Shown: positions 1-64,000 of the stretch, piece by piece
How the letters are laid out: each line of letters opens with the position of its first letter
Numbering within the stretch: the first letter of the stretch is position 1
Virus record (IMG/VR): IMGVR_UViG_3300045988_119718
Span: 188,611 to 252,610 of that record
Length of the DNA: 64,000 bases
Reading direction: 5' to 3' (one strand)
Source: a virus
The notes under the pieces: generated by a model
Told to the model about the DNA's origin: nothing
What the model saw: the letters and a program-made list of their open reading frames with translations, nothing else
Database searches by the model: none
Program-made: the position numbers and the translations under genes

Positions 1-643
1 TTACAAAGCCAAGATAGCAATCATCACTTTCATAACCATCTTTCTTGTTTCCTCTAATATTAAGTTTCTTATTAATATCATCAATATTATTATTATGAAG
101 ATTAATCAGGATATCAGTTACAGGAAGCTTATAATAAACATGAGCCATATTAAATACAGTTTTCTGACATTTCTTAATAAACTCTTCTAGTTCTTTAAGA
201 TGTACTTTATCAATAGTACCCTGAATATCTTTAGTAAGATAATAGAGCATAGAATACCAATATCTATCAAAGATAATGATAGTAGGTTTAGAGAATACTT
301 TATTCACTCTCATACTTTCATACCAATCATACATATCAAGCAAAAACAGATTAGATACAAACTTAAGATAATCCATAGATTCTGGATTAATATCTACTTT
401 TGGATGATCTACAAACTTATTAGCTAAATGACGTTTAACAAAATAAGATGCTTCAGATTTATATCTAGGAAAAGATACAATCTTAATCTGTAAATCAACT
501 GAATCAATATATTTCTTAAAATCTTCTTTAAGATAACTAGCAATAGCTTTAGCATTAGTTTCCTTATAAGTAGCATCTAATCCTTCTAATGTAATAAAAA
601 GATTATACTTACTATAATCTGGAAGAATAGGTTGTCTTTTCAT
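1..643 (-). CDS. Hypothetical protein, truncated at the left window edge (C-terminus lies beyond position 1). Start ATG at 643-641.
   Basis: Manual translation of the minus frame from ATG 643 (MKRQPILPDYSKYN...) stays open through position 1. It is absent from the ORF track only because it has no stop inside the window. The plus ORF 200..427 is antisense to it. Confidence 0.6.
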   Translation of the reverse strand, partial: MKRQPILPDYSKYNLFITLEGLDATYKETNAKAIASYLKEDFKKYIDSVDLQIKIVSFPRYKSEASYFVKRHLANKFVDHPKVDINPESMDYLKFVSNLFLLDMYDWYESMRVNKVFSKPTIIIFDRYWYSMLYYLTKDIQGTIDKVHLKELEEFIKKCQKTVFNMAHVYYKLPVTDILINLHNNNIDDINKKLNIRGNKKDGYESDDCYLGFV

Positions 644-1103
644 AATAAACTCTCCTTTGCATAAAAACACTTATGAAAAAAGCCTTTTATTCTAAAGTGA
701 TTATAATTTTATATATCTATTTTCTATAAATAACGCATAGAAGATTTTCTATATGTCCGGAAAATTAACAAAGGTTTTTAAACTGGAATAGTTCAAAAGT
801 GTAATAGACTTCTACAACTTTATAAACTATTCTTTACTGAAGAAGTGTAAAACTTTTATTTTTATTGAAAGGAGAAAACTTTATGAACTCTATTATTGAA
901 AAAAGTATATATGCTATTTTACTATTTCTCTGGAGTATTATTATCTACGATATTATTTCTGGTAATATTATTGAAGAACTTTTATAAACTTTCTTAACTT
1001 CTATAACTTTATTGGAGTTTTTAACTATTAGGTTGATTCTAGGAAAGGATTTGTGCGACTGAAAGGAGCAACAAAACTTTCCGCCATTAAAAATGGGTTC
1101 TAA

Positions 1104-1150
1104 CCCCCGTGAGGGGGTGGTGATTGTAGATTCCTACCCCCTGGAGGTAG
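1104..1150. other. GC-rich paired hairpins: CCCCC-GTGA-GGGGG and CTACC...GGTAG, in an otherwise AT-rich intergenic region.
   Basis: Read directly from the sequence. Local GC is far above the surroundings. Confidence 0.4.
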
Positions 1151-1202
1151 ACTAGCTTTTAAACTTTTACCAAGTTTTATACTTTATAAACTTTTTTAAT
1201 TA

Positions 1203-1228
1203 CCATCTTCGGTATATACCGAAGATGG
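1203..1228. promoter_or_regulatory. 26-bp perfect palindrome CCATCTTCGGTATATACCGAAGATGG (candidate operator, protein-binding site or bidirectional hairpin).
   Basis: The reverse complement is identical to the forward sequence. It lies in the noncoding island upstream of the gene that starts at 643 (minus). Confidence 0.5.
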
Positions 1229-1624
1229 GTTATATTCTTTAAAAACTGTATTTTTAGAAAGAATTCTTAATATATCAATACACTTATATTGAATTAAGGT
1301 TTAGAACTCTTATATTAAAAAATGCAGTGTTATATTTCTATTATATTGGATAGGTTTAGAACAGTATTATTTTGAAAAATACTTATAAACTTGTTTTTAT
1401 TGGTATTTTATTTACACTTCTTAATTGAAGAGGTTTTATAACTCTTTTCAATTAAAAATAAAATTATAAACTCGTAGTTTATAAAGTTTAGAAAAAGTTT
1501 ATAATTATAGTATTTTTTCAATAAATTCTTTTTTGTTATTATTTAATAATTCATGTACATTTTCGTAATGAAATTTTTTTGACTACTTTTATAGTTTGTA
1601 TTCTTTTTTCTTTCCCTCTTTTTG

Positions 1625-1669
1625 GAGGGAAAGGGGGATGGGGGTTCTAGGGGGTAGGGGGGGGAAGGG
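1625..1669 (+). other. G-tract cluster GGAGGG-AAA-GGGGG-AT-GGGGG-TTCTA-GGGGG-TA-GGGGGGGG-AA-GGG (potential G-quadruplex), flanked by C/T-rich tracts.
   Basis: Read directly from the sequence. Compositionally extreme for this AT-rich genome. The track ORF 1596..1778 is merely a translation of it. Confidence 0.5.
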
Positions 1670-2086
1670 AACCTTTTTCTCCCTTTCTTTTTTCAACTTC
1701 ATAAAAATGTATAGATTCTTTTCTATCTTTATAAGTTGTATTTCAATGTATTCTAATAGAAATATGGCTATTCAGTAGTAAAAAATAAAACGATTTTTCT
1801 TATAACTTCAGTGTAAAAACAAGGGTATGAGATTGATTCTCATACCCATATCTTACCTCGTATATTGCTTTCATACAAAAAATGCTATATCTCAAAATAT
1901 AGTATCGTATTCCTATTAAAAATAATAGTCATAGGAGCATGGTTTAAAAATACAACATTACATACTTCCTATAGAAAAATGATTTTTTCATGGATTTTTA
2001 CCTAAATATCAATAATTTCTGTCTAAATGCGAATCATTCGCATTTGTTAGAAAAAGTTTATAATTATAAACTGAAAAAATCGCTAA

Positions 2087-2330
2087 TTTTTTAGTTAAAA
2101 ATTAAAAATCAACTAACATACCCTTTTTTCGCTATTTTCGTATTCCTATTAGTTTTAATGGAAATATGACTTTCTCATACCTTGCTAAAAATTTAGTTAA
2201 AATTGAAAAACCAATTAACATACACTTTTTTAGCCATATTCGTATTCCCATTGGTTCTAATGGAAATACGACTTTTCAATTTTTTCTAAAAATTTAGTTA
2301 AAATTGAAATACCAATTAACATGTGGTCAC
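2087..2330. repeat. Tandem direct repeat of a roughly 104-nt unit, about 2.4 copies. Each unit carries an imperfect inverted repeat CGTATTCC(C/T)ATT(G/A)GTT(C/T)TAATGGAAATA(C/T)G.
   Basis: Copies at about 2087-2190, 2191-2290 and a partial copy at 2291-2330 align with few substitutions. Confidence 0.6.
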
Positions 2331-2415
2331 TACGAAATTATAAACAAAAGTTTATAATTAGTTTATAATTTATTTTTAAAGAAAATAAAAAACATGATAA
2401 AAGACAGCAGAAACC

Positions 2416-2438
2416 CAGTACAGGATAAACCTGTACTG
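2416..2438 (-). terminator. Hairpin CAGTACAGG-ATAAA-CCTGTACTG downstream of the 1448-aa gene stop, with a T-rich tract following on the minus strand.
   Basis: 9-bp stem. It lies about 50 nt past the stop at 2487. Confidence 0.35.
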
Positions 2439-2486
2439 AGTATTCACGCTATCTTCAGTTGGTATACTATAATGTAGGTAAAAATA

Positions 2487-5400
2487 TTAATCATGAAGAT
2501 TATCTACATTAGTAAGGTTATTCCACTTTATACCAAGTTTTTCCTTACACTGTCTAGATAATTCCATAAGTACTTTGTTCAATGAACCACTACTAATGAT
2601 AGAAGCTGTCATACGAGCATTAACCGATGCTGAAGTTAATAAAGCATCTATTGGTTCATCAGGTCTAAAATCAGTATATGGTTCTTTACCTTTAGGCATA
2701 ATATCTTTTACTACACCTTTGATTGCAGTGTTGTAAGTCAGCTTATCACCAACGCCCATCTTATCTTCACACTTGATGTAGAAGCAGAACATTACACCTT
2801 TTTCCAAGTTCTTGAATTTGCCTTCTGGTAATAACTTTTCTGTAGAAGGTACTGATTCATTAATTTCTATATCTGTTACTCCGTTATCTTTAAGATATTT
2901 CTTTTCTTTCTTTATAGAATTTTCATACTTAGAAACTATCTTCTTTAATGATGGAGATAATTCATCTAATTCACAAGTTCTAAATATTTTAATATCTTGA
3001 AGAGTACCAGTAATCTTAGAATGAACTTGAATTCTACCAAAGTCTGTAGCTAATTCTAATTCATCATCAGAAATATTCTTCATTAAAGTATTAGCTTCAT
3101 CATCAGTAAATGCATTCTGGAAGATTATTAATGGAGAACCTTCTTCTATAGGTTTACCTTTTTCAGCTAAGAAGAATACATTAGAACCAGCATCTAAAGA
3201 ACATGTTTTTTCTACACAATAGAATGAAGTAAGAGCATCTGAAATACGTTCATCTATAATAGAAGAATCTTCATATGCTTCATCTGTACACATTATAGCT
3301 ATTTTAGCCATAGTACCAATGTTAAATGCAACGTTTTTATTATCAGCGTTATGCCCTATAGAGGGACTGAACGAAGTTGGGTCATATGCTAAGATATCAT
3401 TATACTTTAAGGTTTGACCTTTCTTTACAAAAGGTTTAAGTTTAACTGTTACATAGAAACCACCATCAGAGTTCTTCTGTGTTTTCTCTCTTAAATCTAC
3501 AGAATGCTTGGATTTATTACCGTCTTTATCTACTTCTTCAAAGATAATAAAGTCATCAGTAATATTTAAAACTTTTCCTTTTACTCCTTTAAATTTATAA
3601 GAAAAAATATTAGAAGTAAAGTAAGGTAATGCCTCATCCATGCCATAAGTAATAAAATTCGGAGATGAAGATTTAACTCTCATAATATGCTTAGTAGTCT
3701 GAATATAGCCCATTGCAGTACGAATTGGGTCATCATGTGTAGTAGCATAAGGAGCCATAGCTTCATAAACAGACATACCATTCAATGTATTCAATTTAGA
3801 TTTATCATTACTTACTTTAAGTATACCTCTGCCATCAGCTATGGAAGAATTAATAGTAGCCTGTCTAGTAATACCTACATTACCAGCAAACCCAGTAGAC
3901 ATAGATAAGATACCTAACATGGAATCGTCATATACACGTTTATCTAATGTATAAGCTCTATCAGCATTCATACCAGATAAGCCTTTGAATGAGTATGTAT
4001 TAATAGCTTCAGCTTCTAATAATGGAGAAGATACCGAAAGATCAGATATACCAGGGTCTTTCATAACTGCATCTATAAGAGCAGACTGTTTAATGGTAAA
4101 CTTAACTCCTCTACCAGTTCTCTTCGATTTATTAGCATATTGACCATATGCATTAGCAATAGCTTGATATAAATAACCAGCTAATATTTCATTAGAACGT
4201 AATCTATTACCAGAGATATCTGCATGCTTATTATAAGAAGTAGAAGCTAATAAGCTACTAGCATAAGCTAATGCTTCTATATAATCGTATGGAATATCGT
4301 ACTTCTTGCAAATATCAATAGTCATAGGATCAAATTCGCAATCATAGAAGTTATCAAAACCATCAGCTTTAATTCTACCACCAAATTCATCTAAGATATC
4401 TAACCACATATTTTTTGTGTTGATATCTTTAATAGAGAATCTAGATAAATCAGTTTTAGCTAATCCTGCCATTAATAATGAATCTTCTGGCTTCTCATCA
4501 TTATAAACTAAATATCCATCACTAAATCTAATTACAGATTCTGTTTCAGTTACCTTAGGTCTAGTATCAGAGAATCTGTATTTAATCTTAGCTTTATCCA
4601 TAGACTTCTGTAAACCTTCAGAAAAAGCCATAAGAATAATAACTGGAATTTTAGTATTCATGATAGATGCTTGAGAGTAAGAAAGTTTATTAGATGGTTT
4701 AGCTAAAGCATAAGTTTCTGCAAATACTTTATCTTTAGAAGCTAAGAATTTACCAATAGTATAAGCTGCATTTTCTTTATTAGAATAGATAGCTTTTTTA
4801 GTTTTACTATCATACCCAATTAAGATATCAGTTTTTTCATTAAATTTTTTATCTACAGGAAGTTTCTTTAATGCATCATAGTCAAAAGCTATATAACTTC
4901 CATCAGCTGTAGTAATTTTAGAGTATAAAGCACCTAAGTCTTTAAATTCTATCGGCATATCATACTTGGAAAGAATAAAAGTATTATCACCGATATAAAC
5001 TTTAACTTTAGAATCTGTGTCTTTTAAGTTCTTTAAAGCTTTAGTAAGTTTAGATACACCTTTAGTAGACTTAGTACCACCAGAAGGATTAACTCTTGAA
5101 ATAAATATTTTATGATAAGAGGTAACTATCTGAGTTGTATCCTCTTCTGTTTTAATTATAGGAAGTAAAAGAATCTGTCCAGCTATAGTTTTAGTATTTC
5201 CTCTTAATTTCATAAATCTATGATTTATAAATTTAGGAATATCTATAGCTATATTTGATCTAGTACCATTAATATCTTCTAATTGTACTCTTAAAGTATA
5301 AATATAATCTTCATTAGTAGATTCATCTGTCATTTCCATACTAGCAACACATAATGGCCTAGACTTATTTCTAAGAGATTTAAATATAGCAATAATATCT

Positions 5401-6833
5401 TCATCTATATCATAGGATTTATTAAAGTCTAAAGCTGTTACATCTTTCCATTCTTCATTAATAGAATCAATGGGAATAGTTTCAGGCTTTAATTCTCTTT
5501 TCTTAGTATAGTAATTCTTTAATACATCTCCTACTTTTTTACCATGGATTACAGTTTTATCAAAATCTTTATCTAACTGCTCCATTCTCTTTTTTCTAGC
5601 TTCAGTTATTTTAGTAATAGGAGGATTATCTAAATCTAATATTACATCCTTGATATAATCTTCATCATTATCTACTGTAATTTCTTTTAATTCTTTTTCT
5701 TGAGATTCTTCTTCTTGTTCTTCCTCGGATTTTTCTTTAGGAGTCTCATCATCGTTGAATCCATCGTCATCTAAATCATCTGGATTAAAAGAAGCTTTAG
5801 CTGAAATAGAATCAGAATTATTTTTCTTTTTAGATTTAGTAGCACCAAATCTATTATCCATAACTATTGAATCAGAAGAATCTGGATTAATCTCAGCATC
5901 ATCTGCATTAGATAAGTCATTCTTTATTAATTTTTTAGTAAAGAATACAAATCTAATTAAATCTTTAATATCGAAATTAGAGAAGTCTACTTTGAAGTAT
6001 GCATTTTTAGAAGCGATAATAAAGTCTATACCACTCCAATAATTAGATATAATCTGTCTTTGTCTAACTAATCTATAAATCATAGAAAATGGGTTTATAG
6101 AATTATTAAAATCAAATATATCGCAGCCTTTAGGAATCCATGATTCTACAGGAATGATACAGGTCTTTCTAGAATAATATTGATTAATTCTAGAATCATC
6201 TAAGTATCTAGTGATAATATGATGAAGTAAGTCTAATCCTCTATCTCTTTGATAAACTTTATTATTTTTCAAGAATATATTTATATAATGGGATAAATCT
6301 ACGATAAGATTCTTTCTATTATATTGCTTTAGATTAACAAAAGTATTTCTAATAAATGGAACTTTAGCTTTAACTTTACTATAGATTTCAAATATTTCTT
6401 TTTGGTTTTTTATTCTTTCATTATAAAGAAGATTTCTAAATATACTTGGATAGTTTTGATTCATTCTAAAATCTTCATTTAATATTTCATCTACTTTATC
6501 AGGAAAGAATACTCTACTATCATCTAAGTCATAATATAAATCATTATTATCACCATCAAATTTAGACTCTAACATAGTCTTCATAAACGGTTCATTTATA
6601 GTAGAAGCTTCATTAGTGAAAAATGTGAAATCCTTTTCTGTATAATATGAAATAAAAGTATTTCTATTAACAAGAAACTTATTATTATTTAAAAAGCTAA
6701 TAGTATCATCAATATCCTTGGTTAATATAAACAAAGCACTATTATGATAAATATCATTTTGCGTATATGCTGGGTAAAATAGTTTTGTTTTCATTAACCT
6801 TAAAGGAATGAGTTTTTCTATCGTATATGGCAT
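2487..6833 (-). CDS. Large (1448 aa) multisubunit-RNA-polymerase beta-prime-like protein (C-terminal module: bridge-helix and trigger-loop-like segments). Highly divergent, with a long acidic low-complexity insert.
   Basis: The segment STSYNKHADISGNRLRSNEILAGYLYQAIANA resembles the beta-prime bridge helix (..[31 protein letters not shown]). The segment GILSMSTGFAGNVGITRQATINSS resembles beta-prime region G ([24 protein letters not shown]). Recognised by eye only. Confidence 0.4.
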   Translation of the reverse strand: MPYTIEKLIPLRLMKTKLFYPAYTQNDIYHNSALFILTKDIDDTISFLNNNKFLVNRNTFISYYTEKDFTFFTNEASTINEPFMKTMLESKFDGDNNDLYYDLDDSRVFFPDKVDEILNEDFRMNQNYPSIFRNLLYNERIKNQKEIFEIYSKVKAKVPFIRNTFVNLKQYNRKNLIVDLSHYINIFLKNNKVYQRDRGLDLLHHIITRYLDDSRINQYYSRKTCIIPVESWIPKGCDIFDFNNSINPFSMIYRLVRQRQIISNYWSGIDFIIASKNAYFKVDFSNFDIKDLIRFVFFTKKLIKNDLSNADDAEINPDSSDSIVMDNRFGATKSKKKNNSDSISAKASFNPDDLDDDGFNDDETPKEKSEEEQEEESQEKELKEITVDNDEDYIKDVILDLDNPPITKITEARKKRMEQLDKDFDKTVIHGKKVGDVLKNYYTKKRELKPETIPIDSINEEWKDVTALDFNKSYDIDEDIIAIFKSLRNKSRPLCVASMEMTDESTNEDYIYTLRVQLEDINGTRSNIAIDIPKFINHRFMKLRGNTKTIAGQILLLPIIKTEEDTTQIVTSYHKIFISRVNPSGGTKSTKGVSKLTKALKNLKDTDSKVKVYIGDNTFILSKYDMPIEFKDLGALYSKITTADGSYIAFDYDALKKLPVDKKFNEKTDILIGYDSKTKKAIYSNKENAAYTIGKFLASKDKVFAETYALAKPSNKLSYSQASIMNTKIPVIILMAFSEGLQKSMDKAKIKYRFSDTRPKVTETESVIRFSDGYLVYNDEKPEDSLLMAGLAKTDLSRFSIKDINTKNMWLDILDEFGGRIKADGFDNFYDCEFDPMTIDICKKYDIPYDYIEALAYASSLLASTSYNKHADISGNRLRSNEILAGYLYQAIANAYGQYANKSKRTGRGVKFTIKQSALIDAVMKDPGISDLSVSSPLLEAEAINTYSFKGLSGMNADRAYTLDKRVYDDSMLGILSMSTGFAGNVGITRQATINSSIADGRGILKVSNDKSKLNTLNGMSVYEAMAPYATTHDDPIRTAMGYIQTTKHIMRVKSSSPNFITYGMDEALPYFTSNIFSYKFKGVKGKVLNITDDFIIFEEVDKDGNKSKHSVDLREKTQKNSDGGFYVTVKLKPFVKKGQTLKYNDILAYDPTSFSPSIGHNADNKNVAFNIGTMAKIAIMCTDEAYEDSSIIDERISDALTSFYCVEKTCSLDAGSNVFFLAEKGKPIEEGSPLIIFQNAFTDDEANTLMKNISDDELELATDFGRIQVHSKITGTLQDIKIFRTCELDELSPSLKKIVSKYENSIKKEKKYLKDNGVTDIEINESVPSTEKLLPEGKFKNLEKGVMFCFYIKCEDKMGVGDKLTYNTAIKGVVKDIMPKGKEPYTDFRPDEPIDALLTSASVNARMTASIISSGSLNKVLMELSRQCKEKLGIKWNNLTNVDNLHD

Positions 6834-7141
6834 GGCTATTTTCCTTTCTTTACAAAAAGTAAAATTTTAATTAAGTGTTTCTCTATTCACATTAGAATTA
6901 ATGGGTATAGAAATTAAAAGTTTATATTCCTATTAACTTACATAGTAATAGAAATAGTTTAGAAAGGGTTATAAAGTATGGAAAAACAAGAGTTCTTAGA
7001 AATAGTTAAGGGTTTCTCTAGAGAAGATTTTAAGAAATACCTATATAGAGAAATTAATAAAAAAAGAAAATTATTAGTTGTTATTAAAAGAGTAACTAAA
7101 TCTAATAATAAAAAATAAAGTTATTTTTAGGAGGAAATATC

Positions 7142-7681
7142 ATGGAAATGGAAAAGAAAGAACCTACTGTTACAGAACTGCTTAATATCATTAAACAGGC
7201 ATCTACTTGCACCGCATCTAAGAAAGATGAAACTAGAGTAATGAAAGCAATGCTTAATGATACAAGCTATTCAGTAGATGTATACGCTGGTACAGGTAAA
7301 ATTGGAGAATTTAATCCATCTAAAGAAATGAGAAGTATGTGTACTTCTATTCTTAGTTCTGCCGCATCTATTCCATTGGCTGAAGCAAATAGCCTTATGG
7401 AGAAATATACTTTTAAGAAATCTGAAGCTACCAGTATGGTTAATATCAGTAAAGAATTTGTAAACACATACATTCATAGTGGTAGAAAGCTTAATCTTGG
7501 TGGTAGAGAAAAATCTAATATTTCTCTTGCATTGAAAGAAGTACCAGCAGGAGAAAGAACTTATCCTCAGTGTACTGGAACAGATAAAAAAGGTAATAAG
7601 ATTTATACCACTGGTAAAACTTATGTAAAAGGTTATGAAAGTATTAAAGTAACTGCACCTTCTCCAGAATGGGTAAAATAA
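7142..7681 (+). CDS. Hypothetical protein, 179 aa.
   Basis: ORF with SD TAGGAGGA 8 nt upstream of the ATG. Confidence 0.6.
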   Translation: MEMEKKEPTVTELLNIIKQASTCTASKKDETRVMKAMLNDTSYSVDVYAGTGKIGEFNPSKEMRSMCTSILSSAASIPLAEANSLMEKYTFKKSEATSMVNISKEFVNTYIHSGRKLNLGGREKSNISLALKEVPAGERTYPQCTGTDKKGNKIYTTGKTYVKGYESIKVTAPSPEWVK

Positions 7682-7690
7682 CAAAAAAAT

Positions 7691-7716
7691 AAAAGGTGCT
7701 CATATGAGTACCTTTT
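7691..7716. terminator. Bidirectional rho-independent terminator hairpin between convergent genes (AAAAGGTGCTCATATGAGTACCTTTT).
   Basis: Stem with one mismatch, flanked by A-run and T-run on both sides. Confidence 0.55.
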
Positions 7717-7728
7717 ATTTCGTCTGAC

Positions 7729-8070
7729 TTATTTCTTAATTTCGGTGAAATATTTCTCACCGAGTTTCTGAGCATCTTTAACGATGCTCTTGCTGAGAGA
7801 CATAATTGTCTTTACAGCATTAATGACTGGTTCATAGTAGCGTTCAACCAGATCACACGCCTCCTCAATGAAGTTCTGTTTGAACTTGAAAGAGACGAAG
7901 AAGAAGTCGCTCGTCTCAATCATGTTGCCTCTGAACCCAAGGGATTCAAATGAAGCCGACTTGCATTTCCTGAGAGCCAGCTTTGGGAACCTTTTAGAAA
8001 TGAAATTCTTGGTTTCCTGATCGATAGTAACGTTGATTGTGATCATAATGTTTGTCCTCCTTATAGACAA
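7729..8070 (-). CDS. Hypothetical protein, 113 aa. Its GC content is markedly higher than the flanks.
   Basis: ORF with SD AAGGAGG upstream (minus strand). Codon choice is visibly GC-richer than neighbouring genes. Confidence 0.6.
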   Translation of the reverse strand: MSIRRTNIMITINVTIDQETKNFISKRFPKLALRKCKSASFESLGFRGNMIETSDFFFVSFKFKQNFIEEACDLVERYYEPVINAVKTIMSLSKSIVKDAQKLGEKYFTEIKK

Positions 8071-8248
8071 ATGACTAGAACTTTTTGTTCTAGTAACATA
8101 GATAAATGAATACTTGATATGTATTCATTGTTATATTATACAACTATAAAATACGAGTATTACAAATTAGACTACCTTATATAAGGTAGTCTAATCCACC
8201 GCATTTGTGTTAGAATGAGCTTCCTCAACATATCATTAAACCTTACCT

Positions 8249-11200
8249 ATGAAAGGAGGAAATTCTATTTTGGATAAACTACCGAAAGTTAATAACTATA
8301 TGAAAAACTTAGGAAAGTCTATTAAGTATGTAGCTATTAACGAAATACGAGAAACCTTGCCAATAGTATTTGAAACTAAAGAAACTAATGAAGAAGCTAT
8401 TAGTTCAATACGTGCAAGTTTTCGTAATAAAAATAAATTAAAGACTATATCTACTATTGCTAAAGATAGCGAATTCTATAAAACTGGAAATGATATATAT
8501 AAGAACTTAAAGTCTTCTATAAAGACTGGGAATTTTTATTCTCAAAAAAGACAAGATAAAGCTGATAATGAATTTATGAAAAGCTTTATGGGAGAAGATT
8601 TTAACTTTGATGATGATTTCAAAGATGAAGAAGGCTTTGATGAGAGTGAAGATTCATTAAATGAAAATGCTGATAGCTTAAATGAATTAAATAATGATCT
8701 TAATTCTGGATTTGAAGCTAGTGCTACTGCTATATCTAATACTACTATAGAATCTGCTAGATATGTAGGAGAGACAGTAAAAGCTAGTGCTGCTATGGCA
8801 TATGCACAGAATAGTGAACAAACTTTTTTAATGAGAACTGGCTTTAAGAGTTTAGATGATGGATTAAAGAAATTAGTTCATTTTAATTCTGATATTCTTC
8901 AAAAGCATATTCAAAACTCTACTACATTCTTTGATAATACAAGCAAACTTTTAGCTGAGCAAAATGCTATGATGAAAGAAATGCTTGAAATGCAGAGAAA
9001 CGTATATAAAGCTAATCAAGCTAATGAAAATAAAACTGATTTTAATAAATACGCTAATATAGTTTCATCTGGTGGTGTAGTTAATTTATCTGAATACTTT
9101 AAAAATATTAAGTCCAACTTTAGTGAATGGTCAGAACCAATAATGATGATGCTTAACATGATAAAAGCAAATCCATTGGAAATGCTCATTCAAGGTGGAT
9201 TAAGCGTTTTAGGCTCAGATAGTATGAAAAAAGCTGGAGCCGATTTAAATAAAACTTTATCTGGTACATTTGGTAAGTATTTATCATTTTTAGAAAAGCA
9301 AGCTAAAAAGAATGGTGGTATTTGGGATACATTAAATGATATATTTGGTGTAAGAAACAGTAAAAAATTTGATATTGATACAGGCAATTATCAAAAAGGG
9401 CCTATGCAATTTAATGGTATTGCTAATAGGGCTATTACTGAAGTAATTCCTGGGTACTTAGCTAGAATCGAATCTGCATTAACCGGTGGAGAAGAAAGAT
9501 TCTATGATTTTGCTGGTGGTAGATGGACTAATGCCAAAAAGATACGTAATAAATATGATAAAGAAATAAATAATGCTAGAGAAAATGCTGGGTTATCTGA
9601 TTTATTTAGTGAGATAGGTAGTTCTTTAAATAAAATAAATTTTGATAATTATAATGGTACTAAAATAAGCTCTAAAGATAAAGATGAAATATTTAATAAA
9701 ATAATGCAAACCATTGTTGATAATAATGGTGATATGGATGATAAATTCATCGTTAAACGAAAAGGTAAGAATGGTGAAGGTAATATAGATTTTAAAGCTT
9801 TTTATAAAGCTTTTGGGTTTACACCTTCACAACTTACAGAATCCCAAAAGGCTATGATCAATGTAATGGCTACAGCATTAGCTAATACTTCTACATCTAC
9901 TAGAGCTAGTTTAAATAATAGTGTAAGACAAGCTAAAGGTTCTGATTCACGGTTCAAGCAAGAAATAGAAAATGATCCAAATAGTGTATATAGAAATATA
10001 GTTAATGGTCAATTATCTGGTTCTAGATTTGTACAATATGCTGCTGCATTTGGTGAAGGATCTATGGAAGCACCAGATAGATATATTCCTAGTGATAATT
10101 TAATAGAGGCTAATGGTAAAAATAAGAAAAACAAAGGAAGAAAATCTAATGATATTTCTAATACTTCTATAGTTGCTAGAAAGAATAAACCAGTAGATTA
10201 TGCTAAACAAGTATTTTATAAAATAAGTACTGTAGATGAATTTATAGAACTGCATCCTTCTAATGCTGAACCTATCATACGAGCAATGATTGGTTACTTC
10301 AATGGGTTAAAGTCTATAGAAGAACTGAATGAAAAAGATGAACCTATCGCTAATTTTATTTCTATGGCTAGAACATTAGACTCTTATGATTATCGATCTG
10401 ATTGTAAACAGTATGCTGATTTTATTGATCTAAAAAAAGGAAGAGGAAAATTTTCTATTAAAGAAAGTCAATATAATGAATTACCTTTAGTATGTAAAAA
10501 CTTCTATACGTTTATTATGAGCTTAGTATCTAAAGAAACTATTAGTACTTCTGAAGGATTGGCTAAGAGTGTTGATGATGCTCATAATACTAAACAAGAA
10601 TATAGCTACGATAAATATAAAGGTAATGGATTATTTGATAAATTAGATAAAGCTAAAGGTATAGATAAACTCGGTGTATTAATGAGCTATAGTAAGAAAT
10701 TAACTAGTATGCCATTTGATATACTTGGTAGTGTAATAGCTAAAACCGATAAAATTATCTATGATATGTTTTTTGGTAATGAGCAAATGACTGATAAAAA
10801 TACTGGTAAAAAAATTACTGGATTCTTTCAGTTAATGACTTCTAAAATTGGTGATACTGTAGAAAACTTATATAATGATATTAAAAAACGTATTTGGGGT
10901 AAAGAGCAGTGGAATACCTATAAAAATACTGTTTATGGTGCTTTTTCATCTATGGTAAATTATGGTAAGAGTTTTTTCGATGATGATGAAGAAGAAAATA
11001 CTAATACTGAAGAAGCAAAAACCGATGAAAATGCAGAGACTGCTGCTGAAACATCTAAAAATAAAGTTAATAAGAATAATAGAAAAAACTCTAGAAGAGC
11101 TGCAAGACGAAGAAGAAAGCGTAGAAATCGTAGGAGAGTAAGAGGTGCGGCATTTGGTTTAGGAATGGTTCCTGAAACTGATATCTATACTCTTCATAAG

Positions 11201-14200
11201 GGTGAAGCAGTAATTCCAGCATATATGAATCCATCCTATACTGGAACTGATATAGACCCAAATAAACACGCTAAAGATGAAGCGGCTGTAGCTAAGGAAT
11301 ATGGTTTAAATGTAAAAGGTTATGCTAAAGGTACTGTAGACGACGAATCTAAAAGAGAGAAAAAAGATAAAGAGTCTATGTTTAAAGTACTAAAGGAAAA
11401 ATATCCAGCAGCTTTAGGTGAAAGTACTGTAGGTGGTATATTAGGTACTATTATAGCAGGCCCATTTGGTTTAATAGGTGGTGCTACATTAGGTGCTGCT
11501 AACTATATTCTTAAGAATTCTACTACTGCTAATAAATTCTTATTTGGTGATACTGATAAAAAAAGCTTATTAACTAGAACTAAATCTGGTTTAAGAAAAA
11601 TATTACCTAAGAGTATAACTAACTTTTTTGATGAACAGACTAAAAAAGTTAAAGATATTGGTAAGTTTACTATTGCTGGTGGTTTAGGTGGCGTAGTATT
11701 AGGAGCTGTAGGCGGTCCAGTTGGTTTAATGGGCGGCTTAATGTTAGGTGCTACTACTGGGTTGCTTAAAAATTATGAAGGTGCTCAAAACTTAATGTTT
11801 GGCAACCACAATGTAAAAGGTAATATAGATAAAATATTAGATAAGAAGTATCTTAAATCTATAGGATTAGGGGCATTAGCTGGTGGCGTATTAGGTGGCC
11901 CGTTAGGGATGCTTGGCGGTGCTATGCTTGGTGTAGCTGGTAAATACGCTTCTGATTCTGAAAAGTTTAAAGACTTTTTGTTTGGTAAGAGAAATAAAAA
12001 AGGTAAAAGAAATTATAAAAATGGTTTCTTAGGTAAGATTGGTGAAAAGATATTAGCTCCATTAGGCACATTAAAAGATGATATTGTTAAATATATGGAT
12101 AAGAATGTATTCCAGCCAATTAGTAGAGCTTTAACACCTTTAACCAGAATTACTCAGTTAGGTATGAGAAAGTTATTTAGAGGTCTTCAAAAAGGGTTCG
12201 ATGCCATTACAAATCCTTCTTTAAAAATGAGATGGTATGCTAATCTTCCTACTTTAATGAAAGGACCAGCTGGTAGATATATAGGTCATGGCTTAGCTGG
12301 TGCAGCAGGTGGGTTTATGTATGGTGGTCCATTAGGTGCATTGATTGGCGGTGTACTAGGCGGAGCATCTGCATTTAAAGTTAAAGATAAGACTATAGCA
12401 AGTTGGTTAGGAAAAGGCATAGCTACTATTGGTACTGTACCTGGTAAAGCTTTAGATTTCGTTACTAGAAAACTTGATAAGAAATTAATAGCTAAAGGTA
12501 ATATGGATTCTATTTCTATGAGTGCTAAAGACAGAGTAGACTTCATGGAAAAACATGGGTATGCATATGCTAAAGAAGAGTATAAGCAGAACGATATAAC
12601 TTTAAGAGATTCATCTGCAAGTCAGTTACAAGCTATGAAAAGTACTATTGAGATAATTAAAGAGAACAAAAAGAAGTCTAATTATGATAGAGGTAAAATA
12701 GAAAAAGAAATTAAGAATGTAGTTAAATCCATTCCTAACTTGGATTTATCTGGAATGCAGAAAATCTTAAAGATTATCAGAAATGCTATTAAGAGTAAAG
12801 ATGAAAGATCTGTGCCAGAAGCTATTGATAAAATATCTAACTATCTACGCTTAAGAGGCTTAAGTGACGATCAAATAGAAAGTTATATTAGACCTTTAAG
12901 AATAGGTATGTCTGGGTTATCCGCTAATAAAGCAGTTAAGAATGCCATGGAACAGGATACTGCTAATAGAAGTGAATATCTTAAAAAGAATTTCAATTTT
13001 AACGTAGTAGATGGTGATATAGATAAAGCTCTTGAGCAAGTTGATAGTGAATTACAGAGTAGAAAGAGTAAAGGTGAAACAGTAGAAAAAGAATCACTTG
13101 ATAAAGGCGATGCTGCTATTGTAGAATCCACTAATAAAGTCAATGATTCGATAAGATTAAGTAATATATATTTATCTGCTATTACTGATTATTTAAAATA
13201 CGGTAAAGTATCAGATGAAACAGAAAGAAAACTTAAAAAGTTTACTGCTATGGATGGCGGTAATATAGTAGCTAAAACTGATAGTAAAGACAGCATGGAA
13301 GACTCAACTTATCAATTCTCTCAGAGAACTGGTACTATGGTTAAGATGGCTAAGACTTCTGATGGTGGATATAAACCTGATACAACTGATAAAGATACTA
13401 AAGAAGCTATTGAAAAAGCAGATGCAGAACGCGATGCTATAATGTCTTTAGGTCAGTACGCTAAATCAAAACTTAAAAGTATTAAAAAGTCATTAAAGAA
13501 TCGAGCCTCTAAATTTAAAAACTCAGCAATATTTGGTGGATTTAAAGACATATTTAAAAGTATATTTGGAACACCTTTAGGCATAGTAGGAGATATACTT
13601 GGTATGATTCCAGGTGCTAATCTTCTTAAAGGCAAATTAGCAAGATTTGCTGGTAATAAATTAGGTGGTTGGGCTGATAAATTAGCTAATAAAGCTCAAA
13701 ACTTAAAAGGTACTGGTAAATTCTTAGGTAAAGTAGGCGGAAAGCTTTTAGGTGTTGGTTCATTCTTACTTAAGAATGTGGCTGATGCTGCTAGTGCTGC
13801 TGCTGATGCAGAAGAATCTACTCCTGAATTTGAAACTGAATTAGAAGCATTTAATTATATGGCTAGAAAGATTTCTGGTGTTGAAGCTGCTGTAGTAGCT
13901 ATAGATCAGTTTACAAACAACCAGATGCCTAATGCTTTAAAAGCTCCTGGTAGTATACATACTACAATAGATCCTAAAACTGGTAAACCTGTTAATGCTA
14001 AAACTGGAAAAGGCTTCCTTGGTGGATGGTTATCTTCAGCATGGACTGGTGTTACTGGAGTTGCATCCTCAGTATGGAATGGCGTAAAAGCAGTTAGTTC
14101 TAAAGCTATGTCTGCTGTTGGCTCAGTAATAGGCTGGGTACAAAATGGGTTAAAGAAAGTATTCAATTTTGCAGCTAAATTCTTACCATCTAATATTGGT

Positions 14201-16552
14201 AATAAAATATCTTCATTTGGTTCTGCAATATTAAAGAAAGTATCTAATCCTAAAGTAGCAGTTAAAGTAGCTGAAAAAGCTTCTAGTAAAGGTATACAAT
14301 TAGGATTAGGGCCTATAGGTTGGGCTTTCTTAGCAGGTAGTATTGCAGTTAGCTTCTATCAAGGATATAATAATGCTGAAACCATTTGGAAGGGTGGATC
14401 TGCTAATACCTCTTCTGATGAAGATTTATCAATGGGTGATAAAGCAATATGCGGTGTTTGCTCAGTCGTAGCTAATGAATTACTTATGGGAATAATGACC
14501 CCATCTGAAGTACTTGGTATTGCTAAATCTATATTTGGTAAGATAAAAGGTGTTACTGATACTATTAAAGAAAAAGCATCTAGTATTATGAGTACTATTT
14601 CAGGATATAAAGATAAACTTCTTAATACCGGTAAAGAAATGTGGGATAAAGTTAAGACATCATTCGGTAATGTTTGGGATGGTATTAAGAATACAGTAGG
14701 AAATGCTATTCAAACTATTAAAGATACATTTGAAAAGTTTAAAAAAATTGGATATGATACATTAGTAGAAATTCTTAAATCTCCTATTGATTGGATAAAG
14801 AAGAAAGCTAGTTCTTTATTTGGCTTTGGTGGAGATGATAAGAAAACATCAACTCCTGCTACTAATAAAACATATACTTCTCCTAAACCAACAGCAGCTG
14901 CAATTCCAGCTGATACTAGTAAAGTTGATCCTAATGTAGACCCAGATAACGGTATAGGTACAGGTGAAAATGGAACCAATACGACAAAGACTTGGAGAGA
15001 AAAGTATGACGGTATTTATGTAAGAGGTAAGAAAGTTGCTACAGGTGGGCCATTGTCTGGTAATAGCTTACTTAGATATAGATTAGCTAGTATCGGCGGT
15101 GGAGATATGACACCAGCTGCAATCTGGGATATTCTTACTACCAAATATCATTATTCTAACCAAGCTGCCGCTGCAATTATGGGTAGTATGCAACAGGAAT
15201 CTTCATTTGATCCTAATGCTAGTCAGAACGGTGGTGGCATTGAAGCTTCTATTGCACAGGGTGAAGGTACAAACGGATTTGGTCTTTGCCAGTGGACTGG
15301 TTCTAGAACACAAGCATTAGTAAACTTCTGTAGTTCTAATAATCTTGATCCTACTACTGCTGAAGGACAGATTGCTTTCATGAACTATGAAATGGGACAA
15401 AGAGGTTCTAACGCTGCATTCAATAGTGCTGGTTCAGTAGATGATGCACTTAAAGTAATGCAACAATATGAGGGATATGGCGAAGTAGGTAATAGAGACA
15501 ATTATGCTAGACAAATATTCCAGAACCAAGGTAGAGGTATAACTACTTCTGGTTCAGCTAGTGGAGGCTCTGGTAGTAAATCTTCTGGAGATAATTCTAT
15601 ATTTGGTAGAATTGATAAATTATTTGATAAAGCATTTGCTCCATTTACATCTATTTTTGGTAATATATTCGGTGGCTCTTCGGATAGTAATAGTAACTCT
15701 AGTGGTAGTGGTGGAGCAGGTAGTGCTGCGACAGATATGTCTGGAACTATAGACTCTGGTTCTACTGCTGATAAGTTGCTTGCTAATCTTAAGTCTGAAG
15801 CTGGGGGAGACGCAGTAGTAAGTGCTCCATATGGTGAAGCAAATCACCAGGGTCATACTCATGGTGGTATTGATATAGCTGCACCAGAAGGAACCCCTAT
15901 TAAATCTCCAATAGCTGGTACTGTAATAGATAATCGCTATGGTGGTGGATATGGTAACTATGTTCAAATTAAAGATAAGAACAACATGGATCACTTATTC
16001 CCACATATGGTATCTCCATCTCCGTTAAAAGAAGGTACAGAAGTATCAGTTGGCGATACTGTAGGGTATATTGGTTCTACTGGTAATTCAACTGGTCCTC
16101 ATGTCCATTATGAAATAGATGATGATGCTGTAAATAGAGGTGCTGAAACTTCTAAACCACATATAAATCCTGGTAAATATATGGGTGGTCCATTATCTGG
16201 TGATAGTACACTTAAGTTTAGAAAGAAAGTTAATGATCTTGCTAATGCTGGTAATAGAGCTGCTATCAAAGCACTTAAGAAAGGATACGGCACTGATAAT
16301 GTCGGTGTTGGAGGCCCATTACCTGGAGATAACTTAGTTAATAACAATATAGCAGTTAAAGACTACTCAGATCAGTTAAATCAAATTATTTCATTACTCA
16401 GTATAATTGCAGGTGCGGTACAATCTCAAGCTTCTACCCCAGTTGCAGCAGCTAATGTACCAACTAACATGAGTGATACTATGAGTACTACAACTCCTAA
16501 TACTTCATTATTAAATATAGTAAAGAGTATGATGAATATTGCATCTCATTAA
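8249..16552 (+). CDS. Giant (2767 aa) tape-measure-like virion protein. It has an N-terminal alpha-helical region, an Arg-rich tract (RRAARRRRKRRNRRRVRG), repeated glycine-zipper hydrophobic segments, a C-terminal lytic-transglycosylase-like domain and an M23 peptidase domain.
   Basis: M23 motifs HTHGGIDIAAPEGTPI ... GYGNYVQI ... GSTGNSTGPHVHYEI. Transglycosylase-like segment MQQESSFDP ... GLCQWTGSR. Segments GGLGGVVLGAVGGPVGLMGGLMLGA are typical of tape-measure proteins. The start could alternatively be TTG 8270, which has the SD AAAGGAGGA just upstream. Confidence 0.6.
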   Translation: MKGGNSILDKLPKVNNYMKNLGKSIKYVAINEIRETLPIVFETKETNEEAISSIRASFRNKNKLKTISTIAKDSEFYKTGNDIYKNLKSSIKTGNFYSQKRQDKADNEFMKSFMGEDFNFDDDFKDEEGFDESEDSLNENADSLNELNNDLNSGFEASATAISNTTIESARYVGETVKASAAMAYAQNSEQTFLMRTGFKSLDDGLKKLVHFNSDILQKHIQNSTTFFDNTSKLLAEQNAMMKEMLEMQRNVYKANQANENKTDFNKYANIVSSGGVVNLSEYFKNIKSNFSEWSEPIMMMLNMIKANPLEMLIQGGLSVLGSDSMKKAGADLNKTLSGTFGKYLSFLEKQAKKNGGIWDTLNDIFGVRNSKKFDIDTGNYQKGPMQFNGIANRAITEVIPGYLARIESALTGGEERFYDFAGGRWTNAKKIRNKYDKEINNARENAGLSDLFSEIGSSLNKINFDNYNGTKISSKDKDEIFNKIMQTIVDNNGDMDDKFIVKRKGKNGEGNIDFKAFYKAFGFTPSQLTESQKAMINVMATALANTSTSTRASLNNSVRQAKGSDSRFKQEIENDPNSVYRNIVNGQLSGSRFVQYAAAFGEGSMEAPDRYIPSDNLIEANGKNKKNKGRKSNDISNTSIVARKNKPVDYAKQVFYKISTVDEFIELHPSNAEPIIRAMIGYFNGLKSIEELNEKDEPIANFISMARTLDSYDYRSDCKQYADFIDLKKGRGKFSIKESQYNELPLVCKNFYTFIMSLVSKETISTSEGLAKSVDDAHNTKQEYSYDKYKGNGLFDKLDKAKGIDKLGVLMSYSKKLTSMPFDILGSVIAKTDKIIYDMFFGNEQMTDKNTGKKITGFFQLMTSKIGDTVENLYNDIKKRIWGKEQWNTYKNTVYGAFSSMVNYGKSFFDDDEEENTNTEEAKTDENAETAAETSKNKVNKNNRKNSRRAARRRRKRRNRRRVRGAAFGLGMVPETDIYTLHKGEAVIPAYMNPSYTGTDIDPNKHAKDEAAVAKEYGLNVKGYAKGTVDDESKREKKDKESMFKVLKEKYPAALGESTVGGILGTIIAGPFGLIGGATLGAANYILKNSTTANKFLFGDTDKKSLLTRTKSGLRKILPKSITNFFDEQTKKVKDIGKFTIAGGLGGVVLGAVGGPVGLMGGLMLGATTGLLKNYEGAQNLMFGNHNVKGNIDKILDKKYLKSIGLGALAGGVLGGPLGMLGGAMLGVAGKYASDSEKFKDFLFGKRNKKGKRNYKNGFLGKIGEKILAPLGTLKDDIVKYMDKNVFQPISRALTPLTRITQLGMRKLFRGLQKGFDAITNPSLKMRWYANLPTLMKGPAGRYIGHGLAGAAGGFMYGGPLGALIGGVLGGASAFKVKDKTIASWLGKGIATIGTVPGKALDFVTRKLDKKLIAKGNMDSISMSAKDRVDFMEKHGYAYAKEEYKQNDITLRDSSASQLQAMKSTIEIIKENKKKSNYDRGKIEKEIKNVVKSIPNLDLSGMQKILKIIRNAIKSKDERSVPEAIDKISNYLRLRGLSDDQIESYIRPLRIGMSGLSANKAVKNAMEQDTANRSEYLKKNFNFNVVDGDIDKALEQVDSELQSRKSKGETVEKESLDKGDAAIVESTNKVNDSIRLSNIYLSAITDYLKYGKVSDETERKLKKFTAMDGGNIVAKTDSKDSMEDSTYQFSQRTGTMVKMAKTSDGGYKPDTTDKDTKEAIEKADAERDAIMSLGQYAKSKLKSIKKSLKNRASKFKNSAIFGGFKDIFKSIFGTPLGIVGDILGMIPGANLLKGKLARFAGNKLGGWADKLANKAQNLKGTGKFLGKVGGKLLGVGSFLLKNVADAASAAADAEESTPEFETELEAFNYMARKISGVEAAVVAIDQFTNNQMPNALKAPGSIHTTIDPKTGKPVNAKTGKGFLGGWLSSAWTGVTGVASSVWNGVKAVSSKAMSAVGSVIGWVQNGLKKVFNFAAKFLPSNIGNKISSFGSAILKKVSNPKVAVKVAEKASSKGIQLGLGPIGWAFLAGSIAVSFYQGYNNAETIWKGGSANTSSDEDLSMGDKAICGVCSVVANELLMGIMTPSEVLGIAKSIFGKIKGVTDTIKEKASSIMSTISGYKDKLLNTGKEMWDKVKTSFGNVWDGIKNTVGNAIQTIKDTFEKFKKIGYDTLVEILKSPIDWIKKKASSLFGFGGDDKKTSTPATNKTYTSPKPTAAAIPADTSKVDPNVDPDNGIGTGENGTNTTKTWREKYDGIYVRGKKVATGGPLSGNSLLRYRLASIGGGDMTPAAIWDILTTKYHYSNQAAAAIMGSMQQESSFDPNASQNGGGIEASIAQGEGTNGFGLCQWTGSRTQALVNFCSSNNLDPTTAEGQIAFMNYEMGQRGSNAAFNSAGSVDDALKVMQQYEGYGEVGNRDNYARQIFQNQGRGITTSGSASGGSGSKSSGDNSIFGRIDKLFDKAFAPFTSIFGNIFGGSSDSNSNSSGSGGAGSAATDMSGTIDSGSTADKLLANLKSEAGGDAVVSAPYGEANHQGHTHGGIDIAAPEGTPIKSPIAGTVIDNRYGGGYGNYVQIKDKNNMDHLFPHMVSPSPLKEGTEVSVGDTVGYIGSTGNSTGPHVHYEIDDDAVNRGAETSKPHINPGKYMGGPLSGDSTLKFRKKVNDLANAGNRAAIKALKKGYGTDNVGVGGPLPGDNLVNNNIAVKDYSDQLNQIISLLSIIAGAVQSQASTPVAAANVPTNMSDTMSTTTPNTSLLNIVKSMMNIASH

Positions 16553-16567
16553 AGTATAAAATGTTTG

Positions 16568-16592
16568 AGAAGCTCTATTTTAGAGCTTCTCA
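16568..16592 (+). terminator. Hairpin GAGAAGCTCTATTTTAGAGCTTCTC after the giant gene.
   Basis: 10-bp stem followed by an A/T-rich tract. Confidence 0.4.
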
Positions 16593-16633
16593 ACATATAT
16601 TTAAAATTTTAAACTATAAAGAAAGGAGTTATT

Positions 16634-18817
16634 ATGGATTTTATTTTAACTAAAAACGCCAAAGTATATACTGATTGCTCATTTGATTCTAAAGTAATTG
16701 ATGAGATAAAACAGAATACTACTTTACATAAATTATATTCAAATGGACCGTGGTTAAGAATAAAATATAATGATACTTTAGTATGGCTGTATCCATTTGA
16801 TAAAAATAAATTAATAATAAATCCTATTAATGTAGAAATAAATAAAGATAATGATTTAAAGATAGGAACTGTAGTATATATAAAGCCTAATCAAAATGAA
16901 AATAAATATTTGACTAAAGATAATAAGCTTATAGAAGTAATTGCAGAACGAGATAGAAGAAAGTTTTTTGTAATAGATAGTGTAAAAACAATAGATGGGT
17001 ATTACAAAGTTAAAGCTGAAGATAATACATATTTCTTTGTAGATGAATCAGATATTGATGATTCAATAGAAGATGATACGTCAAATATGATATCCACTTA
17101 TTTTTTAGGGTTTTTTGAAGATGATGATAAGAAAGATAAGGAAAATGAAGAAGACCCTAATAAAAAATCCCCATACGCAATAGAAGAAGTAACTGGGTTT
17201 GGTGAATATAATACAGTATTAAAAGATGCTTATAATCAACGGGTTAATACTAAATACAAAAATGCTGTGGATTTAGCTAAAGTTAATCTAACTAATCTTA
17301 GAACTGTATTTGGTATGCCATATCAATATATGCCTAATGCAGATTTACGAATGGATCCTGATGGTAGTACTTCTCCTAAATTAAAAACTTCAGAACTACA
17401 AGCTATAGGTATGAAGTATAGAGAAAAAATATTATCAAGAATGCCTTTATTAGTAATGATGCCTGGTATAGTAAACTTTATGCCTAACTATGGTTATCAA
17501 GCTAAAGAAAAAGCTATTCAAAATTTGATGTCTAATAGTGAAGATAGCTATGTAAATAATAAAGCTTTTGATTTTCTTGTAAATAAGCAAGCTAAATCCC
17601 GTAGCAGTTATTATACATTCTATCCAGCATGGACTGAATATTTTAACTATGTAAATAAAATGTGTGCAGCTGCTGCTGTATTTATGGGTGTAGCCGATGT
17701 AAGGTTTCCATATGCTGATGGTAGTAAATCTGATACTTTAGGAAGTTATAGATGGCAGGATGCTTTACCGTCTTCACTTAATTCCACTTTTTATAAAGGG
17801 TCTTGTGCATTCTATGTAAATTCTGAAACACAAATATCTGAAACATACAGTAACTCTACTACACAATCACAATTAGCAAGTAAAGTAAACTCTTATTCAG
17901 AAAAAGCTAGAGAATTAACTTTCTTATCTGGAGGTGTTTCAGATGCTGCTTCCGCATTAGGTAATATTGCATCAAGTGCAGCAACGATGTTTAGTGGAGT
18001 TACTGCTAAAGCAGAACAGATTGCGAGCCGTATAGCTGTAGGTGAATATGCATCTAAATTTAGATCTCAAGGTGTAATACAAGCTATAATGGGTGGTATA
18101 GGTAATTCAGTTACTGGTGCTAAAATGCAATTCCCTGAATTATGGCAAGACTCTACTTTTTCTAGAGACTATAGTGCTACCATAAAATTAGATTCCCCCG
18201 ATAATGATCCATTATCGGTATTCTTAAATATAATTGTCCCGTTAATTCATCTTACGGCATTTGCTGCCCCTAGATCTACTGGTTTGACTACATATGCTTC
18301 ACCATTCTTAGTGAGAGCATATTATCAAGGATTTTTTAATGTAAATATGGGTATTATATCTAGTATGGAAATTTCTAAGGGTGCTGAAGGTGCATGGACG
18401 TATAATAATATTCCTACTGTAGTTGAAGTAAGGTTAAGTATACATGATTTATTTGCTACTCAAACTATAACAATAGATGCAAATAATAATAGTAATCTTC
18501 TTGATAGTTTAACTAATCTTGATATGCTTACAAATCAACCATTAATGGAATACTTAGCTAACTTATGCGGTGTAAACTATAATGAACCTGAATGGAACAG
18601 ATTAATAGATTTAGCTATTACATTAGAAAAGAGAAAACCAATAGATTTCTTAAATAGAATTGAAGATTCTATTATTCAAGGATGGAATAATAGCGTTAAT
18701 AATATTTATAATAATGCTATCAATAGTACTAAATTTGGTATGGTATCTTTAATGGGTAACTATTTGGCGGATAAAGCAGCTAATAAAATTAAAAATGCTA
18801 TAACTGGTAGTCAGTAA
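16634..18817 (+). CDS. Hypothetical (probably virion) protein, 727 aa.
   Basis: ORF with SD AAAGGAG. Its position follows the tape-measure-like gene. Confidence 0.65.
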   Translation: MDFILTKNAKVYTDCSFDSKVIDEIKQNTTLHKLYSNGPWLRIKYNDTLVWLYPFDKNKLIINPINVEINKDNDLKIGTVVYIKPNQNENKYLTKDNKLIEVIAERDRRKFFVIDSVKTIDGYYKVKAEDNTYFFVDESDIDDSIEDDTSNMISTYFLGFFEDDDKKDKENEEDPNKKSPYAIEEVTGFGEYNTVLKDAYNQRVNTKYKNAVDLAKVNLTNLRTVFGMPYQYMPNADLRMDPDGSTSPKLKTSELQAIGMKYREKILSRMPLLVMMPGIVNFMPNYGYQAKEKAIQNLMSNSEDSYVNNKAFDFLVNKQAKSRSSYYTFYPAWTEYFNYVNKMCAAAAVFMGVADVRFPYADGSKSDTLGSYRWQDALPSSLNSTFYKGSCAFYVNSETQISETYSNSTTQSQLASKVNSYSEKARELTFLSGGVSDAASALGNIASSAATMFSGVTAKAEQIASRIAVGEYASKFRSQGVIQAIMGGIGNSVTGAKMQFPELWQDSTFSRDYSATIKLDSPDNDPLSVFLNIIVPLIHLTAFAAPRSTGLTTYASPFLVRAYYQGFFNVNMGIISSMEISKGAEGAWTYNNIPTVVEVRLSIHDLFATQTITIDANNNSNLLDSLTNLDMLTNQPLMEYLANLCGVNYNEPEWNRLIDLAITLEKRKPIDFLNRIEDSIIQGWNNSVNNIYNNAINSTKFGMVSLMGNYLADKAANKIKNAITGSQ

Positions 18818-18871
18818 ATAAATCCATTATTATATTTGAATATACATTTTAATAATAAATAGAATATATTC

Positions 18872-18899
18872 ATCAGAAGGGAATATATTCCCTTCTGAT
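18872..18899 (+). terminator. Rho-independent terminator ATCAGAAGGGAATATATTCCCTTCTGAT followed by TTTTAATT.
   Basis: Perfect 11-bp stem followed by a T-run. Confidence 0.55.
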
Positions 18900-18923
18900 T
18901 TTAATTAAGGATAAATTATAAAC

Positions 18924-19634
18924 ATGAAAAAAAGAAAAGATAAACAAAAAAAATACGATAAGTTATTTAATAATATACCTAGAGACTATAATGAACGATT
19001 AGAATGGTTATCTAATAATCTTCATTTAAATTCTATGAAGATGGATACTATTGTAGGTAAATATAATACTATGAAAGAAAGATTATATTTTAAAAGATTC
19101 TTTATAGTATTATATGAAATTCCAGAGGGTTCTCCTAGACCTAGATTTAGATTAGTAAATAGAAAGAATCTAAGGAATATGGCTATTGCTAATCCTAATT
19201 TTATCCATGTATATTCTCCAGTAGGAGCTGAAGATAATAAGTACATGAAGCGTTTACTTACTAAAGATGAATTTAAAGAATTTAGCAATTTAATTTATAC
19301 ACCTTGTATTGTAGATTATAAAGCTTTTTTTAAAACTCCATCTAGCTTTAATTCTGTAGAAAAATATTTAGCAGAATTAGGAGTATACACTCCTATTAGT
19401 AAACCAGATTGGGATAATATTGGTAAGAAGTATTGTGATATGACTAATGAGAATCTATGGGTAGATGATAGATTAGTAATTCAAGGAACTGTAGAGAAAT
19501 TATATTCTGTACTTCCTAGAGTAGAAATTACCATAGATTTTTTAAACATGCTACAAAATAGGCATCAAGCAGAATCAATAAGAAAAATATATAAAGATGA
19601 TATTAGGTATTTCGATGATGGGAGAGACGAATAA
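18924..19634 (+). CDS. RusA-like Holliday-junction resolvase with an N-terminal extension (236 aa).
   Basis: EGSPRPRFRLVNRK resembles the RusA GxPxPKxRPR motif. The downstream DWDNIGKKYCD ... WVDDRLV matches the RusA D-x-D-N-x-x-K ... DD acidic motifs. Confidence 0.45.
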   Translation: MKKRKDKQKKYDKLFNNIPRDYNERLEWLSNNLHLNSMKMDTIVGKYNTMKERLYFKRFFIVLYEIPEGSPRPRFRLVNRKNLRNMAIANPNFIHVYSPVGAEDNKYMKRLLTKDEFKEFSNLIYTPCIVDYKAFFKTPSSFNSVEKYLAELGVYTPISKPDWDNIGKKYCDMTNENLWVDDRLVIQGTVEKLYSVLPRVEITIDFLNMLQNRHQAESIRKIYKDDIRYFDDGRDE

Positions 19635-20036
19635 ATGTATAATAACACCATAATAGAAAACGGTAATGAGCTTAAAAAATGTTTAGCAGAAAAAAATAAA
19701 TTAAAACAAATTCATTTTTTTAATGATAATCATCTAAATCATTTATTTGAAATTTTGGAATTTCATAATCAATTAAAGAGTTATCTTAGTACTCTAACTA
19801 TTAATGAGAACTATATAAAAGCTACTTTTAGAAAAACATATTTTAAAAAATTTAATTTTAGTTTCGATTCTATGATGTTTTACAATATGATTAATGAAAG
19901 TTTGTTAATTTTATTGCAAGAAGAAAGTGATAATTTAAAATTTACTGAAGAAGAAATGAATACTATTTATAGTAATATTTCAAATCTATATACTATAACA
20001 AGACCTAATGAAAATACAATTATAATTACATTTTAA
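19635..20036 (+). CDS. Hypothetical protein, 133 aa (ATG overlaps the preceding stop: TAAATG).
   Basis: ORF, translationally coupled to the upstream gene. Confidence 0.5.
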   Translation: MYNNTIIENGNELKKCLAEKNKLKQIHFFNDNHLNHLFEILEFHNQLKSYLSTLTINENYIKATFRKTYFKKFNFSFDSMMFYNMINESLLILLQEESDNLKFTEEEMNTIYSNISNLYTITRPNENTIIITF

Positions 20037-20042
20037 AAATAT

Positions 20043-20068
20043 AGAGTAGAGCTATATAGCTCTACTCT
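20043..20068. terminator. Bidirectional terminator hairpin AGAGTAGAGCTATATAGCTCTACTCT between convergent genes.
   Basis: Perfect 11-bp stem. Confidence 0.55.
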
Positions 20069-20076
20069 AATAAAGG

Positions 20077-20991
20077 TTATTTTTGTTTTAATGAAGCAAT
20101 ATAAGCATCTGCTAATTTATTTGCATCTAAGAATCCAAATACGTTGCATTCTTCTAATACCGTATAAATAGCAGCAGTATCATCAATAATAGCATCCATA
20201 TTTAATCCAGAAGATTCATTCATATATCTAGATTGTAAATTTGGATTAATCATAGCAGCACTAGTTAAAGCTTCTACCATAGATTCAAATAAAGATTTTT
20301 GAGATTCTCTAATTTCTAATACTTGTCTACTAGCAGATTCCTCAACTCTCCGTTTAGCCTCATCACTAAATTTAGGATTAGCTGCAAACGATTTAGCTTT
20401 TTGATAGATATCTTTAATCTTTTCAATCTTAGCATTTCTATTATCAATAAAATTAGTAGTAGCTTTTTCTACTCTATCTGCAATAGTATCATTAATCTTA
20501 GATGGAGTAAATTTGCTAATAGTATCATTAAATTTATCAACAATACCTTCATGAGCAAGAGTAGTAGAGTCTTCTCTAATACCTTGAACACCATTTAATT
20601 CATAATTTAGACTACGAAGTTCTTTAGCATAATCTTCCATGATAGAAGCATATGTGTATTCAATAACACTAGTTTCTTCACTATTAGTACTTAATGCTTT
20701 ATAATGAGATTTATTTACCTCATCAGTAGATTTATCAATAATGGATTGAATAAAGTTAGCACCAGTATTTTTAGATTTTTGGTCTAATCTAAGTTTATTA
20801 GCAATTTTAATAAAGTTATTATATAATGCTTCTTTCATAAGTTCATCATATGCACTTACATCTTTAGCAGATTTAACTACTGGTTCTGGACTAGAAACCA
20901 TAGAATTGGCATTGTAGTCATTACCCATAATATAAGCATTATTTTGTTTATTGATTTTTTTCATTAAATTTATTGTATCATTAATATTCAT
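20077..20991 (-). CDS. Hypothetical protein (about 304 aa). The start is revised from track position 21042 to ATG 20991-20989 (MNINDT...).
   Basis: SD GGTGGTGA lies directly upstream of the internal ATG. The track's longer start would overlap the upstream gene by 32 nt. Confidence 0.55.
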   Translation of the reverse strand: MNINDTINLMKKINKQNNAYIMGNDYNANSMVSSPEPVVKSAKDVSAYDELMKEALYNNFIKIANKLRLDQKSKNTGANFIQSIIDKSTDEVNKSHYKALSTNSEETSVIEYTYASIMEDYAKELRSLNYELNGVQGIREDSTTLAHEGIVDKFNDTISKFTPSKINDTIADRVEKATTNFIDNRNAKIEKIKDIYQKAKSFAANPKFSDEAKRRVEESASRQVLEIRESQKSLFESMVEALTSAAMINPNLQSRYMNESSGLNMDAIIDDTAAIYTVLEECNVFGFLDANKLADAYIASLKQK

Positions 20992-21010
20992 GCTTTCACC
21001 ACCAATTCTA

Positions 21011-22084
21011 TTAGAATAAAGAATCATGATAATTTGGTTCATCTACTTCACCTTTAGATAAAGTAGTAACCTTATCTTCAGCTGTTTTCTTTAATGCTTT
21101 CTTTTCAGCTGGTACATATTCTACTGCTAACATATTAGCAATTTTACCCATTCTATTAGCCCATTCTAATTGGGATTTAGCTATTTCTTGGTAATCTTTA
21201 TCACTAGTACTCTTTAAAGATTTAAGTCTTAAAGCATTAGCTTCCAGTAAATCATGTTGAATAGCAAACCAATCAGATAAATGAGTTCTAAATGAGAAGA
21301 AGAGATATGCTAAGTCTCTAAGTATAGGAAGAATAGCATTAATAATAATAAAGAATACCCCACCAATAATAGCAGCAGGAATAAAGATAGCCATCTTACC
21401 TACAGATTTAGCAGTATCAACAAAGTCTTCATTATAATTATTAATTTCTACAGCTTCAAACTTAACACCTTGCATTTTATTATTATTCAATACTTTAAAT
21501 GCTTTTTCAATCTGACCTTTATCACAAGCAGTATTGAATGCTATTAAGTTCTTATGTACTAAATAGAATTTAGATTTATATTGCTGAAGATTATTAATTT
21601 CTAATGATACCGTAGAGTTAGGATTCTTAAAGAATTCTACACATACAGTAGTCATAAATCCAATATCAGAAATAAGTGCTAATACAATACTATCATAGAA
21701 ATATTTAATCATTTCTACATTATGTTTAAACCCATCTGTAAATACTGGTTTAAGCTTGATAATATTATATAAAGCTTTATCCATTTCATTTACTTCATCA
21801 ATACCAGAGTTAGATTCTCTAGCAATTTGGGTTAATACTTCAATGGAATCTTTAATCTGCTTATACTGTTTTAATTTAGTAATATCACCTTTAGAAACCT
21901 CTATTTCTTTAAAATCTGTATTTTCTAATTTATCAACAATCATTCTATAAAGCTTATTAGCAAGAATAACTATACCATTCTTCTGCTCAGCTTCAGTAAA
22001 AGAAGCTACAGTTCTAAATGTAACTAAATTAGAAAAATCTAACGATTCAGAATATATCTGTTCTATTTCTTTGGTAATAAACAT
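21011..22084 (-). CDS. Hypothetical protein, 357 aa, with one predicted transmembrane segment (GKMAIFIPAAIIGGVFFIIINAILPIL).
   Basis: ORF with a hydrophobic stretch. Confidence 0.6.
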   Translation of the reverse strand: MFITKEIEQIYSESLDFSNLVTFRTVASFTEAEQKNGIVILANKLYRMIVDKLENTDFKEIEVSKGDITKLKQYKQIKDSIEVLTQIARESNSGIDEVNEMDKALYNIIKLKPVFTDGFKHNVEMIKYFYDSIVLALISDIGFMTTVCVEFFKNPNSTVSLEINNLQQYKSKFYLVHKNLIAFNTACDKGQIEKAFKVLNNNKMQGVKFEAVEINNYNEDFVDTAKSVGKMAIFIPAAIIGGVFFIIINAILPILRDLAYLFFSFRTHLSDWFAIQHDLLEANALRLKSLKSTSDKDYQEIAKSQLEWANRMGKIANMLAVEYVPAEKKALKKTAEDKVTTLSKGEVDEPNYHDSLF

Positions 22085-22099
22085 GCTTTATCTCCTTTC

Positions 22100-23308
22100 T
22101 TATTTACCTGCTAAAAGATTGATTACCTTTTTATACTGGTTTTTATCTTCGCGCTCAAGGGAAGAATAAGAAAGCGTTTCAAAAGATAAATCATTATCAT
22201 CAAATAACATCTGTACTTTTTCAGTTACATCATTAGCAATAATGAATCCCATAGCACTATAATCAGTCATAATATTAATAAGTTTACCAGTATTTCTTTG
22301 ATTAAAGTTATGCTCTTTTTTAAGAATATCCATAGTATCTTGAGATACTAATAAAGTTGCTATAGCAGTACCAGCACCATTATTATTATTAAAGAAGCTA
22401 TTAGTTCTACTTACATTAGCTCTTCTTTCCAATAATTTCCAAATAGGAGAAGACTTAGCAGATTTAGAGAAGATATCTAATTTAGCTCTATCTAATGCAA
22501 ACATGAAATCTTTAAACATAGAAATTTCACCGGTAGTAGCTTTTAAGAACTCAAACAATCTATTTTGATCTCCAGATTTAAGAATAATTCTTTCAATCAT
22601 ATCTGCCTGATTTACATAAATAAGTTTTACTTTAACACCAATTACAGCAGTACCATCAACTTTATCATTATCACCTGATCTAAATTTAATCACCATTATT
22701 GATGGAACAGCTTCATTTGCTTTTTTAATTTCTGGCTGATCCAGTTTAGTATCGAATAAGGTTTCATCTTTTTTCTTATTAGTATTACCATCTTTATCTA
22801 ACGGTGGATTTATCCTATTAACAAGAGTCGCACGATCTTCTTTTATAATTCTAACTAAATCATTATTAATTTCATTAAAGTCTAAATTCACTGATTCTTT
22901 ATATGGCATACTATCCATTTTATTAATATATGATAATACATCATCAGATGTAATGTTTTTATGAATTTTACTTACGAAATCAAATGCATTTTTGTTATTA
23001 GTAACACTAATAGCTGAGAATAGCATTTGAAGCATTAATACAATTTTCTTTTCTACTGCTTTAGAAATCATACTAGCAGTTTCAATAGATACAGAATCGT
23101 CAACGATCATTGGAAATGTAAGAATTAAATTTGAAGTAGCTCTAGAAATATTTCTAAAGTATTTACTTGAACCTACTCTATCATTTATCATTTTGCCAAT
23201 AAATGATGTAGAATTACTAGGATTAATAATTCCATCCACATTATCTGAAAGAATTTCAACAATATCACGTAAAACTCCTTCTTGCATTGCAGAACTACGT
23301 TTTATCAT
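22100..23308 (-). CDS. Hypothetical protein, 402 aa.
   Basis: ORF, operon-like packing with downstream genes. Confidence 0.6.
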   Translation of the reverse strand: MIKRSSAMQEGVLRDIVEILSDNVDGIINPSNSTSFIGKMINDRVGSSKYFRNISRATSNLILTFPMIVDDSVSIETASMISKAVEKKIVLMLQMLFSAISVTNNKNAFDFVSKIHKNITSDDVLSYINKMDSMPYKESVNLDFNEINNDLVRIIKEDRATLVNRINPPLDKDGNTNKKKDETLFDTKLDQPEIKKANEAVPSIMVIKFRSGDNDKVDGTAVIGVKVKLIYVNQADMIERIILKSGDQNRLFEFLKATTGEISMFKDFMFALDRAKLDIFSKSAKSSPIWKLLERRANVSRTNSFFNNNNGAGTAIATLLVSQDTMDILKKEHNFNQRNTGKLINIMTDYSAMGFIIANDVTEKVQMLFDDNDLSFETLSYSSLEREDKNQYKKVINLLAGK

Positions 23309-23490
23309 TTATGCCTCCTATATTATAAAAAATAAATTATTAAAATGTTTTTAGCAAAAAAATAATCTTTTATCCCTTCCTTATAGTTATTTAATCTAAT
23401 GTGATTATGATTAAATAACTATAGATTTAGCTTGGTTACGCACTATACAGCCGAAGGATTTATATATCTTAAAGTATTTTATTTGTGGTT

Positions 23491-23766
23491 TCATTTATTG
23501 ATTTTTCTATTGCGGTTACGTTTAATAGCTGGTTTATAATTGCTATTATTGGAACTAATCATAATGACAGTTCTAAGCTGTCCTTCAATATTACTTACTT
23601 TATTGGATAAACGGTCATACTTATGGGTAAGACTATTAATATCTCCAACTAATTCGTTAATTTTATCAATAACTTCAGATAATGACTGTCTAAAAGTTTG
23701 CCATTCTTCCTCTTTTCTATTGCGTTCATCTACTGCATTTTCCCAATTAAATTTATCAATAAGCAT
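23491..23766 (-). CDS. Small coiled-coil protein, 91 aa.
   Basis: ORF with SD AAGGAG upstream. Confidence 0.5.
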   Translation of the reverse strand: MLIDKFNWENAVDERNRKEEEWQTFRQSLSEVIDKINELVGDINSLTHKYDRLSNKVSNIEGQLRTVIMISSNNSNYKPAIKRNRNRKINK

Positions 23767-23880
23767 AAATAATAATCTCCTTTAAAATTATATTAACTTA
23801 TTTTACTAAGTCATAAATATAATATACAATTAAAATTTATTTAAAGACATTTTAGTAAAGTTAAGGAGGGGTTAAAGATA

Positions 23881-25143
23881 ATGGATATACAAGACGTTAT
23901 TAATATGAGTAAGAAAACAACTGTTACCAATAACTCTCAATACGATGGAGATAATAAAATACAAGGTACTGATGATGTACGTGATAAATTAATACGAGAT
24001 ACTTTAGATAGAATGAAATACCCTGCAACCAAAGTTATAGTAGATGCTGCTGCTGATGCAGCAGATCAAGCTCAATTTGGTGTTACTTCTAGAGGGACTT
24101 CAGATAAAGATAATTTACACGATTTATTAAATGCCAATGGTATATTTAGACCAGAAGATTATGATGATTACAATAGCTTTTATGTGTTTCCTAGAAATGA
24201 TCCATATAAAATGCTTGGCGGTACTAGAGAATATATATTTATAACTAAACCAGATCTTCATATATTCGGTGCTAGAGGTAAAAATAATGGTGTTCCAGAT
24301 TATAATAGAGAAACACCATTGACCAATAATTATGATTTAAATCCTGAATTAAGATCTGTTCCATTTTTCTTGGATTTATATAATAGAGGCTATAGATCAG
24401 TACTTACTAGTTTACAAAAATCTGCACTTCCTTTAGACGGAGAGGTTAGATCTCCATTTGTAAACATACTGTCTAATTATAAAACGTCTAATCTTGATTT
24501 ATCGGATATTACTGTAGGGGAAGAAGAAACAGCTTCAAATATCTATGCTACTAAAATATTTTATAGAAAACCTTCTGATAGTGCGGATGAAGATAATGAA
24601 TTTAGTATAGAATTTAAAGATAATAAGTACTTAAGTTGTTATCTATGGTTTAAAGCATATGATTTGTATGAACAACAGAAATACCATGGTATGGTTACTC
24701 CTACAGATATAAACTATATTGTTTATAAGATACTTTCTGATCAAATGACAGTATTTAAATTTATTGTAGGAGAAGATGGAGAAACTTTGATATATTGGGC
24801 ATGCTTATGGGGTTGCTACCCTAAGTCTGTACCTAGATCTACATTTTCTGATTTACCTACAGATGGTAATTTAAAGTTTACTGTAAATTGGAAAGCTACC
24901 TTCCAACAAGACATGGATCCTATGATATTAACCCATTTTGATAATTTATGCAAAGAAGCTATAGCTGCTAACCAAGGTCAGTTTGTTGAAATGAATTTAT
25001 ATGATAGTAATATAGGTGCAATAACTGGTAGAAAAGCTACTATACCTGGAATATTAAAAACTCAATCTAGAGTATCTAGTGATGGGTATGACTTTAAACC
25101 TAAGTATGATTACTTACTTAAATGGTATTATTTAGATGAATAA
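23881..25143 (+). CDS. Hypothetical structural-module protein, 420 aa.
   Basis: ORF with SD AAGGAGGGG. Confidence 0.65.
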   Translation: MDIQDVINMSKKTTVTNNSQYDGDNKIQGTDDVRDKLIRDTLDRMKYPATKVIVDAAADAADQAQFGVTSRGTSDKDNLHDLLNANGIFRPEDYDDYNSFYVFPRNDPYKMLGGTREYIFITKPDLHIFGARGKNNGVPDYNRETPLTNNYDLNPELRSVPFFLDLYNRGYRSVLTSLQKSALPLDGEVRSPFVNILSNYKTSNLDLSDITVGEEETASNIYATKIFYRKPSDSADEDNEFSIEFKDNKYLSCYLWFKAYDLYEQQKYHGMVTPTDINYIVYKILSDQMTVFKFIVGEDGETLIYWACLWGCYPKSVPRSTFSDLPTDGNLKFTVNWKATFQQDMDPMILTHFDNLCKEAIAANQGQFVEMNLYDSNIGAITGRKATIPGILKTQSRVSSDGYDFKPKYDYLLKWYYLDE

Positions 25144-25160
25144 GAAAGGAGAAGTGAGAA

Positions 25161-28040
25161 ATGTCTGAATCATTAATAAATATTAACCCTAATGATTTAC
25201 AAGATCCAAAGGATTCTTTAACTATACAAGAAGAGACTCAATCTCCTCTTACTAGTAATATATATGAAATAGCTTCTTATGTAGACACATTAAAAAATAA
25301 GTATTTTGATGGTATTCCTACTGATACTTTAGCTATGGGTTTGTTTGGCTATATATCAGAATTAGGAACAAACATACTTGAAAATACTGCTATAATGTCT
25401 GCTGAGTATGCTAATGAAGCAGTGCCTACTCAAGCTAAATTTGAACGAAATGTATTATGTCATGCATTATCTTTAGGTATTAATAAGATTAGAGCTACAC
25501 CAGCTAAAATGACTATCAATATTGCTATACCAGAAGATAGATTAATCGAAAACATGGTAGATAATGAATTTATTTTAGATAAGAGTATTGATATTAATAT
25601 AGGTGTAACTAATGGTTCTTATACATATCACTTAGATCATGATATAAAAATTAGAAGAAACAAACTCCCTAATGGTAAATGGATATATACAGCTATGTAT
25701 TTAATGTATACTCATTATGATATGGGTGATGTAAATACTAATGAAATATCTGATATTACTAATCCATATTTACCAGCTATAGGAACTATTAGTATTAGTA
25801 ATACTAATATGATTGTTTTAACTACAAATATTAGGCAAACTAATCATTATGAAATTTATGAAAAAATATTAGTAGATAATCCATTAGAAAATAAATCATT
25901 ATCATTTACTTTTACAGACCAATTAGCATATTTCTATGTAGAAGTAGTAGAGCATACTACAGGTGGAGATGTAACTCATTATTTACAATGCTTATATGAT
26001 GGATTATATAATACCGGTAGTGATTGGGAATACTGTAATTATCAATATATTGATGAATCTACAATTAGAATTGTATTTAATAGAGACTCATATCAGCCTA
26101 GAGAAAACGCTGATGTAACTGTACATGTATTTACTACTAAAGGTAGTGAATGTAATTTCACATATAATAAGAACACAGTTTATGATTTAACTTCTAGTAG
26201 ATATTCATATAATAATATCTATATGGTAGTTATACCACAATCTAATTCAGAATATGGGGTAGATAAAAAATCAGTAGATGAATTAAAAGAAATGATTCCT
26301 AAGCAAATGCTTATGAGAAATAGTATAACCACATATACTGATTTAAATAATTTCTTTAACTCATTAAACACTGATAATATTAGATTGTACTTTTTACAGA
26401 AGATTCATAACCAGATTCAAAGAATATTCTTTTGCTATATGCTATTGAAGGATGAGAATAATAATAATATTATTCCTACAAATACTTTAGATGTAAAAGT
26501 AACAAGAGATATGTTTAGTAATATTAATAGAATAAATTATGTTCTACCAGCTGGTTCTTTATTCTATTTAGAGAATGGTGGTACTGAAGCTACTGGTTTA
26601 CCATTAGGAAGCTCAGCTAATAATGAAGATTTAAAAGCTAAAGAGAATAATGGATTCTTATATATCAATCCATTTTTAACGGTTATAAACAAAGAACCAT
26701 TTGTATTAAATTATTATTTAAATATATTAAACTATTCTAAACTTGCTGATTTTGATTACATCAATGATGAATCAGAATTACAATTTATTTGTACTAGTAC
26801 TACATCTAGCCCTATAGTAGTAGAGAAACCATTCTATCCAGAAACTGAGAGAGACTACTATACAATCAGCACTTTATTTACACAAAATATTTCTACTGAT
26901 TTTGATTTGGTTAGTACTGATGAGAATGGTCATATTATAAAGAATAATCTTAGAGTTATAGGTGTATTCTATAATAAAGATGAAGATGGTAATTATCAGC
27001 CATTTAGATACACCGAAGCAGAATTAGATGATGCTGATTATAGCTCAGTAGATTATTCATATAATTATAAATTTAGGCTTCATACTAATAATATTATAAA
27101 CAAAGATATTAAACTTTGTATAGATGATGGAATATATTATGTAGGAACTAGAACTAAAGCTATTACATATTTGCCTAATAATGTAAGATTTAAAATATTT
27201 ATATTAGCTAAATTTGACCAGCAATATGGTTCTCTTAAAGCTAATAATAATGATGAAGATGATATTTCATATATAGTACCAGGATTATATGAAGAAAAAT
27301 ACACATTGTGTAATATTTATGAAGTTAAGACTGGTTTAGATATGTTTATCGACTACACCAATATAATGGAATCTTATGCTAATTTATCTAGTGCTTCTAA
27401 CGGAGATTTAGATTTCCATATAAAGAGAATGCCATTAGTTAGATACAGCTATTTCTGGAATTTTGGTATAGACCCAACTGAAGATTATTCTGACGGAATA
27501 CAACCATACGGTATGAGAGATAGAGTAGATACGTTTATTCAATCTATTGATTATAGAAGAATTTATATTCAATCTGCATTATTATTACTTGAAGATAGTT
27601 TCGGTATTGATATGAAATTCTTTAATACATATGGGCCATCTAGGTTATACAATGTAGGATATGAAAAAGTTTCTATGCCAATAGATAGAATTAATATATC
27701 TCTTAAATTTGAAGTTAAATATCAAACTTCAGCTGATAAGAATTGTGAAAATGATATTATAAATTATATTAAGACTTATATGGAAAATATGAATTATATA
27801 TCAGACTTGCATATACCAAATCTTATTACAGCAATAAAGAATAAGTTCTATAAACAAATAGTTTATATTAAATTCATTGGATTGAATGATTATGGGTATA
27901 TCTATCAAAGTATATATAAGAATAATGAAAACGATGATTATCTATACTCTACTACAGTTCCAGAATTTATTAATATAAATATAGCCAAAGATTCTATAGG
28001 CAATGATATACCAGATATTCAAATAGAAGGAGTAGAATAA
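25161..28040 (+). CDS. Hypothetical large protein, 959 aa (head/portal-module candidate). The frame stays open for 84 codons beyond its TAA (see findings).
   Basis: ORF with SD AAAGGAG. Confidence 0.65.
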   Translation: MSESLININPNDLQDPKDSLTIQEETQSPLTSNIYEIASYVDTLKNKYFDGIPTDTLAMGLFGYISELGTNILENTAIMSAEYANEAVPTQAKFERNVLCHALSLGINKIRATPAKMTINIAIPEDRLIENMVDNEFILDKSIDINIGVTNGSYTYHLDHDIKIRRNKLPNGKWIYTAMYLMYTHYDMGDVNTNEISDITNPYLPAIGTISISNTNMIVLTTNIRQTNHYEIYEKILVDNPLENKSLSFTFTDQLAYFYVEVVEHTTGGDVTHYLQCLYDGLYNTGSDWEYCNYQYIDESTIRIVFNRDSYQPRENADVTVHVFTTKGSECNFTYNKNTVYDLTSSRYSYNNIYMVVIPQSNSEYGVDKKSVDELKEMIPKQMLMRNSITTYTDLNNFFNSLNTDNIRLYFLQKIHNQIQRIFFCYMLLKDENNNNIIPTNTLDVKVTRDMFSNINRINYVLPAGSLFYLENGGTEATGLPLGSSANNEDLKAKENNGFLYINPFLTVINKEPFVLNYYLNILNYSKLADFDYINDESELQFICTSTTSSPIVVEKPFYPETERDYYTISTLFTQNISTDFDLVSTDENGHIIKNNLRVIGVFYNKDEDGNYQPFRYTEAELDDADYSSVDYSYNYKFRLHTNNIINKDIKLCIDDGIYYVGTRTKAITYLPNNVRFKIFILAKFDQQYGSLKANNNDEDDISYIVPGLYEEKYTLCNIYEVKTGLDMFIDYTNIMESYANLSSASNGDLDFHIKRMPLVRYSYFWNFGIDPTEDYSDGIQPYGMRDRVDTFIQSIDYRRIYIQSALLLLEDSFGIDMKFFNTYGPSRLYNVGYEKVSMPIDRINISLKFEVKYQTSADKNCENDIINYIKTYMENMNYISDLHIPNLITAIKNKFYKQIVYIKFIGLNDYGYIYQSIYKNNENDDYLYSTTVPEFININIAKDSIGNDIPDIQIEGVE

Positions 28041-28275
28041 AATGAAACAAGTTTCAATAGTAGAAAATTATATTTTAACAGAAAATTTTATTATAATACA
28101 TTTTTAGAAAGTAGTGAAGAGATTGAAGGAATCGATGAAGCTTCAGTACTCGATGGGATTATTAGTAAGATTAAATCAATTCCTAAAGGAACTAAACTCG
28201 AAATTAAAAAGAGAACTCCAGAAGAACAAAAGAAGTTCAAAGAAACCAAGCAATATAAAAACTTAAAAGCTAAGC

Positions 28276-28671
28276 TTGAAAAAAAGAGCAGCTAAAACTA
28301 TTGCTAAAGAATCTAAATCAAAAGAATTTAACCTGAATGACCCAGAAGCAATGAAGAAGCATAAATTATTCATGCTAGTATCGGGGTTTTTAGAACTTAT
28401 AGCTGTATTTTATTGTGTTTTAGCTTTACCTCCTGTTAGTGGACTTATAGGGTTACTTGGTATTTTAGCATATCAAGCATTAAGATCTACTGAAACATTT
28501 AGTAAATTTTTGGATGCATGTAATGCACTTGTAAAATCTAAAACTCCATCAATATGGGAATGGTTAAACAAAGTAGAAAAAAATATTTTAGAAGCTGCTA
28601 AGAACGCTGCTAAGAATGAAAATGAAATCTCTGGTAAAGATGAGTCGTATACATTCGTATTAGATTACTAA
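28276..28671 (+). CDS. Small membrane protein with two TM helices (LFMLVSGFLELIAVFYCVLALPPVSGLIGLLGILAY). The track start is TTG. The first ATG is at 28351.
   Basis: ORF with hydrophobic helices. No clear SD. Possibly joined to the upstream frame (see findings). Confidence 0.45.
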   Translation: MKKRAAKTIAKESKSKEFNLNDPEAMKKHKLFMLVSGFLELIAVFYCVLALPPVSGLIGLLGILAYQALRSTETFSKFLDACNALVKSKTPSIWEWLNKVEKNILEAAKNAAKNENEISGKDESYTFVLDY

Positions 28672-28680
28672 TATACATAT

Positions 28681-28708
28681 AGAAAGGGTAGTGTATACTA
28701 CCCTTTCT
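28681..28708 (+). terminator. Terminator hairpin AGAAAGGGTAGTGTATACTACCCTTTCT followed by ATATTATT.
   Basis: Perfect 11-bp stem. Confidence 0.5.
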
Positions 28709-28768
28709 ATATTATTGATTAATAAAACATTAATATAATATTTTATTTATTTGAAAGGAGATATAAAT

Positions 28769-31150
28769 ATGGACTCTCAACTCTCTTTAGGAGATGTAAC
28801 TAAGAGTGTATTTACTCCTGATTTCTCTAGTACGTATAAGAGTTTATCAGCTGGTAGTACACTTTGCAATATGCTTACAACCAATACAATTAAACAATCC
28901 ATATCTGTAGATAGTTCTAATAAATCTGAAATTAAAGAATCTGAATATAAGATTAAAGAAGCAGAAAAGATTATTTCTAAAAATATTCTTTTTGCTATTT
29001 ATAACTTTAATGTTTCTTCAAAGTATTCTACATATTCTTCATATTTAGGGAAAAATATTCATACTTACGATTATACTAACTTAGATAATCCTGAAGTACC
29101 ATCTTTTAAGAAATTAAATCTTTATTTAGAACAAATTGATATCATTCTTGGTAATCATAGTAATATTGTAGCAAGTAAAGATACTGGCAATCAACTGTAT
29201 AATTCTCTTCAAGAATTTATTACTGAAATTAAATCCTCTACTGAAAATATCTATTCTATAGTAATGGATAATAGAATTTCTAATGTAACAGATGATGATT
29301 TCATTATTAATGCAGAAAAACTGTTTAAAGGTGAATCTTCATTTAAGACTAAGAAGTTTACCGGAAATAAGCAGAATATTGCTTCTTACTTTAATTCTGT
29401 TAAAGGTAAATACTTAGAAATTGCTAAATCTGTAGCAGGGTATAATGAAGGCTTACAGAAAACTTTAATTAAGTTTAATTCTGTTATGAATAAATTAGCT
29501 ACTAAATACAATTCTAGTTATTCTCAAGTAGTTATGCAAGTAGAATATAAAAAAGAAGAATTAAGAAATGTATTATATACATTTGCTATGAAGTATCTTA
29601 ACATTGCTAATATTTTATATTCTATTAAAGCAGAATGCATTAAAGAATATTTACAACCAAGCTATTCTGATTATGATGAATTAATTACTATGAAAGAAGA
29701 TAATTCATTAGACGAATATTATGATGATGAAGATTTCTTTAATAAATCAACGGATGTATTTGATGATGAAGTTATTTCTGGTGATGATAGACAGGTAGAT
29801 TTCTCTTATAGAACCATTGAATTAGAAGAAGCTTTCTTTGCTTATACCATCAAATCATTATTAGAAGCAGAGGAAGGAAATACCCCAGCTCCTACTGTAT
29901 CTGTAGCAAAAGATAAAGACGAGCAATCCCCTACTGGTACTGAAACAAAACCAGCTGATGCTACTAAGAAAGTAGCTGGGACTAAAGATAATCCTGCTTC
30001 TGCTGATAAAGAAGATCACTTTGATCCAGGTGGTAAAGTTGAAGGTTTTGGTAAGACATTAAAAGAGCTTTGGAATAAAATAATGGAGTTTATGCAGAAA
30101 CTTATTGAAAAAGTACAATTTTCTGTAAGTAATAGCAAGGATAAATTACTTGCTATTATTAATGATCTTGAATCTGTAAAGAAAATTAATGAAAATCTTA
30201 ACAATAGTGATGATGGATTTACATTTAGAGTTTATAATGGTGGTGCTAAAACTATTAATGGTCTTATTAATAATATTGGTTTAGATTCTGTTGATACTAT
30301 TGTTGGTATCAAGGATGCTAATGATGTAAAGAATTTTAATGTAGAAACCAAACAACAAGAATTTACTAGGATTATTAATGATATGAATAAAGGTATAATG
30401 GATTATTTTAAACCATTTACTGATATTAAGGTTTTAGATAACAATGCATACTTTAGTTCAAAAGAGGCTAAAATAGTATTAAAAAATTATTTTGCTGGTA
30501 ATAACGCTGCTGATGTAAAAAATGCTTTTAAAGATATCGAAAATAATACTGAAGGCAAAGCTAAGAATAATATTTTAGCATCTACTATGAATATTGCAAA
30601 GATTAAACAAGATTCTGTAAACGCTATTATTAATAATATCAAAACTATTCGCATAGATTCTTTAATAAATCAGTATAAGAATATTAAAACGAATGGAGCT
30701 AATTACGTTAATAAATTAGCTTCGTTCTATGACGCTCCTAATGCACAAGCTGAAGCTGCTAAAGTTACTATGGAGTCTGTAATGGCTGAATATTTCAGTG
30801 ATGTTATGCACGAAGATCCGGTTAAATCAGTGGAACAACCGAAGAACACTGAAACTAAAGTTGATATCAAGCCTGTTACTACATTATTGAATGCGTATAT
30901 CAATAATTATGCGATTCCGATCTTTACCTGTGCTAGTTGGGCATATAGCAATATGTGTGATAACTATTACAATATTTTTAATGCTTTATTAACTGCTCCA
31001 GTAAAAGTTGGGGAAGGTAATAAACCAGAAGAAAATAAAAAAGAAGAACAGTCTGACGCTAATCCGCAGACTCCTACAGCTAATGCAGCACCTCCGCAAG
31101 ATGAAAAAAAAAATAACGGCGTTCCTAATAAAAATATAAGCGGTCAATAA
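28769..31150 (+). CDS. Hypothetical protein of about 793 aa with a low-complexity K/N/E-rich C-terminus. The start is revised to ATG 28769.
   Basis: SD AAAGGAG lies 8 nt upstream of ATG 28769 (the track start 28751 has no SD). Confidence 0.6.
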   Translation: MDSQLSLGDVTKSVFTPDFSSTYKSLSAGSTLCNMLTTNTIKQSISVDSSNKSEIKESEYKIKEAEKIISKNILFAIYNFNVSSKYSTYSSYLGKNIHTYDYTNLDNPEVPSFKKLNLYLEQIDIILGNHSNIVASKDTGNQLYNSLQEFITEIKSSTENIYSIVMDNRISNVTDDDFIINAEKLFKGESSFKTKKFTGNKQNIASYFNSVKGKYLEIAKSVAGYNEGLQKTLIKFNSVMNKLATKYNSSYSQVVMQVEYKKEELRNVLYTFAMKYLNIANILYSIKAECIKEYLQPSYSDYDELITMKEDNSLDEYYDDEDFFNKSTDVFDDEVISGDDRQVDFSYRTIELEEAFFAYTIKSLLEAEEGNTPAPTVSVAKDKDEQSPTGTETKPADATKKVAGTKDNPASADKEDHFDPGGKVEGFGKTLKELWNKIMEFMQKLIEKVQFSVSNSKDKLLAIINDLESVKKINENLNNSDDGFTFRVYNGGAKTINGLINNIGLDSVDTIVGIKDANDVKNFNVETKQQEFTRIINDMNKGIMDYFKPFTDIKVLDNNAYFSSKEAKIVLKNYFAGNNAADVKNAFKDIENNTEGKAKNNILASTMNIAKIKQDSVNAIINNIKTIRIDSLINQYKNIKTNGANYVNKLASFYDAPNAQAEAAKVTMESVMAEYFSDVMHEDPVKSVEQPKNTETKVDIKPVTTLLNAYINNYAIPIFTCASWAYSNMCDNYYNIFNALLTAPVKVGEGNKPEENKKEEQSDANPQTPTANAAPPQDEKKNNGVPNKNISGQ

Positions 31151-31254
31151 TTTAGTACATAATAGACTACTCTTATATAGAGTAGTCTATTTCTCTTTAT
31201 ATTGGTATTTTAAAAACATACTTATAATTATTCATTATAAAAGGAGGTTCTAAA

Positions 31255-32115
31255 ATGCTTAATACAGATAAACCTGTAGCATATATTATAAATGAATCAT
31301 TAGAAGATGCTATTAGCTTTGATATAGTAGATGAAAACAAAACAACTGGCTTTGTTACTGCTGAAGGTATTATTCAGCAAGCTGGTAAGATGAATCGTAA
31401 TAGGAGATATTATACTCAAGAAGATCTTCATAAAGAGATTTATTCTGATAGACTTAGAGAATTGATTACGACTGGTAACTTTAAAGGTGAAGCTGGTCAT
31501 CCATTAGATATGAATCTTTCTAGACAGCAGAAAGTAGATCCAACATTAGAACAAGTTTGGTATACTAAAGTATGGATGGATGGGGATTATGTAAAAGCTC
31601 AATTTAGAGGAACTAATAATGAATTAGGTAAAGCCTTTAATGAAGATTTAAAATGTGGTCAGAAACCATCATTCTCTTTAAGATCTCTTGGTTCTATTAG
31701 AATTGTAAATGGTAAGTCCAATGTAACTAACCTTAGAATTATTACCTATGATAGAGTATATTATCCATCATATGACAATGCATACACTGAAAGAATAGTA
31801 TCTGAATCTACAGATTACAAACCATCTTCTTATCCATATGAAGAATACTTAAATTCTATGGGTAATAAACAAGTTATAGAAGAATCAGCAGATTCTATTG
31901 CTCCTATTTTGAATAAAGATGTAACTGATTTATTACTTAGAGAAAATTATAGCTTTAATCAGATTTGTGAAGACTTCTCTCCTATCTATAAATCTATTAA
32001 ACTTTCTGATGATAAGAAGAAAGTAGTTATGGTAGATGAATCTTATAATACTATTATAGTTCCTATTGATAGATATGTAACTAATAAGATTGATGAATTC
32101 TGCTCTAGATTATAA
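31255..32115 (+). CDS. Prohead core protease, T4 gp21-like (286 aa).
   Basis: EGIIQQAGKMNRNRRYY resembles T4 gp21 EGIFMQAEVVNRNKRLY. GEAGHP resembles GELNHP. LRSLGSIRI resembles SRGLGSLTD. SD AAAAGGAGG. Confidence 0.55.
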   Translation: MLNTDKPVAYIINESLEDAISFDIVDENKTTGFVTAEGIIQQAGKMNRNRRYYTQEDLHKEIYSDRLRELITTGNFKGEAGHPLDMNLSRQQKVDPTLEQVWYTKVWMDGDYVKAQFRGTNNELGKAFNEDLKCGQKPSFSLRSLGSIRIVNGKSNVTNLRIITYDRVYYPSYDNAYTERIVSESTDYKPSSYPYEEYLNSMGNKQVIEESADSIAPILNKDVTDLLLRENYSFNQICEDFSPIYKSIKLSDDKKKVVMVDESYNTIIVPIDRYVTNKIDEFCSRL

Positions 32116-32124
32116 AAAATAAAA

Positions 32125-32160
32125 ATATATACTTAGACCCATATGGGTCTAAGTATATAT
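32125..32160. terminator. Bidirectional terminator hairpin ACTTAGACCC-ATAT-GGGTCTAAGT with an AT-rich extension.
   Basis: Palindrome between convergent genes. Confidence 0.55.
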
Positions 32161-32178
32161 TTTTACATAAGTAAATTA

Positions 32179-32853
32179 TTACTTATTTTTTTGCTCTTGC
32201 TGTAGAGCTTCATTCATGAAAGCAACTAAAAGTTTCTCCATGCAATGATCTCCTACGGACTTAATCTCTTCTGCTGTAAATGTTCTTGTATACAGTTTAG
32301 AATTAGGAAAATCAATAGGCTCTTCTTCACCATTTTCGTAGAAATCTAAGTCATCGTCATCAGCATATGGATTCCATAAAATGAAATCAATAGAACCGTC
32401 TTTCTTAATATATACAGTAACGGCAAGAGGTCCACAGTGCCGATAAGAACTTGTGCTAGATTCGATTCTAACATCATTAAAATCGATAGAGCAGATATAT
32501 TTATCGGTCATTTCATACAAATATAAGAACTGATTGACATCAGTATCTGAAGGATCAATAGTAAACTCCCTATCTTCATTAGTAATGACTCTTTTACTTG
32601 ATTGCATTGGCTGCTGAGGAGGCATAAACGGATTGCATGGAAACTGCTGCTGAACAGTGGAAGGATGCCACCAATAAGTTGGCTGATACATTGGCTGCTG
32701 AGGTGGAACAGGTACACCTGGGTTATATGGAAACGGCCACGGCTGATACGGTGGGTATGGAACACAGTTTTGAGGCATACACGGCGGATATGGCTGTGGC
32801 ATAGTATTTGGTCTTTCCTCTTGACGGGTTGTGAACTTGTAATTAGTGTTCAT
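32179..32853 (-). CDS. Protein with a Pro/Gln/Tyr/Trp-rich N-terminus (224 aa).
   Basis: ORF with an unusual composition (MPQPYPPCMPQNCVPYPPYQPWPFPYNPGVPVPPQQPMYQ) for an AT-rich genome. Confidence 0.5.
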   Translation of the reverse strand: MNTNYKFTTRQEERPNTMPQPYPPCMPQNCVPYPPYQPWPFPYNPGVPVPPQQPMYQPTYWWHPSTVQQQFPCNPFMPPQQPMQSSKRVITNEDREFTIDPSDTDVNQFLYLYEMTDKYICSIDFNDVRIESSTSSYRHCGPLAVTVYIKKDGSIDFILWNPYADDDDLDFYENGEEEPIDFPNSKLYTRTFTAEEIKSVGDHCMEKLLVAFMNEALQQEQKNK

Positions 32854-32939
32854 GATATTTTCTCCTTTGGAAATAAAACATTATTATGGATAGCTAAATT
32901 GCTATCCATAATAATAGTATACAATCGTATTTCTATTTA

Positions 32940-33221
32940 TTAATACCCATTCATAGCAGCATCAGGATACATTTTTTCTCTTAAATTGGCTTCGCCTAAT
33001 ACATAAATTAATAAAATAGTAATTAAATCCTTCCCATATATATCGTAGAATATCTCAACTCTATCGGATTGAAATACTCTACGATGTACATATAAAAATT
33101 CATCATTACCATCGGTATCTTTATCTTTTTGGTTTACATATATCTCAATAGAGTGGTCTTTATTCAAAGTCACATTCGCAAATATAGGTTCATTTTGAAG
33201 TAGGCCATTTTTATATTTCAC
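32940..33221 (-). CDS. Hypothetical protein, 93 aa.
   Basis: ORF only. Confidence 0.35.
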   Translation of the reverse strand: MKYKNGLLQNEPIFANVTLNKDHSIEIYVNQKDKDTDGNDEFLYVHRRVFQSDRVEIFYDIYGKDLITILLIYVLGEANLREKMYPDAAMNGY

Positions 33222-33353
33222 AGAAAAAGTAAGCGTTAAAGCTTTATCATAGTTGTCTGTGTCATACTCAGTAGCCTCTGAATTAAGTGTATTAACTTCA
33301 AAATCTTTATGCCTTATAGGTTTATAATATACTTTTATTTCAATTCACCTTTA

Positions 33354-34034
33354 TTACTTAATTCTAAATACAGGGCTACTCATAATTGCATCGATAGCTT
33401 TGTCATTATATACATGATATTTTTTAAGACGTTTAAATAATCTATTAGCTCTTTCCCCTGTTTTATTTAAAACGAGTTTATAGCAATTCATATATCTACC
33501 ATATTCATGTACCCCTACTGAAGCTAATTTACTAAATTCAATAGTATCAGAACGATACATTTTGGTAATTACAAAAGCAATATAAATATCATTGCTATTT
33601 TTTGGAGAAATAGTACTCATAAAAACATCAGAATCATTATCTCTACAAGTTGTATTCACAATATCTAATTTATCTTTATATGAGAGCTGTACTTCATCAA
33701 GCATTCCTTCTAATTCTTGAATATAAAGCTCGAATAATAAGGATGAGGATACATCTAATAATTTAATTTTATTAAAAGTTTTATGACCTAAACAAAAGAA
33801 TTCATAAATAGCATCAGAGATATCGTTACCTGGGTCAGCGATTGCTAAAGAAATAAATGTAATTAATATAGGAAGTTTAAATTTATTAACTGTTGTGCTT
33901 AATTCTGGAAATTCTTTTCCACCAGCAACCATTATTCTTGTAATAACAAATGGAGCATCAAAATCGTCTCTTTCAATTATAATTGAATACTGATCAATAT
34001 TGCTTCCCTTATCTTTAGGCATAATATTAATCAT
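33354..34034 (-). CDS. Hypothetical protein, 226 aa.
   Basis: ORF only. Confidence 0.5.
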   Translation of the reverse strand: MINIMPKDKGSNIDQYSIIIERDDFDAPFVITRIMVAGGKEFPELSTTVNKFKLPILITFISLAIADPGNDISDAIYEFFCLGHKTFNKIKLLDVSSSLLFELYIQELEGMLDEVQLSYKDKLDIVNTTCRDNDSDVFMSTISPKNSNDIYIAFVITKMYRSDTIEFSKLASVGVHEYGRYMNCYKLVLNKTGERANRLFKRLKKYHVYNDKAIDAIMSSPVFRIK

Positions 34035-34173
34035 TACTCCTTTTGGAAGTTCATCGTTTTCAGATGAAGTTGGTAAAGCTACTACTGTAATTCCATCAAA
34101 TTTAATAACTTTATCTTTTTTAATTTTTTCATAAATTTGTTAAAGCTAATCTGGTTGTTATCGGTTTTCATTT

Positions 34174-34590
34174 TCATTTCTCCTTATAATTATCCACTAT
34201 ATACTGCATACCACTAAATTTATGAGTATCAATATACCCATAATTATTTATAAAATATTGTTTATTAGATTCTATAATTTTAATAGTATGAATATCACAA
34301 TCTGCTTCAATATTACCAACCATAAGTTGGTTAATATGGCATAACTCATGACCTACTATACGTAATATGAAAGCTCTAATTTCTTCTTCAGATTCTAATC
34401 TTTTGGTTTCATAGAGATATTTTATCATACCATATAGATTAAATACAATAGAATTATCACTATCATATTTGACAGCAATAAAATCTGCATATTCATTATT
34501 GATAATACTAATCTTTACAGCACTAATATCTAAATTAATAAGATTAGAAAAGCTATGTATAGCTCTAGGTATTACGTTCTGTAATAACAT
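34174..34590 (-). CDS. Putative HExxH zinc metallopeptidase-like protein (about 138 aa). Start revised to ATG 34590.
   Basis: Motif VGHELCHINQ. SD GAGGT upstream of ATG 34590. It overlaps the upstream gene's 3' end by about 26 nt. Confidence 0.4.
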   Translation of the reverse strand: MLLQNVIPRAIHSFSNLINLDISAVKISIINNEYADFIAVKYDSDNSIVFNLYGMIKYLYETKRLESEEEIRAFILRIVGHELCHINQLMVGNIEADCDIHTIKIIESNKQYFINNYGYIDTHKFSGMQYIVDNYKEK

Positions 34591-34972
34591 TTTTACCTCG
34601 ATATAAATTTTCAGATAAAACTTCATCAATAAATTCATACAGCCAATCGTAAAAACGACTATCGCTATTAAATGAGGGGTCAATGCCATTAGTATTTGCA
34701 AAGTATCTAGAAAATGATTTGCTATTACCATCATAGAAAGTAAATTTCATATACTGATATTCATATGGATCATAAGCTGGCATATTAAAGCCAGATAGTG
34801 GTTTTTTAAAAACACTAATAAAGCCTTTTTTACCTGCTAAATCACCTTTCTTAAAATAAATAGTGTATCTGCCTTCAGAGTTTTTTCTTAAATATACTTC
34901 GTAAGTATGCTTGTAATCTGTAAAAACTTTTTCACCATTCTTATAAAGAATCTGATAAAAATCATAATTCAT
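34565..34972 (-). CDS. Hypothetical protein, 135 aa.
   Basis: ORF only. Confidence 0.45.
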   Translation of the reverse strand: MNYDFYQILYKNGEKVFTDYKHTYEVYLRKNSEGRYTIYFKKGDLAGKKGFISVFKKPLSGFNMPAYDPYEYQYMKFTFYDGNSKSFSRYFANTNGIDPSFNSDSRFYDWLYEFIDEVLSENLYRGKNVITERNT

Positions 34973-35114
34973 TTTAATTTCCTCCTTATAAAAGAAACAA
35001 TAATAAAATTAACTTAGACTAAATATCTAAGTCATAATAATAATATATAATTTTAAAGTTTATTAAAATATGCGAATTTTAGTTTAAAACAATAATATAA
35101 GTGAGGTGATTATA

Positions 35115-35882
35115 ATGCCGATGTCTAATAGGGTTTCTCGTTTATTAGATTTAATAGAAATGCGTTTAGGAACTAAACAGCTTAATCTACCAGAATCTTT
35201 AGATAAAGATACATGGATGCATGTTATAGATATATCTACTTTAAATACATTTTCTAGATATTTTCCAGTTAAGATGCCATACTATCTTACTAATGATAGA
35301 AGAAAAGGCCCTTATTATTTAATAGATGAAAAGACTGCTGCATCTGTAGATATTATAGGTGTAGGGGATATAGATTGGCATCTGTTATCTAAAAATGCTC
35401 CAGCATTTGGATTTGGTTATGGATTCTATTCTACTTATGACTTCTTTTTAAATGGTATGGATGTAGAAGGTATAGCTGAGCAGCAAATGCTTACAGACCA
35501 TGCTAGTCTGTATAAGTGTGGTGTATATGTAGAATTTGAACCACCAAATATGGTAAGACTAGAATCTAATCTTAGTAATAATATGCTAGAAATGCTAAAA
35601 TCTATTCCTATATCTTTATTTGTAAAACATTCCCCTAACTTAATGACTATAGAGCCTACTAAGATGGAGCTGTTTGAATCACTAGCTATTTGTGATGTAG
35701 CAATATACTTGTATAATAATTTAAAGTATTATCAGAATATTGAAACCCCATATGCTAGTGCAGAATTAAATATAGATATACTTCAAGATTACTCTAATAG
35801 ACGAGATGATATAGTACAACGTATGCAGGATAGCTATGTAACATTTGCTAATAAGTCTCAACCTATGATTATGGCTATATAA
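35115..35882 (+). CDS. Hypothetical protein (about 255 aa). Start revised to ATG 35115.
   Basis: SD GTGAGGTGA lies before ATG 35115 (the track start 35106 is GTG, inside the SD). Confidence 0.55.
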   Translation: MPMSNRVSRLLDLIEMRLGTKQLNLPESLDKDTWMHVIDISTLNTFSRYFPVKMPYYLTNDRRKGPYYLIDEKTAASVDIIGVGDIDWHLLSKNAPAFGFGYGFYSTYDFFLNGMDVEGIAEQQMLTDHASLYKCGVYVEFEPPNMVRLESNLSNNMLEMLKSIPISLFVKHSPNLMTIEPTKMELFESLAICDVAIYLYNNLKYYQNIETPYASAELNIDILQDYSNRRDDIVQRMQDSYVTFANKSQPMIMAI

Positions 35883-35886
35883 CAAT

Positions 35887-35927
35887 AAAAGTATACCACA
35901 AAGGTATACTTTTATATTTTATTTTTT
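35887..35927 (+). terminator. Rho-independent terminator AAAAGTATACC-ACAA-AGGTATACTTTT followed by ATATTTTATTTTTT.
   Basis: Perfect stem followed by a T-run. Confidence 0.6.
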
Positions 35928-35944
35928 AATGAGGAGGGTTTAAT

Positions 35945-36734
35945 ATGCCGCAAACTTTAAAAGGAACTATATGGGGGGGGGGTAACCTTTAGTGCCTCTC
36001 CTGCTAAGAAGAAAGGGCAAATCTTTGTAGCTAAAGGTAGTGCTCCGTGGTATAATACTGAAGAAACATGGTATGATGTCGATGGAGTTACTAATGTGGA
36101 TGAATCTGTACCTGGTCAAGCTACAGTTACATGCGATGGTAAAGTATTTAACATGAATAATATGTTTTATGGTTGTTCTGAACTTACTTCAATAGATTTA
36201 TCCACCTTTGATACTTCTAAAGTAAACACGATGAGTGGTATGTTTGAAAACTGCAATAGTCTTGTTTCAGTGGACTTATCTAACCTTAATACCTTCAATG
36301 TACGTAGTATGATTAATATGTTTTATGGATGTAGCTCTCTTATTTCATTAGATTTATCTAGCTTTAATACTTCTAAAATAACAAATATGCGTAATATGTT
36401 CTATTTCTGTAGCTCTCTTACTACATTAGACTTATCTAGTTTTGATACTTCTAATGTATATAATATGTACATGACGTTTAGAGGATGCTCTGGCATTGGC
36501 ACAATAGATTTATCTAATTGGGACACTTCTAAAGTAACTAATATGAATTCTATGTTCTGTAATTGTAATAATCTTACTACTATCAAAGGTGTAATTGATA
36601 TGAAGTCTTGTACTGAATACGCACAGATGTTTAAGGGATGCACTAGTCTTAAAAATGTTAATATTAAGAATCCACCTGCGGACTTTGAAAGTATGAGTGG
36701 TTTATCCTCCTCACAATACACTATAGTTAGTTAG
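35945..36734 (+). CDS. DUF285/BspA-like 26-residue surface-repeat (LRR-like) protein, a candidate receptor-binding or adhesin protein. The SD/ATG start at 35945 is out of frame with the body (36096..36734 in the track) across the G10 tract at 35973-35982.
   Basis: Repeats FxxCxxLxxIDLSxFDTSKVTNMxxMF recur about five times. SD GAGGAGGG precedes ATG 35945. The frame-0 body is open from 35961 with no start codon before GTG 36096 (which has no SD). Confidence 0.5.
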
Positions 36735-36863
36735 TATAAGTTTTCTTTTTTTTTGATACATTTATGTAATACTATATTTAGTATATATAAATCATAACAA
36801 TATATTTATAATGGAGGTTTATACTATGATTTATACAGAAGAAGATTTGAAACAAGCATATAC
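36714..36863 (+). repeat. Copy 1 of a 150-bp duplicated module (promoter-like TTGATA...TATATT region, RBS and the first 13 codons of a small gene). Copy 2 lies at 63851..64000.
   Basis: Near-identical alignment with 3 indels or substitutions. Confidence 0.7.
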
Positions 36864-37209
36864 CATTGGTTATAATGAAGCTGTAGACGATGTAAACAAA
36901 TACATTGATCAAGAGTCTATGGAATTTAGCTTAGATGAATCTTATGATGATGCTTGTGATACTCATAGCGTAATTGAAGATATGGTAGCTAATGAATCCG
37001 CAGAAACTTCTCGTAGTGCTATAGAAGAGGTAATAACGGAAGCTTTATCTAAAGATAAAAAAGATCGTATCATGAAGAAACACCTTGCTAATAAATTTGA
37101 CGATATGGATCCGAAGCAAAAAGAAGGTGCAGTTGATGCATTAATAAAGCAAACCAGTGATAAAATGGGCAATAAAACTAAATCTAGTCATGGTGAAAAA
37201 AAGATCTGA
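36826..37209 (+). CDS. Small acidic hypothetical protein (about 127 aa). Start revised to ATG 36826 (MIYTEEDLKQAY...).
   Basis: SD GGAGG lies 7 nt upstream of ATG 36826. It is a paralog of the truncated gene at the window end. Confidence 0.55.
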   Translation: MIYTEEDLKQAYTIGYNEAVDDVNKYIDQESMEFSLDESYDDACDTHSVIEDMVANESAETSRSAIEEVITEALSKDKKDRIMKKHLANKFDDMDPKQKEGAVDALIKQTSDKMGNKTKSSHGEKKI

Positions 37210-37252
37210 TCCTCATTATCATTTAAAAATTAAATGATTATAATACATAAGT

Positions 37253-37284
37253 ATATCTCTACTAGGATATCCTAGTAGAGATAT
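37253..37284. terminator. Bidirectional terminator palindrome ATATCTCTACTAGGATATCCTAGTAGAGATAT.
   Basis: 16-bp arms between convergent genes. Confidence 0.55.
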
Positions 37285-37289
37285 ATATT

Positions 37290-39893
37290 TTATTTTCTTA
37301 ATTTATTATATGATTTTTCTATACTTTTAGCATTATCCATTATAGTACCAATATTTCCTATAGATAAATTACCAGATTTAACTGTATTCAATATATTCTG
37401 GGAATTATTTAATATATCTTTTAATTGTTTTTCCTTTTCTGTAACACTACCACCTTCCCCTACTTTGATTAAGTCTAGTTTAGTAGATAATGTAAATCTA
37501 TCACCAGCTTTAATAAAGTAATCTATTTTTCTAGTTAATAAGAATACTCCATCATTATTACTATGAGCATCATAGTTTTTAACTATGTATCTTTTATTAG
37601 GAGTGATTATAGTAGTATCTAAACTTGTTTTACTGATAGACAACTGATTTACATGATTCTCTAAATCTGCTTTAATATTTTTAATCATATTAGCATTATC
37701 ATTACTAAGTCTTATTAGTTTAGTACCGATATTTGCAGAATCACTAGTTGTATTATCTTTTTTATCAGAATTTTTTAAATTTAAATTTACTGCAAAGTTA
37801 GATATACCAAGCATACCTATATTAGATATATCTTTAACCATATTAATATTCTTTTGTAAATCTTGTAAATCATTTATAGAGAAACTTAATGATTTTACTC
37901 TATCTGCTAATTGATTAGCAGACTTTACAATATTCTGTAAAGATTCTTTAGCTGTTTTACTAATATCTCTAAGTTTATCCCAAGTGCCAGTTATAGTAGT
38001 TTTAATATCATTTTTAAATTCTTTTAAATCTTTAATTTGTGGAGATACTTGTTCTATAGCATTATTAATACTAAGATTAGCAGATTTAAATCTATTTACA
38101 GCATCTAGTATTCTAGTAGCAGAATCATCTATCATAGTTGTAGCTGTACTTAGATTACTAATAGATCTATCAGATTTAAAAGGATTAGGTTTAGCTTTAT
38201 TACCACCAGTATCACTATTTTGTAAAGCTATATAACCGTCCCATAAATCACTAGCATCTTTAATTATAGATTTACTAGCATTAATATAATTCTCTATTTT
38301 AAAGCATGAATTTACTCTTTCTATTAATTCTGTATTTATAGAAGTAGTATGAGAAGCAGATTGAGTTTTTAAGCTATTTACTTTATTTAGCATACTAGAT
38401 ACATTATCAGATATATTAATAGGAGATACAGAGTTAATAAAAGATGATATTCTACTCACATTGCTAGCTATGCCTATTAAGTTATTAGCTATATTCTGAT
38501 ACTTTTCAGGTAATGAATTTACTATACTATTATCAGTATTAATATTAGCTATATATGTATTTAATGTTTTAATCCATTCTTCACAACGCTCAATTTGACT
38601 ATCTGTAAGATATCTTTCAGTCCTAGTAGTAGTTCCACCAGATTCACTGCTACTAGTAGTAATAGTAACTTCTAATTTTTCCAATTCTTTAATATAATTA
38701 ATAGACCTTTTTATTAAATCTATAGCTCCATATTTATTAAAGCTATCATTAGAATCATACTCTGTTTTACCATCATATATTTGACCTAAACTATTTATAA
38801 TATCATACTTATTATTTTTTACGTCATCTGGTAAAGTTAATATACTATTGATTATATCGGTACCACTGTTTATAGCACATTTATAATCAGTTAAAGCACT
38901 AGGTATACTTTTTATAGTATTATTAGCTTTCTTTAAAGTATTATTAATACTATCTTTCATTTTATTTACAGTATTGATAGCTTCATTTACAGAGCTTAAT
39001 AAAGTTACAGACTGTTCTATAGATGGGTCTATTATTGCTTGTATTTCTGTATATAGCTTTTCAGTATCTGAATCTATAGTATAATAGCTATCTTTTACAT
39101 TTACATCAGCATAGTAGCATCCTATATCATCATTAGATTCCATACCTTCTGCTAATGCTGCTGTACTATCTAATGACCTTATATTAAACATACATGTATC
39201 ATAATCTTCACCTTGTTTTTGTACTCCATTACCAGAACTGTCTAATAGATACATACATCCAGGTTCTATATAGAATCTGTATGGGGTATCATAAAATACT
39301 TTAATATCATTAAAGAATTTTATAGTTTTAGATAATGAATCCATAGGTGGTACTATAAGCTGACTAATAGTATCATTATAAGTAAATGGAGATACACAAT
39401 ACGGATATCTAGACAAAAAATAACAAACAGAATTGAATCTAGTAGAGTTTACTAGAGTAGTATTGATAGTCTGTTTATTTGCATCTATACATTCACTAAA
39501 CATCATACCTATAGTAAAATCTATAAAGTTATCTTTCTTTTCTTTATTATCAGAGTAATCTATTTCTTTATTATAGTTTATATCTTGATCTACAAAATAT
39601 GTAGCTTTACCATAATATGGAGTAAGTTGTTTTAATTCAAGATTAGTTACTTCATTCATAAACAGCTTATAGATACTTACATAAAAACAAGCAGTTTTAA
39701 CATTAGTAATTATCTTATCCATATCATTCTTATCAGCAGTTAATGTAACTGCTAGCATTGGCATATTGGATTGCTCGTAATCATTAGTTAGCATTAAACT
39801 AGATATATTCTCATTATTAAAATTTATAGTGTCTTCAGTACCATCATCTTTGATACTAGACCATTTAAGTTCTATGAGATAGTCATATTTCAT
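37290..39893 (-). CDS. Large coiled-coil-rich structural protein, 867 aa (tail fibre or tail-associated candidate).
   Basis: ORF with long N/S/I/K-rich heptad-like regions. Confidence 0.6.
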   Translation of the reverse strand: MKYDYLIELKWSSIKDDGTEDTINFNNENISSLMLTNDYEQSNMPMLAVTLTADKNDMDKIITNVKTACFYVSIYKLFMNEVTNLELKQLTPYYGKATYFVDQDINYNKEIDYSDNKEKKDNFIDFTIGMMFSECIDANKQTINTTLVNSTRFNSVCYFLSRYPYCVSPFTYNDTISQLIVPPMDSLSKTIKFFNDIKVFYDTPYRFYIEPGCMYLLDSSGNGVQKQGEDYDTCMFNIRSLDSTAALAEGMESNDDIGCYYADVNVKDSYYTIDSDTEKLYTEIQAIIDPSIEQSVTLLSSVNEAINTVNKMKDSINNTLKKANNTIKSIPSALTDYKCAINSGTDIINSILTLPDDVKNNKYDIINSLGQIYDGKTEYDSNDSFNKYGAIDLIKRSINYIKELEKLEVTITTSSSESGGTTTRTERYLTDSQIERCEEWIKTLNTYIANINTDNSIVNSLPEKYQNIANNLIGIASNVSRISSFINSVSPINISDNVSSMLNKVNSLKTQSASHTTSINTELIERVNSCFKIENYINASKSIIKDASDLWDGYIALQNSDTGGNKAKPNPFKSDRSISNLSTATTMIDDSATRILDAVNRFKSANLSINNAIEQVSPQIKDLKEFKNDIKTTITGTWDKLRDISKTAKESLQNIVKSANQLADRVKSLSFSINDLQDLQKNINMVKDISNIGMLGISNFAVNLNLKNSDKKDNTTSDSANIGTKLIRLSNDNANMIKNIKADLENHVNQLSISKTSLDTTIITPNKRYIVKNYDAHSNNDGVFLLTRKIDYFIKAGDRFTLSTKLDLIKVGEGGSVTEKEKQLKDILNNSQNILNTVKSGNLSIGNIGTIMDNAKSIEKSYNKLRK

Positions 39894-39942
39894 TTTTACA
39901 CCACCTAATAAAAAATAAAGAGTATACCATATGGTATACTCT

Positions 39943-41019
39943 TTAGAAGAACTCTAGATTTAATGGAGAATCTTTGAAATATGTATTGTTAATATATTGA
40001 ACTCCTTCTACATCATCTAGATCTTGTTTAATAAAACTTTCCTCTTTATATTCTGGTAGTAACTTGTAAAGTTTATATTGATAATTTAAATCTACACATT
40101 TGAAAGTTCTAATAAATTGTTCCTTTATTATAGGAACAGACTTTCTATTTTTGGATTTATAATAATCAGTACAAACATCATATAGTACTTCAGAATCATA
40201 TTCGCATCCTAAAGGGACTAGTTTAGATATAGATAGAGCAGTCGGATATGCACAAAGGCTTTTTATGTTACGCTTAGGTATACCTATTAAGGTCATCATA
40301 AAAGAAATCGTTTTTTGATTTAGATACTCTCTAATATTTTTCTTTTTTAATTCATAAATATATGCATGCAAAGAGTTAGTATGATTATAAGAATAAGTTC
40401 TATCTCTACCATCAGGAATACGTAATCTAAGGTCTTTTCTAATAACTACTGTATCTTTATTATTAATAGGTAATTGATACATTAGCTGAGAGTTAGAAAG
40501 GACTAAAGAAGGATTATCTCCTAATAATTTCTTTTGTATGATATTATGAATTATAACTGAAGATTCTACTGTACCTTCTTTAAGAAAAACATTAGGGAGA
40601 TATGGAACTAGTAATCTAACTAGTTTCATATTCTCCTCTACATTATCTTTAATCTTAACGTTAAACTTTATCCTAGTATTATACTCGTAATTATAAGTAG
40701 GTACAAATTGTGTATTATTAGTAGAATCATTACTAGAATATACTAGACATATATTAGTATAAACTTTATGTCTAGTATTAAAGTAGTTTCTTATATGAGC
40801 ACAGTAGTTTACTATGCAAGAGCATATATTAAAGAAATTCCCTATTCTAGTATACCTAAATGCTGTAACGAGAAATTGATATAAGTCTATATATACATTA
40901 ATAGTTTTAGTATTATTATCTCCATTAAATTCTCGTGGTATAATCTTTTGTAATTCTTTATAAGTAATGAATTCATTATATAAAACCATATCTAATGGGG
41001 TTTTAGTATCATATAGCAC
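39943..41019 (-). CDS. Hypothetical protein, 358 aa.
   Basis: ORF only. Confidence 0.55.
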   Translation of the reverse strand: MLYDTKTPLDMVLYNEFITYKELQKIIPREFNGDNNTKTINVYIDLYQFLVTAFRYTRIGNFFNICSCIVNYCAHIRNYFNTRHKVYTNICLVYSSNDSTNNTQFVPTYNYEYNTRIKFNVKIKDNVEENMKLVRLLVPYLPNVFLKEGTVESSVIIHNIIQKKLLGDNPSLVLSNSQLMYQLPINNKDTVVIRKDLRLRIPDGRDRTYSYNHTNSLHAYIYELKKKNIREYLNQKTISFMMTLIGIPKRNIKSLCAYPTALSISKLVPLGCEYDSEVLYDVCTDYYKSKNRKSVPIIKEQFIRTFKCVDLNYQYKLYKLLPEYKEESFIKQDLDDVEGVQYINNTYFKDSPLNLEFF

Positions 41020-41030
41020 TATATATCACC

Positions 41031-41504
41031 TCAAATAGTATGACGCCATCCTCTTCTACCTCTACTCTTGTAAAACATAATAAGTCCTCTCATTGCATCT
41101 GCACAATCATCACAGATACCACTAAACATAAGTTTAGCTGGAGAATTAATTTGTCTACCACAGAAGATGCATTTATGAGGAAGCTCTTCAGCTTTATTCA
41201 TTCGCTGTATGCATGAATCACAGAATGGAACAATCATTTCTTCTGGCTTACGTGCAAAATCTCTTTTACAGATTAAGCATTTAGTATACCATAAATCTTG
41301 TCTCATTGGATCTATTGTATCCATAACACAAGTTTCATATATACAACAGCCATTTACATCTTTCCATTTGCACTGATAATCTTCACCATGCCTACATTTT
41401 TCAAACTGTTCATAAGGAGGCTCTCCGGTAGAACCTTCTAATTTACTTTTATCATTACTTTTCTTATCATTATTAATCCCTTTAATAGAATCTTCTAAAC
41501 TCAT
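41031..41504 (-). CDS. Cys-rich zinc-ribbon protein, 157 aa (four CxxC pairs).
   Basis: CLICKRDF ... FCDSCIQ ... CIFCGRQ ... ICDDCADA. Confidence 0.5.
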   Translation of the reverse strand: MSLEDSIKGINNDKKSNDKSKLEGSTGEPPYEQFEKCRHGEDYQCKWKDVNGCCIYETCVMDTIDPMRQDLWYTKCLICKRDFARKPEEMIVPFCDSCIQRMNKAEELPHKCIFCGRQINSPAKLMFSGICDDCADAMRGLIMFYKSRGRRGWRHTI

Positions 41505-41542
41505 ATTCGTTACACCTCCTTATTAAACAGTGCTAATAAATA

Positions 41543-41914
41543 TTAAGCAATAATTTCTTTAGGGTCATAATAAATTGAGTTCTTTTTACCCGTTTTCTTA
41601 TGTCCTAGAGAATCAAGTGATTCTTTAAAGTCTTCTCTTTGAGACAGAATTTCTAATAATTCATTAGTATGACCATAGCCAAGTTCTACTAATTTATTAG
41701 CTAATACATGAGGGCCTTCATCAGTTAAGAAAGTACATCCTTTCAATGGAGTTTCTTTATTGATATCCATTACCCATCTTCTTAATTCAAGCTTCTCTTC
41801 TCCATCACCCCAAGCAAGTTTACGAAGAAGTACTACTGAATTACCTTTAGTATCAATAACTTCATCTACGTCTCCTACATGATAAGTGAATGATTTGTTA
41901 TTATCTCTTTTCAT
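41543..41914 (-). CDS. Hypothetical protein, 123 aa.
   Basis: ORF only. Confidence 0.5.
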   Translation of the reverse strand: MKRDNNKSFTYHVGDVDEVIDTKGNSVVLLRKLAWGDGEEKLELRRWVMDINKETPLKGCTFLTDEGPHVLANKLVELGYGHTNELLEILSQREDFKESLDSLGHKKTGKKNSIYYDPKEIIA

Positions 41915-41919
41915 TTTAT

Positions 41920-42927
41920 TTAGCTCCTTTTTGGATAAATAATTTCATCATAATAGTGTTTAATATCTGGATGGAATATATACTGCCTTAAAGATAAACT
42001 CCAATATGGATAATAGCAATTACAATTATCGATTTCATCAATAATAACTATAGGTTGATTTATATTATATCTCCACCAACTATAAAAATCTTTATGAGAA
42101 TTTTTGTACTGTTTAAACTCTTCATAAATTTTAGTGTTGGAATCCATAAATAAATGATTAATTTCTTTTATAAACTGATTATAGTTTTCATCATTACTAT
42201 AATACAGTTTAGCTCTAGTTCTAATAGTAATAAAGTTTCTATCATTTATATTACTAATTTTATAACCAATCTTATAGATTTGATTATTATACTTCTCAGC
42301 AATATAATGAACTTTTTTAATGAAATCATTATTAGCTTTATTCAAATACTGTTGAGCTTTTCTTTTATAATGAAAATACTTATTGCAGTATTCAATAGCA
42401 GTCTTTACATTAGGTTCATGAAAGGCTTTTTCCCTAAATAATAAATTAGGAGAATCTGGTTCTTCTATATTCAAATATAAAGCTACTTTTGGATTTCTCA
42501 TAATAGCTTTAGTATATTGAACACATAAGTCAAATGAAGACTCCAATTTATTCACTGCACTAACTGCAATGTATGATCTACTATAGCTAAAAGCATCAAA
42601 AGTTTCATAATTTTCTACTAAAAATTCTAAATCGTCTAATTCTTTATCTTTAGCTTTAGATAATACAACATCATAAATATATCCACTGAATCTGTATACA
42701 AATCCTTCAGTTCTATAACTTTGGAAAGTGATATCAGGAGAGTATTTATATTTTACTTCAATATTATAAATATCTGGTAGGTAATAACTAAGTTTAATAA
42801 AGTATTTCAATACTTTATCTAAACCTAAATATTTACCTTTATACTCATTATATACTTTTTCTACTTCTGGCTGTAATTTACTATCAGTAGAAATTATATT
42901 TTTAATACGTTTTGTCATAGCAATCAC
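41920..42927 (-). CDS. Hypothetical protein, 335 aa.
   Basis: ORF only. Confidence 0.55.
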   Translation of the reverse strand: MIAMTKRIKNIISTDSKLQPEVEKVYNEYKGKYLGLDKVLKYFIKLSYYLPDIYNIEVKYKYSPDITFQSYRTEGFVYRFSGYIYDVVLSKAKDKELDDLEFLVENYETFDAFSYSRSYIAVSAVNKLESSFDLCVQYTKAIMRNPKVALYLNIEEPDSPNLLFREKAFHEPNVKTAIEYCNKYFHYKRKAQQYLNKANNDFIKKVHYIAEKYNNQIYKIGYKISNINDRNFITIRTRAKLYYSNDENYNQFIKEINHLFMDSNTKIYEEFKQYKNSHKDFYSWWRYNINQPIVIIDEIDNCNCYYPYWSLSLRQYIFHPDIKHYYDEIIYPKRS

Positions 42928-42998
42928 CTACTAAAATTTATAAAAAATATAAAGAGACACATATGTGTCTCTTTATATTTCATTGTACTAAAATACGA

Positions 42999-43934
42999 TT
43001 AGGCATTAACCAAGAAACCAAGCTTATTAGTATTAGTGGTTACACCATTTTCGTTGGCCACTTTCTGTACCCGTTCACCATTGATCTGAACTACGTTGAG
43101 CATGTAGTTATTGGTTCTAACCTGTTCAGCGAATACAGACGGTGCTTTCGGAACAACAAAGTTGAATTCGTATTCATACTTCTGATTGCTACCTTCTACA
43201 TTCTTACCATGAATCATGGAGAAGAATCTATTGATATCAATCGGAATCATTACTACGTTATACTGCTTCTGATAATAACCCATATTGTAAAGGTCGTTAA
43301 TAGTCCTTACATCATAAAGATTATCCCAGAGAATACCCTGTTTGCTATTATATGCTTCTTTGTTATTCATTGGATTTCTTCTAGGAACGAATCCTTCAAG
43401 GCATTTCTTAGCATCTGCTGTAATAGCGAGATACTTATAATCGTTTCTAGAATTCCATGCATTAATCCACCCACTCATCTTATCAGTGCTGGATTCTTTC
43501 ATGATCTTATCTTTTGGTTTAATAAACTTAACTTTGCCTTCTCCTTCTCTTCTGTCTTCAAAATAAAGGCATACATAGGACAAAGCACCATTCGGTTTAA
43601 GCTTATTATTTTCTTCTGCATTGATATAATTTCTAATGATATTAGATACCTGGAACAGAGATGCTTTTTCTTCATTAGAAGCTTTAGCATCAATGAAATG
43701 ATCAATATCATTCAGTCTTGCATTGAGGAACTCAGATGCAATCTGTGGAACTCTATCAACACGGACAAATCTTGCACCAACAAAATCATCAGTCATTGCT
43801 GCGAAGGTTTTGCAAATCTGTTTTACAAGCTTATTGGTGCTGATGAGCTTGTATTCAAGTTCTCCATTAAATTCGCTCTTTTCAAAAGTCACATTGAGAG
43901 CTTCGGTGTTTTTTGTTTCATTAATAGTAGCCAT
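42999..43934 (-). CDS. Hypothetical protein, 311 aa. It has visibly higher GC and a different codon usage, so it is either a highly expressed structural gene or an acquired gene.
   Basis: ORF with SD AAAGGAGGAAATAAC before the ATG. The antisense track ORF 42963..43973 is rejected. Confidence 0.6.
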   Translation of the reverse strand: MATINETKNTEALNVTFEKSEFNGELEYKLISTNKLVKQICKTFAAMTDDFVGARFVRVDRVPQIASEFLNARLNDIDHFIDAKASNEEKASLFQVSNIIRNYINAEENNKLKPNGALSYVCLYFEDRREGEGKVKFIKPKDKIMKESSTDKMSGWINAWNSRNDYKYLAITADAKKCLEGFVPRRNPMNNKEAYNSKQGILWDNLYDVRTINDLYNMGYYQKQYNVVMIPIDINRFFSMIHGKNVEGSNQKYEYEFNFVVPKAPSVFAEQVRTNNYMLNVVQINGERVQKVANENGVTTNTNKLGFLVNA

Positions 43935-44069
43935 GTTATTTCCTCCTTTAAAATAATTACATGGTGTGATTAAACAATCGTTTAATTTACAATATTGTTT
44001 AATCTGAAATTAAATATGACATTTTATAATGTCATAAATATAGTATGTATTTATTTTATTATTTACACA

Positions 44070-45059
44070 TCACGTTCTGTATACTACTCTACCAGTCTTA
44101 CAAAGTATGATGAATAAATCCCCATTATTGCTATTACGTATTAAATGGTATTTATATGTAAACGCTGTAATATCTATATCGTACCAATACTTAATTATCA
44201 TGTAATCATAAATAGTTCTAACGAAAGTACCTTTAACGATACTCATCATAGTTTCATGATCGAACGTATATAATGTATTAAGATCATTCTCTTTAATAAC
44301 AGGTTTAGCTTCTTTGATTGGATACTCGTCTATATTTAATCGTACATCCATACTTGGAATAAAACAATAAAGCTCTAAAAGCTGTTTAAGATTAGTAAGC
44401 TTAAAATCTATTTTTGATATTTTATAAATTTCTTTAAAAGTAGAAGTAATTAAATTATTGTACATTTGTAGTTTAGGCTTTAGCAAGTTTATTATACTAT
44501 CATAATAATCGTCTATATAAATTGCCAGTTTAATACTATCTTTAATCTTTACTTTTTCGTCTTCTTCCCATAATTTACTTTCATATGCATCATAGTTTTC
44601 ATCTTCATCTACAAATCTATCCATTATTTCATTGAGTTTATTTTGGATTGGTTTGTTAGGATCATCTAATATATGATAATTTTCTTTTATTAATGATTCT
44701 GTAGAATCTATCAATAAATTCAATCTAGTGAATATAGTACTATACATACTATAGCCATATTCATACTCTTCTGCTATTTGGGCTTCATCAGTATATACAG
44801 AATTCTTATTTAGATAAAGCTCTATAACCAAATCATCCATATTTCTAGAAGCACTATTAGCTTTAACTACAGTAAGATACATAAAAGCTGCTGGAATAAG
44901 TTTTCTATAACAATATTCAATATCGTTTACTTCCATCCATTTATATTTATTAAAAGTCTCAGAATAAACTTTAACTTTCTTTTTATATATACTATTTTTT
45001 ACATCAGTCATTATTCTAATGACCTCTTCATTATTAAACCATTTCTCTCCTAAAATCAT
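44070..45059 (-). CDS. Hypothetical protein, 329 aa.
   Basis: ORF only. Confidence 0.55.
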   Translation of the reverse strand: MILGEKWFNNEEVIRIMTDVKNSIYKKKVKVYSETFNKYKWMEVNDIEYCYRKLIPAAFMYLTVVKANSASRNMDDLVIELYLNKNSVYTDEAQIAEEYEYGYSMYSTIFTRLNLLIDSTESLIKENYHILDDPNKPIQNKLNEIMDRFVDEDENYDAYESKLWEEDEKVKIKDSIKLAIYIDDYYDSIINLLKPKLQMYNNLITSTFKEIYKISKIDFKLTNLKQLLELYCFIPSMDVRLNIDEYPIKEAKPVIKENDLNTLYTFDHETMMSIVKGTFVRTIYDYMIIKYWYDIDITAFTYKYHLIRNSNNGDLFIILCKTGRVVYRT

Positions 45060-45142
45060 TTTTAATCTCCTATATTATAATTAATTTGTACCAAGGTTGT
45101 AAAACCTTGGTACAATGATACTGTCATAAATATAATATATAG

Positions 45143-46849
45143 TTAAAAACCTTTTTTGAAATTAAGTATTCTTTTAATCCATTCTAATGTATGGTCTAAT
45201 GTAGAAGTTGGTATTCTAATTTTGTCATCATTAAATGGAGAATTTTGATATGATTTAATAATATCAAAGTTAGGGTCTTTTTTTAATACAATTTGACTAT
45301 ATTTAGTTATGTCATTAACTATTTTAGATCTAGCTTTTTCAGCTTTTCTTTTTTCTTCTATAGTAGTTTTTTTATCATGTATCTTTTCTTCCAGTTTAGT
45401 ATTTAAATACCATAGCTTACAAATACAATACTTCATTCCTACTATGTTATTATTCTTTTCATATATTTTTAAAGCTAAATGAGTTCTAGAGTATTCACCT
45501 TCAAAATCTATTTTTCTTCCTTTACTAATTAATAGATCTCCATCTTTATTGAATTCTACAGGAAATTCATTGGTAGTATTAGCTTCTGAAAATATATTAG
45601 CAGATTCTAATGATGACATATTATTTTTATCATTATAAAGATGATAAAGAATATGCAGCCCAAGGCAATCCTTATTAAATTTTCTATATTCTCCAGAAAA
45701 AACTTTGAATATAGAAATTGGTTCATTGAAATTATTTACTAATGATGCTAATAAATATTTGAGTGTTACTGTAGACGGATATCTATTTCCATCATGATTT
45801 TTAATCAATTCATGCCATTCTGGTAATCTTGCACAATATATATCCACGGTATCAGCTCTACTAGTTACATCATTATATGATATAATATCATTATATGGTA
45901 TAATGCGAGAGAAAGATACAGTTATTGTACTAAAAGATCTATTATCGATTATCCATAACCCCATGTTTGTTACGAAATCATTAAAACGTTCATCTTCATA
46001 GCGGCGGTTATCTTTTATTGATTCTTCTGTATCATTTACTGTATATATTCGTATATTACTATACATGCTGGATATAGCATTCTTAACTCTTTCATTTTGC
46101 TTAACTAAACTATAGTTAGATATAGGCAGAGAATAATTACAGCCTAAATTTAATAAAGCTTTATTTTTAATATCTTTATTTAATTTAGAATCATTAATTT
46201 CTTCTACTTTATCTTTCCATTGATTACTCAATGCTTTAAATTTATTAAAATCACCAGTTTCAAATCCTTCATTATAAGCTTTTTTCCATTTAGATACAAA
46301 AAGTGATTCTTTTAAAGGAAGTTTTACATCTTTAAAATATTTTTTATCATAGTACTCTATTTCTTTAGGAGTATAGTATGGATAAATGACTGATTCATCT
46401 ATAATGTCTGGGTTATCATTTAATATCTTACTTTCTATATTTGAGATATAGTCCTCAGATGGAGTAAATTCATTTATAGATTCTTGAATAGAAGCAGACA
46501 TATACTTTCTATAAAAATATCTATCTTTATCGAAGTTTATAGTAAAATACAAATCATCAACTTCTTGATCGACATCATGCTTATCTTTGTTAAACTGAAA
46601 TTCGTTATTATTAATACTATCTTCATCATAAAATTTATGAAGCATTATTTCATATCTATCTTGGTTAGTATTACCAAATAATTCTATACTCTTTTCATCA
46701 GAATCATTTTGCAAATCTTTATTCATTGCTATGAAATTATCCCAATCCATTTCTAAGTCTGAAATATTTTCATATTTAGGATACAGCAAAACTATATTGC
46801 TATCTAATCTCCAGTCTTTTACTTGCTTAGCTAATATATCAATATTCAT
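45143..46849 (-). CDS. Hypothetical protein, 568 aa.
   Basis: ORF only. Confidence 0.55.
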   Translation of the reverse strand: MNIDILAKQVKDWRLDSNIVLLYPKYENISDLEMDWDNFIAMNKDLQNDSDEKSIELFGNTNQDRYEIMLHKFYDEDSINNNEFQFNKDKHDVDQEVDDLYFTINFDKDRYFYRKYMSASIQESINEFTPSEDYISNIESKILNDNPDIIDESVIYPYYTPKEIEYYDKKYFKDVKLPLKESLFVSKWKKAYNEGFETGDFNKFKALSNQWKDKVEEINDSKLNKDIKNKALLNLGCNYSLPISNYSLVKQNERVKNAISSMYSNIRIYTVNDTEESIKDNRRYEDERFNDFVTNMGLWIIDNRSFSTITVSFSRIIPYNDIISYNDVTSRADTVDIYCARLPEWHELIKNHDGNRYPSTVTLKYLLASLVNNFNEPISIFKVFSGEYRKFNKDCLGLHILYHLYNDKNNMSSLESANIFSEANTTNEFPVEFNKDGDLLISKGRKIDFEGEYSRTHLALKIYEKNNNIVGMKYCICKLWYLNTKLEEKIHDKKTTIEEKRKAEKARSKIVNDITKYSQIVLKKDPNFDIIKSYQNSPFNDDKIRIPTSTLDHTLEWIKRILNFKKGF

Positions 46850-47669
46850 ATTTTAAATCATCTCCAATCACTATATCAGAAATTTCACTATAGTACTTGG
46901 TTCTTCTTAAAGTCTTTCTATTAGTAGCAAAATATCCTAATTTACTATCTTCCAAAATGACAATATCTTTAGATTGGTTTAGTAATGCTTTATAAGATTC
47001 ATCGTTAGAAACTATTTTATATTTATTAGCTATATTTGGTATAGACATAAAGATAGCTTCATTTAAAATACTATAAGCATCATTCTCTATAGTTCTTTTG
47101 ATTTCATCAAAATCTATAAGTTTAAAATCTTCATCGTAATCTATCTGGTCTTCGTCTAATAATTCTCTACCAGTTAATGCTTCATATATATATTCTAAAC
47201 TGTCAACTTTCTTATCTACAGAGTTAAGAATAGTCATAAGTTTCTTATTAGGGTCTTCACCCACATATTTATACATTTTAATCTTCTTATTCTTTAAATA
47301 AGAAGATGGATATTTTTTTAATACTTTATGTGGATTAGGCATAAGTATATTATCAGTTATAATATCATTCTGCACCCCATATCTAGGCTTAATGAAAGTA
47401 GGGTCTTGTACTTTAGATACAAATACATTACCATTAATTCCTACAGGAGGGTTTATACCAGCTAACCCCATCATTTCTAATTTAGATGAGAATATAGATT
47501 TATTTGTGGTTAAAGAAGATTTATTAAATCTTAAAAATTTATTATTTTGAGAATTCTTTCTAAATATTTTAGGTTTAGAAGAAAGTTTCTTTAATTTAGG
47601 TAATGATCTTCTAATAGGTTTATTCTTTACTTTAGTAGGATCAGTTATTCTCTTATCTTGTTCTATCAT
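46839..47669 (-). CDS. Hypothetical protein, 276 aa.
   Basis: ORF only. Confidence 0.5.
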   Translation of the reverse strand: MIEQDKRITDPTKVKNKPIRRSLPKLKKLSSKPKIFRKNSQNNKFLRFNKSSLTTNKSIFSSKLEMMGLAGINPPVGINGNVFVSKVQDPTFIKPRYGVQNDIITDNILMPNPHKVLKKYPSSYLKNKKIKMYKYVGEDPNKKLMTILNSVDKKVDSLEYIYEALTGRELLDEDQIDYDEDFKLIDFDEIKRTIENDAYSILNEAIFMSIPNIANKYKIVSNDESYKALLNQSKDIVILEDSKLGYFATNRKTLRRTKYYSEISDIVIGDDLKYEY

Positions 47670-47690
47670 TATTATATCATCTCTTTTCTA

Positions 47691-48626
47691 TTATTGTAAT
47701 TTGAATACATAATCTTCAAGCATAGGCTTTACTGTATTACTTCTATTCATTGTTTGATTTATTTCTTTTTCAAATGAGTCTTCATAGCTATTTAATGGAG
47801 ATAAATGAATACCATCTAATACAGCTTCATGCACTAGATTGGTATCTTCATTAACTCTAATTATAGCTTTTCTAGTTTCTTCATTATCGTTTAGCATTTG
47901 CATTTTAAGTTCATATAAAATCTCTATTAGTTGCTCAAACTGATTATTAGTTAATCGGATATAGTTATAAGTACCCATATTAGTAATCATTTCTTCTTTA
48001 GCTATTTGCTTTTCTCTATAGGTAGTCATAACTCTCTTATTAGGATTATCTCCACCATCTTTTACTTCTATTACCAGATTATATGGTACTATTAAAGCAT
48101 CAGTAATCCATTTATGATGCTCTCCTTTATATACGTAATCTATAGTAGGACCAGGCATTATGATATCATCTGGGTCAAACCCCATTATCTTATCTAAGAA
48201 TTCTAGCATTTTCTTTTCATATGAACCAGTATATTCTTTTAGCTTACCATTCTGAAAAGTATAAACACCAGAAATTCCTCTATTAGCTAACATCTTCTTT
48301 TGCTGATTAGCATCATTAAGAAGTGTAGTTTTACCATATACTTTCAACATATTTTTCTTATACATTTCTCTAAGCTTTTCTCTACACTTAGGGTTATTGC
48401 ATAATCTTTTATATTTATTAGTATTTTCATTCCATTCAGTAGGTTGCTTGCATACTACACATGTACCATGGTCTATATGATGGATAGAATTGAATAATAC
48501 TCTAGCAGCAGTATATCCTTCAGGGATTAAGTCCTCATGTTTTTTATCTATATGAGCTATTACTTTTTCTTTTGTATTTTTAAAGCTACAATATGGGCAT
48601 TTAACCTTTCTAGTATTAGAAGGCAT
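47691..48626 (-). CDS. Zn-finger protein with a possible PD-(D/E)xK nuclease-like core, 311 aa.
   Basis: N-terminal CPYC...H...H and CVVCK...C..C. TDALIVPYNLVIEVKDG resembles a D..E.K motif. Confidence 0.4.
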   Translation of the reverse strand: MPSNTRKVKCPYCSFKNTKEKVIAHIDKKHEDLIPEGYTAARVLFNSIHHIDHGTCVVCKQPTEWNENTNKYKRLCNNPKCREKLREMYKKNMLKVYGKTTLLNDANQQKKMLANRGISGVYTFQNGKLKEYTGSYEKKMLEFLDKIMGFDPDDIIMPGPTIDYVYKGEHHKWITDALIVPYNLVIEVKDGGDNPNKRVMTTYREKQIAKEEMITNMGTYNYIRLTNNQFEQLIEILYELKMQMLNDNEETRKAIIRVNEDTNLVHEAVLDGIHLSPLNSYEDSFEKEINQTMNRSNTVKPMLEDYVFKLQ

Positions 48627-48693
48627 TTTGGTTTCCTCCTTTTATATATGAAATAAATTACTTGTATGTCAAAAAATAAAAAAGATAGAATTT

Positions 48694-48718
48694 GGGTAAG
48701 AGCATTACGCTCTTACCC
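48694..48718 (-). terminator. Terminator hairpin GGGTAAGAGC-ATTAC-GCTCTTACCC downstream of the small-paralog array, with a T-rich run following on the minus strand.
   Basis: Perfect 10-bp stem. Confidence 0.5.
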
Positions 48719-48774
48719 AGTTTTAGGTTTATTAAATATAATTATTCTAGTAACTATAAAATAAACCTAGGAGT

Positions 48775-48945
48775 TTATACTTCGTTCCGAAGTTCATTCA
48801 GTGTCTTTCCACTTTGCTTAAGTAGAAGACTGAATGCGTACAGCTTGGACTCTTCGTCATTAGACTTACTACAATCTTTCATGATGCGACTATAGTAGTC
48901 TAAGAGTTTAAATCCGAACTCTTTTTTGCTTTCATTGATAACCAT
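48775..48945 (-). CDS. Small paralog A (56 aa): MVINESKKEFGFKLLDYYSRIMKDCSKSNDEESKLYAFSLLLKQSGKTLNELRNEV.
   Basis: Manual translation. The leader TATAACCTAGGAGGTGATTAGT-ATG is identical in all three paralogs. Confidence 0.5.
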   Translation of the reverse strand: MVINESKKEFGFKLLDYYSRIMKDCSKSNDEESKLYAFSLLLKQSGKTLNELRNEV

Positions 48946-49104
48946 ACTAATCACCTCCTAGGTTATAACGGCTTATATATGCTATATTTGGAGTATAGCA
49001 TATATAAGCAAAAGCATAATATATTTTAACCATACCCAATATTGGGTATGGTTAAAATCAATGTGGTAATTAAGAATAATTATAGGAATAACTATTAAAT
49101 AAAC

Positions 49105-49278
49105 CTAGGGTTGATTTAATACTATATCTTCTATAATTCCTTTATATCTGGGTATTATCTGATCAATTACCCATTGTTTAGATTCTCTATCACTTGAATC
49201 TTTTAACCCTATCATAATAGAATTATAGTAATCAAGCAATTTCAAACCAAACTCTTCTTTTGTTTCATTGATAACCAT
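49105..49278 (-). CDS. Small paralog B (57 aa): MVINETKEEFGLKLLDYYNSIMIGLKDSSDRESKQ...
   Basis: Manual translation with the same leader and SD. Confidence 0.5.
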   Translation of the reverse strand: MVINETKEEFGLKLLDYYNSIMIGLKDSSDRESKQWVIDQIIPRYKGIIEDIVLNQP

Positions 49279-49424
49279 ATAGTATCACCTCCTAGGTTAT
49301 AACAGGGTATGTAGCTAATATTTTAGGTATATTAGCTACATACCTAAAACTATTATACTAATTTCTATACCAGATATCTGGTATAGAAATTAATAACTAA
49401 AAGAACTAGTAAGTAAATCTAGGA

Positions 49425-49598
49425 TTACTTAGCAGAACAACATATATCATCAAGTATGTTTTTACTCTGTTTAAGTAATATGCTAAAAGCATAGTGCTTA
49501 GTTTTTTCATCCTTAGAATCATTATATTCGGTCATTAACTTTGTATAATGATTAAGAAGTTTCAAACCAAACTCCTCTTTAGTTTCATTGATAACCAT
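49425..49598 (-). CDS. Small paralog C (57 aa): MVINETKEEFGLKLLNHYTKLMTEYNDSKDEKTKHYAFSILLKQSKNILDDICCSAK.
   Basis: Track ORF 49425..49607 trimmed to ATG 49598 behind the SD AGGAGGTGA. Confidence 0.5.
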   Translation of the reverse strand: MVINETKEEFGLKLLNHYTKLMTEYNDSKDEKTKHYAFSILLKQSKNILDDICCSAK

Positions 49599-49794
49599 AC
49601 TAATCACCTCCTAGGTTATACAACGGCTTATAGTTAATATATTCCTAGTATATTAACTATAAGCAAAATGAAATTTATTTTAACTCTATCCAATATTGGA
49701 TAGAGTTAAATACTGTTTATCATAAATATGATATATAATCGAAAAAGAAAATAAATATTATCCCAGCCTATTATTAGGCTGGGATAATACCTTG

Positions 49795-50052
49795 TTATTT
49801 TTTAAAGGTATTGTATAAAGTTTTACACCATGCTCCAATACCTAATAATTCTGACATAGAAAGGAGCCATAAAAATTCTTTCCAACTATTCACGCAATAA
49901 TAAGAGCCATCATAAACGAATGTGATAGCTTTATAATACATGAAACCATAAATAGCTATTGCAGCTAGCAATACAGCTAAAGAACCAATGAGGGCATTCC
50001 TATCTTTATTAAAAAGTGCAGCTACAATTACGAATAAAGAAAGTAAAATCAT
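49795..50052 (-). CDS. Small membrane protein, 2 TM, 85 aa (holin-like candidate).
   Basis: Hydrophobic helices. Paired with a similar neighbour. Confidence 0.45.
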   Translation of the reverse strand: MILLSLFVIVAALFNKDRNALIGSLAVLLAAIAIYGFMYYKAITFVYDGSYYCVNSWKEFLWLLSMSELLGIGAWCKTLYNTFKK

Positions 50053-50066
50053 AATTCAATTCCTCC

Positions 50067-50312
50067 TTAATGCTTGAATACATAAATCAGATACACTACT
50101 TCTGTAGCTAATAAAGCTGTGAAGAGAGTATAAAAACCATAAATGAAAGTGACTGCATACCAGACTAGAAGTATGATTACACTAACGATGAAAAATGCTA
50201 AAGCAACTCTATCGTTGCTTAAACGAGTACCTGTATGGTAATCGTTTGTAGTTTTAGCGATAGCAATATCGCTAATAACTTCGTAAATAGTTAATAATAA
50301 ATACAGAATCAT
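50067..50312 (-). CDS. Small membrane protein, 2-3 TM, 81 aa.
   Basis: Hydrophobic helices. Confidence 0.45.
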   Translation of the reverse strand: MILYLLLTIYEVISDIAIAKTTNDYHTGTRLSNDRVALAFFIVSVIILLVWYAVTFIYGFYTLFTALLATEVVYLIYVFKH

Positions 50313-50439
50313 AATAATCGTCCTCCTTATAGAATGAAATGAAATACTTATATTCTATTCACTTCTATAATATATAAGCAAGATTCTTCAATATTACAAA
50401 GACTAACTTTATAGTAAACTCATGTAAGGTGGTGAATGT

Positions 50440-50868
50440 ATGGATATACAACGTGCTGCTAATAAAGAAATTATTAGTGATAAATATGCTGAATACTCTT
50501 TATCTATAACTGAATTTAATCGACCGGAAATAGCTACCGGTGCTAAAGCCATTATACAGAAAATCATTCAACTTATCTTTATGAATCCTGGTACGTATCC
50601 TACTAAACCTTATATGGGAATAGGGTTTATAAAAAAATATAGATACTCATTTATGGATAATATTGATGAGCTGAATGAAGAAGTTAAAGAACAAATAAGG
50701 ACATATTTACCTGAGTTTCAAACAGTAAATGTAGAGTTTAGTAATATGAATGAAAAAGTTAATCAGTTAGTTATTTTTATTACAGTGGATTATATGACGT
50801 ATTCTTTAGTATTAGATACTAGTAAGAAAACTTTAAGTTGGTTAAACAATGGGAGATATAATTTATAA
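50440..50868 (+). CDS. gp25/GPW-like baseplate wedge protein candidate, 142 aa.
   Basis: Size and the motif IIQLIFMNPGTYPTKPYMGIGF resemble the gp25-family core (..GER...PxFG..L). Confidence 0.35.
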   Translation: MDIQRAANKEIISDKYAEYSLSITEFNRPEIATGAKAIIQKIIQLIFMNPGTYPTKPYMGIGFIKKYRYSFMDNIDELNEEVKEQIRTYLPEFQTVNVEFSNMNEKVNQLVIFITVDYMTYSLVLDTSKKTLSWLNNGRYNL

Positions 50869-50886
50869 TATTTAAGGAGGATAAAC

Positions 50887-52590
50887 ATGGAAGATAGAAA
50901 TATTGCACCAAATACTTCTACTAAAAAAGAAAAAATATCTTTATCAGATATTGTTAGAGCTAAGGGTGTAGTAAAACCTCTTAGTGAACAAAACCTTGAT
51001 AACGTAACTAGAAGTGATGTTAAGGTTAAACAAGTAGAAGACCCAGCTATGAAAACTAGAGATGAATATCTCAAAAAGATTGATGATGGGTTTGATAGAG
51101 TAAAGAAGTCAATATATGAAGAACGTATTAAACCGTATATTGATGAACAGAAGCAAATAGCTGAAGAAAAAGAATTCGATGGAGAAATTGATGTTGCTAG
51201 TTTAGCAGATATTGCTGCATATAAAGCTCAGCATAAAGAAGCTAATAAACAACAAAAAGTTTCGATAGAGAATTTGCCAAAAGAAGAAGCACTTTCTACT
51301 ACTAACGAAGTAAAAGAAGAACCCAAATCTTCTACCCCAGATTTCTTAGATAAACCAATTAGCGAAATCGATTTTGATGAAAATGATTTCAACTATGATC
51401 TTATTTCTGATGAAGAAGATACATCTGATGAAGAATTAGATGAAGATGCTAATGATGAAAAGTTAGAAGATGAAGAAGATACTGAAGCTAAAGAAGTTGA
51501 ACAGAGAGAAAAAGAAAAAGAAGAACTTAGACAGAAAAGTGAAATTGTTAAACAGTTTATTACACCAGAATCTATAGATTTATCTGGATTTACAGAATCT
51601 AGCAAAACTATTAATATTAATACTGCTATTAATCATATTAGTGAAGTAGATCCTAAGTTTACTGAATCTAAATCAGTAGTATTATATAATACTGGTAAAA
51701 CTATTTCATTTACTCCTCTTACTGGTTCTGAAATTGTAGCTCTTTCTTCTGATAACTTTAGCTCTGAATTAGAACTGTATAAGAAATCATTCTATACTAT
51801 GTATACTCATGATGTATCTCCAGATAAACCAAAGAGCTTTATTGCATGGGCTAAAAGTATTGATGCTGGTGATTTAAATCAGTTATTCTTTGGTTTATAT
51901 AATGCTACATTTGGTGATTCTAACTATATCGGTTATCAATGCCCAAAATGTAATGCATTCTTTATGAAAAAATACTCAATCGATAAGATGTGGGATTTTG
52001 CTAAGGATGCTATAAAAGAACAGAAAGAAAGATATACTTTTATTAAAGAACATGGTGAATCAGAAGAGAACTTTAAATCTAAAATCAAAAGATACAATCT
52101 CTCCAAAGATTATATAATTCAGCTTAAACCAAGATCAATTTATAATTTGCTTGAATTAGATTATCTCGATAATGATTTTAAACGTAAATATAGTTCTATT
52201 GTACAAGCTATAGGATATATTGATAAAGTATTCTTTGTAGATTATTTGCACCATCAGCTTACACCAGTAGATTTTAAAGTAGATAGAGATTCTATCGTTA
52301 AAACTATTAAGAATAAATGTATTGTCCTTTATAAAGTATTATCTTCCATTACACCAGATAATTACTCTTTGTATAGTGGTATGATTTATAATTATTATAT
52401 TGAAGAAGCTAAATGCTTATCATTAATTAATTATCATATCCCAGCTACAGATTGCAATGAAAAAATTAAAGAAGGTGCTAATAAAGGTATGCTGTGCAAT
52501 GAGCATATCAAAGAATTAGAAATTAGCCCTTATAATATGCTTTTTACACGGCATCAGTTGGTAATGCAGAGCACCTTACACGTCGATTAA
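50887..52590 (+). CDS. Hypothetical protein with an acidic middle region, 567 aa.
   Basis: ORF with SD AAGGAGG. Confidence 0.6.
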   Translation: MEDRNIAPNTSTKKEKISLSDIVRAKGVVKPLSEQNLDNVTRSDVKVKQVEDPAMKTRDEYLKKIDDGFDRVKKSIYEERIKPYIDEQKQIAEEKEFDGEIDVASLADIAAYKAQHKEANKQQKVSIENLPKEEALSTTNEVKEEPKSSTPDFLDKPISEIDFDENDFNYDLISDEEDTSDEELDEDANDEKLEDEEDTEAKEVEQREKEKEELRQKSEIVKQFITPESIDLSGFTESSKTININTAINHISEVDPKFTESKSVVLYNTGKTISFTPLTGSEIVALSSDNFSSELELYKKSFYTMYTHDVSPDKPKSFIAWAKSIDAGDLNQLFFGLYNATFGDSNYIGYQCPKCNAFFMKKYSIDKMWDFAKDAIKEQKERYTFIKEHGESEENFKSKIKRYNLSKDYIIQLKPRSIYNLLELDYLDNDFKRKYSSIVQAIGYIDKVFFVDYLHHQLTPVDFKVDRDSIVKTIKNKCIVLYKVLSSITPDNYSLYSGMIYNYYIEEAKCLSLINYHIPATDCNEKIKEGANKGMLCNEHIKELEISPYNMLFTRHQLVMQSTLHVD

Positions 52591-52595
52591 TTGCT

Positions 52596-52886
52596 TTGCA
52601 GAATGCCTTTAGAAGAGGGTTTGATTTAATCGCCGCTAAAGACCAACCAATGGGATTTATTCATACTTTATACTATTATCAAGTAGAAAAATCCATAGAA
52701 GATGCTAAAAAAGAGGAAATGCGAATTGCTAAAGAAAAACAACAGCAAGCTGTAAATGCCAGATTAAATAGAAGGCAACAATTAATGGGTCGAAGACCTG
52801 TTAATAATTCTCCTGCTGTTAATGATTCTTATAGTGATTCTGCAAATATCGACGCTGAAGACTTAGAAGATGCTTTCGGTATATAA
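52596..52886 (+). CDS. Small hypothetical protein (weak TTG start; the frame is open from 52536).
   Basis: ORF with no convincing SD. Confidence 0.3.
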   Translation: MQNAFRRGFDLIAAKDQPMGFIHTLYYYQVEKSIEDAKKEEMRIAKEKQQQAVNARLNRRQQLMGRRPVNNSPAVNDSYSDSANIDAEDLEDAFGI

Positions 52887-52961
52887 TCCTAATATAAATT
52901 TTTGGAGGAATTGAAATTGACTTTAATTCAATTTGCTGAGAAAATAAATGTTAGGAGTAAT

Positions 52962-53243
52962 ATGAGTATATTTTGTAATCACTTTGAAGAGATTATAGTT
53001 CTATATAAAGTATTATCATACTATATAGATATCTATAATCTCTCAGTGGTTATAAGCACCAAACAATTATCCAATAATACAGTTAATCTTAAAGCTAATA
53101 TTTCTTGTACTAATATAGAAGTATTGAAAGAATTAATAGAAAGATTCAATAATAGTTCTTTTATTATATTTGAAAGAAATCTTAAATGTAAGATAAACTT
53201 ATTAAAGAATAATACTATAAATATCATTATTACTAAAAGATAG
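52962..53243 (+). CDS. Small hypothetical protein (start ambiguous: ATG 52962 behind TAGGAG, or TTG 52902).
   Basis: ORF only. Confidence 0.3.
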   Translation: MSIFCNHFEEIIVLYKVLSYYIDIYNLSVVISTKQLSNNTVNLKANISCTNIEVLKELIERFNNSSFIIFERNLKCKINLLKNNTINIIITKR

Positions 53244-53329
53244 AGTCTATATAGGCTCTATCTCTATTTTAGTTATTTAGGGATAACTATGACATTATTA
53301 TAATTTATAAGAAAAGGAGGTAATTAAAG

Positions 53330-54865
53330 TTGGCTGAACAAAAAGACTTCTTATCTATTAATCCTTTAGATATAGAAAAGTTTATTAAGGTTAATGAGCT
53401 TAAAGAAGTTACAAATCCTATATTCTTTTCTGCTAATAATGTACCTACATCAGATGGGTTATTATCCAATGAAATATTTGGTATTACAATGAATTCACGC
53501 TCTAATGTATTTGCATATATTAATCTAGGGGGTAAATACTTTATACACCCTATGATATATGCAATATGGAAGAAAGTAGACCGTAATATAGTGAAGTGCG
53601 TTCACTCTGTTTCTAATTTTAGATTATCTAATGAAGGCTATTTGGAAGAAAACGAAGACGGAGAAACAGGTATAGATTTCTTAAGAAAGAATATATCTAA
53701 AATCCATTTTAAACAATCAGATTCTTTCGTAAGAAAAGCTAATATAGCTTTCTTAGAGAAATTTAAAAATATTATGTTTATAAAGAACTATATAGTTATT
53801 CCAGCTTACTATAGAGATGTATCTACGGATGGAGGCAAAGTAGGTGTAGGCGATATAAACAAATTATATCAATACTTACTTATGGCTTGTAATTCTTTAA
53901 AAGAAATGGATCAATTAGGTATTACTACTTATGATGCTACTGTAGGAAGAATACAAGATTTATTATTAGAGATATATAGTTATTTTACTAAAGGTGAAGT
54001 ACAAGGTAAAACTACAGGTGCTGGTATAGCGGGTAAATTTGGTATATTACAGCATGGTGTGCAATCTAAGACAACAGACTATTCATCTAGATTAGTCATC
54101 TCTGCTCCTAATTTAAAAGTAGAAAGTATGGATGACTTACTTACTGATGTAGATCATGTAGCTTTACCATTAGCATCTGCTATTACCAATTTCTATCCTT
54201 TTGTATTAGCATATGTAAGACAGTTCTTTATGAATGAGTATAATAATAACCCTATAAGAAATGTATACTCTTCATCTACTAATACTAAAGAATTTAAAAA
54301 AGTAAAACTTAAAGATTATAGAATCAGTTTCTCTGATGATGTATTGAAAGAAGAAATAGATAGATTTATTCATGGTATTGCAAATAGATTTAGGCCTATA
54401 GAATTACCTACAGAAGATCCAAAATATCCTGTGGTATATATTAACTTTAAAGGTAGACATGCTACAGAAGAAGAAGTTACTAACGATTTAGAAAAAGAAG
54501 ATGATAATAGAGTACCTATTACTGAAAGAGTAATGACATGGTGTGATTTATTATACATGGCAGCTATAGAAGTAACAGCTGATAAAATGGTATTGATAAC
54601 AAGATATCCTATTGATAGTTGTTATAACCAATTCCCATGTGGTATTAATGTATCTTCTACAATTAAGACTGAACCTATGGTAATTAACCATAAGCTGTAT
54701 AAACATTATCCATATATTAGAACTGAAGATATTGGTAAGAATACTACTAATAAATTCATAGATACTTTAAACATCAGTAATGTTTATTTAGGTTCTATAG
54801 GTGGAGATTATAGAAAACCCATTGTAATCTCGTTAATCAACCTACTAAACTGCGGGGAACTCTTT
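53330..54865 (+). CDS. Multisubunit RNA polymerase beta-prime subunit, N-terminal part, exon 1 (up to ..NLLNCGELF). The track ORF continues to a stop at 54892 inside the intron.
   Basis: GKFGILQHGVQSKTTDYSSRLVISAPNLKV matches beta-prime [28 protein letters not shown]. IPAYYRDVSTDGGKVGVGDINKLYQYLLMACNSL matches [47 protein letters not shown]. Confidence 0.6.
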
Positions 54866-55724
54866 AAAAACCTAATAACCAAGCTATTATAGTAATATAA
54901 TAGTGGCGATTAGTAACGGAATCGGTATGGTAAAATCATTAGGTATTTAGACAATCAAACGCAACCAAGCTTCCATTCTAATTACTAGTATGGAAGAAGG
55001 CTCATCGACTATCGAACAGCAATTATTAAATTAATTGAACTTAGTAGAGTAGGGTTAATAACTGGCCCGAAAGAGTAGGCTATTATAAATTGCCATACAA
55101 TATTATAAAATACTTATTGGAGGATTTTATAATATGATAAAAATTTTAAATATTTTAGATATAAAACCAAATATGTACTCTATAAATGAAAACGGTATAG
55201 TTAAAAATATTAGAAGAAATAAAATATTATCAACACAATTATTCGTAAACGGGTATTTTACTGTTCATTTACAAACTACAACTAACGGAAGGCATTCATA
55301 TTACATCCATCAACTAGTAGCATATGCATTTTTACCCAAACCCAATTCAAAGGTAATAGTAAATCATAAAGATTTAAATAAGCAGAATAATAATGTAGAT
55401 AATTTAGAGTGGACTACTTATTCTATAAATAATAAATGGGAAAATAGAAATAATAATCCGCCTATTATAAAAACCAGAGGGTTGTGGAGTAAAGGCGAAA
55501 CTACATGTGGTGAAAATAATGGAATGCATATATATTCAAACGAAACGATAGAGTTGATTTGTAAAGCATTAGAAAAAGGGCTTAACTATACCGATACTTT
55601 AAAATATGCTAAATTACCTATAACAAATAACAATAGATATTTAGTTAGTCATATAAATAGAGGAAGTAGATGGAAATGTATATCTAAAAAATATAAATTG
55701 GCATATAATAGATAATATAGTCAG
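54866..55724 (+). mobile_element. Group I-like intron (about 859 nt) interrupting the RNAP beta-prime gene and carrying an HNH homing-endonuclease ORF. P7 is formed by GACUAU (55007-55012) and AUAGUC (55717-55722). Boundaries are approximate to within a few nt.
   Basis: Exon 1 ends in U, the intron ends in G (55724), and S-like AAUAUAGUC and R-like GACUA elements are present. Exon 2 starts exactly at the codon boundary encoding NSTDLDGDQ. Confidence 0.55.
55134..55715 (+). CDS. HNH homing endonuclease (I-HmuI/NUMOD-like), 193 aa, intron-encoded.
   Basis: NGYFTVHL...GRHSYYIHQLVAYAFLPKPNSKVIVNHKDLNKQNNNVDNLEW matches the HNH_3 pattern. SD GGAGG. Confidence 0.65.
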   Translation: MIKILNILDIKPNMYSINENGIVKNIRRNKILSTQLFVNGYFTVHLQTTTNGRHSYYIHQLVAYAFLPKPNSKVIVNHKDLNKQNNNVDNLEWTTYSINNKWENRNNNPPIIKTRGLWSKGETTCGENNGMHIYSNETIELICKALEKGLNYTDTLKYAKLPITNNNRYLVSHINRGSRWKCISKKYKLAYNR

Positions 55725-55946
55725 AATTCAACTGATTTGGATGGTGATCAGGTTACAGTTAAATCTGTATATTCTATAGAGGCTAATAATGAACTTAGAA
55801 ATCAATTAAATTCTAAGAGACATTTTATAGCTTTAGGTGGTAATAATATAATGGAAACTACTAATGAAGGTGTAGCTGCATTATACGCACTTACTATGAA
55901 TCCTACTTCTGAAAAAGAAGGAATATATACAGACCCAATATTTTAA
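55725..55946 (+). CDS. RNAP beta-prime N-terminal subunit, exon 2 (NSTDLDGDQVTVKSVYSIEANNELRNQLNSKRHFIALGGNNIMETTNEGVAALYALTMNP...). It contains the catalytic Asp triad.
   Basis: Aligns with [57 protein letters not shown]. The track starts it at TTG 55737, which would delete the first Asp. Confidence 0.55.
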   Translation, partial: NSTDLDGDQVTVKSVYSIEANNELRNQLNSKRHFIALGGNNIMETTNEGVAALYALTMNPTSEKEGIYTDPIF

Positions 55947-55970
55947 TTAGTATATAAGTATATACAAATT

Positions 55971-55994
55971 GGTAATAGGCATATGCCTATTACC
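55971..55994. terminator. Perfect 24-bp palindrome GGTAATAGGCATATGCCTATTACC followed by a T-rich tract.
   Basis: Lies just after the beta-prime exon-2 stop and is likely a terminator or operator. Confidence 0.45.
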
Positions 55995-56025
55995 AATTAT
56001 ATTTTATTATAAAGGAGGAGTAATT

Positions 56026-56817
56026 ATGATATCAGCATTTTCTAATGAAGTAAGAGATCTAATATATAAATTAGATTCTATTCCAAGAAAACAGGATTTA
56101 TTAATTTCATCTATTGGCACTGATAGTTTAGTAAAGAGAATTGACACCAGTATTGAGCAGGCTATTGCTAATAAACCAAGTCGGTTGAGAAAAGTACATT
56201 ATGACTTGTTTAAAGGTGACTTTGTACCAGTTATAGCTTTTTCTAGTAAAAAAAAGCTTGTATATGTTTTGTATTATAAAGATAAGACTTATTCACCTTC
56301 CGATACAATTTTTGATAATACATCTGATTCAGATATAGTACTTAGTACTTTAATAAGTAATAGTTGCCCTGTAAAAATAATTGATAAAAATACAGGTAAA
56401 AGTAATGTTAAAAATAAAACTGTATATATAATCACTTCAGAGTATGCTAGGTATTTATCAGAGAAAGATTCATATCAGTATTACCCAGCTTTTATCCAAT
56501 ATATTTATACTCTTCTTAGAGATCATATTTTGTATGGTAAAAAACAGTACGGAATACCATATCTCTTTTTTGGGACTCTTCCAAATGGTAGAGTTTATGA
56601 AGAAAGAATTATAGAAGATAAATACTCGCACTTTTCAGTTCGTGTTTATATGTATTATTATCTTGCTATAGTTTATCATTTATATTGTAAATATGCTAAT
56701 GATATTGATGATTTACCGTTACAAAGATTCTATAGTTCTATAAAAGAAATGAAACTATACGATTCATATGAAGATTTTGTAGAAGAGAATAAGAAACTTA
56801 AAGAAATATTAAATTAA
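56026..56817 (+). CDS. Hypothetical protein (about 263 aa). Start revised to ATG 56026.
   Basis: SD AAAGGAGGAG lies before ATG 56026. The track start 55969 sits inside the palindrome. Confidence 0.5.
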   Translation: MISAFSNEVRDLIYKLDSIPRKQDLLISSIGTDSLVKRIDTSIEQAIANKPSRLRKVHYDLFKGDFVPVIAFSSKKKLVYVLYYKDKTYSPSDTIFDNTSDSDIVLSTLISNSCPVKIIDKNTGKSNVKNKTVYIITSEYARYLSEKDSYQYYPAFIQYIYTLLRDHILYGKKQYGIPYLFFGTLPNGRVYEERIIEDKYSHFSVRVYMYYYLAIVYHLYCKYANDIDDLPLQRFYSSIKEMKLYDSYEDFVEENKKLKEILN

Positions 56818-57043
56818 AAATAATTACACAAGTAACTACATAGTATGAATAAAAAATATTATTTTTTAAAATAGTATGTACTATTTAGTAAGTATATATG
56901 TTTAGGCTCATACAGCAATATTATTATAACCACTATAAGAAGAATTGGTAATTCTATCTAAACGAGCCTAGTAAAAATGTTAGACTGTAACAGCAACTCT
57001 TTATAAATATGAATAGGAAACTTCGTATAAACAATCTAGATTT

Positions 57044-57118
57044 GGTCCTATAGTTCAACGGTTAGAACGCATGCCTTATAAGCGTGTCATGAAGTTTCGA
57101 CTACTTCTAGGACCACCA
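57044..57118 (+). tRNA. tRNA-Ile (anticodon UAU) with encoded CCA.
   Basis: Manual cloverleaf: acceptor GGTCCTA/TAGGACC, anticodon arm CATGC-CTTATAA-GCGTG, T-loop TTCGACT. Confidence 0.6.
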
Positions 57119-57138
57119 TTTTATTATATACTTACAAC

Positions 57139-57226
57139 GGATGTATGGCCGAGTGGTTTAAGGCACCAGTCTTGAAAACTGGCATAGAGAAATCTATCTG
57201 GGGTTCAAATCCCTATGCATCCGCCA
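57139..57226 (+). tRNA. tRNA-Ser (anticodon UGA), long variable arm, with CCA.
   Basis: Acceptor GGATGTA/TGCATCC, anticodon arm CCAGT-CTTGAAA-ACTGG, discriminator G. Confidence 0.65.
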
Positions 57227-57233
57227 TTTTTAT

Positions 57234-57309
57234 TCCTGAATAGCTCAGTCGGTAGAGCGTGTGACTGTTAATCACAATGTCGTAGGTTCGATCCCTACTT
57301 CAGGAGCCA
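57234..57309 (+). tRNA. tRNA-Asn (anticodon GUU) with CCA.
   Basis: Acceptor TCCTGAA/TTCAGGA, D-arm AGCTCAGTCGGTAGAGC, anticodon loop CTGTTAA, T-loop TTCGATC. Confidence 0.7.
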
Positions 57310-57310
57310 T

Positions 57311-57385
57311 CGGGGAATAGTACAAAGGTCAGTATGCTTGGCTTTGACCCAAGAGATTTGAGTTCGATTCTCAATTCCCCTGCCA
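57311..57385 (+). tRNA. tRNA-Gln (anticodon UUG) with CCA. There is a 1-72 mismatch.
   Basis: Anticodon arm CTTGG-CTTTGAC-CCAAG, T-arm TTGAG-TTCGATT-CTCAA, discriminator G. Confidence 0.55.
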
Positions 57386-57661
57386 TTTTATATACTCCCT
57401 TATAGTTTTATTTTCTTGTTTTTCTGGTTTCTATAAGGGTTTATATATACAGATTTGGTCATTATAGAGTCTTTCTAGATAAGGCTCACCGGTAATGATT
57501 TTAGATTCATACAGCAACAACTAAACACATAGATTTGTTCCAAAGGGGAAGAACTTATGCCTTCTACGGGAGCTAAGTTCGATACATAAGTCCAAGGACT
57601 ATCTTTTAGAATCTAGCAAATCAAAACTAGATAGTTACAGACTTATGTATTTTATATCTCA

Positions 57662-58083
57662 TGGCCGATTGATGAAATTGGAAAACATAAGAGACTTGAT
57701 TTCAAAAACAAAAAATTATATTGGGATATATCGTAAGATTATTCTCAAGAATTTTAATGGAAGAAAATTTAGGTTATCCATTAAAGCCTGATGAAGATGC
57801 TCATTATAAGTATCATTATCAGGTAACATGAGCAGAATAGAAGAGATTCTATTGCTGAATGCGAGCTAAACGGTGAATCCTTTCCTAATGGTAACGCCGT
57901 GCCAATCAATAATAGAAAAGTTATTGAGTGCGTAGAGACTGTACACTCGCTGTCCTAACTATTTATAGAAGGATGAAGACACAGTCCAGACCACAAACTA
58001 TATCTATAGGTAGTGAAAACTATAGTGGTAGGAAAATCTCTCGGTAGTTATACCTTCTGGGTTCGAGTCCCAGATCGGCCACC
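57662..58083 (+). tRNA. tRNA-Leu (anticodon UAA) interrupted between anticodon positions 34 and 35 by a group I intron. Exon 1 is 57662..57696, the intron is 57697..58031 and exon 2 is 58032..58083 including CCA.
   Basis: Acceptor GGCCGAT/ATCGGCC, discriminator A, D-loop AAATTGGAAAA, anticodon loop CTT|AAAA with stems AGAGA/TCTCT, long variable arm CGGTAGTTATACC, T-arm CTGGG-TTCGAGT-CCCAG. Confidence 0.65.
57697..58031 (+). mobile_element. Group I intron (about 335 nt, no ORF) within tRNA-Leu(UAA). R-like element GCGUAGAGACUGUA (about 57929-57942) and S-like AAGACACAGUCC (about 57976-57987). The terminal G is at 58031.
   Basis: The core resembles the cyanobacterial/plastid tRNA-Leu intron: GUGCAGAGACUCG ... 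AAGAGAGAGUCC. Confidence 0.6.
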
Positions 58084-58176
58084 AATTAATCACTTCATTA
58101 TTTTCTCCTTTTAATTATGTATCTATAGACTGATAGCAGTCTATAGATACATATACTCTTTAGAGGTGTTGATATT

Positions 58177-58530
58177 ATGATAGAGATATATGTGCCTAAT
58201 AATGTACTATATGATGAATTAGTCATAAGAACCATTACAAATATTACTATAAAACAATTATGCTTTATAAGTGAAGAATTAGAAGATGTAAAGCAAGCAT
58301 ATGATTTAATAGAAAGAAGAAAGAAAAATAAAGTATCTGATATAGACTTCTATTATATTCGTAATTTAGAATCTAAGTATAGTAAAAATATACGTACTCT
58401 TGCTTCTATATACGAGAAATACTATATGTATATAGCTTTAGAAGAAATACGTAATATGGGAAGATGTTTCTTTAAAGACCATCATACAGAATTACTTGAA
58501 AAGTTAAATGAAATGATAAATGATGATTGA
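58177..58530 (+). CDS. Hypothetical protein, 117 aa.
   Basis: ORF only. Confidence 0.5.
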   Translation: MIEIYVPNNVLYDELVIRTITNITIKQLCFISEELEDVKQAYDLIERRKKNKVSDIDFYYIRNLESKYSKNIRTLASIYEKYYMYIALEEIRNMGRCFFKDHHTELLEKLNEMINDD

Positions 58531-58621
58531 AGCTATAGCTCTAGTCCATATGGACTAGAGCATATTATTTTCCTAAAACATTGTTATAATACTCTAGTAT
58601 AAAAGAGAGGTGATATTTAAA

Positions 58622-60094
58622 ATGGGTACTTTTGCTAATGGCAAGATGATTAATCAAGATTTATCTACTAGCTCTATTACTAATAGATCTACTATAGCTG
58701 CTACTGCTATTAGTGATCCTAATGGTAATAGTAGAACTAATATTATTGAAAATATTACTAATTCTAAGATAAAACGTATCACAGACAATCCATTTTATTT
58801 CTTTACTAATATGCCTATGACCAAAGTTACATTCTATAATATCGATAAGAATGAAACTACTTTAGATGAAGTTATAGACAATACATATAATTTTATAGGG
58901 CCAGCATCCGGTTTAAGATTTGATAAAATAAATGGAGTTATCTTATACGGTATTCAGCGTATGGAATTAAACATAGATATGGGAGAATGGGGTACTGAAG
59001 CAGATCCTATAGAAGGGGATGCTGTACTTCCTCCTAATACATTTGTACCATATGTAAATTCATACTTTTCTATAGACTATATTAATCAACCAGGTAAAGA
59101 AGTACTATTTAGAGTAACTAGTGTCAATATAGATACATTCCCTAATGGTTCTAACTTTTATAAGATGAATTATAAATTGGAATCTATAGGAGAAGATATA
59201 TCCCCACAAGTTGTAAAAGAATACCAATATTTATCATCTAATGTAGGTAGAGGAAATGTATTAGTAGATTCAGAGACTTATAATATGATGAATTCTTATT
59301 CTATTATTATAGAGAATCTTAAACAAGCATATTTTGAATTATTCTTTCAAGAATCTACTCAAGCATTTGTATTTAAATATGGATTTTATGATTACTTTTT
59401 CTATGATCCATACTTGATAGAATTTATGATTAGAAATAAAATATACTCTGCTTCTGATGATAAATACATTTATTTATCTCAACCTGCATGGCCTCCTAAG
59501 TATTTTAATATAGATTACAATCATACTATATTTAAATATGTAGAAGATTTAAAGTCTACTATATGCTATTTCTATGGATATGGATTATTAGTGCAAGACC
59601 CAATGTCATTATTAACCCATAGACTAGAACCATACTACATGATTACAGTTAGAGATGATGATGGCACTAATCTAGTAGGATGCCCATTATTAGAAAGAAT
59701 ACCATTATTTGATACTGATTTGGTAAAACTATTAGGATATGGTTTAGATAAAGATAAGAATAAAATATGTAAATGCGGTTGTGATTGTAATTCTGTATTA
59801 AAAGACCTTCCGAATTATAAAAAGTATTATGAAATACTTTATGATTATTTTAACGGTATACCGATATCATATAATTTAATTGAAACTATTAATGATATTA
59901 AGTTTGTACCATGCAAAGAGTTATACTATACTATACCTTTGCTTATATATATTATTCAAAAAACTGTATCTGATTTAAGCAATGTATCTAATGATGGTAC
60001 TAATGGTTTAGATGAAAATACTAATTATAAAGATGCTAATAATACTAGGACTAACTGTCCTAAAGGATGCTTAGAATGTACGAATAACCGTTAA
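58622..60094 (+). CDS. Hypothetical protein (about 490 aa) with a C-terminal Cys cluster (CKCGCDCNS ... CPKGCLECTNN). Start revised to ATG 58622.
   Basis: SD AGAGAGGTGA lies before ATG 58622. Confidence 0.55.
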   Translation: MGTFANGKMINQDLSTSSITNRSTIAATAISDPNGNSRTNIIENITNSKIKRITDNPFYFFTNMPMTKVTFYNIDKNETTLDEVIDNTYNFIGPASGLRFDKINGVILYGIQRMELNIDMGEWGTEADPIEGDAVLPPNTFVPYVNSYFSIDYINQPGKEVLFRVTSVNIDTFPNGSNFYKMNYKLESIGEDISPQVVKEYQYLSSNVGRGNVLVDSETYNMMNSYSIIIENLKQAYFELFFQESTQAFVFKYGFYDYFFYDPYLIEFMIRNKIYSASDDKYIYLSQPAWPPKYFNIDYNHTIFKYVEDLKSTICYFYGYGLLVQDPMSLLTHRLEPYYMITVRDDDGTNLVGCPLLERIPLFDTDLVKLLGYGLDKDKNKICKCGCDCNSVLKDLPNYKKYYEILYDYFNGIPISYNLIETINDIKFVPCKELYYTIPLLIYIIQKTVSDLSNVSNDGTNGLDENTNYKDANNTRTNCPKGCLECTNNR

Positions 60095-60151
60095 ATCTAA
60101 TAAAAATAAACATATATGTAAAGAAATTTTTATAAGAAAGGGGATTAAAGA

Positions 60152-60355
60152 ATGACACTTACTGATGATTTTGTCTCTCTTATAAAAGAATCTATGGATA
60201 GTGAAGATAATTTAGAAGAAATAATTTCTTTAGATGAAGATCTATCTATTCCAGATAATTTCTATTCAGGCTCATATTTAGAAGAGGAAATTCATAATCT
60301 ATTTCCAGATGATACTATGAGTGCTGAAGTTCTCAAAATTTATGAAACTAACTAA
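60152..60355 (+). CDS. Small acidic protein, 67 aa.
   Basis: ORF with SD AAAGGGGA. Confidence 0.4.
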   Translation: MTLTDDFVSLIKESMDSEDNLEEIISLDEDLSIPDNFYSGSYLEEEIHNLFPDDTMSAEVLKIYETN

Positions 60356-60366
60356 AGGAGGAAATT

Positions 60367-61749
60367 ATGGATTTTGATAATTCTTTCCTTGATTCAGTAT
60401 TAGAAGGTGCAGAAGAAGCTATTGATATGACCTTAGATACTGTTCAAGAACAAGATACTGAAATAGAAGAGACTATATCCACCGATGTAGATGATGTAGA
60501 AATTGATTCTATTATCGGAGATGATGGTAAAGGTTCTTCTGCTTTAATTTCAGATGATGATATTGAAAAAATAGATTCTGGTAAAGACCCAGACTTCGAT
60601 ACTGTAGATGCAGATGCTGCTAAAGGTGCTAAAGATAAAGAAATTAATGATTTAGAAAAAGACATTGAAGATGGGTCTATTATCACTAAGAATGAAATAA
60701 AAGAACTTAAAGAAGGTCAAGAATTATTAGACTTTGTAGGAAGTGTTGTATCTGAAGATTTTGAGTTACCATCTACTGGAGAAGAGAGTATTGGTGAACA
60801 TGAATGTGGTGTATGCCATTGTACTCCGTGTATCTGCAAAGAACGAGTAGATATGATTACTCATCCATCTGAAGAAAACCAGCAACCAAGATTGATTTCT
60901 AATAAAGTTCCTACAGATGGAGTTATTTTTAGTGACGATCATGAATATGATGACTATACTGGAGAAAAACCAACGTTTTCTATGAATCAGCCTCATACAG
61001 TTGAAGAAGATGATTTATTTGATAATACCAATCAGGATTTAACTGGAGTTGAATCTGATGATAAAATTCATGGTAATGATTCTCATGAATTATTCTCTGA
61101 CGATGATGATGATACTGGTTTAGATGATGATGGTGAAATTCCTACAATTCCAGTTACTCCTAAATACAATCCAGAAGATGATAATGAACCGGCAGGCCCA
61201 GTTCAGCCATTAACCGATTGCAAAGAACAAAATCAATATGGATTTAGATTTGAAAATAATAATGAAGAAGGAGACTTAAATATGTTTGAAGATGAAGAAT
61301 TACAATTACTTGATGAATCTTTTGAAGAAGATTTATTAGAAATTGAGGATATCGCTGATGAATCAGCAGAAGAACAAGAACGCAAAGAAGAATATACTTT
61401 CTCTTTAGATGAACAAGCTGAATCTGTAGAAGAAGATCATCCAGATTTTCCAGTAGAAGAGGAAGCTCAGTTTACTCTTGATGAAGCATCTGATTGTTCT
61501 GATGAAAAAGCAGAAGATATTACTGGATCTATGGATGGGTTAGAAGATGTAGATATGTTTAACTCATTTGAAGGCTCTGGCATTAATACTAAACAGTTTG
61601 GTGAAGATGATTTTCTTACTGGTATGAATAAGAATGTTGATGAACCGTCTGGTTCTTTTGCCTCTCAGGATTCTCTTAAATTTTCCCAGGTAGATACTAG
61701 ACCATTTGGTAAAGCAGATGATCCATCTATTGCTGATATGATAAAATAG
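60367..61749 (+). CDS. Extremely acidic (D/E-rich) protein, 460 aa.
   Basis: ORF with SD AAAGGAGGAAATT. Composition is dominated by D/E. Confidence 0.6.
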   Translation: MDFDNSFLDSVLEGAEEAIDMTLDTVQEQDTEIEETISTDVDDVEIDSIIGDDGKGSSALISDDDIEKIDSGKDPDFDTVDADAAKGAKDKEINDLEKDIEDGSIITKNEIKELKEGQELLDFVGSVVSEDFELPSTGEESIGEHECGVCHCTPCICKERVDMITHPSEENQQPRLISNKVPTDGVIFSDDHEYDDYTGEKPTFSMNQPHTVEEDDLFDNTNQDLTGVESDDKIHGNDSHELFSDDDDDTGLDDDGEIPTIPVTPKYNPEDDNEPAGPVQPLTDCKEQNQYGFRFENNNEEGDLNMFEDEELQLLDESFEEDLLEIEDIADESAEEQERKEEYTFSLDEQAESVEEDHPDFPVEEEAQFTLDEASDCSDEKAEDITGSMDGLEDVDMFNSFEGSGINTKQFGEDDFLTGMNKNVDEPSGSFASQDSLKFSQVDTRPFGKADDPSIADMIK

Positions 61750-61944
61750 TTTTATGATTTAATTACTATCATCGAATATTCGATGATAGTAATTATTAGA
61801 GTTTGAAAAGATATATTAAATTATTTTTTATAAAAAAAAATAATAACTATATTATAAAATATAAGCATTTTATTTTATAATAATTCATCCCCATGCTTAT
61901 AAAATAAAATAATAAAAATATTTCTTTAAATGGAGGAATAATAA

Positions 61945-62994
61945 ATGGATAATGAAATGATTATCGATTTCATCAACAATGTAGAACCAGATTTCTCTTA
62001 TGGTGCTTCCGATAGTATGTCTAGAGCTATGGTAGAATCTGCTGAAAATATGGCTCTCATTAATGAATACATCGTTGAATCTACTTATAATGTTTATACT
62101 GAAGCAGAGAACGATGATGATAGTGATAAAAAACTTGGTTTTTTTAGTAAACTGAAACAAAGAATTTCTGCATATTTTACTATATTTATGAATATAGTAA
62201 AAAAATTCATTGCAAAAATTAAAGGGTTTTTTATGACTCTTAAGAGAAAACTTACTGCGGCTTTTGCTAAAGGTATTAAAGCTATTGGTAACTTTGTTAA
62301 TAATCGTATTAACAATAATAGATCTAAATTTGATGCTAAAGATGCTAAAGACGAAATTAAGATTTATGAATGGAATACTGAAAAATATAATTCTTTGCTT
62401 AAATTCTTTGATACTTACAGTGATATTGGTTTTAAATCATACGATGCAGACAATGCAACAGAAAGTATGAATACTAGTATAGAACATATTAAACAGATTT
62501 TTGATGAAAAATTTAATATTGATAAAACTGATAGTGCTAATAGCTTATTAAAAGAAAAAACAATTACTTTTTCTCCAAAAACTTCTTTAAATTTTTTAAA
62601 GGAAGAATATAAATTAAATATTGATAAAAAAATTGATGATATGTATAATGCAATCATGAAGTCTTGTAAAAAAACTATAGAAAACCTTAATACATCTGAA
62701 AAAGAATTAACCAAAATGCTGAAAACTGTATCTCGTAAAGGTAATAAAGAAGATTTTGATTATATTAAAGATAATTTAAAAGCTACAAATAAAGCAATCA
62801 ATGCGGTTAATTCATTAAAATATAAAGCATCTCAAAAAATCGCATCCGCATGCTTAAAATATTACAAAAAATTATTCTCCGCCGTTAGAGGTGTATTTGG
62901 GGGGATTAATCTTTTTGGTGATTCTGATGACGCTGCTAAAGTTAAAGGTAAAAAAAAAATTGATGAGTCTGGAATAATTGATTGTATTAAATAA
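61945..62994 (+). CDS. Hypothetical K/N-rich protein, 349 aa.
   Basis: ORF with SD AATGGAGGAA. Confidence 0.55.
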   Translation: MDNEMIIDFINNVEPDFSYGASDSMSRAMVESAENMALINEYIVESTYNVYTEAENDDDSDKKLGFFSKLKQRISAYFTIFMNIVKKFIAKIKGFFMTLKRKLTAAFAKGIKAIGNFVNNRINNNRSKFDAKDAKDEIKIYEWNTEKYNSLLKFFDTYSDIGFKSYDADNATESMNTSIEHIKQIFDEKFNIDKTDSANSLLKEKTITFSPKTSLNFLKEEYKLNIDKKIDDMYNAIMKSCKKTIENLNTSEKELTKMLKTVSRKGNKEDFDYIKDNLKATNKAINAVNSLKYKASQKIASACLKYYKKLFSAVRGVFGGINLFGDSDDAAKVKGKKKIDESGIIDCIK

Positions 62995-63056
62995 TAAATA
63001 AAAAAAAATAATTAAGTCATCCACTTTCTAGTGGATGACTTAATTATTTTTTAAGT

Positions 63057-63794
63057 TTATGAAATATAGCAATCATAATTATGATTATTATTTAATACGC
63101 AATGAAGTCTATTATTATTATTATTAATTAATGTAAATTCATTAATATTCGCTATAGTATTGTTACTAAATTTCATATTGGTGAAAAGTTTTTTATTAAA
63201 TGATAATGGTAATTTGTTAATAATAATTGATAATTTATTAGCAAATTTTTTTCGATCGTTCTTAGTCCAATAATGATTAATAATCGAATTTGTTAGTGGG
63301 TCATTAAAATCAATAAATTTATTTAAATTATTTTGCTCAGCATTAGTATTAATAACAGCTCTATTACTATTATCGATAATATAATCATTGTTATAGTAAA
63401 AAATATTATTATTATACATAATAGTTTTTTTATTAAAGTCAATTAATAATGAATCATTATTGATACTAAATGCAATAGTATTATCATTATCATCCTCAAT
63501 TACATTATTAATAGAAATATTTTCCAATAGTGTTTTTATCATATCATTGTTATGAATAATTTTAATAAGTTTTAAAAGATTGGTTTTACCATAGCGAATA
63601 TTCATTTTTATTAATAAAGAAAATTGCTTATTTTTAAAACAATTCATATTAATTAAAGAATTTGCTATGCGATTTTTTAAAAAATCATATGATACGCTAA
63701 TTTCATTGTAATTACATAATTTCATAATAGGTTCCTCCTTTAGGAAATAAAGTCTAATAATGATAATTAGACTAAATATAATAATGAATCTCAT
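63057..63794 (-). CDS. Hypothetical Asn/Ile-rich protein, 245 aa.
   Basis: ORF with SD AAAGGAGGAA upstream on the minus strand. Confidence 0.5.
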   Translation of the reverse strand: MRFIIIFSLIIIIRLYFLKEEPIMKLCNYNEISVSYDFLKNRIANSLINMNCFKNKQFSLLIKMNIRYGKTNLLKLIKIIHNNDMIKTLLENISINNVIEDDNDNTIAFSINNDSLLIDFNKKTIMYNNNIFYYNNDYIIDNSNRAVINTNAEQNNLNKFIDFNDPLTNSIINHYWTKNDRKKFANKLSIIINKLPLSFNKKLFTNMKFSNNTIANINEFTLINNNNNRLHCVLNNNHNYDCYIS

Positions 63795-63850
63795 ATGAGA
63801 TTCATTATTATATTATATAATTGAAAAAATTTATACAACTATAAAAATCT

Positions 63851-64000
63851 CAATACACTATAGTTAGTTAGTATAAGTTTTCTTTTTTTTGATACATTTA
63901 TGTAATACTATATTTAGTATATATAAATCATAAACAATATATTTTTAATGGAGGTTTATACTATGATTTATACAGAAGAAGATTTGAAACAAGCATATAC
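63851..64000 (+). repeat. Copy 2 of the 150-bp duplicated promoter/RBS/5'-coding module (matches 36714..36863). It extends to the window edge.
   Basis: Near-identical alignment. Confidence 0.7.
63963..64000 (+). CDS. 5' end of a paralog of the 36826 gene (MIYTEEDLKQAY...), truncated by the window edge.
   Basis: Identical first 13 codons and RBS. Confidence 0.5.
   Translation, partial: MIYTEEDLKQAY

Follow-up and report, generated by a model that had tools for sequence, protein, structure and literature searches.

Anatomy of a nearly gene-free 1.8-kb island beside the RNA polymerase beta-like gene of a PBS1/AR9-like jumbo phage

Between two leftward genes of the virus studied here lies a long stretch with almost no genes. 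The stretch, at positions 644-2486 of the 64-kb window (the entire DNA segment analysed), has been proposed to be a replication origin, a packaging site or a cluster of promoters. The phage is a PBS1/AR9-like jumbo phage that uses AR9-type early and late promoters, as judged from its RNA polymerase beta-like (RNAP-beta-like) protein, which matches those of PBS1, AR9-type and Staphylococcus and Yersinia jumbo phages, and from the promoter motifs described below. To our knowledge, hardly any replication origin, packaging signal or noncoding RNA has been mapped in this group.

Extent and components of the island

The long gap between two leftward genes reported in the initial annotation is borne out: no supported open reading frame of 60 or more amino acids lies inside it, and an independent gene call for the same phage (L017) leaves it likewise empty. 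Recoding of TGA or TAG yields no long open reading frame, and tblastn finds no pseudogene remnants of the relatives' open reading frames. No tRNA or tmRNA gene is present in the island, and Rfam 15 covariance models return nothing there at or above the gathering threshold (best sub-threshold E-value 0.061); the islands of the relatives likewise contain no known RNA families, tRNA or tmRNA. Searches of isolated phages at the nucleotide level, and of bacterial genomes for a host, give no match. The description of the island as noncoding holds for most of its length but fails for one 34-codon open reading frame with a ribosome-binding site, which is conserved. Nearly all other features listed in that annotation were found where it placed them (Table 1).

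Table 1. Features of the island and its flanks, in window coordinates
Feature	Position	Strand	Remarks
TMK-like (thymidylate-kinase-like) gene	start at 643	leftward	left flank of island
Control region	644-882		divergent, between leftward TMK-like gene and rightward micro-gene; holds leader hairpin 732-757 and first box 820-828
Box array, 11 copies of AGTTTATAA	820-2368	both	near-palindrome, AGTTTATAAACT type
Box copies, minus strand	820, 982, 1184, 1383, 1464, 2064	-
Box copies, plus strand	1476, 1496, 2055, 2349, 2360	+
Micro-gene, 34-aa hydrophobic peptide MNSIIEKSIYAILLFLWSIIIYDIISGNIIEELL	883-987	+	AAAGGAG upstream
GC-rich hairpin module	1040-1150	+	3' of micro-gene; stem GGAAAG/CTTTCC; GTGA-capped CCCCC/GGGGG hairpin; competing GGGGGTGG/CCTACCCCC pairing
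Perfect 26-bp palindrome	1203-1228	+	terminator-like
AT-rich block	1262-1365		conserved in all lineages (CAATACACTTRTATTG ... TATTTCTATTATATTGGATAGGTTTAGAACA)
Most AT-rich island stretch, with box cluster	1366-1556		boxes 1383, 1464, 1476, 1496
AR9-type late promoter-like element ACATTTTCGTAA	1557-1568	+	predicted start ~1567
Hairpin/G-run cluster	1610-1695	+	pyrimidine/purine hairpin 1610-1633; G-run cluster 1627-1669; terminator hairpin and T-run 1656-1695
10-bp-stem hairpin	1823-1847		terminator-like on minus strand, TTGTTTTT tail
102-nt tandem repeat, 2.3 copies	2090-2322	+	one 12-bp hairpin per full copy (2138-2169, 2240-2271), then T-rich tail
RNAP-beta-like gene 3' untranslated end with long terminator hairpin (2400-2456)	2400-2486	-	-33.5 kcal/mol, z -6.2
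RNAP-beta-like gene	2487-6833	leftward	right flank of island

The micro-gene is conserved as a coding sequence: besides the window phage, five relative lineages (L032, L026, L001/L019, L018 and L027) retain it, their codons differing by 4-5 synonymous and 4-5 non-synonymous changes, and in L027 its length changes in frame. A homologue occurs in the L002 group; L022 lacks the gene, and tblastn of the peptide against isolated phages gives no match. Such a micro-protein gene is of the kind missed by annotation pipelines.

The right-hand end of the gap belongs to a different unit. The segment at 2400-2486 is conserved to the same degree as the adjoining coding DNA, identity falls to about 50% from 90 nt past the stop codon, and a mosaic boundary lies at about 2397; the segment is thus, by sequence comparison, part of the conserved RNAP block and outside the variable island. 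The 75-nt element that follows the RNAP-beta stop codon was considered as an ultra-conserved cis site and rejected, the neighbouring coding DNA being equally conserved.

Repeated boxes, promoters and terminators

The motif TTTATAA(A/C)(T/C)T, said to recur through the island, is not enriched as written: the window holds nine copies against 8.6 expected, four of the nine in the island, and position 1017, listed as a copy, does not fit it. The 9-mer AGTTTATAA, which is related to the motif, shows strong enrichment, with 14 copies in the window, a number reached in none of 100 shuffles, and 11 of the 14 form the array of Table 1. This array is restricted to the locus. Its units have a core of 9-12 bp and are dispersed over 1.5 kb at irregular, unphased spacings of 11-560 bp in both orientations. 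The boxes match neither the early nor the late phage promoter consensus (derived from the window and AR9), and as host sigma-70 promoters they fare no better, with 14 promoter-like matches against 14 expected from shuffles. A protein may bind them. One copy lies 87-94 nt upstream of the promoter element at 1557 in seven of eight sequences.

Promoters of both AR9 classes can be recognized in the window. The early motif TATATTAT-N6-G occurs seven times, six of them intergenic, and the late motif AACA-N6-T[AG] stands 7-35 nt ahead of nine start codons. AR9 late promoters read AACA-N6-TA/G and are recognised by the non-virion RNA polymerase (PMC5312081, PMC9209446); the late consensus used here was taken from window genes and from AR9 (PMC5312081). 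The element at 1557-1568 shares the spacing and the TA start of these promoters, and the same consensus precedes many window genes; it differs in reading TACA in the window, against AACA in L001 and L022, and in having no open reading frame downstream, and it is a late promoter candidate by sequence. It occurs once in the window and does not vary among any of the relatives that have a gene-free gap.

Behind this element lies the G-quadruplex-like tract of the initial annotation, which is indeed present: the G-rich sequence extends over 1619-1677 and includes a canonical G4 motif (four runs of at least three G, 1-7 nt apart) at 1627-1654 on the plus strand, the only one in the 64-kb window. The DNA at 1222-1627 has 17% GC, which on a 300-bp scale places it among the 1% poorest in GC, a level shared by three other regions of the window, and the alignment of the block at 1262-1365 shows no convincing covariation.

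The GC-rich hairpins (1104-1117 and 1134-1150), the 26-bp perfect palindrome (-18.5 kcal/mol, z -5.4) and the stem-loop at 1823-1847 (z -6.4) are all confirmed, and the tandem repeats are present with a period of 102 nt at 85% identity, not the 104 nt first given. Terminator-like hairpins, in which a GC-containing hairpin is followed by a T-run, number eight in the island against 0.6 expected by chance, and seven of the eight are on the plus strand. Perfect palindromes of the same class as that at 1203-1228 end most window genes and are, by this distribution, the ordinary intergenic terminators of the phage; the palindrome itself is likely the terminator of the micro-gene transcript. The loops of the GC-rich hairpins read GNRA on the plus strand. 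Hairpins akin to those of the 102-nt repeat occur at 1738-1769 and 1905-1936; in their alignment 94% of cells are paired and one pair is seen as AU, GC or GU, while the G-U and A-C pairs are ambiguous as to strand. The leader hairpin at 732-757 has a folding energy of -7.3 kcal/mol.

Variation among relatives

A gene-free gap of 1.3-2.2 kb is kept in eight relative lineages whose TMK-like protein is 66-99% identical. Conservation in relatives, the check named in the initial annotation, thus has a mixed outcome: it holds for the gap and several of its modules where the TMK-like protein is at least 66% identical, and does not extend to more distant relatives, in which genes take the place of the gap. 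The L002 group carries a 289-aa open reading frame and small membrane open reading frames, the L008 group five open reading frames and PBS1 about 14 small genes, in each case on the opposite strand. Aligned island DNA of the window and L001 is 84% identical, against 71% at the four-fold sites of the neighbouring gene. Together with the gene-free state in eight lineages, this suggests that the noncoding DNA itself is under selection.

Several hairpins of the gap persist while the sequence of their arms changes. The arms of the leader hairpin covary (ATAGAA/TTCTAT in the window, ATATCGA/TCGATAT in L022), as does the first stem of the GC-rich module (GGAGAG/CTCTCC in L026). That module sits between boxes 982 and 1184 and is absent from this place in L018 and L027, which have GNRA-capped hairpins elsewhere in their own islands. 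The arms of the 26-bp palindrome are swapped for other perfect palindromes in L018 (CCTCTTCCAGCATATGCTGGAAGAGG) and L027, and the hairpin at 1610-1633 is retained with its sequence replaced in L018 and L022. The stem-loop at 1823-1847 is found only in the closest lineages, and a hairpin B module of L018, L022 and L027 is not present in the window.

Relatives differ by large insertions and deletions whose end points are boxes. In L001 a 293-bp duplication is bounded by boxes, the copies at 2055 and 2064 are mutated and those at 2349 and 2360 deleted, and the left-hand copies persist in L001, L019, L026, L018 and L027. The duplications of L001 are 100% identical and hence recent. Since duplications and deletions among relatives are bounded by the box, it may act as a recombination substrate that keeps the region plastic; it marks the recombination joints.

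The most consistently conserved part of the island, on sequence comparison, comprises the box about 90 nt upstream, the AT-rich stretch, the late-type promoter and the hairpin/G-run cluster with its terminator. Box, AT-rich stretch, promoter and G-runs follow one another in the same order in every lineage whose gap is gene-free, and there the G-runs are always on the promoter strand (non-template). The G4 motif is also unique within the locus of each relative; relatives at 60% and 56% have no G4 motif.

Possible functions of the island

There is about an even chance that the island is what remains locally of a hyperplastic accessory-gene slot after strong reduction, organized as short rightward-transcribed units with insulating terminators. 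The slot would lie just downstream of the RNAP-beta gene in PBS1/AR9-like jumbo phages and be transcribed in the direction opposite to its neighbours. In the present lineage one real micro-gene, encoding a 34-aa membrane-type peptide, would be left, the remainder consisting of short rightward transcription units and their punctuation, including ordinary palindromic terminators. The hairpin stack of the 102-nt repeat with its T-tails may block antisense transcripts into the RNAP-beta gene. The conserved late-type promoter would fire into the hairpin/G-run cluster to produce a G-rich RNA of about 125 nt, and the lineage-specific 9-12-bp box would mark module borders, at a fixed distance of some 90 nt upstream of the late-type promoter, and double as the substrate for recombination. 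A rightward polarity is suggested by the plus-strand position of the micro-gene and the promoter, of seven of eight terminator-like hits and of the GNRA loops; direction and timing of transcription and the insulating role are predictions.

T4-like phages offer the closest comparison, with their hyperplastic regions and PeSL (promoter-early stem-loop) cassettes (PMC2839356, PMC4122927). As there, a variable block lies between conserved core blocks and holds unrelated small open reading frames in relatives, a short repeated regulatory-looking motif accompanies stem-loops, and insertions, deletions and duplications are bounded by repeats. T4-type regions, however, are packed with small genes whereas the island is almost free of open reading frames, and the analogy with a terminator-promoter cassette is incomplete, the box being neither an early nor a late promoter and only the copy at 1184 lying directly beside a stem-loop. 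Two further points weigh against the reduced-slot reading: the signs of selection on the noncoding DNA noted above, and the unique G-run cluster, whose survival through the turnover of sequence is more than one would predict for a mere remnant.

The view that the region is just that, a functionless decaying remnant of lost accessory genes with leftover hairpins and repeats and recent duplications, is unlikely. It would accommodate the genes found in the slot of other relatives, the recent identical duplications of L001 and the unconserved right-hand boxes. Against it speak the lack of pseudogene traces of the relatives' open reading frames, the fact that lineages retain the micro-gene, promoter and G-runs as well as the box at about -90, and the conservation of the island above that of the neighbour's four-fold sites.

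Of the functions first proposed, only the regulatory one has direct sequence support, from the invariant late-type promoter, the mostly plus-strand T-tailed hairpins and the micro-gene; the origin is a matter of resemblance, and packaging finds no support. A transcription-primed origin has some plausibility but is improbable. By analogy, a phage factor would act on the boxes in the stretch of 17% GC, the promoter at 1557 would transcribe into the G-runs, and the G-rich RNA would stay bound to the C-rich template as an RNA-DNA hybrid or G-quadruplex and be processed into a primer. RNA-primed origins with G-rich transcripts are known from ColE1 RNA II, mitochondrial CSB II and T4 oriF/oriG. The island resembles them in a promoter co-oriented with non-template G-runs beside an AT-rich stretch, and the next operon, beyond the flanking genes, encodes ThyX-like and RNase H proteins. 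The collinear order of the parts in all gene-free-gap lineages, the uniqueness of the G4 motif in the 64 kb and in the locus of each relative, and the low GC content would agree with such an origin. The promoter, however, is of the late class and is followed at once by a terminator hairpin (in L022 a strong terminator stands 7 nt after it), relatives at 60% and 56% are without the motif, and no initiator, helicase or primase gene adjoins the island, nor is an initiator family matched among the flanking genes. Cumulative GC skew tracks gene orientation, and third-position (GC3) skew is alike for plus and minus genes on both sides of the island; following the coding strand equally in both cases, skew carries no replication signal and cannot locate an origin. 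Iteron origins of the lambda ori, P1 and pSC101 type have direct repeats of about 17-22 bp arranged in tandem and in helical phase, an adjacent or overlapping initiator gene and an AT-rich unwinding stretch. The boxes likewise recur many times, at a single locus that adjoins AT-rich DNA, but they are shorter, dispersed and unphased, in both orientations and with no initiator gene adjoining or overlapping. That the core at 1460-1700 in particular is a transcription-primed origin or a recombination-initiation site working through an RNA-DNA hybrid or G-quadruplex is rather improbable; if true, PBS1/AR9-like phages would have their first mapped type of origin.

A cluster of trans-acting small RNAs, in which the G-rich RNA (~1567-1695) and the hairpin RNAs would have targets in host or phage and might, for instance, sequester C-rich regulatory RNAs or proteins, appears somewhat less probable than the primed origin. 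A conserved promoter and a terminator do frame a unit without an open reading frame, hairpins persist through replacement or covariation of their arms, GNRA loops are confined to one strand, and a sub-threshold Rfam match to the G-track sRNA RsaOG (21.7 bits, E 1.9) provides no more than a lead. No Rfam family reaches threshold, though, the G-rich unit folds with modest z-scores of -1.5 to -4.4, the stretch separating promoter from G-runs lacks conservation among lineages, and point covariation is sparse.

A pac site or physical genome end, with a terminase recognising the boxes or the G-tract, is highly improbable. Three independent contigs do stop at the G-tract, two of them running in from the left and one, of 227 kb, from the right, but in four other assemblies the contig (that of L017, L001, L019 or L022) crosses it without a break. 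Short reads are known to drop out at G-rich tracts of AT-rich genomes, which explains these ends more simply. A pac site is expected in or beside a small terminase gene, and a scan of 29 proteins from the flanks and the window matches no terminase family.

What was a vague structured island now resolves into defined, testable parts, among them a conserved candidate late promoter with no gene behind it and the region's only G-quadruplex motif, at which short-read assemblies also break. Should the core module turn out to be an origin or to encode a regulatory RNA, the engineering of PBS1/AR9-like phages would gain a useful handle; otherwise, the locus would be a clear example of the decay and reshuffling of an accessory slot in giant phages. 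Two minor observations concern the neighbourhood of the stem-loop at 1823-1847: a late-promoter-like AACA-N6-TG lies at 1818-1829 on the plus strand, and a doubtful open reading frame of 28-30 codons at 1827-1919.

Gene context and conservation of the island

The island at 644-2486 is best supported as a reduced hyperplastic accessory slot transcribed rightward. Such a slot would retain one micro-gene, short noncoding units and a recombination-prone box, with stacked terminators facing the convergent RNAP-beta gene. The window is AT-rich (GC about 28%), and the closest cultured relatives of the phage carry uracil DNA. The right neighbour, 2487-6833 (-), encodes a 1448-aa protein with an RNA polymerase Rpb2 domain and about 30% identity to beta-like subunits of jumbo phages of Bacillus (PBS1), Staphylococcus, Listeria, Yersinia (phiR1-37) and Fusobacterium. 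The left neighbour, starting at 643 (-), shows weak similarity to thymidylate kinase (TMK-like) and heads an operon including ThyX-like and RNase H genes; the remaining window genes encode virion proteins, a head protease, a RusA-like resolvase, a second RNAP subunit and four tRNAs. On the 252.7-kb contig of the same phage (L017), a ThyX-type thymidylate-synthase domain (17511-18866, left of the window) lies near the divergent thymidylate-kinase-like protein (window 2-643).

The observations of the initial annotation are largely right. The gap is real, and a separate gene call on the 252.7-kb contig also places no genes there. The island is not wholly noncoding, as it contains the micro-gene. 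No tRNA or Rfam family was found in the island, and stop-codon recoding opened no hidden genes. The GC hairpins, the perfect 26-bp palindrome, the G-rich tract and the 1823-1847 stem-loop are all present as described, as are the tandem repeats, with a period of 102 rather than 104 nt; the degenerate motif said to recur across the island occurs at chance level. Among the functions proposed (origin, packaging site, regulatory or promoter hub), only the last is borne out, the other two staying hypothetical.

Relatives (loci numbered L001 onwards) were gathered via the RNAP-beta protein, the TMK-like protein and one conserved 27-mer. A gene-free gap of 1.26-2.2 kb occurs in all lineages whose TMK-like protein is 66-99% identical. 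Groups at 74%, 60% and 56% RNAP-beta identity have opposite-strand ORFs in its place, in some a 289-aa ORF with small membrane ORFs after it and in others a cluster of five genes; the equivalent position in PBS1 holds a homing endonuclease followed by about 14 small opposite-strand genes. Conservation is high across the RNAP-beta gene and its terminator and collapses 90 nt past the stop codon; therefore, the island belongs with the TMK-like gene to a mosaic block of its own, and the element at 2400-2486 (-33.5 kcal/mol) is simply the RNAP-beta 3' end with its terminator. Between the window and L001 the aligned island is 84% identical, compared with 71% for the neighbouring gene's four-fold sites. 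This difference, the persistence of the gap across lineages and the retention of G-runs are among the arguments that the noncoding DNA is itself under selection.

In the 60% relatives, the TMK-like gene adjoins a GC-rich element of about 170 nt that hardly varies in sequence (L008 12827-13111; also L006, L007, L009, L011, L014 and L015). The element has 13-15-bp long-range stems and a consensus fold of about -74 kcal/mol, matches nothing in Rfam, and may be a structured RNA or a cruciform.

Transcription signals and the micro-gene

The promoters of the phage are AR9-type. The early consensus TATATTAT-N6-G has seven copies in the window, six of them intergenic, and the late consensus AACA-N6-T[A/G] lies 7-35 nt upstream of nine start codons, the one of the RNAP-beta gene among them; both agree with those published for AR9 (PMC5312081). 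A near-early element at 2463-2477, kept in relatives, is oriented antisense to the RNAP-beta gene, into its 3' end.

The island contains eight terminator-like hairpins against 0.6 expected, seven of them on the plus strand. Most genes of the phage end in perfect palindromes with central TATA or ATAT, so the 1203-1228 palindrome is an ordinary terminator; other perfect palindromes replace its arms in L018 and L027. The GC hairpins carry GNRA-type loops on the plus strand in four lineages. In the repeat hairpins, 94% of cells pair and one pair is seen as AU, GC or GU; their wobble pairs leave the strand ambiguous. Several signals suggest rightward transcription: the plus-strand terminators, GNRA-type loops and late-type promoter, and the orientation of the micro-gene. 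A further hairpin, of 13 bp, is shared by the islands of three lineages and shows clear compensatory changes (CTCCGAC/GTCGGAG, CCCCGAG/CTCGGGG, CTTCGAC/GTCGAAG); a search of the window phage did not find it.

The micro-gene is a real gene with a good ribosome-binding site. Besides the window phage, five relative lineages keep it; the changes between them are synonymous as well as non-synonymous, with one in-frame length change. A homologue occurs in one more distant group. The case for coding by two other tiny ORFs is weak.

Features of the island and of other window regions
Feature	Position	Strand	Remarks
Micro-gene	883-987	+	34 codons
Tiny ORF	1053-1103	+	16 codons, GTG start, within GC-hairpin module; 33 codons in L001 and L019
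GC hairpins	1104-1150		
Late-type promoter	1557-1568	+	ACATTTTYGTAA
Contig ends, L026 and L021	~10-20 nt before 1614		
Contig start, L034 (227 kb)	~1657		inside G8 run
G-rich tract	1625-1669		
Tiny ORF	1827-1919	+	28-30 codons; start inside 1823-1847 hairpin, directly 3' of late-promoter-like AACA-N6-TG
Tandem repeats	2087-2330		
Near-early element	2463-2477	+	TATACTAT-N6-G, one mismatch to consensus
G10 homopolymer	35973-35982		in 213-bp gap 5' of gene at 36096
Second-island hairpins	48971, 49306, 49626		16-bp stems, each followed by palindrome with 12-14-bp stem
AR9-type early promoter	49009-49023	-	within second island
tRNA cluster	57044-57385		Ile-TAT, Ser-TGA, Asn-GTT, Gln-TTG
13-bp hairpin of relatives	L018 5095-5125; L022 5523-5553; L027 1725-1755		

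The repeated box

The box is the 9-mer AGTTTATAA, which belongs to a near-palindrome of the AGTTTATAAACT type. Of its 14 copies in the window, 11 fall within the island; none of 100 shuffles gave as many as 14. It matches neither the early nor the late promoter class. The left-hand boxes, most of them oriented toward the TMK-like gene, are kept in relatives; the right-hand ones have mutated or been lost in L001. A box 87-94 nt upstream of the late-type promoter is present in seven of eight sequences, and the DNA in between is not conserved. Large indels begin and finish at boxes. The GC-hairpin module sits between boxes 982 and 1184 and is absent at that site in L018 and L027, and L001 carries a box-bounded 293-bp duplication that must be recent, since its copies are 100% identical. 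Hyperplastic regions of T4-like phages are shuffled by terminator-promoter cassettes in a comparable manner (PMC2839356, PMC4122927); the likeness is incomplete, however, as the box is none of the phage's known promoters.

Another island at 48900-49800, likewise poor in genes and dense in hairpins, consists of three modules, each about 320 bp long, and resembles a terminator-promoter cassette array more closely than the 644-2486 island does.

The late-type promoter and the G-run cluster

The late-type promoter occurs once in the window and is invariant in all lineages with the gene-free gap (AACA in L001 and L022). Downstream of it come a pyrimidine/purine hairpin, which is kept even in lineages where its sequence is substituted, then several G-runs and finally a T-run terminator. 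The G-runs form the sole canonical G-quadruplex motif of the 64-kb window. Such a motif recurs in all gene-free-gap lineages except L022 and in the L002 group; in each case it lies in the island and nowhere else in the fetched locus.

Given the signs of selection on noncoding DNA, a transcription-primed replication origin in this core module is a live alternative to the reduced accessory slot and the most interesting of the remaining readings. Its parts stand in the right order, and 1222-1627 ranks within the top 1% of the window for AT content. However, the boxes are not phased iterons, nearby genes include no initiator, the promoter is of the late class, and in L022 a terminator follows only 7 nt past it; GC skew across the window, which follows gene orientation, shows no replication signal. 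A packaging site in the island finds no support: three independent metagenome contigs stop at the G-tract, two coming from the left and one from the right, yet four other assemblies continue across it, and the breaks are probably short-read dropout at G-runs, a simpler explanation than real DNA ends.

A G10 homopolymer lies elsewhere in the window. In the 74% relatives (L002 12508-12828), about 140 nt upstream of the TMK-like gene and on its sense strand, lies a GC-rich segment of about 250 nt that has no Rfam match and ends in the G4 motif GGGGGAGGGGGTTTTTAGGGGGAGGGGGG.

Follow-up and report, generated by a model that had tools for sequence, protein, structure and literature searches.

How a long open frame could be expressed when the strong start ahead of it lies in another frame is the question raised by positions 35945-36734 of the window, i.e., the whole stretch of 64,000 nucleotides of viral DNA considered here. 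A first-pass annotation had reported a strong SD and an ATG opening a frame that soon stops, together with a repeat-protein frame that overlaps it at a run of ten G residues, and had suggested phase variation or programmed slippage. The SD, the ATG at 35945, the short frame and the overlap, which falls precisely on the G run, were all recovered (Table 1), and the long frame indeed runs open from 35961 up to its stop, TAG 36732-36734, with no ATG, GTG or TTG before the GTG at 36096, which lacks an SD. We consider it probable that the G10 run acts as the switch in a slipped-strand simple-sequence contingency locus, since it is an unexpected tract close to the start, toggles the reading frame and varies in length between conserved flanks.

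Table 1. Features of the start region and its surroundings, with positions in the window.
Feature	Position	Strand	Description
Upstream neighbour, virion structural protein phrog_18911	35115..35882	+	Conserved anchor of the variable slot
Terminator-like hairpin	35885..35915	+	13-bp stem, T-rich tail; ends the upstream virion-protein gene; 5' edge of the slot
SD GAGGAGGG	35931-35938	+	6 nt 5' of the ATG; read from the sequence
Leader ORF at G10	35945-35992	+	ATG 35945-35947, 15 codons MPQTLKGTIWGGGNL, then TAG 35990-35992
Invariant leader core TTAAAAGGAACTATAT	35957..35972	+	Contains the SD-like AAAGGA 35960-35965
Second ATG within the tract edge (ATatgGGG)	35971-35973	+	AAAGGA 5 nt upstream; third frame
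Short frame of the second ATG at G10	35971..35985	+	MGGG, then TAA
G10 homopolymer	35973-35982	+	Proposed switch element; codons 10-13, Gly-Gly(-Gly) turn of the leader
DUF285/PARCEL-repeat body	35982..36734	+	Begins VTFSASPAKKKGQIFVAKGSAPWYN...; LRR-type 26-residue repeats; C-terminal cap ...GLSSSQYTIVS
CTT TAG, end of the short ORF	35987..35992	+	4 nt past the G run; superficially prfB-like
GTG-started ORF called in the OFF state	36096..36734	+	212 aa; without SD or conserved N-terminal region

The tract had been called extraordinary for an AT-rich genome, and its rarity was borne out quantitatively: every other G or C run in the window is shorter, and runs of at least ten G are expected 0.0003 (independent bases) to 0.0009 (first-order Markov) times per 64 kb, making the tract approximately 1000-fold unexpected given the composition. 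Among A/T runs, the window has tracts of 9-10 nt at 31104 and 62950. GGG accounts for 7.8% of the Gly codons in the long ORFs of the window, i.e., it is a rare codon. When tract length was varied in silico, only G9 and G12 let the leader ORF run on from the ATG at 35945 into the DUF285 body, giving fusions of 262 and 263 aa, respectively, and with G8, G10, G11 or G13 a stop followed within 12-16 codons. The suggestion that a change of one G fuses start and body was thus half right: loss of a G does so, whereas a gain puts in frame the second ATG at 35971, which reads into the body at G11 or G8. The ATG at 35945, regarded by the first-pass annotation as the only good start codon, is the strong one, but the in-tract ATG had been overlooked. 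Homologs are often called from MGGGV... by gene callers, and judging from the sequence this second ATG may actually serve as a start. A search of Rfam returned nothing at the tract, and a sub-threshold match to STnc290 corresponded to the terminator hairpin only.

The identity of the repeat family held up in profile searches, the body matching PF03382 (DUF285; E = 2.2e-36, 124.7 bits against a cut-off of 25) and TIGR02167 (26-residue PARCEL repeat; E = 1.9e-56, 187 bits against a cut-off of 30, in five repeat stretches), with a repeat period of 78 nt in the DNA. The AlphaFold model of the homolog P0012 is a solenoid (pLDDT 93.5), and a Foldseek search of the DUF285 model against the PDB returned generic LRR (ectodomain) neighbours only, all with E > 1e-3. 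The analogy drawn with surface and adhesin proteins fared worse: the leader MPQTLKGTIWGG has neither the hydrophobic signal nor the lipobox by which surface localisation of the bacterial family members is judged, and the label "surface adhesin" is therefore not directly transferable to a phage protein without secretion signal. A megablast search of 35100-37300 against 50,697 GenBank phages gave no match, and tblastn against 50,697 phage records matched 76 records, none of them from a Campylobacter phage and none covering residues 1-65. The protein search found no relative of at least 90% identity with an in-frame start (best match 81%); the in-frame homologs P0002 and P0003, encoded with G9, begin MPQTLKGTIWGGV...

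The gene occupies a variable slot, whose 5' edge is kept in related loci: the hairpin stands ahead of the cassettes in L082, L187 and L188, and the exact neighbour protein occurs in 459 blocks of the assembly collection, where sample names suggest human-gut cohorts. On the 3' side of the neighbour, the slot may contain one of several different DUF285 cassettes or some other gene, or be empty, and in L173, L175 and L176 an identical neighbour protein is found with the cassette absent. Among the first 80 viral loci reached via the neighbour gene, a DUF285 gene or tract was present there only in L001, which marks the cassette as accessory. The window gene has the virion structural protein on one side and genes resembling tail or baseplate genes on the other, and modules at other loci follow Gp10_C-like baseplate genes, beside fibre-like genes. 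On the basis of this gene context and of the weak fold similarity, a receptor-binding, host-range or virion role is plausible, and the leader might mediate attachment of the protein to the virion for a role in host recognition. The phages are relatives of AR9-like jumbo phages of ~250 kb from apparently human gut metagenomes; the genome has a GC content of 28%, and the phage is of the T4-protease type (S77). None of 185,579 representative genomes of bacteria and archaea contained a match to the leader pattern, and these genomes therefore offer no prophage copy and no clue to the host.

Beyond the window, the leader cassette proved common to many genes, a feature not seen in the first-pass annotation. 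The module, made of SD, ATG and the sequence M-x-x-T-L-K-G-T-I-W-G-G-V-T-F-S-A-S-P-A, was found in 34 distinct copies in related phage genomes of ~230-267 kb, fused to three unrelated body families (DUF285, B and C), with at least six modules, in differing states, in one 227-kb genome. The metagenome scan comprised 83 stretches; approximately 60 chance G-runs in unrelated sequence were discarded, a stretch being kept as a module only if, besides SD, ATG and leader, it had the motif TAAC..TTAGT further downstream. All modules have a comparable SD (AAGGAG, AAAGGA) ahead of the ATG, and across 25 of them the leader core is at least 95% invariant, synonymous sites included, with variation in codons 2-4 and in the bodies. 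Only the W-type leader (ATATGGG) has the second ATG, which is missing from R-type leaders and from the other variants. In ~285 kb of redundant lineage sequence, 32 of the 41 distinct runs of at least eight G lie in leader context. Searches of Pfam and PHROGs with body families B and C gave sub-threshold noise only, and an exact-leader scan of IMG/VR returned a single contig. A single conserved G-run leader that recurs, within one genome, on several binding-type proteins that are hypervariable and unrelated to one another is a new architecture. L082 and L083 share an identical DUF285 gene, and as assembled the sequence upstream of it differs between the two, the join falling exactly at the leader. 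Sister lineages encode the same proteins without poly-G, DUF285 beginning MSKxQVFIAKG... and family B beginning MKSGTFTNNTSFTASAAQ..., which indicates that the tract is an added regulatory feature and not a structural need.

Tract length ranges from G7 to G12 over the 34 modules, and the tract is a pure homopolymer in every one, in-frame modules included. Eight of the 34 are in frame, four are in frame only via the in-tract ATG, and 22 are off; in all 22, one tract-length change would restore the full ORF. G10 is the commonest state (15/33 modules), and 17/33 need the loss of one G. This excess of modules with one G too many was not significantly different from chance (chi-square ~3.8-4.2, p ~0.12-0.15), as calculated on earlier tallies of 25 and 30 modules and not on the final 33-34, the modules moreover not being independent.

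Comparison of tract length among relatives, proposed as a check by the first-pass annotation, revealed G9, G10 and G11 at the slot of the window gene and different lengths in near-isogenic paralogs, the lengths being taken from consensus short-read assemblies and carrying some length error. L163 and L113 differ by G12 vs. G10 in flanks that are 98-98.7% identical and free of indels, and L118 and L129 by G12 vs. G9 in flanks 98.4-99.7% identical with no other indels. At the window slot, L187 and L188 have a pure G9 tract and are in frame, the window, L174 and L081 have G10, and L082, L128 and L177 have G11, with the in-tract ATG in frame in L082 and L128. The exact product of the GTG-started ORF was found on eight contigs from at least six samples and under two assembly naming schemes, with G10 in all of them, and the nearest IMG/VR relative has G10 as well; a G11 product of the window allele is not on record. 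The consensus of this allele across at least six samples is therefore stably off, and its switching is suggested by the behaviour of its relatives.

The mechanism that we propose builds on the observed geometry of the start region, a tract far beyond what the base composition predicts, a cassette common to many genes, the length polymorphism between genomes and the constrained bodies of the off alleles. The polymerase would slip on the homopolymer during phage DNA replication, so that progeny would differ in tract length, and the change would presumably be reversible; we infer that such replication slippage caused the length differences described above. At G9 or G12, translation from the strong SD and the ATG at 35945 would yield a protein of ~262 aa, in which a flexible leader of ~20 residues precedes a binding domain of LRR-type DUF285/PARCEL repeats. 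The genome of the window has G10, at which translation would end after 15 codons and the gene would be off, while with G11 or G8 the in-tract ATG, behind the SD-like AAAGGA, would alone be in frame and may yield a short-leader form. Since the cassette of SD, leader and poly-G stands before genes of three or more unrelated families of small binding-type proteins, and does so at several loci of a genome, varied combinations of these proteins could be displayed within a phage population. The hypothetical junction peptides are TIWGGVTFSASPAK for the G9-type product, GGGVTFSASPAK, bearing Met or an acetyl group at its N terminus, for the in-tract start, and TIWGGGNLSASPAK for a +1 shift at CUU UAG.

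Programmed slippage, the other possibility raised by the first-pass annotation, would amount to constitutive recoding, where stutter of the phage or host RNA polymerase on the G run, or a +1 shift of the ribosome on this SD-like run or at the prfB-like CUU UAG, expresses the gene from G10 and the length of the DNA tract matters little. We regard this as unlikely, even though several observations accord with it: the predominance of G10 and of modules that need one G lost, the stable consensus in at least six samples, off alleles as constrained as on alleles, and the off state of approximately two thirds of the modules, which leaves room for correction at the RNA or ribosomal level. Transcriptional slippage is known to occur at homopolymers of at least 9 nt, and the AR9-like phages, to which the present ones are related, encode their own RNA polymerases. 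A +1 shift at CUU_U would moreover yield MPQTLKGTIWGGGNL|SASPAKK..., nearly the G9 product. However, programmed transcriptional slippage would go with a conserved homopolymer length and a fixed ratio of products, whereas here the length spans G7 to G12, all three frames are present and eight copies are plainly in frame, so that a signal of fixed length is not favoured. A site of the prfB type should likewise be conserved among the homologs that need the shift, yet eight modules need none, and in other modules of the same frame state the codon preceding the stop is GAT, GTT, ATT or TAT (L081, L084, L089, L104, L151, L158), i.e., CUU is replaced by GAU, GUU, AUU or UAU. In prfB, AGGGGG is followed after 3 nt by CUU UGA (E. 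coli RF2 autoregulation), and the arrangement here is similar, but the spacer is UAAC, of 4 nt and not 3, and the stop is UAG instead of UGA; the search of Rfam gave no element there. Recoding would also leave the differences in DNA tract length between near-isogenic genomes unexplained. Slippage may nonetheless add leaky expression over switching at the DNA level.

That the gene is accessory, permanently silenced and heading for loss, drift or selection against its expression having fixed the frameshift, appears quite improbable, although it would fit the identical G10 consensus in all samples with the window allele, the dispensability of the slot, the off state of most modules and the second frameshift that paralog L085 carries close to its 3' end. 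Against such silencing, the frame of 257 codons is intact, which would occur by chance with P = 1.6e-10, and dN/dS is ~0.5-0.6, off-off pairs being no higher than others; the bodies of off alleles are intact and constrained, and these alleles are not decaying. The full ORF is regained by one tract-length change in every off module, conservation is much higher in the homopolymer and its 16-nt context than in the flanking sequence, and in-frame alleles retain a pure G9 or G12 and were not stabilised as an interrupted Gly-Gly coding sequence. An example of a tract-locking sequence is GGAGGTGGC. An assembly error, with a real tract of G9 and an uninterrupted gene, had also been considered by the first-pass annotation and can be set aside as very improbable: homopolymers of ten or more are error-prone, and one related contig ends at the tract beside a Nextera adapter remnant, but the same G10 allele recurs on eight contigs from at least six samples in two differently named assembly sets and in the nearest IMG/VR relative, and the lengths vary systematically over the modules between flanks free of indels. 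Slipped-strand switching at the DNA level hence remains the reading that we prefer.

A more far-reaching version of the switch can be offered tentatively, and we hold it to be rather doubtful: the cassette might be a dedicated, portable three-state switch fronting a hypervariable repertoire of binding proteins in one widespread lineage of gut jumbo phages. Given two start codons in two frames that flank or overlap the run, tract length would select among three states, a long leader (G9/G12), a short leader (G8/G11) and off (G7/G10), and with at least six independent loci per genome they could produce dozens of virion types per burst. The nucleotide-invariant leader may, in addition, be a site of recombination through which bodies pass from one expression site to another, as the two contexts of the DUF285 gene of L082 and L083 would suggest.

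Experimental studies of poly-G phase variation in phages have dealt with Campylobacter phages only, joined recently by work on short repeats in coliphages. If the switch proposed here is real, the principle extends to an uncultured, widespread jumbo phage, apparently of the human gut. Should the proteins be borne by the virion, particles of several types would coexist in one phage population, with a bearing on estimates of host range and on the coexistence of phages and bacteria in the gut. Gene callers currently report such genes as truncated or mis-started ORFs, and the leader offers an easily searched marker for further switches of the kind.

Diversification of host binding is a trait that the locus may share with the invertible tail-fibre segments of Mu (G) and P1 (C) and with the diversity-generating retroelement of BPP-1 (Mtd), whose mechanisms, site-specific inversion or mutagenic retrohoming, are different. 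In the internal proteins of T4, whose bodies are diverse, the N-terminal capsid-targeting sequence is conserved; these proteins resemble the present modules in having a short N-terminal leader common to unrelated small phage proteins, although the T4 sequence has no homopolymer. A capsid-targeting sequence was considered for the leader and rejected, since a Glu cleavage motif is missing from the leader and the genes next to the modules are baseplate- or fibre-like and not head-core genes. In the lic loci of Haemophilus influenzae, 5'-CAAT repeats lie behind two ATGs in different frames; there, as here, the repeat is found just past the start, and ATGs in two frames mean that two of the three phases may give a product. 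Those loci are nonetheless bacterial and built on a tetranucleotide, whereas in the phage the second ATG overlaps the homopolymer, occurs in the W-type leader only and is a candidate start.

Closer parallels come from phages. In T2, T4 and other coliphages, slippage-mutable homopolymers generate reversible, bet-hedging heterogeneity (Gomez, Barrick and Waters, bioRxiv 10.1101/2025.10.21.683753); these contingency runs are mostly short (≥6), belong to many gene classes and are depleted in tail-fibre genes (bioRxiv 10.1101/2025.10.21.683753), in contrast to the runs of up to G12 observed here in a genome of 28% GC and concentrated in the leader cassette. In Campylobacter phages of the Fletchervirus type, hypermutable tracts of G7-G11 are found in genes for receptor-binding proteins (Sorensen et al., 2021, Cell Rep 35:109214, as cited in bioRxiv 10.1101/2025.10.21.683753). 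The window gene showed no sequence relationship to them in the tblastn search described above, its tract lies in a portable 5' leader of ~20 codons common to unrelated bodies, and in this AR9-like jumbo phage of ~250 kb both function and switching are predicted from sequence. The two systems are otherwise alike: lytic phages of the myovirus type, AT-rich genomes with several tracts each, and tracts within the coding sequences of putative host-interaction genes, where frameshifts, as described for Fletchervirus in that source, give rise to on and off sub-populations.

The first-pass annotation had placed the start of the repeat-protein gene, with its SD and ATG 35945, out of frame with the long open frame beginning at 35961, and each of these elements was indeed located around the G10 tract (see table). 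It had also considered ATG 35945 the only good start; the long frame bears this out in part, but the ATG at 35971-35973 had been overlooked, and from it the body is in frame at G11 or G8. When the gene was rebuilt in silico with varied tract lengths, G9 gave a 262-aa fusion and G12 a 263-aa fusion, the remaining lengths within G8-G13 leading to a stop after 12-16 codons. The body, whose DNA has a period of 78 nt, belongs to the proposed repeat family, since the profile check matched DUF285 (PF03382, E=2.2e-36) and the TIGR02167 PARCEL repeat (E=1.9e-56).

Features of the cassette and its neighbours, in window coordinates
Feature	Coordinates	Strand	Remarks
SD GAGGAGGG	35931-35938	+	6 nt upstream of ATG 35945; read from the sequence
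Leader frame	from ATG 35945	+	reads MPQTLKGTIWGGGNL; TAG stop at 35990-35992
Long repeat-protein frame	open from 35961	+	TAG stop at 36732-36734; no canonical start before GTG 36096
G10 tract	35973-35982	+	both frames overlap here
Second ATG	35971-35973	+	overlaps the tract; AAAGGA 5 nt upstream; third frame
T4-type head maturation protease	31255-32115		neighbour
Virion structural protein (phrog_18911, 255 aa)	35115-35882	+	neighbour
Baseplate/tail match, weak		-	neighbour

No other run of G or C in the window is as long as the tract; 0.0003 to 0.0009 runs of at least ten G's are expected per 64 kb, and in the long ORFs just 7.8% of Gly codons are GGG. No tRNA-Gly for GGG was found within the window; a cluster of four tRNA genes at 57044-57385 comprises Ile(TAT), Ser(TGA), Asn(GTT) and Gln(TTG). 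The only other long G-run (G8, 1657-1664) lies outside the leader context, in a G-rich non-coding patch (1596-1680, GGAGGGAAAGGGGGATGGGGGTTCTAGGGGGTAGGGGGGGGAAGGGAACC) that could fold into a G-quadruplex or act as an origin or a regulatory region; in the surrounding gene-free stretch of ~1.8 kb (660-2487), GTTTATAA(TT) motifs recur and there are several hairpins.

The window is part of a large phage, related contigs measuring 215-267 kb, and a 959-aa protein is distantly related, at 23-25% identity, to proteins of AR9, Staphylococcus jumbo phages, Listeria LPJP1 and Fusobacterium JD-Fnp1. Two very large ORFs, 2487-6833 (minus strand, 1448 aa) and 8249-16552 (plus strand, 2767 aa), may, with the distant AR9/PBS1-like relationship, represent a phage multisubunit RNA polymerase or giant virion proteins. 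The public assembly collection lists the exact 255-aa neighbour protein in 459 blocks, and the sample names suggest human-gut cohorts. A 212-aa GTG-started ORF, the gene-caller product of the off state, was present on 8 contigs from at least six samples and two differently named assembly sets, and the tract was G10 on all of them, including ERZ27229725 k119_143398 (252,690 bp), 100% identical to window 32115-38882. G10 is therefore the reproducible consensus of the window allele, and this recurrence essentially excludes an assembly error as its source.

The leader constitutes a module (SD, ATG, three variable codons, TTAAAAGGAACTATA(T/C), G-run, TAAC.TTTAGTGC) that heads differing genes in relatives. 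Once duplicates were dropped, 34 distinct modules remained (33 recovered by regular expression, plus that of locus L170), and the bodies joined to them fall into three families unrelated to one another: A, DUF285 proteins (205-494 aa) with GLSSSQYTIVS at the C-terminus; B, proteins of 113-146 aa in which hypervariable, indel-rich segments are set in a conserved frame (SASPATVSVPTG ... YVGVTP ... ISWSPEINTHTPDVTDY); and C, proteins of ~150 aa ending in VKVTCTLL. One 231-kb IMG/VR genome carries three modules and one 227-kb genome at least six. Across 25 modules, invariance over the 16 nt upstream of the tract is at least 95%, synonymous sites included, while leader codons 2-4 vary and bodies diverge at most about 25 nt past the tract. 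The leader context holds 32 of the 41 distinct runs of G8 or longer in ~285 kb of (redundant) lineage sequence. Length-variable coding poly-G was also observed outside the leader, between TCTGGAGTTATTGT and AATATTTAC (G9, G9, G11) and between AACGTTAGT and TAATTAATAGTG (G10 or G9), and these phages therefore hold more candidate contingency loci.

Homologs of the repaired protein start with MPQTLKGTIWGGV... (G9-type fusion), start with MGGGV... (in-tract ATG) or read through in the third frame, and those of other lineages start with MSKxQVFIAKG..., without any leader. Abundant sister lineages encode family-B (P0252-P0271) and DUF285 proteins (P0018, P0027, P0036 and others) with homologous N-termini minus the G-run (MKSGTFTNNTSFTASAAQVNVPT... 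and MSKEQVFIAKG...), natural "locked-on" controls for the switch. The module had no match in 185,579 representative bacterial and archaeal genomes and was absent from cultured phages, protein matches in the phage database beginning at about residue 43-72, in the repeats.

Tract lengths over the 34 modules were G7 (1), G8 (3), G9 (6), G10 (15), G11 (7) and G12 (2); the SD-ATG is in frame with the body in eight modules, in four the body can be reached only from the in-tract ATG, and the other 22 are off. The in-frame length is set by the leader variant: ...ATA TGG leaders need G9 or G12, and ...ATT leaders (L113:4581) need G10. The comparison among relatives proposed by the first-pass annotation revealed G9, G10 and G11 at the window's own slot: pure, in-frame G9 in L187 and L188, G10 in the window, L174 and L081, and G11 in L082, L128 and L177, with L170 carrying a 494-aa DUF285 gene in frame at G9. 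In two near-isogenic pairs the sole difference was the tract, namely G12 in L163 vs. G10 in L113 (flanks 98-98.7% identical, no indels) and G12 in L118 vs. G9 in L129 (flanks 98.4-99.7% identical). These comparisons of consensus assemblies, in which the window's exact allele is G10 throughout, support a tract that would be hypermutable. Assemblies tend to break at leader poly-G tracts, and some public contigs retain untrimmed adapter: at one contig end of the lineage, a Nextera adapter remnant abuts the leader poly-G (ATGTGTATAAGAGACAGAGT, then G9, then ACTAACG...).

The best-supported mechanism, and probably the operating one, would be slipped-strand variation of the tract at the DNA level, at a contingency locus. 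Recoding, by stuttering during transcription or by a +1 shift of the ribosome, is a serious rival in a contributing role. G10 is the modal tract state, and the short ORF of the window ends in ...GGU AAC CUU UAG, a prfB-site-like context where a +1 shift would yield MPQTLKGTIWGGGNL followed by SASPAKK...; nonetheless, CUU is not kept in other modules needing the same shift, the tract varies in length, and eight modules are in frame without any shift.

Possibly the accessory gene has been silenced for good in the window strain, although this fits the conservation data poorly. The window body retains 257 open codons (chance at this composition, 1.6e-10), and in every off module one tract-length change regains the full ORF. 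For orthologous DUF285 alleles dN/dS, approximate because of repeat mis-registration, was mostly 0.5-0.6, and no higher in off-off pairs than in pairs including in-frame alleles. In-frame alleles, moreover, have kept G9 or G12 uninterrupted instead of a stabilised sequence for Gly-Gly. Taken together, these sequence features argue against simple gene decay and favour selection on the homopolymer itself. A DUF285 paralog at an IMG/VR contig end (L085:1900-1990, minus strand) combines an out-of-frame G9 leader with a second frameshift near its 3' end (ACTATAAAGGCGTGATTGATATG vs. ...AAAGGTGTAATTGAT... in relatives); it may be a genuine pseudogene, or the contig end may be in error.

The slot following the 255-aa virion protein and its hairpin is polymorphic in content among relatives. 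Between the virion-protein and 132-aa genes (35883-36810), loci L169-L178, with an identical neighbour protein, differ in both presence and content: some hold a DUF285 cassette (210-494 aa), L169 has extra small genes, and in L173, L175 and L176 the slot is empty. Directly 3' of the DUF285 stop, 36735-36890 recurs at 63848-64000 (94-99% identity in comparisons with relatives), in agreement with the duplicated promoter module previously annotated there; the repeat takes in a T-run, GATACATTTATGTAATACTATATTTAGTATA... and an SD, together with the opening codons of the 132-aa gene (MIYTEEDLKQ), and in the cassette-free L173 and L176 it directly follows the neighbour gene. Two ~266-kb NCBI assemblies, L082 and L083 (CACVIG01, CACVII01), encode an identical DUF285 protein and have 6.8 kb downstream in common at 99.9% identity, beginning exactly at the conserved leader (breakpoint inside it, at L082:5962 vs. 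L083:5961, window 35955). Upstream they are unrelated: one has the head-gene block there, the other a baseplate block together with a family-C module. Either leader-mediated recombination shifted bodies between expression sites, or one assembly was misjoined at the repeat.

AlphaFold modelled one DUF285 homolog (P0012, pLDDT 93.5) confidently as an LRR solenoid and a family-B protein (P0241, pLDDT 85.4) confidently as a beta-sandwich, with low scores for residues 1-20 (47-57) and 1-19 (<50), respectively. On these scores the leader is predicted to be a flexible N-terminal extension, independent of the body fold; in the P0012 model it forms a hairpin, and the W-G-G encoded by the tract makes the turn, where the extra Gly of G12 relative to G9 falls. 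Structural neighbours of the DUF285 model were weak, generic LRR ectodomains only (E>1e-3). The DUF285/PARCEL repeat agrees with the repeat family initially proposed, but the window protein has no secretion signal, and the bacterial "surface adhesin" label therefore does not carry over directly. Modules at other loci lie two genes 3' of Gp10_C-like baseplate proteins and adjoin fibre-like proteins. The presence of one leader on diverse binding-type domains in tail/baseplate neighbourhoods suggests that the leader may be a docking peptide common to a set of exchangeable virion decorations or receptor-binding tips.

The Haemophilus lic loci offer a parallel for the possible two-start, three-state logic of the cassette. 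The literature searched contained no description of this cassette. The closest system is that of Campylobacter Fletchervirus phages, whose receptor-binding protein genes hold tracts of G7-G11 (Sorensen et al., 2021, as summarised in bioRxiv 10.1101/2025.10.21.683753), and the contingency loci of phages T2/T4 (Gomez, Barrick and Waters, bioRxiv 10.1101/2025.10.21.683753) are a more general parallel. The window cassette would work like these by analogy rather than homology, and differs from them in its shared, nucleotide-conserved leader, in its possible two-start, three-state logic and in its origin from a prevalent, uncultured AR9-like jumbo phage.

Follow-up and report, generated by a model that had tools for sequence, protein, structure and literature searches.

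Between two core genes of an uncultivated gut jumbo phage lies a tandem array of three small paralogous genes, each preceded by a pair of long, perfect hairpins. With confidence somewhat above even, we read it as an insulated early array in which the hairpins act as RNA modules for each cistron, and in which the repeated leader drives a shuffling of cassettes like that of the promoter-early stem-loop (PeSL) cassettes. The window, by which the whole 64,000-nucleotide stretch of DNA that was analyzed is meant, comes, as judged from its sequence, from a jumbo phage of gut metagenomes that is distantly AR9/PBS1-like. Jumbo-phage hallmarks are present in it, and an RNAP subunit is 30–33% identical to those of the phages AR9, LPJP1, and Madawaska. 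The parts of the locus are given below in their order along the minus strand.

49753–49792, minus strand: canonical intrinsic terminator closing off the upstream unit, which consists of two small membrane-protein genes, and shielding the array at its 5' border (18-pair stem, 6 GC pairs, T-rich tail)
49720–49737, minus strand: P1, a motif like an AR9-type early (virion RNAP) promoter, TATATATCATATTTATGA; predicted start, the G of TATG
49679–49710, minus strand: H2-alpha, perfect 16+16 palindrome with ATAT center
49626–49664, minus strand: H1-alpha, 16-bp stem and 7-nt loop, 10 nt before CCTAGGAGG
49599–49620, minus strand: gene C leader TATAACCTAGGAGGTGATTAGT, with the extended SD AGGAGGTGA
49425–49598, minus strand: gene C (type C), 57 aa, ...HYAFSILLKQSKNILDDICCSAK; pN/pS 0.03–0.12
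49418–49423, minus strand: gene C tail CCTAGA, opening the 3' homology block CCTAG(G/A)TTTA
49356–49395, minus strand: H2-beta, GATATC center, 17 perfect pairs (49359–49392), 20 pairs at 95%
49306–49344, minus strand: H1-beta, 16-bp stem and 7-nt loop
49279–49301, minus strand: gene B leader TATAACCTAGGAGGTGATACTAT
49105–49278, minus strand: gene B (type B), 57 aa, ...QWVIDQIIPRYKGIIEDIVLNQP
49104–49109, minus strand: CCTAGG at the end of gene B, sharing the terminal G of the TAG stop and opening the 3' homology block
49023–49058, minus strand: H2-gamma, perfect 18+18 palindrome with ATAT center
49009–49028, minus strand: P2-gamma, a second early-promoter-like box of uncertain status, TAAAATATATTAT-GCTTTT-G; predicted start, the first base of H1-gamma
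48971–49009, minus strand: H1-gamma, 16-bp stem and 7-nt loop
48946–48967, minus strand: gene A leader, identical to the gene C leader
48775–48945, minus strand: gene A (type A), 56 aa, ...LYAFSLLLKQSGKTLNELRNEV
48762–48771, minus strand: gene A tail CTCCTAGGTT
48693–48719, minus strand: canonical intrinsic terminator closing the array (12 pairs, 6 GC pairs, T-rich tail)

An earlier, sequence-only reading of this DNA had described three minus-strand genes of 56–57 aa, all starting MVINE(S/T)K(K/E)EFG(L/F)KLL, with the same leader in front of each. All that it described lies where it was placed and goes well past what chance would give, and 15 nt of the leader are identical in all three. The leader AACCTAGGAGGTGAT occurs exactly 3 times in the 64 kb against an expectation of 0.11, and within the window the extended SD belongs to the array's three genes only (0.28 expected). 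The true start of each gene is the ATG 8 nt past AGGAGG; for this reason, the GTG starts inside the SD that a program-made list of open reading frames (ORFs) gave for two of the genes were rejected. The genes are real, and conserved as proteins, because pN/pS values of 0.12–0.32 (excluding the shared N-terminus) indicate purifying selection and because 63 clusters of homologues exist.

As judged by homology, the small proteins are a clade-restricted orphan family of four types, A to D. Its members measure 42–70 aa and nearly always 55–58 aa, the outliers in length being truncated or frameshifted copies. In the leader and the ~15 codons that open the gene, paralogues are 78–100% identical; farther on, the figure is 41–60%. 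The proteins are neutral to acidic, and an AF2 model (pLDDT 76) predicts a two-helix hairpin, in which the first helix is the conserved one and the second the diversified one. That no known family could be recognized has stood up to sequence, profile, and structure searches. Nothing significant was found in Pfam, PHROGs, NCBIfam, PADLOC, or the PDB sequence profiles; Foldseek against the PDB and BFVD gave nothing significant and no DNA-binding fold match; and tblastn of one of the proteins against GenBank phages gave no match. A profile search of 1.84 billion representative proteins returned 9 matches, 8 of which are family members, the ninth being a marginal (E = 8e-4), partial match inside a 998-aa protein. 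A role in host takeover or anti-defense, as had been suggested, is a guess, for which PADLOC, PHROGs, Pfam, and the structural searches gave no match.

The setting of the array can be compared directly with AR9, in which the ZnF-endonuclease gene lies directly beside the baseplate-wedge gene, in divergent orientation. In the window, the homologues of these two genes enclose two membrane ORFs and the array, which is missing from AR9 at the syntenic site. The two small membrane-protein genes form a unit upstream of the array. No integrase or recombinase match was found in the ORFs scanned on both sides (41920–54892, minus the small ORFs at 52591–53329), and blastn of the locus DNA in distant mode gave no match among GenBank phages.

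The array is probably insulated and expressed early, judging by the motifs at its borders. Terminators with T-rich tails occur only at its two ends, and both are kept in relatives, the one at 49753–49792 with compensated stem changes (CCCAGCC, CTCCAGCC, CCCCAGCC). Among the linker hairpins, H2-beta alone marginally passes the terminator scan. H1 and H2 are AT-rich and lack the G+C-rich stem and following U-tract of an intrinsic terminator, and H2 carries its T-run 5' and its A-run 3', the reverse of the intrinsic terminator.

The experimentally defined early-promoter consensus of AR9 is AAATATATATTAT-N6-G, and the annotated AR9 promoters read AAATATATATTAT-ATAATT-GA. P1 reads GATTATATATCAT-ATTTAT-GA and the best site in the window AACTATATATTAT-ATTTAT-GA, a match to the AR9 consensus in sequence only. 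Motifs of the P1 type with at most 2 mismatches number 5 in the window, where 0.40 would be expected; all are intergenic and on the minus strand, and a hairpin follows within ~10 nt in 4 of the 5 (P1 included), starting at +2 in 2 of them. Every related locus keeps the motif ahead of its first hairpin, and this conserved AR9-type promoter motif just upstream strengthens the earlier impression of strong expression signals. P2-gamma agrees with the AR9 consensus at 11 of 13 positions (2 mismatches), a class of match that is not enriched in the window (14 vs. 13.4 expected). The alpha linker thus has a conserved early-promoter motif along with H2 and H1; the beta and gamma linkers have the hairpins and weak, unconserved promoter-like boxes. 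One observation speaks against P1 as a promoter: it deviates from the consensus with a C at a core position, and in AR9 a single deviation can abolish promoter activity. A sigma-70 scan found 9 sites, fewer than the 14.4 in shuffles, and a scan of IMG/VR with the 17-nt promoter word was uninformative, the AT-rich word matching unrelated contigs. The extent first given to the array was right for the genes and hairpins and left out P1 and both flanking terminators; the promoter, the insulating terminators, and the cassette shuffling had all been missed.

Two palindromic repeats do lie upstream of each gene, as had been reported, and all are perfect. Each linker consists of H2 (a 16–18 bp palindrome), an AU-rich spacer of 13–17 nt, H1 (a 16-bp stem and a 7-nt loop), a further 8–10 nt, and the extended SD. 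Three linker types that are unrelated in sequence preserve the lengths of stem and loop and the spacing to the SD. Folded as RNA, the linkers reach z-scores from −5.9 to −7.9; in the predicted folds of the alpha and beta linkers the SD is mostly open, and in that of the gamma linker the 3' end of the SD and the start codon pair with an upstream segment. Perfect hairpins with a stem of at least 11 number 32 in the window, compared to 0–3 in second-order Markov simulations of the whole window and to only 5 near-perfect ones. Six of the 32 lie inside the array's 0.9 kb, and 29 are intergenic, many of them 3–13 nt past a stop codon. The Rfam 15 covariance models gave 14 matches, all far below the gathering thresholds.

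Every related array retains the palindromes, and many of the changes in them are compensated. H2-alpha exists in five perfectly paired variants (CTCTATCC, CTCCATCC, CTCAACCC, CTCAATCC, and CTTCATCC) and H2-gamma in compensated variants (CATACTC/GAGTATG and TTTAAACC/GGTTTAAA); H2-beta has the same sequence across 33 related linkers. For the pair counts, H1 and H2 were re-aligned separately, since aligning entire linkers with MAFFT had shifted the beta type out of register. Both-sided changes occur at 13 of 16 pairs in H2, with 91.5% of cells paired compared to 73.6% in shuffles (0/500), and at 8 of 16 pairs in H1, with 98.4% paired compared to 84.4% (0/500). Among relatives, variation within the linker is greatest in the spacer between H2 and H1 (ATTATG, ATTGTG, ATTATA, ATTGTA, AATTAC).

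The sequence-only reading had argued from covariation to functional hairpins or operator sites. The covariation is strong; the step to function was too strong, since copying at the DNA level also yields compensated arms. The H1 loops occur as exact reverse complements, even between genomes that are 98.7–99.2% identical: relatives carry the H1-alpha loop in both orientations (CTAGGAA/TTCCTAG and CTCGGAA/TTCCGAG) and the H1-beta loop as GTCTCAAG or its exact reverse complement CTTGAGAC. Template switching is able to create and perfect stems in a single event (PMC8794818). The loop inversions and the genome-wide excess of perfect palindromes therefore show that template switching during replication helps to keep the stems perfect, and because of them covariation alone is too weak an argument for function. 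On these comparisons, the perfection of the stems comes partly from selection on structure and partly from template switching within the palindromes. Operator sites are unlikely, since the three linkers have three unrelated sequences and share only structure and geometry. The strand of action was sought in the single-sided stem changes, which comprise 5 that leave G.U in the sense strand, 5 that leave it in the antisense strand only, and 3 non-wobble changes; comparing G.U with A.C changes (5 vs. 5) shows no bias. The same test applied to imperfect hairpins genome-wide had one informative case only, and the two lineage-fixed stem mismatches point in opposite directions.

Around 45 related loci carry 1–4 cassettes per array, in varying order and with hybrids and leaderless remnants. 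Their compositions include C-B-A, B-A, A, C-A, C-A-D, C-B-D, and C-D, as well as D-(remnant B)-C-A, a D/B hybrid followed by A, and C-B-D-(remnant A). Two regions take all the breakpoints, the conserved leader/N-terminus and the CCTAG(G/A)TTTA tail; the hairpins and the stretch separating H2 from H1 are free of them, and no H2/H1 chimeric linker was found among ~100 linkers. N-terminal variants reassort independently of the C-terminal type, identity along the repeat unit is mosaic, and gene type and 3' linker are co-inherited, type C going with beta and type B with gamma. Judging by the breakpoints, the leader, the first ~15 codons, and the tail are the sites of unequal homologous recombination.

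The tails have features of their own. Over 10 nt, the gene A tail is exactly complementary to the leader stretch AACCTAGGAG, which takes in part of the SD. A long-range pairing of CCUAGGUU with AACCUAGG that would close each linker was rejected, because the C and D tails (CCTAGA and CTTAGA) deviate and the invariant leader shows no compensation for these changes. All five CCTAGG sites of the window fall in the array; restriction avoidance was rejected as a reading of this, the maximal-order Markov expectation outside the array being only 1.3.

In the account that we favor, cassettes of orphan genes would have entered a hyperplastic gap that two core genes border, and P1 (49737–49720) alone would transcribe C, then B, and then A; promoter, operon structure, and RNA processing are here read from motifs. 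The hairpins would act mainly as RNA, insulating and stabilizing each cistron. H2, which belongs to the phage's genome-wide class of ATAT-centered palindromes, would form a hairpin at the 3' end of the cistron before it, either an attenuator or a barrier to exonucleases. H1 and the strong SD would be the 5' stabilizer of the downstream cistron and a leader that standardizes translation, and the AU-rich spacer may be a processing site or, in the gamma linker, alternatively one of secondary initiation. The repeated leader would drive unequal recombination, giving rise to 1–4 cassettes, new orders, hybrid genes, and leaderless remnants. Perfect stems and palindromic loop centers are unnecessary for RNA function and count against an RNA module, the single-sided changes do not favor RNA over DNA, and the T-run/A-run polarity of H2 is opposite to that of an intrinsic terminator.

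One could consider the cassettes as true PeSL-type units transcribed independently, each linker having H2 as a terminator, an early promoter of its own, and H1 as the 5'-terminal hairpin. Such an architecture is documented (PMC2839356), and the gamma spacer, with its 11/13 match and a start on the first base of H1-gamma, would suit it, as would a TATAAT in the beta spacer 7 nt ahead of H1-beta, the passing of H2-beta in the terminator-like scan, and the other early-promoter-like sites, two with a hairpin at +2 and one with a hairpin spanning the start. However, conservation within the linker is lowest in the H2–H1 spacer, the alpha and beta spacers fit the AR9 consensus poorly, matches at the stringency of P2 are not enriched, H2 has no 3' U-tract, and canonical terminators stand at the array ends only, which makes this reading unlikely. 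The hairpins could also work as DNA, either as attC-like sites recognized by their structure (in cassette exchange, replication, or packaging) or as operators for dimeric proteins, perhaps the small proteins themselves. The strictly Watson–Crick arms without G.U preference on the transcribed strand agree with this, and so do the palindromy of H2 right through its center, the loop flips (which mean intrastrand pairing as DNA), the co-inheritance of gene type and 3' linker, and the 32 perfect compared to only 5 near-perfect hairpins. We nevertheless hold it to be quite improbable: ~100 linkers show no crossover in or between hairpins, the breakpoints being in the leader/N-terminus and tail; the neighboring ORFs that were scanned gave no integrase or recombinase match; the hairpins have neither the extrahelical bases of attC nor a GTTRRRY core; one sequence-specific binder cannot serve three unrelated sequences; and neutral-to-acidic two-helix hairpin proteins gave no DNA-binding fold match. 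On the same counter-evidence, the idea that each protein binds its own palindrome as an operator is not favored.

It is very doubtful that the palindromes have no function at all and are by-products of error-prone template switching in an AT-rich jumbo phage, harmless in intergenic DNA. The 32 perfect hairpins against 0–3 simulated, the inversion of loops on a short time scale, and the ability of template switching to make and perfect stems in one event (PMC8794818) would all follow, but 29 of the 32 are intergenic and many lie 3–13 nt beyond a stop codon, orthologous hairpins persist in every sampled relative, and unrelated sequences share a common geometry (H1 of 16 bp and 7 nt, H2 of 16–18 bp, fixed spacing, and 8–10 nt to the SD). 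A long shot is that the hairpins are DNA sites actively folded and flipped by the phage's replication or recombination machinery, either as integrase-independent, attC-like boundaries or as flip-flop switches. If so, the jumbo phages of this clade would own a dedicated diversity generator for small early proteins, and the four protein types would diversify in step with the linkers 3' of them, as C with beta and B with gamma.

PeSL cassettes are known from T4-type phages (Arbiol, Comeau and Krisch 2010, PMC2839356; Comeau et al. 2014, PMC4122927). The array resembles them in its small nonessential orphan ORFs in a hyperplastic gap between core genes, in its repeated intergenic stable stem-loops (joined by a conserved early-promoter motif in the alpha linker only), in its probably insulated transcription units, and in the way that close relatives differ by deletion, insertion, or replacement of cassettes through homologous recombination between repeats. 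The gap has the marks of hyperplasticity: core genes adjacent in AR9, a copy number of 1–4, pseudogene remnants, and a clade-restricted family. As in PeSL loci, insertions and deletions end in repeated elements, here the leader/N-terminal block and the tail, outside the stem-loops. The array differs from PeSL in its host genome, an AR9/PBS1-like jumbo phage, and in its promoter motif, which is of the virion-RNAP type, whereas that of PeSL is sigma-70. It also has two long perfect hairpins per linker instead of one G/C-rich stem-loop, and its homology lies in the SD leader, the first ~15 codons, and the 3' tail instead of the promoter/stem-loop. In addition, its cassettes are paralogues of one family, and its first linker alone has a conserved promoter motif.

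In the early operon of T7, RNase III sites serve as intercistronic processing hairpins. The array is like such phage early operons in having stable hairpins between the cistrons of a predicted early polycistronic unit; the likeness is architectural only. Its stems are perfect, without the internal loops typical of RNase III sites, and its hairpins are paired. Among Firmicute 5' stabilizers are STAB-SD, the SP82 polypurine stabilizer, and the strong SD of hbs (PMC3997798; PMC5737220). They compare with the array in the 5' stem-loop and extended SD directly ahead of each ORF, and the 10-nt complementarity of the gene A 3' tail to the SD recalls the 5'/3'-UTR pairing of hbs and icaR. Integron attC arrays share with the array tandem small ORFs with a palindromic element after each, variable in sequence and preserved in structure, a variable number and order of cassettes, and one promoter at the end that serves the whole. 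An attC site is palindromic only imperfectly, has extrahelical bases, and carries conserved R''/L''-L'/R' cores (GTTRRRY); the tyrosine recombinase IntI, attI, and Pc are adjacent. For the array, in contrast, the ORFs scanned on either side gave no integrase match, and its perfect stems lack extrahelical bases and R/L cores alike. Its ORFs are paralogues with their own SD, and its breakpoints lie away from the hairpins, unlike integron cassettes. Phage morons are comparable as units of terminator, promoter, genes, and terminator between conserved genes; however, a moron is a single acquired gene, whereas the array is internally repetitive, with homology-driven birth and death of copies.

If the insulated early array is the right reading, PeSL-style shuffling of regulatory cassettes would reach beyond T4-type phages, into uncultivated gut jumbo phages of the AR9 kind that use RNA polymerases of their own. 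The locus also provides a likely early-promoter consensus for the clade. It offers a natural example of hairpin covariation alongside exact loop inversions, and so cautions that selection on RNA structure is not the only possible source of compensated stems, since template switching during replication can produce them too. The clade-restricted family of 57-aa early proteins, with its four types, may supply candidates for host-takeover and counter-defense screens.

The array consists of three small paralogous genes, in the order C, B, A, each preceded by a linker (alpha, beta and gamma, respectively) that runs from a palindrome (H2) through an AU-rich spacer to a stem-loop (H1) and a leader with the Shine–Dalgarno (SD) sequence. 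Genes were called by reading the minus strand of 48400-50200, together with an ORF listing. The three genes with their identical SD leader, and the two copy-specific inverted repeats upstream of each, were recovered as the sequence-only reading had described them:

49792-49753, minus strand: canonical terminator with T tail, immediately before the array
49720-49737, minus strand: early (virion RNA polymerase) promoter-like motif of the phage AR9 type (P1)
49679-49710, minus strand: H2-alpha, perfect palindrome
49626-49664, minus strand: H1-alpha, perfect 16 bp stem, 7 nt loop
49598-49425, minus strand: gene C, 57 aa
49359-49392, minus strand: H2-beta, perfect palindrome
49306-49344, minus strand: H1-beta, perfect 16 bp stem, 7 nt loop
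49278-49105, minus strand: gene B, 57 aa
49023-49058, minus strand: H2-gamma, perfect palindrome
48971-49009, minus strand: H1-gamma, perfect 16 bp stem, 7 nt loop
48945-48775, minus strand: gene A, 56 aa
48719-48693, minus strand: canonical terminator with T tail, immediately after the array

The proteins all begin MVINE(S/T)K(K/E)EFG(L/F)KLL and are 44-50% identical over their full length. Exactly three copies of the leader AACCTAGGAGGTGAT are present in the 64 kb (0.11 expected), and in a window scan the extended SD AGGAGGTGA is confined to these genes, plain AGGAGG being frequent (30 sites). The array is a diverged tandem triplication of a whole unit of ~330 bp, but a mosaic one: copies are 83-100% identical in the leader and 78-91% in codons 1-15, compared to 48-62% in the hairpin region and 41-60% in the remainder of the gene. 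Over 10 nt, the tail of gene A, CTCCTAGGTT (48762-48771), is exactly complementary to a segment of the gene's own leader, AACCTAGGAG (48955-48964), that takes in part of the SD. This complementarity is kept in all A-terminal arrays, and the 5' and 3' UTRs may pair as they do in hbs or icaR. Restriction avoidance at CCTAGG was considered and rejected: all five window sites lie inside the array (48766-49615), but with a maximal-order Markov expectation of 1.3, finding none elsewhere is not significant.

A profile search returned 63 homologue clusters, nearly all of 55-58 aa; the few exceptions, within 42-70 aa, are truncated or frameshifted. Every cluster comes from metagenomic contigs, the largest 267 kb and some labeled pig gut; no homologue was found in cultured phages. 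When 1.84 billion representative proteins were searched with a profile and without filters, eight of the nine matches were family members, and the ninth was marginal (E = 8e-4, over 33 residues of a 998-aa protein). Likewise, Pfam, PHROGs, NCBIfam, PADLOC, PDB and BFVD gave no significant match, in keeping with the earlier statement that no known family was recognizable. There are four types, A to D, with a common N-terminal helix and a divergent second helix; AlphaFold models a two-helix hairpin (helices 7-26 and 31-55, mean pLDDT 76). Protein-level conservation, which the sequence-only reading had named as a check, is borne out by the homologue clusters and by within-type pN/pS values of 0.12-0.32 (codon 16 to end). 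The array genes are therefore real, are under purifying selection and form a clade-restricted family.

The window has a G+C content of 28% and contains a 2767-aa ORF, four tRNAs (57044-57385, plus strand: Ile-TAT, Ser-TGA, Asn-GTT, Gln-TTG) and a split multisubunit RNA polymerase subunit, 30-33% identical to its counterparts in Listeria phage LPJP1, Staphylococcus phage Madawaska and Bacillus phage AR9. This gene content and subunit identity mark it as part of a jumbo phage that is AR9/PBS1-like but distant. On the downstream side of the array, the gene at 47691-48626 encodes a conserved "endonuclease fused to an N-terminal Zn finger," ~40% identical to AR9 g233. In AR9, g233 directly adjoins the divergently oriented baseplate-wedge gene g232; here, the array and a pair of ORFs for small membrane proteins separate it from the g232 homologue (50440-50868). 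Judged by this synteny, the array is accessory DNA in a hyperplastic gap. The predicted membrane proteins (49795-50052 and 50067-50312, minus strand; 85 and 81 aa) have no genes at the AR9 site, and among relatives one is absent or altered in some (77-87 aa variants), a single gene being present in loci L016, L018 and L019. The endonuclease gene, on the minus strand, has two forms among close relatives, short (311 aa, as in the window) and long (558-564 aa, as in L002:5162-6856 and other loci), which are 92% identical up to about residue 311; the C-terminal ~250 aa that only the long form has match no family. A sigma-A-like promoter, TTGACA-18 nt-TATATA (48650-48690, minus strand), lies just 5' of its SD, past the array terminator.

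Between the upstream terminator and H2-alpha sits TATATATCATATTTATGA. The 18-mer TATATATTATATTTATGA has five window sites at ≤2 mismatches versus 0.40 expected, and none of 100 shuffles reaches five. All are minus-strand, intergenic and 5' of minus-strand genes. The four outside the array, which probably mark the window's early transcription units, are as follows:

45124-45141, minus strand: early-promoter-like motif, ≤2 mismatches
44032-44049, minus strand: early-promoter-like motif, ≤2 mismatches
35032-35049, minus strand: early-promoter-like motif, ≤2 mismatches
23811-23828, minus strand: early-promoter-like motif, ≤2 mismatches

A hairpin follows within ~10 nt at four of the five sites, and the three of these hairpins outside the array are short; at the fifth site, 44049, a hairpin spans the predicted start. 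The experimentally defined AR9 early consensus is AAATATATATTAT-(6N)-G(+1) (PMC5312081). Annotated AR9 early promoters read AAATATATATTAT-ATAATT-GA and the best-matching window site AACTATATATTAT-ATTTAT-GA, so the window motif agrees with the consensus in sequence. The array is thus insulated by terminators, with an early-promoter-type motif in front. Since this motif is kept in every related locus, we infer that the genes form one insulated early operon, P1-[H2 H1]-C-[H2 H1]-B-[H2 H1]-A-terminator.

Among ~45 related loci, the following arrays occur:

C-B-A: this window, L017 and L025
C-B-D plus a leaderless A remnant: the commonest
C-B-D
C-D
C-A-D
C-A
B-A
A alone
D-(5'-truncated B remnant)-C-A
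a D/B hybrid gene, then A

Frameshifted copies are found in L012 and as cluster members P0059 and P0061. Linker alpha always comes first and beta always after C; gamma follows B or, in one case, A. The N-terminal variants ETKEE, ESKKE and ETRKE reassort independently of C-terminal type. In ~100 linkers, none joins the H2 of one type to the H1 of another, which places the crossovers outside the hairpins, in the conserved leader/N-terminal block and the CCTAG(G/A)TTTA tail. Cassettes are gained, lost, reordered and hybridized via this leader and tail, and the variation, as read from the aligned loci, is homology-driven birth and death. In the leaderless remnants (L020:3175-3400, L149:1990-2200, L002:4175-4345), an A or B gene is joined directly to the gene D 3' flank, the linker, SD and start codon having been deleted at GGTGAT/GGTTAT microhomology; frameshifts accumulated afterwards.

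The hairpins are conserved as structures of fixed geometry. Aligned in register, H2 has 13 of 16 pairs changed on both sides (91.5% of cells paired versus 73.6% in shuffles) and H1 has 8 of 16 (98.4% versus 84.4%), with 0/500 shuffles as high in either case; shifting the 3' partner by 1-3 columns collapses the pairing of both. Related arrays, whose possible lack of palindromes had been raised earlier, keep orthologous hairpins, with independent compensated changes even inside one linker type. As examples, the H2-alpha variants CTCTATCC, CTCCATCC, CTCAACCC, CTCAATCC and CTTCATCC are all perfectly paired, H1-alpha has GCTTATAG/CTATAAGC versus GCTCATAG/CTATGAGC, and H2-gamma has CATACCC versus CATACTC. 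Folds of the linkers as RNA have z-scores of -5.9, -7.2 and -7.9, the SD being mostly unpaired in alpha and beta.

The covariation from which functional hairpins had been argued is thus strong, but its bearing on RNA function is tempered by three observations. H1 loops flip: relatives carry exact reverse complements in H1-alpha (CTCGGAA and TTCCGAG; CTAGGAA and TTCCTAG) and H1-beta (GTCTCAAG and CTTGAGAC), and of L011-L014, 98.7-99.2% identical over 6 kb, two have the loop in one orientation and two in the other. A loop inverted between perfect arms is the mark left by replication template switching, and one such event can also produce compensated changes (PMC8794818). Single-sided changes have no strand bias (five G.U on the sense strand, five only on the antisense, three non-wobble), and two lineage-fixed mismatches run in opposite directions. 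Perfect hairpins are also genome-wide: the window has 32 with stems ≥11 (0-3 in Markov simulations), including 8166-8195, 20042-20069, 32120-32165, 37252-37285, 39916-39945, 42945-42980, 55967-55998, 58538-58561, 61760-61795 and 63775-63814, but only five near-perfect ones. Of these 32, 29 are intergenic, often 3-13 nt past a stop codon, and 15 are full palindromes, 14 with an ATAT center. The excess points to a terminator or processing signal specific to this phage, or to a process that actively perfects palindromes. H2 falls in this class; hairpins of the H1 type, 16 bp with a 7 nt loop, occur only in the array. With flipping loops on one side and fixed geometry on the other, functionless products of template switching are very improbable. 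DNA-level structured sites or operators, which the missing strand bias would fit, are a little less so, though still unlikely.

The array works most like the promoter-early stem-loop (PeSL) cassettes of T4-type phages (PMC2839356, PMC4122927). It differs in promoter type, in internal linkers without a conserved promoter, in having two perfect hairpins per linker and in its recombining homology, the translation leader plus N-terminal coding block, and is therefore not a PeSL family member. A true PeSL-type array, each linker with its own promoter, is a minority possibility: a second AR9-like box, TAAAATATATTAT-GCTTTT-G, lies between H2-gamma and H1-gamma, its G being the first base of H1, but matches of that stringency are not enriched (14 in the window versus 13.4 expected) and this spacer is the most variable linker part among relatives. 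An integron/attC identity was rejected: no recombinase was found among ORFs in 41920-54892 (small ORFs of 52591-53329 excepted), the stems are perfect, core sites are absent from the hairpins and breakpoints lie away from them.

Intercistronic hairpins occur in phage early operons, and we infer that the array hairpins likewise work in the transcript. H2 would serve the cistron upstream of it as a 3' hairpin or attenuator, and H1 with the extended SD as a stabilizing, standardizing 5' leader, a role like that of the Firmicute 5' stabilizers STAB-SD, the SP82 polypurine element and hbs (PMC3997798, PMC5737220). The small proteins themselves, on the sole basis of the promoter assignment, would be early host-directed proteins.

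Follow-up and report, generated by a model that had tools for sequence, protein, structure and literature searches.

How a complete RNA polymerase subunit could be made from a gene whose catalytic motif is divided between two reading frames is the question raised by the locus at 53330..55946. It lies in a window of 64,000 nucleotides (the whole stretch of DNA analysed), corresponding to positions 188,611 to 252,610 of the IMG/VR virus record IMGVR_UViG_3300045988_119718, and holds the beta-prime N-terminal subunit gene of a multisubunit RNA polymerase (RNAP) of the jumbo-phage kind. Gene callers in public assemblies give three ORFs here, of 520, 193 and 69 aa. According to a preliminary description of the window, a group I intron with an HNH gene divides the beta-prime gene at its catalytic motif. 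The insertion, the intron core and the HNH gene are all supported by the present analysis, and splicing would be needed for a functional enzyme. With a probability of about 0.9, a single beta-prime N-terminal gene is interrupted here by a mobile type IA group I intron carrying an HNH gene. The exons, the intron with its structural elements and its HNH gene are all on the + strand, as are the ribosome-binding site and the downstream terminator-like hairpin.

The gene starts with a TTG at 53330, and a ribosome-binding site GGAGG (53316..53320) is read in the sequence 9 nt ahead of it. A terminator scan places a terminator-like hairpin at 53238-53263, upstream of the ribosome-binding site. The homologue in Listeria phage LPJP1 also has a TTG start. 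Based on its match to PHROG 2986 (E 4e-66, profile positions 9-485 of 539) and to about 300 jumbo phages by tblastn, the ORF 53330..54892 has the beta-prime N-terminal homology that had been attributed to it. A Pfam search of the exons gave no match; the protein is too divergent for Pfam, and PHROGs and tblastn were therefore needed. A megablast search with the region as query also gave no match among 50,697 phage records, so that these include no close cultivated relative. As judged from sequence similarity, the gene is closest to virion RNAP genes of jumbo phages, namely those of AR9 and of Staphylococcus and Listeria phages, and its best AR9 match is g145, which carries a virion RNAP subunit annotation.

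Exon 1 (53330..54811, 494 codons) ends in ..GGT GGA GAT TAT, i.e. ..GGDY, and encodes the first Asp of the DxDGD motif. Exon 1 aligns no further than residue 494 in any PHROG or tblastn alignment, this residue being the Y in GGDY (codon 54809-11). The reading frame itself runs on to a stop codon at 54890-54892, at the position given before, and several more stops follow, for which reason an intein was rejected. Exon 2 (55740..55946, 68 codons and the stop at 55944-46) opens with GAT GGT GAT CAG, i.e. DGDQ, supplying the second and third catalytic Asp. Its frame ..DGDQVTVKS.. matches the C-terminal end of PHROG 2986 (positions 482-535 of 539) and is collinear with LPJP1 and with the intron-less allele described below. 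The downstream frame thus resumes beta-prime as had been suggested, from DGDQ on; the NSTDL read as the beginning of the motif is intron sequence with a chance likeness to it. The cultivated homologue LPJP1 reads ..LGADYDGDTLSIRGVFSAEAN.. where the spliced window would read ..IGGDYDGDQVTVKSVYSIEAN.., and NADFDGDQ of the cyanobacterial gamma subunit 8syi_D aligns to the spliced GGDYDGDQ. Just past exon 2, an intrinsic-terminator-like hairpin (55967..55998; 14 bp, then a T-rich tail) ends the transcription unit.

The boundaries of the insertion are given by an intron-less allele (L003, 93% aa identity). It is collinear with exon 1 up to ..GGAGATTAT and continues directly into exon 2, reading ..GGA GAT TAT/GAT GGG GAC CAG.. 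across the insertion site. Since it is without precisely the 928 nt 54812..55739, this segment is the exact insertion. The intron follows U54811 and has G55739 as its terminal G. The junction is GGDY/DGDQ, placing the intron inside the DxDGD motif (DY^DGD) and not upstream of it as first described. Only the junction 54811/55740 gives a GGDYDGDQ protein and also satisfies the U and G splice rules. The junction sequence of L003, ..GGGGGAGATTATGATGGGGACCAG.., differs from the window by synonymous changes (GGG, GAC, GTA), and these may make the target resistant to the HNH enzyme.

The preliminary description had drawn the intron at 54866..55724, joining ..NCGELF to NSTDLDGDQ. In favour of this are a U at 54865, a G at 55724 and the resemblance of 'DLDGDQ' to the motif, but the join would add 23 residues that are absent from L003 and from all homologues. 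Homology ends at residue 494, and the segment 54812-54865, then assigned to exon 1, holds the guide sequence and the P4 5' strand (UGCGGG, 54851-56). Moreover, neither P1 nor P10 can be drawn for those boundaries, and 55724 lies only 2 nt past P7'. There is next to no chance that these are the true ends. The 5' splice site lies 54 nt further upstream, after U54811, and the alignment to the intron-less allele sets the 3' end 15 nt further downstream, at G55739, so that the join becomes ..LGSIGGDY-DGDQVTVKS.. The correct annotation would be a two-exon CDS, join(53330..54811,55740..55946).

In a second relative (L004, 95% identity), the same intron occupies this position in an ORF-less form of 318 nt, which is convenient for describing the RNA. 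P1 with the internal guide sequence (54804..54831) is formed by GAGAUUAU (54804-11) pairing with GUAAUCUC (54824-31) over 8 bp, and a U54811·G54824 wobble closes it at the 5' splice site. Directly 5' of the guide G, CCAUU (54819-23) pairs with the 3'-exon start GAUGG (55740-44) in a P10 of 5 bp. P1 is found unaided by RNAfold on L004, and the P1/guide sequence is identical in L004 and in a further sequence, L126. The P3 5' strand, P4 and P5 occupy 54841..54963, based on the RNAfold MFE structure and on an alignment to Rfam RF00028 that covers P4-P5-P4'. Here, the P3 5' strand is CCUACU (54841-46), P4 pairs UGCG (54851-54) with CGCA (54960-63) and P5 is an extended three-way junction including a GUAA-capped hairpin at 54884-54903; there are zero substitutions in this region between the window and L004. 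P6 (CUUCCAU/AUGGAAG, 54970..54996; RNAfold and Rfam alignment) has a changed loop and a preserved stem in L004, its closing U-A becoming G·U. With two sequenced variants of the window intron, covariation within it is minimal and consists of this one change.

Both P7 halves pointed out in the preliminary description are present. The 5' strand GACUAU (55007..55012) lies within a conserved R element AAGGCUCAUCGACUAUCGAA (54997-55016), the pattern of which matches the window once, with 0.02 matches expected by chance. At least 120 viral contigs contain the R element, and AUAGUC follows 60-170 nt downstream in about 125 of 143 copies. Between 55020 and 55079, it is followed by the P7.1 hairpin (55020-37), the junction AGUAGAGUAGG, the P7.2 hairpin (55052-68) and the P3 3' strand AGUAGG (55074-79). 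The order of P7.1 and P7.2 and the junction motifs agree with a 62-sequence family alignment and with T4 td, and the possession of P7.1 and P7.2 is the reason for the type IA assignment. P8 (55080..55711) has a stem of CUAUUAUA (55080-87) with UAUAAUAG (55704-11), extended by UGCCA (55091-95) with UGGCA (55699-55703), and the HNH cassette fills its loop; in L004, the same stem carries an 8-nt loop, UGUCAUAA. The core closes with the P7 3' strand AUAGUC (55717-22) and a 17-nt tail to G55739 (together 55717..55739), with the S element AAUAUAGUC. In the sequence and in RNAfold structures of the window intron, no convincing P2 or P9 hairpin was found: P2 has at most 3 bp, and the 17 nt after P7' allow at most a 3-bp mini-hairpin at the P9 position.

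RNAfold on L004 (-80.5 kcal/mol) recovers P1, P3, P4, P5abc, P6, P7.1, P7.2 and P8 unaided. P7 was paired by hand; the P3/P7 pseudoknot is not expressible as nested RNAfold constraints. Covariation was judged at the family level because the window intron is a divergent member, and P6, P7.2 and P8 covary across the intron family. When the ORF-less intron was compared by blastn to 120 family loci, alignment was obtained only around the R element.

Covariance models give a divided answer on the group I core that had been proposed. The general Rfam model RF00028 matches partially at 54851-55011, over P4-P6 and the R element only, with a sub-threshold 18.3 bits versus a gathering score of 50, and L004 also stays below that score with 16.3 bits. 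As a control, the accepted group I intron of AR9 gives no RF00028 match at E<=10, and RF00028 is therefore insensitive to this intron subtype. A family-specific model, R1, built from 62 other (independent) phage introns, recognises the core strongly: the window reaches 65.1 bits (E 1e-11) and L004 reaches 89.4 bits (E 1e-16), while no match is obtained on the intron-less L003 or LPJP1. In 12 kb of T4, R1 matches td (22.6 bits) and nrdB (16.1 bits) and nothing else. Membership of the window intron in this family is thus an observation.

The same searches returned some candidates that were rejected. A weak R1 match at 60875-61018 (17.4 bits, E 0.08) falls within a 460-aa ORF that is intact, and is considered noise. 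At the gathering threshold, Rfam reports 4 tRNAs only in the whole window; its E-value matches to miRNA, K10_TLS and SSRC30 are spurious and come from AT-rich hairpins and the terminator, those to miRNA from the hairpin at 55967..55998. A group II intron can be set aside, as covariance models of domains 5/6 and D1-D4 give no match in the window, although they recover the group II intron of AR9 (80.7 and 55.2 bits). With its 928 nt, the insertion is much too long for translational bypass.

Two polypeptides of 520 aa and 69 aa, the latter started at a TTG at 55737, might also reassemble without any splicing, with the first Asp and the DGD on separate fragments. A parallel for such a split gene is the mobE-split NrdA of phage Aeh1. 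The public gene calls report just these ORFs around the 193-aa one and the TTG is indeed present, but no Shine-Dalgarno sequence is read ahead of 55737 and the first fragment would carry 26 non-homologous residues beside the active site. The insertion bears the full group I signature, and L004 keeps 318 nt of structured non-coding RNA, which the insertion of a free-standing endonuclease gene would not explain. Other cases of split RNAP subunits are known from jumbo phages (PMC7598289); even so, a gene in two separately translated pieces is very improbable here.

It is just as improbable that the gene has been inactivated by a decayed mobile element that is no longer removed. The sub-threshold Rfam score and the missing P9 would fit such decay, but purifying selection on both exons is strong, with dN/dS values of 0.07-0.10 for exon 1 and 0.05-0.10 for exon 2. 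Between two intron-bearing genomes, dN/dS is about 0.1 in both exons (for exon 2, about 0.10 with a dS of 0.37). Over the first 276 nt of the intron, the window and L004 differ in three loops only and the stems are unsubstituted, while the exon dS is about 0.3. Furthermore, the allele recurs on 6 metagenome contigs that have the identical HNH protein in the same context, and a second copy of the beta-prime N-terminal subunit was not found within the window. This subunit is essential in the relatives that have been studied.

The preferred reading of one interrupted gene leads to the following scheme. A single pre-mRNA would extend from the ribosome-binding site and TTG at 53330 to the terminator at 55967-98, and the intron RNA would fold so that P1 presents U54811·G54824. 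Splicing, probably autocatalytic, would begin with the attack of an exogenous guanosine bound in P7 after U54811. P10 (CCAUU with GAUGG) would then align exon 2, and the 5' exon would attack after the terminal G55739. The ligated mRNA would read ..GGAGATTAT joined to GATGGTGAT.., restoring the Mg-binding DxDGD triad in one 562-aa protein, to which exon 1 would contribute the first Asp and exon 2 the remaining two.

The endonuclease gene inside the intron (55134..55715, 193 aa) has its own ribosome-binding site, GGAGG (55119-23), and its 3' end overlaps the P8 3' strand and J8/7. The earlier designation of this ORF as HNH holds: it matches Pfam HNH_3 (38.3 bits, cut-off 24.8, E 1e-9), PHROG 59 (E 4e-27) and I-HmuI (PDB 1u3e, E 1.6e-9), with the His and Asn of the HNH motif aligned, so that the motif looks intact. 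The enzyme is predicted to be active and specific for the insertion site. The most likely targets of this I-HmuI relative are intron-less alleles of the gene in co-infecting relatives, which it would nick close to the insertion site; repair would then copy the intron into the intron-less allele (homing). Three allelic states are observed, i.e. intron-less, with an ORF-less intron, and with an intron plus endonuclease ORF. At 93-95% identity, they offer a clean series for endonuclease-gene invasion and intron homing in uncultivated jumbo phages.

It is possible, if rather doubtful, that the intron splices while its HNH protein no longer serves homing, being either inactive or mainly a weapon against co-infecting intron-less relatives, as is PhiPA3 gp210. 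An HNH enzyme from an intron in a jumbo-phage virion RNAP gene nicks the competitor allele and lowers its yield (PMC11620839), and relatives of the L003 and L004 types coexist in metagenomes. On the other side, the motif looks intact, as noted above, and homing and interference are not mutually exclusive.

The automatic calling of this locus as three unrelated ORFs hides an essential RNAP subunit together with its active site. No new principle is involved, as homing-endonuclease group I introns in jumbo-phage RNAP genes have already been published. Among the known systems, the T4 td and nrdB introns have the same IA type core and give distant matches only (16-23 bits). The DNA-polymerase introns of SPO1 and SP82 encode I-HmuI and I-HmuII, the former a homologue of the window HNH protein. 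The host genes differ in each case, with DNA polymerase in SPO1/SP82 and thymidylate synthase and ribonucleotide reductase in T4, whereas RNAP beta-prime is interrupted in the window.

Closer in its setting is PhiPA3 gp210, like the window protein an HNH endonuclease, of the nicking kind, in a putative group I intron at conserved aspartates of a jumbo-phage virion RNAP gene (PMC11620839). That intron is in the beta subunit and that of the window in beta-prime, and the lineage is also different, PhiPA3 belonging to the Pseudomonas chimalliviruses. For gp210, nicking and competition were shown experimentally by Birkholz et al. (2024; PMC11620839), whereas for the window HNH protein nicking is a prediction.

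The nearest parallels are in the orthologous gene itself. The CDSs of AR9 (in GenBank) and Madawaska are annotated as a join, with homing-endonuclease-bearing introns in the same motif. AR9/PBS1 g145 (virion RNAP beta-prime N-terminal) has about 31% aa identity and the same catalytic motif. Splicing in AR9 is reported to have been shown experimentally. The second AR9 intron is related to that of the window (107 bits with R1), with the R element, the AGUAGAGUAG junction and the S element common to both, and also carries a homing-endonuclease gene (g146). The AR9 site, DYD^GD, is 3 nt downstream of the window site DY^DGD. The AR9 endonuclease is a 494-aa 'Hef-like' protein encoded near the 5' end, 79 nt past the splice site and before the guide sequence, whereas the window has a 193-aa I-HmuI-like HNH protein in the P8 loop. 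The AR9 intron also has P9 hairpins where the window intron has a 17-nt tail, and AR9 has an additional upstream group II intron that the window is without. A discussion of the AR9 g145 intron can be found in PMC12350094.

Gene 113 of Staphylococcus phage Madawaska, for the N-terminal beta-prime subunit of a viral RNAP, is again orthologous, and its intron, in the same motif, belongs to the same family (115 bits with R1). Its tail after P7' is 11 nt without a P9, similarly short as that of the window. The site, DFDG^D, is 6 nt downstream of the window's, and its endonuclease gene, of 379 aa, precedes the core, in contrast to the P8 loop position in the window. Thus, the DxDGD codons of the beta-prime gene have been struck at three adjacent positions, with three related group I introns within 6 nt (DY^DGD in the window, DYD^GD in AR9 and DFDG^D in Madawaska); the endonuclease genes, as well as the intron loops that hold them, differ among the three. 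A tentative extension would be that the Y-D-G-D catalytic-loop codons of AR9-like jumbo phages form a homing hotspot that has been used repeatedly and in several lineages, where the window HNH protein would act as a weapon against intron-less L003-type relatives, like PhiPA3 gp210.

Within the DxDGD codons of a jumbo-phage RNA polymerase (RNAP) beta-prime N-terminal gene, the window carries a genuine type IA group I intron that holds an I-HmuI-like HNH gene. The window is AT-rich (28.6% GC), and none of 50,697 phage records is closely related to it at the DNA level. The ORF at 53330..54892 (TTG start, GGAGG 9 nt upstream) matches PHROG 2986 'RNA polymerase beta subunit' with an E-value of 4e-66. 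A tblastn search matched approximately 300 jumbo phages, the best matches being rpoC1 of Listeria phage LPJP1 (33% identity), Staphylococcus jumbo phages and g145 of Bacillus phages AR9/PBS1, annotated as the virion RNAP beta-prime N-terminal subunit. All alignments end at codon 54809-11, which encodes residue 494, the final Y in ..GSIGGDY; no homologue matches the 26 remaining residues before the stop at 54890-92. Downstream lie an HNH endonuclease ORF (55134..55715; Pfam HNH_3 above the cut-off, PHROG 59, own GGAGG) and a frame, opening at 55716 and ending at 55944-46, that corresponds to the final 54 profile positions of PHROG 2986. The PHROG, Pfam and tblastn matches thus bear out these three elements of the preliminary description. 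The interrupted gene is flanked by strong terminator-like hairpins (53238-53263 and 55967-55998; two found versus 0.6 expected), the second directly after the end of the downstream frame and the source of spurious Rfam miRNA matches. Some 1.1 kb beyond the end of the gene, four tRNA genes are clustered on the + strand (57044-57385): Ile (TAT), Ser (TGA), Asn (GTT) and Gln (TTG).

The PHROG 2986 matches of the two exon frames overlap by four profile positions, since positions 482-485 are matched by GGDY in exon 1 and again by STDL in the downstream frame. At this motif, the uninterrupted LPJP1 sequence reads ..LGADYDGDTLSIRGVFSAEAN.., and the window joined from 54811 to 55740 reads ..IGGDYDGDQVTVKSVYSIEAN... 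A search of IMG/VR with the spliced protein yielded two close relatives. The first, L003 (93% amino acid identity), has no intron and reads ..GGGGGAGATTAT|GATGGGGACCAG.., while the second, L004 (95% identity, on a 231-kb contig), has a 318-nt insertion without ORF at the window's site. As a three-way DNA alignment of window, L003 and L004 places the extra DNA of the window at exactly 54812..55739, the intron lies within the catalytic motif, D-Y^D-G-D, with exon 1 supplying the first metal-binding Asp and exon 2 the remaining two. An alignment of the spliced protein to cyanobacterial RNAP gamma (8syi_D) was also obtained and contains SIGGDYDGDQVTVKSVYSIEA. The preliminary description was right about a beta-prime gene split by an HNH-bearing group I intron but had placed the insertion upstream of DxDGD. 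Its boundaries, 54866..55724, are corrected by the three-way DNA alignment, and its join of 54865 to 55725 would add 23 residues found in no homologue. The last six intron bases, GAUUUG (within 55728-55739), resemble the last six bases of exon 1, GAUUAU (within 54800-54811). The intron 3' end consequently reads in frame as ..STDL-DGDQ, mimicking the motif, which explains the misplaced junction. This likeness is probably due to chance, since no such similarity between exon end and intron end occurs in Staphylococcus phage Madawaska.

Read directly from the sequence, the splice-site arrangement is canonical for group I. U54811, the 5' exon end, pairs with G54824, closing an 8-bp P1 (GAGAUUAU with GUAAUCUC); CCAUU, the five bases directly 5' of G54824, forms P10 with GAUGG, the five bases that open exon 2; and the last intron base is G55739. 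Unconstrained RNAfold on the ORF-less allele of L004 recovered P1, P3 (CCUACU with AGUAGG), P4 (UGCG with CGCA), P5, P6, P7.1, P7.2 and P8, with P5 forming a three-way junction with a GUAA-capped hairpin. The previously proposed P7 (GACUAU, 55007-12, with AUAGUC, 55717-22) holds and makes a pseudoknot with P3. The insertion is a true group I intron, of type IA.

The Rfam group I model RF00028, suggested earlier as a check, aligned partially, to P4-P5-P6 and the R element (which contains the 5' strand of P7), but at 18.3 bits for the window and 16.3 bits for L004 it stayed well below the gathering score of 50. RF00028 is a poor judge of this subtype, as it gave no match on the accepted AR9 group I intron used as control. 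At least 120 viral contigs contain the R element AAGGYTCAWCGACTATCGAA, and approximately 125 of 143 copies are followed by AUAGUC 60-170 nt downstream. Five IMG/VR contigs (L041, L051, L085, L058 and L064) have three to four R elements each within a few kb and appear to hold genes with multiple introns of this family. In an alignment of 62 non-redundant Q-to-S segments (the S element contains the 3' strand of P7), the elements are ordered as in the window, and compensatory changes are plentiful in P6, P7.2 and P8, where both partners of a given pair are altered in 17-32 of the 62 sequences. The covariance model derived from this alignment, R1, includes none of the sequences on which it was tested. 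It scored 89.4 bits (E 1e-16) on the ORF-less L004 intron, 65.1 bits (E 1e-11) on the window (54951-55116), 107 bits on AR9 intron 2 and 115 bits on the Madawaska intron, with no match on intron-less L003 or LPJP1. Within 12 kb of T4, its sole matches are the td (22.6 bits, E 8e-4) and nrdB (16.1 bits, E 0.018) introns, tying the family to classic self-splicing IA introns. A weak R1 match elsewhere in the window (60875-61018; 17.4 bits, E 0.08) falls within an intact 460-aa ORF (60367..61749) and is probably noise.

The HNH ORF aligns to I-HmuI (PDB 1u3e; E 1.6e-9) including the catalytic His and Asn, and its product is predicted to be an active endonuclease. In L004, P8 consists of CUAUUAUA, loop UGUCAUAA and UAUAAUAG; in the window the HNH cassette (about 55088-55703) takes the place of this loop, and UGCCA and UGGCA on either side of the cassette lengthen the P8 stem. 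The final HNH codons also serve as the P8 3' strand and J8/7. A 10/11 near-direct repeat flanks the cassette (aaattgccata, 55087-55097; aaattggcata, 55695-55705), and its near-palindromic core also lengthens the stem; it could be a trace of the entry of the endonuclease gene into the intron, or simply stem.

Between the two intron-bearing genomes, window and L004, dN/dS is 0.097 for exon 1 (dS 0.28) and 0.104 for exon 2 (dS 0.37); the latter value implies that exon 2 is translated in frame. From the 5' splice site as far as P8 (276 nt), their differences are confined to the L1, L6 and L7.1 loops, apart from one P6 pair changed from U-A to G·U. An identical HNH protein is encoded on six metagenome contigs, where the 520 / 193 / 69-aa arrangement recurs. 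Exon dN/dS values around 0.1, the lack of a Shine-Dalgarno sequence ahead of exon 2, intron differences mostly in loops and this identical HNH protein argue against both a pseudogene and a split gene giving two polypeptides. For the structured, ORF-less insertion of L004, an intron is the only explanation; the window's intron is predicted to be spliced. On the ENA metagenome contigs with the identical locus (L126-L128), public gene calls break it up into three genes (520, 193 and 69 aa), so that the spliced 562-aa RNAP subunit is absent from protein databases.

In most other jumbo phages the motif region is uninterrupted. The annotated CDS of AR9 g145 has three exons; its first intron is group II according to Rfam (RF02004, 80.7 bits; RF00029, 55.2 bits; AR9 locus L002, 5220-5393 and 6633-6717), in agreement with PMC12350094 (NAR 2025). 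In GenBank, a note on AR9 describes g147 as a 'group I intron VSR' endonuclease; Rfam puts g147 within the group II intron. The second intron, holding the 'Hef-like' endonuclease g146, splits ..GGA GAC TAC GAT|..|GGT GAT ACA.. (DYD^GD), with ACUACGAU and GUCGUAGU forming P1. The CDS of Madawaska gene 113 has two exons, separated at GAT TTT GAC GGT|..|GAT ATG (DFDG^D). Both introns have core motifs in common with the window intron, but their sites lie 3 nt (AR9) and 6 nt (Madawaska) downstream of the window's. Three related group I introns thus occupy three adjacent codon boundaries of DxDGD: DY^DGD in the window (54811/55740), DYD^GD in AR9 (L002 6890-6905 and 8780-8800) and DFDG^D in Madawaska (locus L125, 2770-2790 and 4245-4262). 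AR9 has P9 hairpins, whereas Madawaska has only a short tail, as in the window. The window's intron is of a kind already known; new here, in an uncultivated phage, are its insertion bond and the particular endonuclease gene with which it is combined. According to PMC11620839 (Science 2024), an intron-encoded HNH nickase in the virion RNAP beta subunit gene of PhiPA3 acts against PhiKZ. The DxDGD codons look like a homing hotspot. Each of the three introns has a different endonuclease gene at a different position, those of AR9 and Madawaska being larger, unrelated and near the 5' end, whereas the window's lies in the P8 loop.
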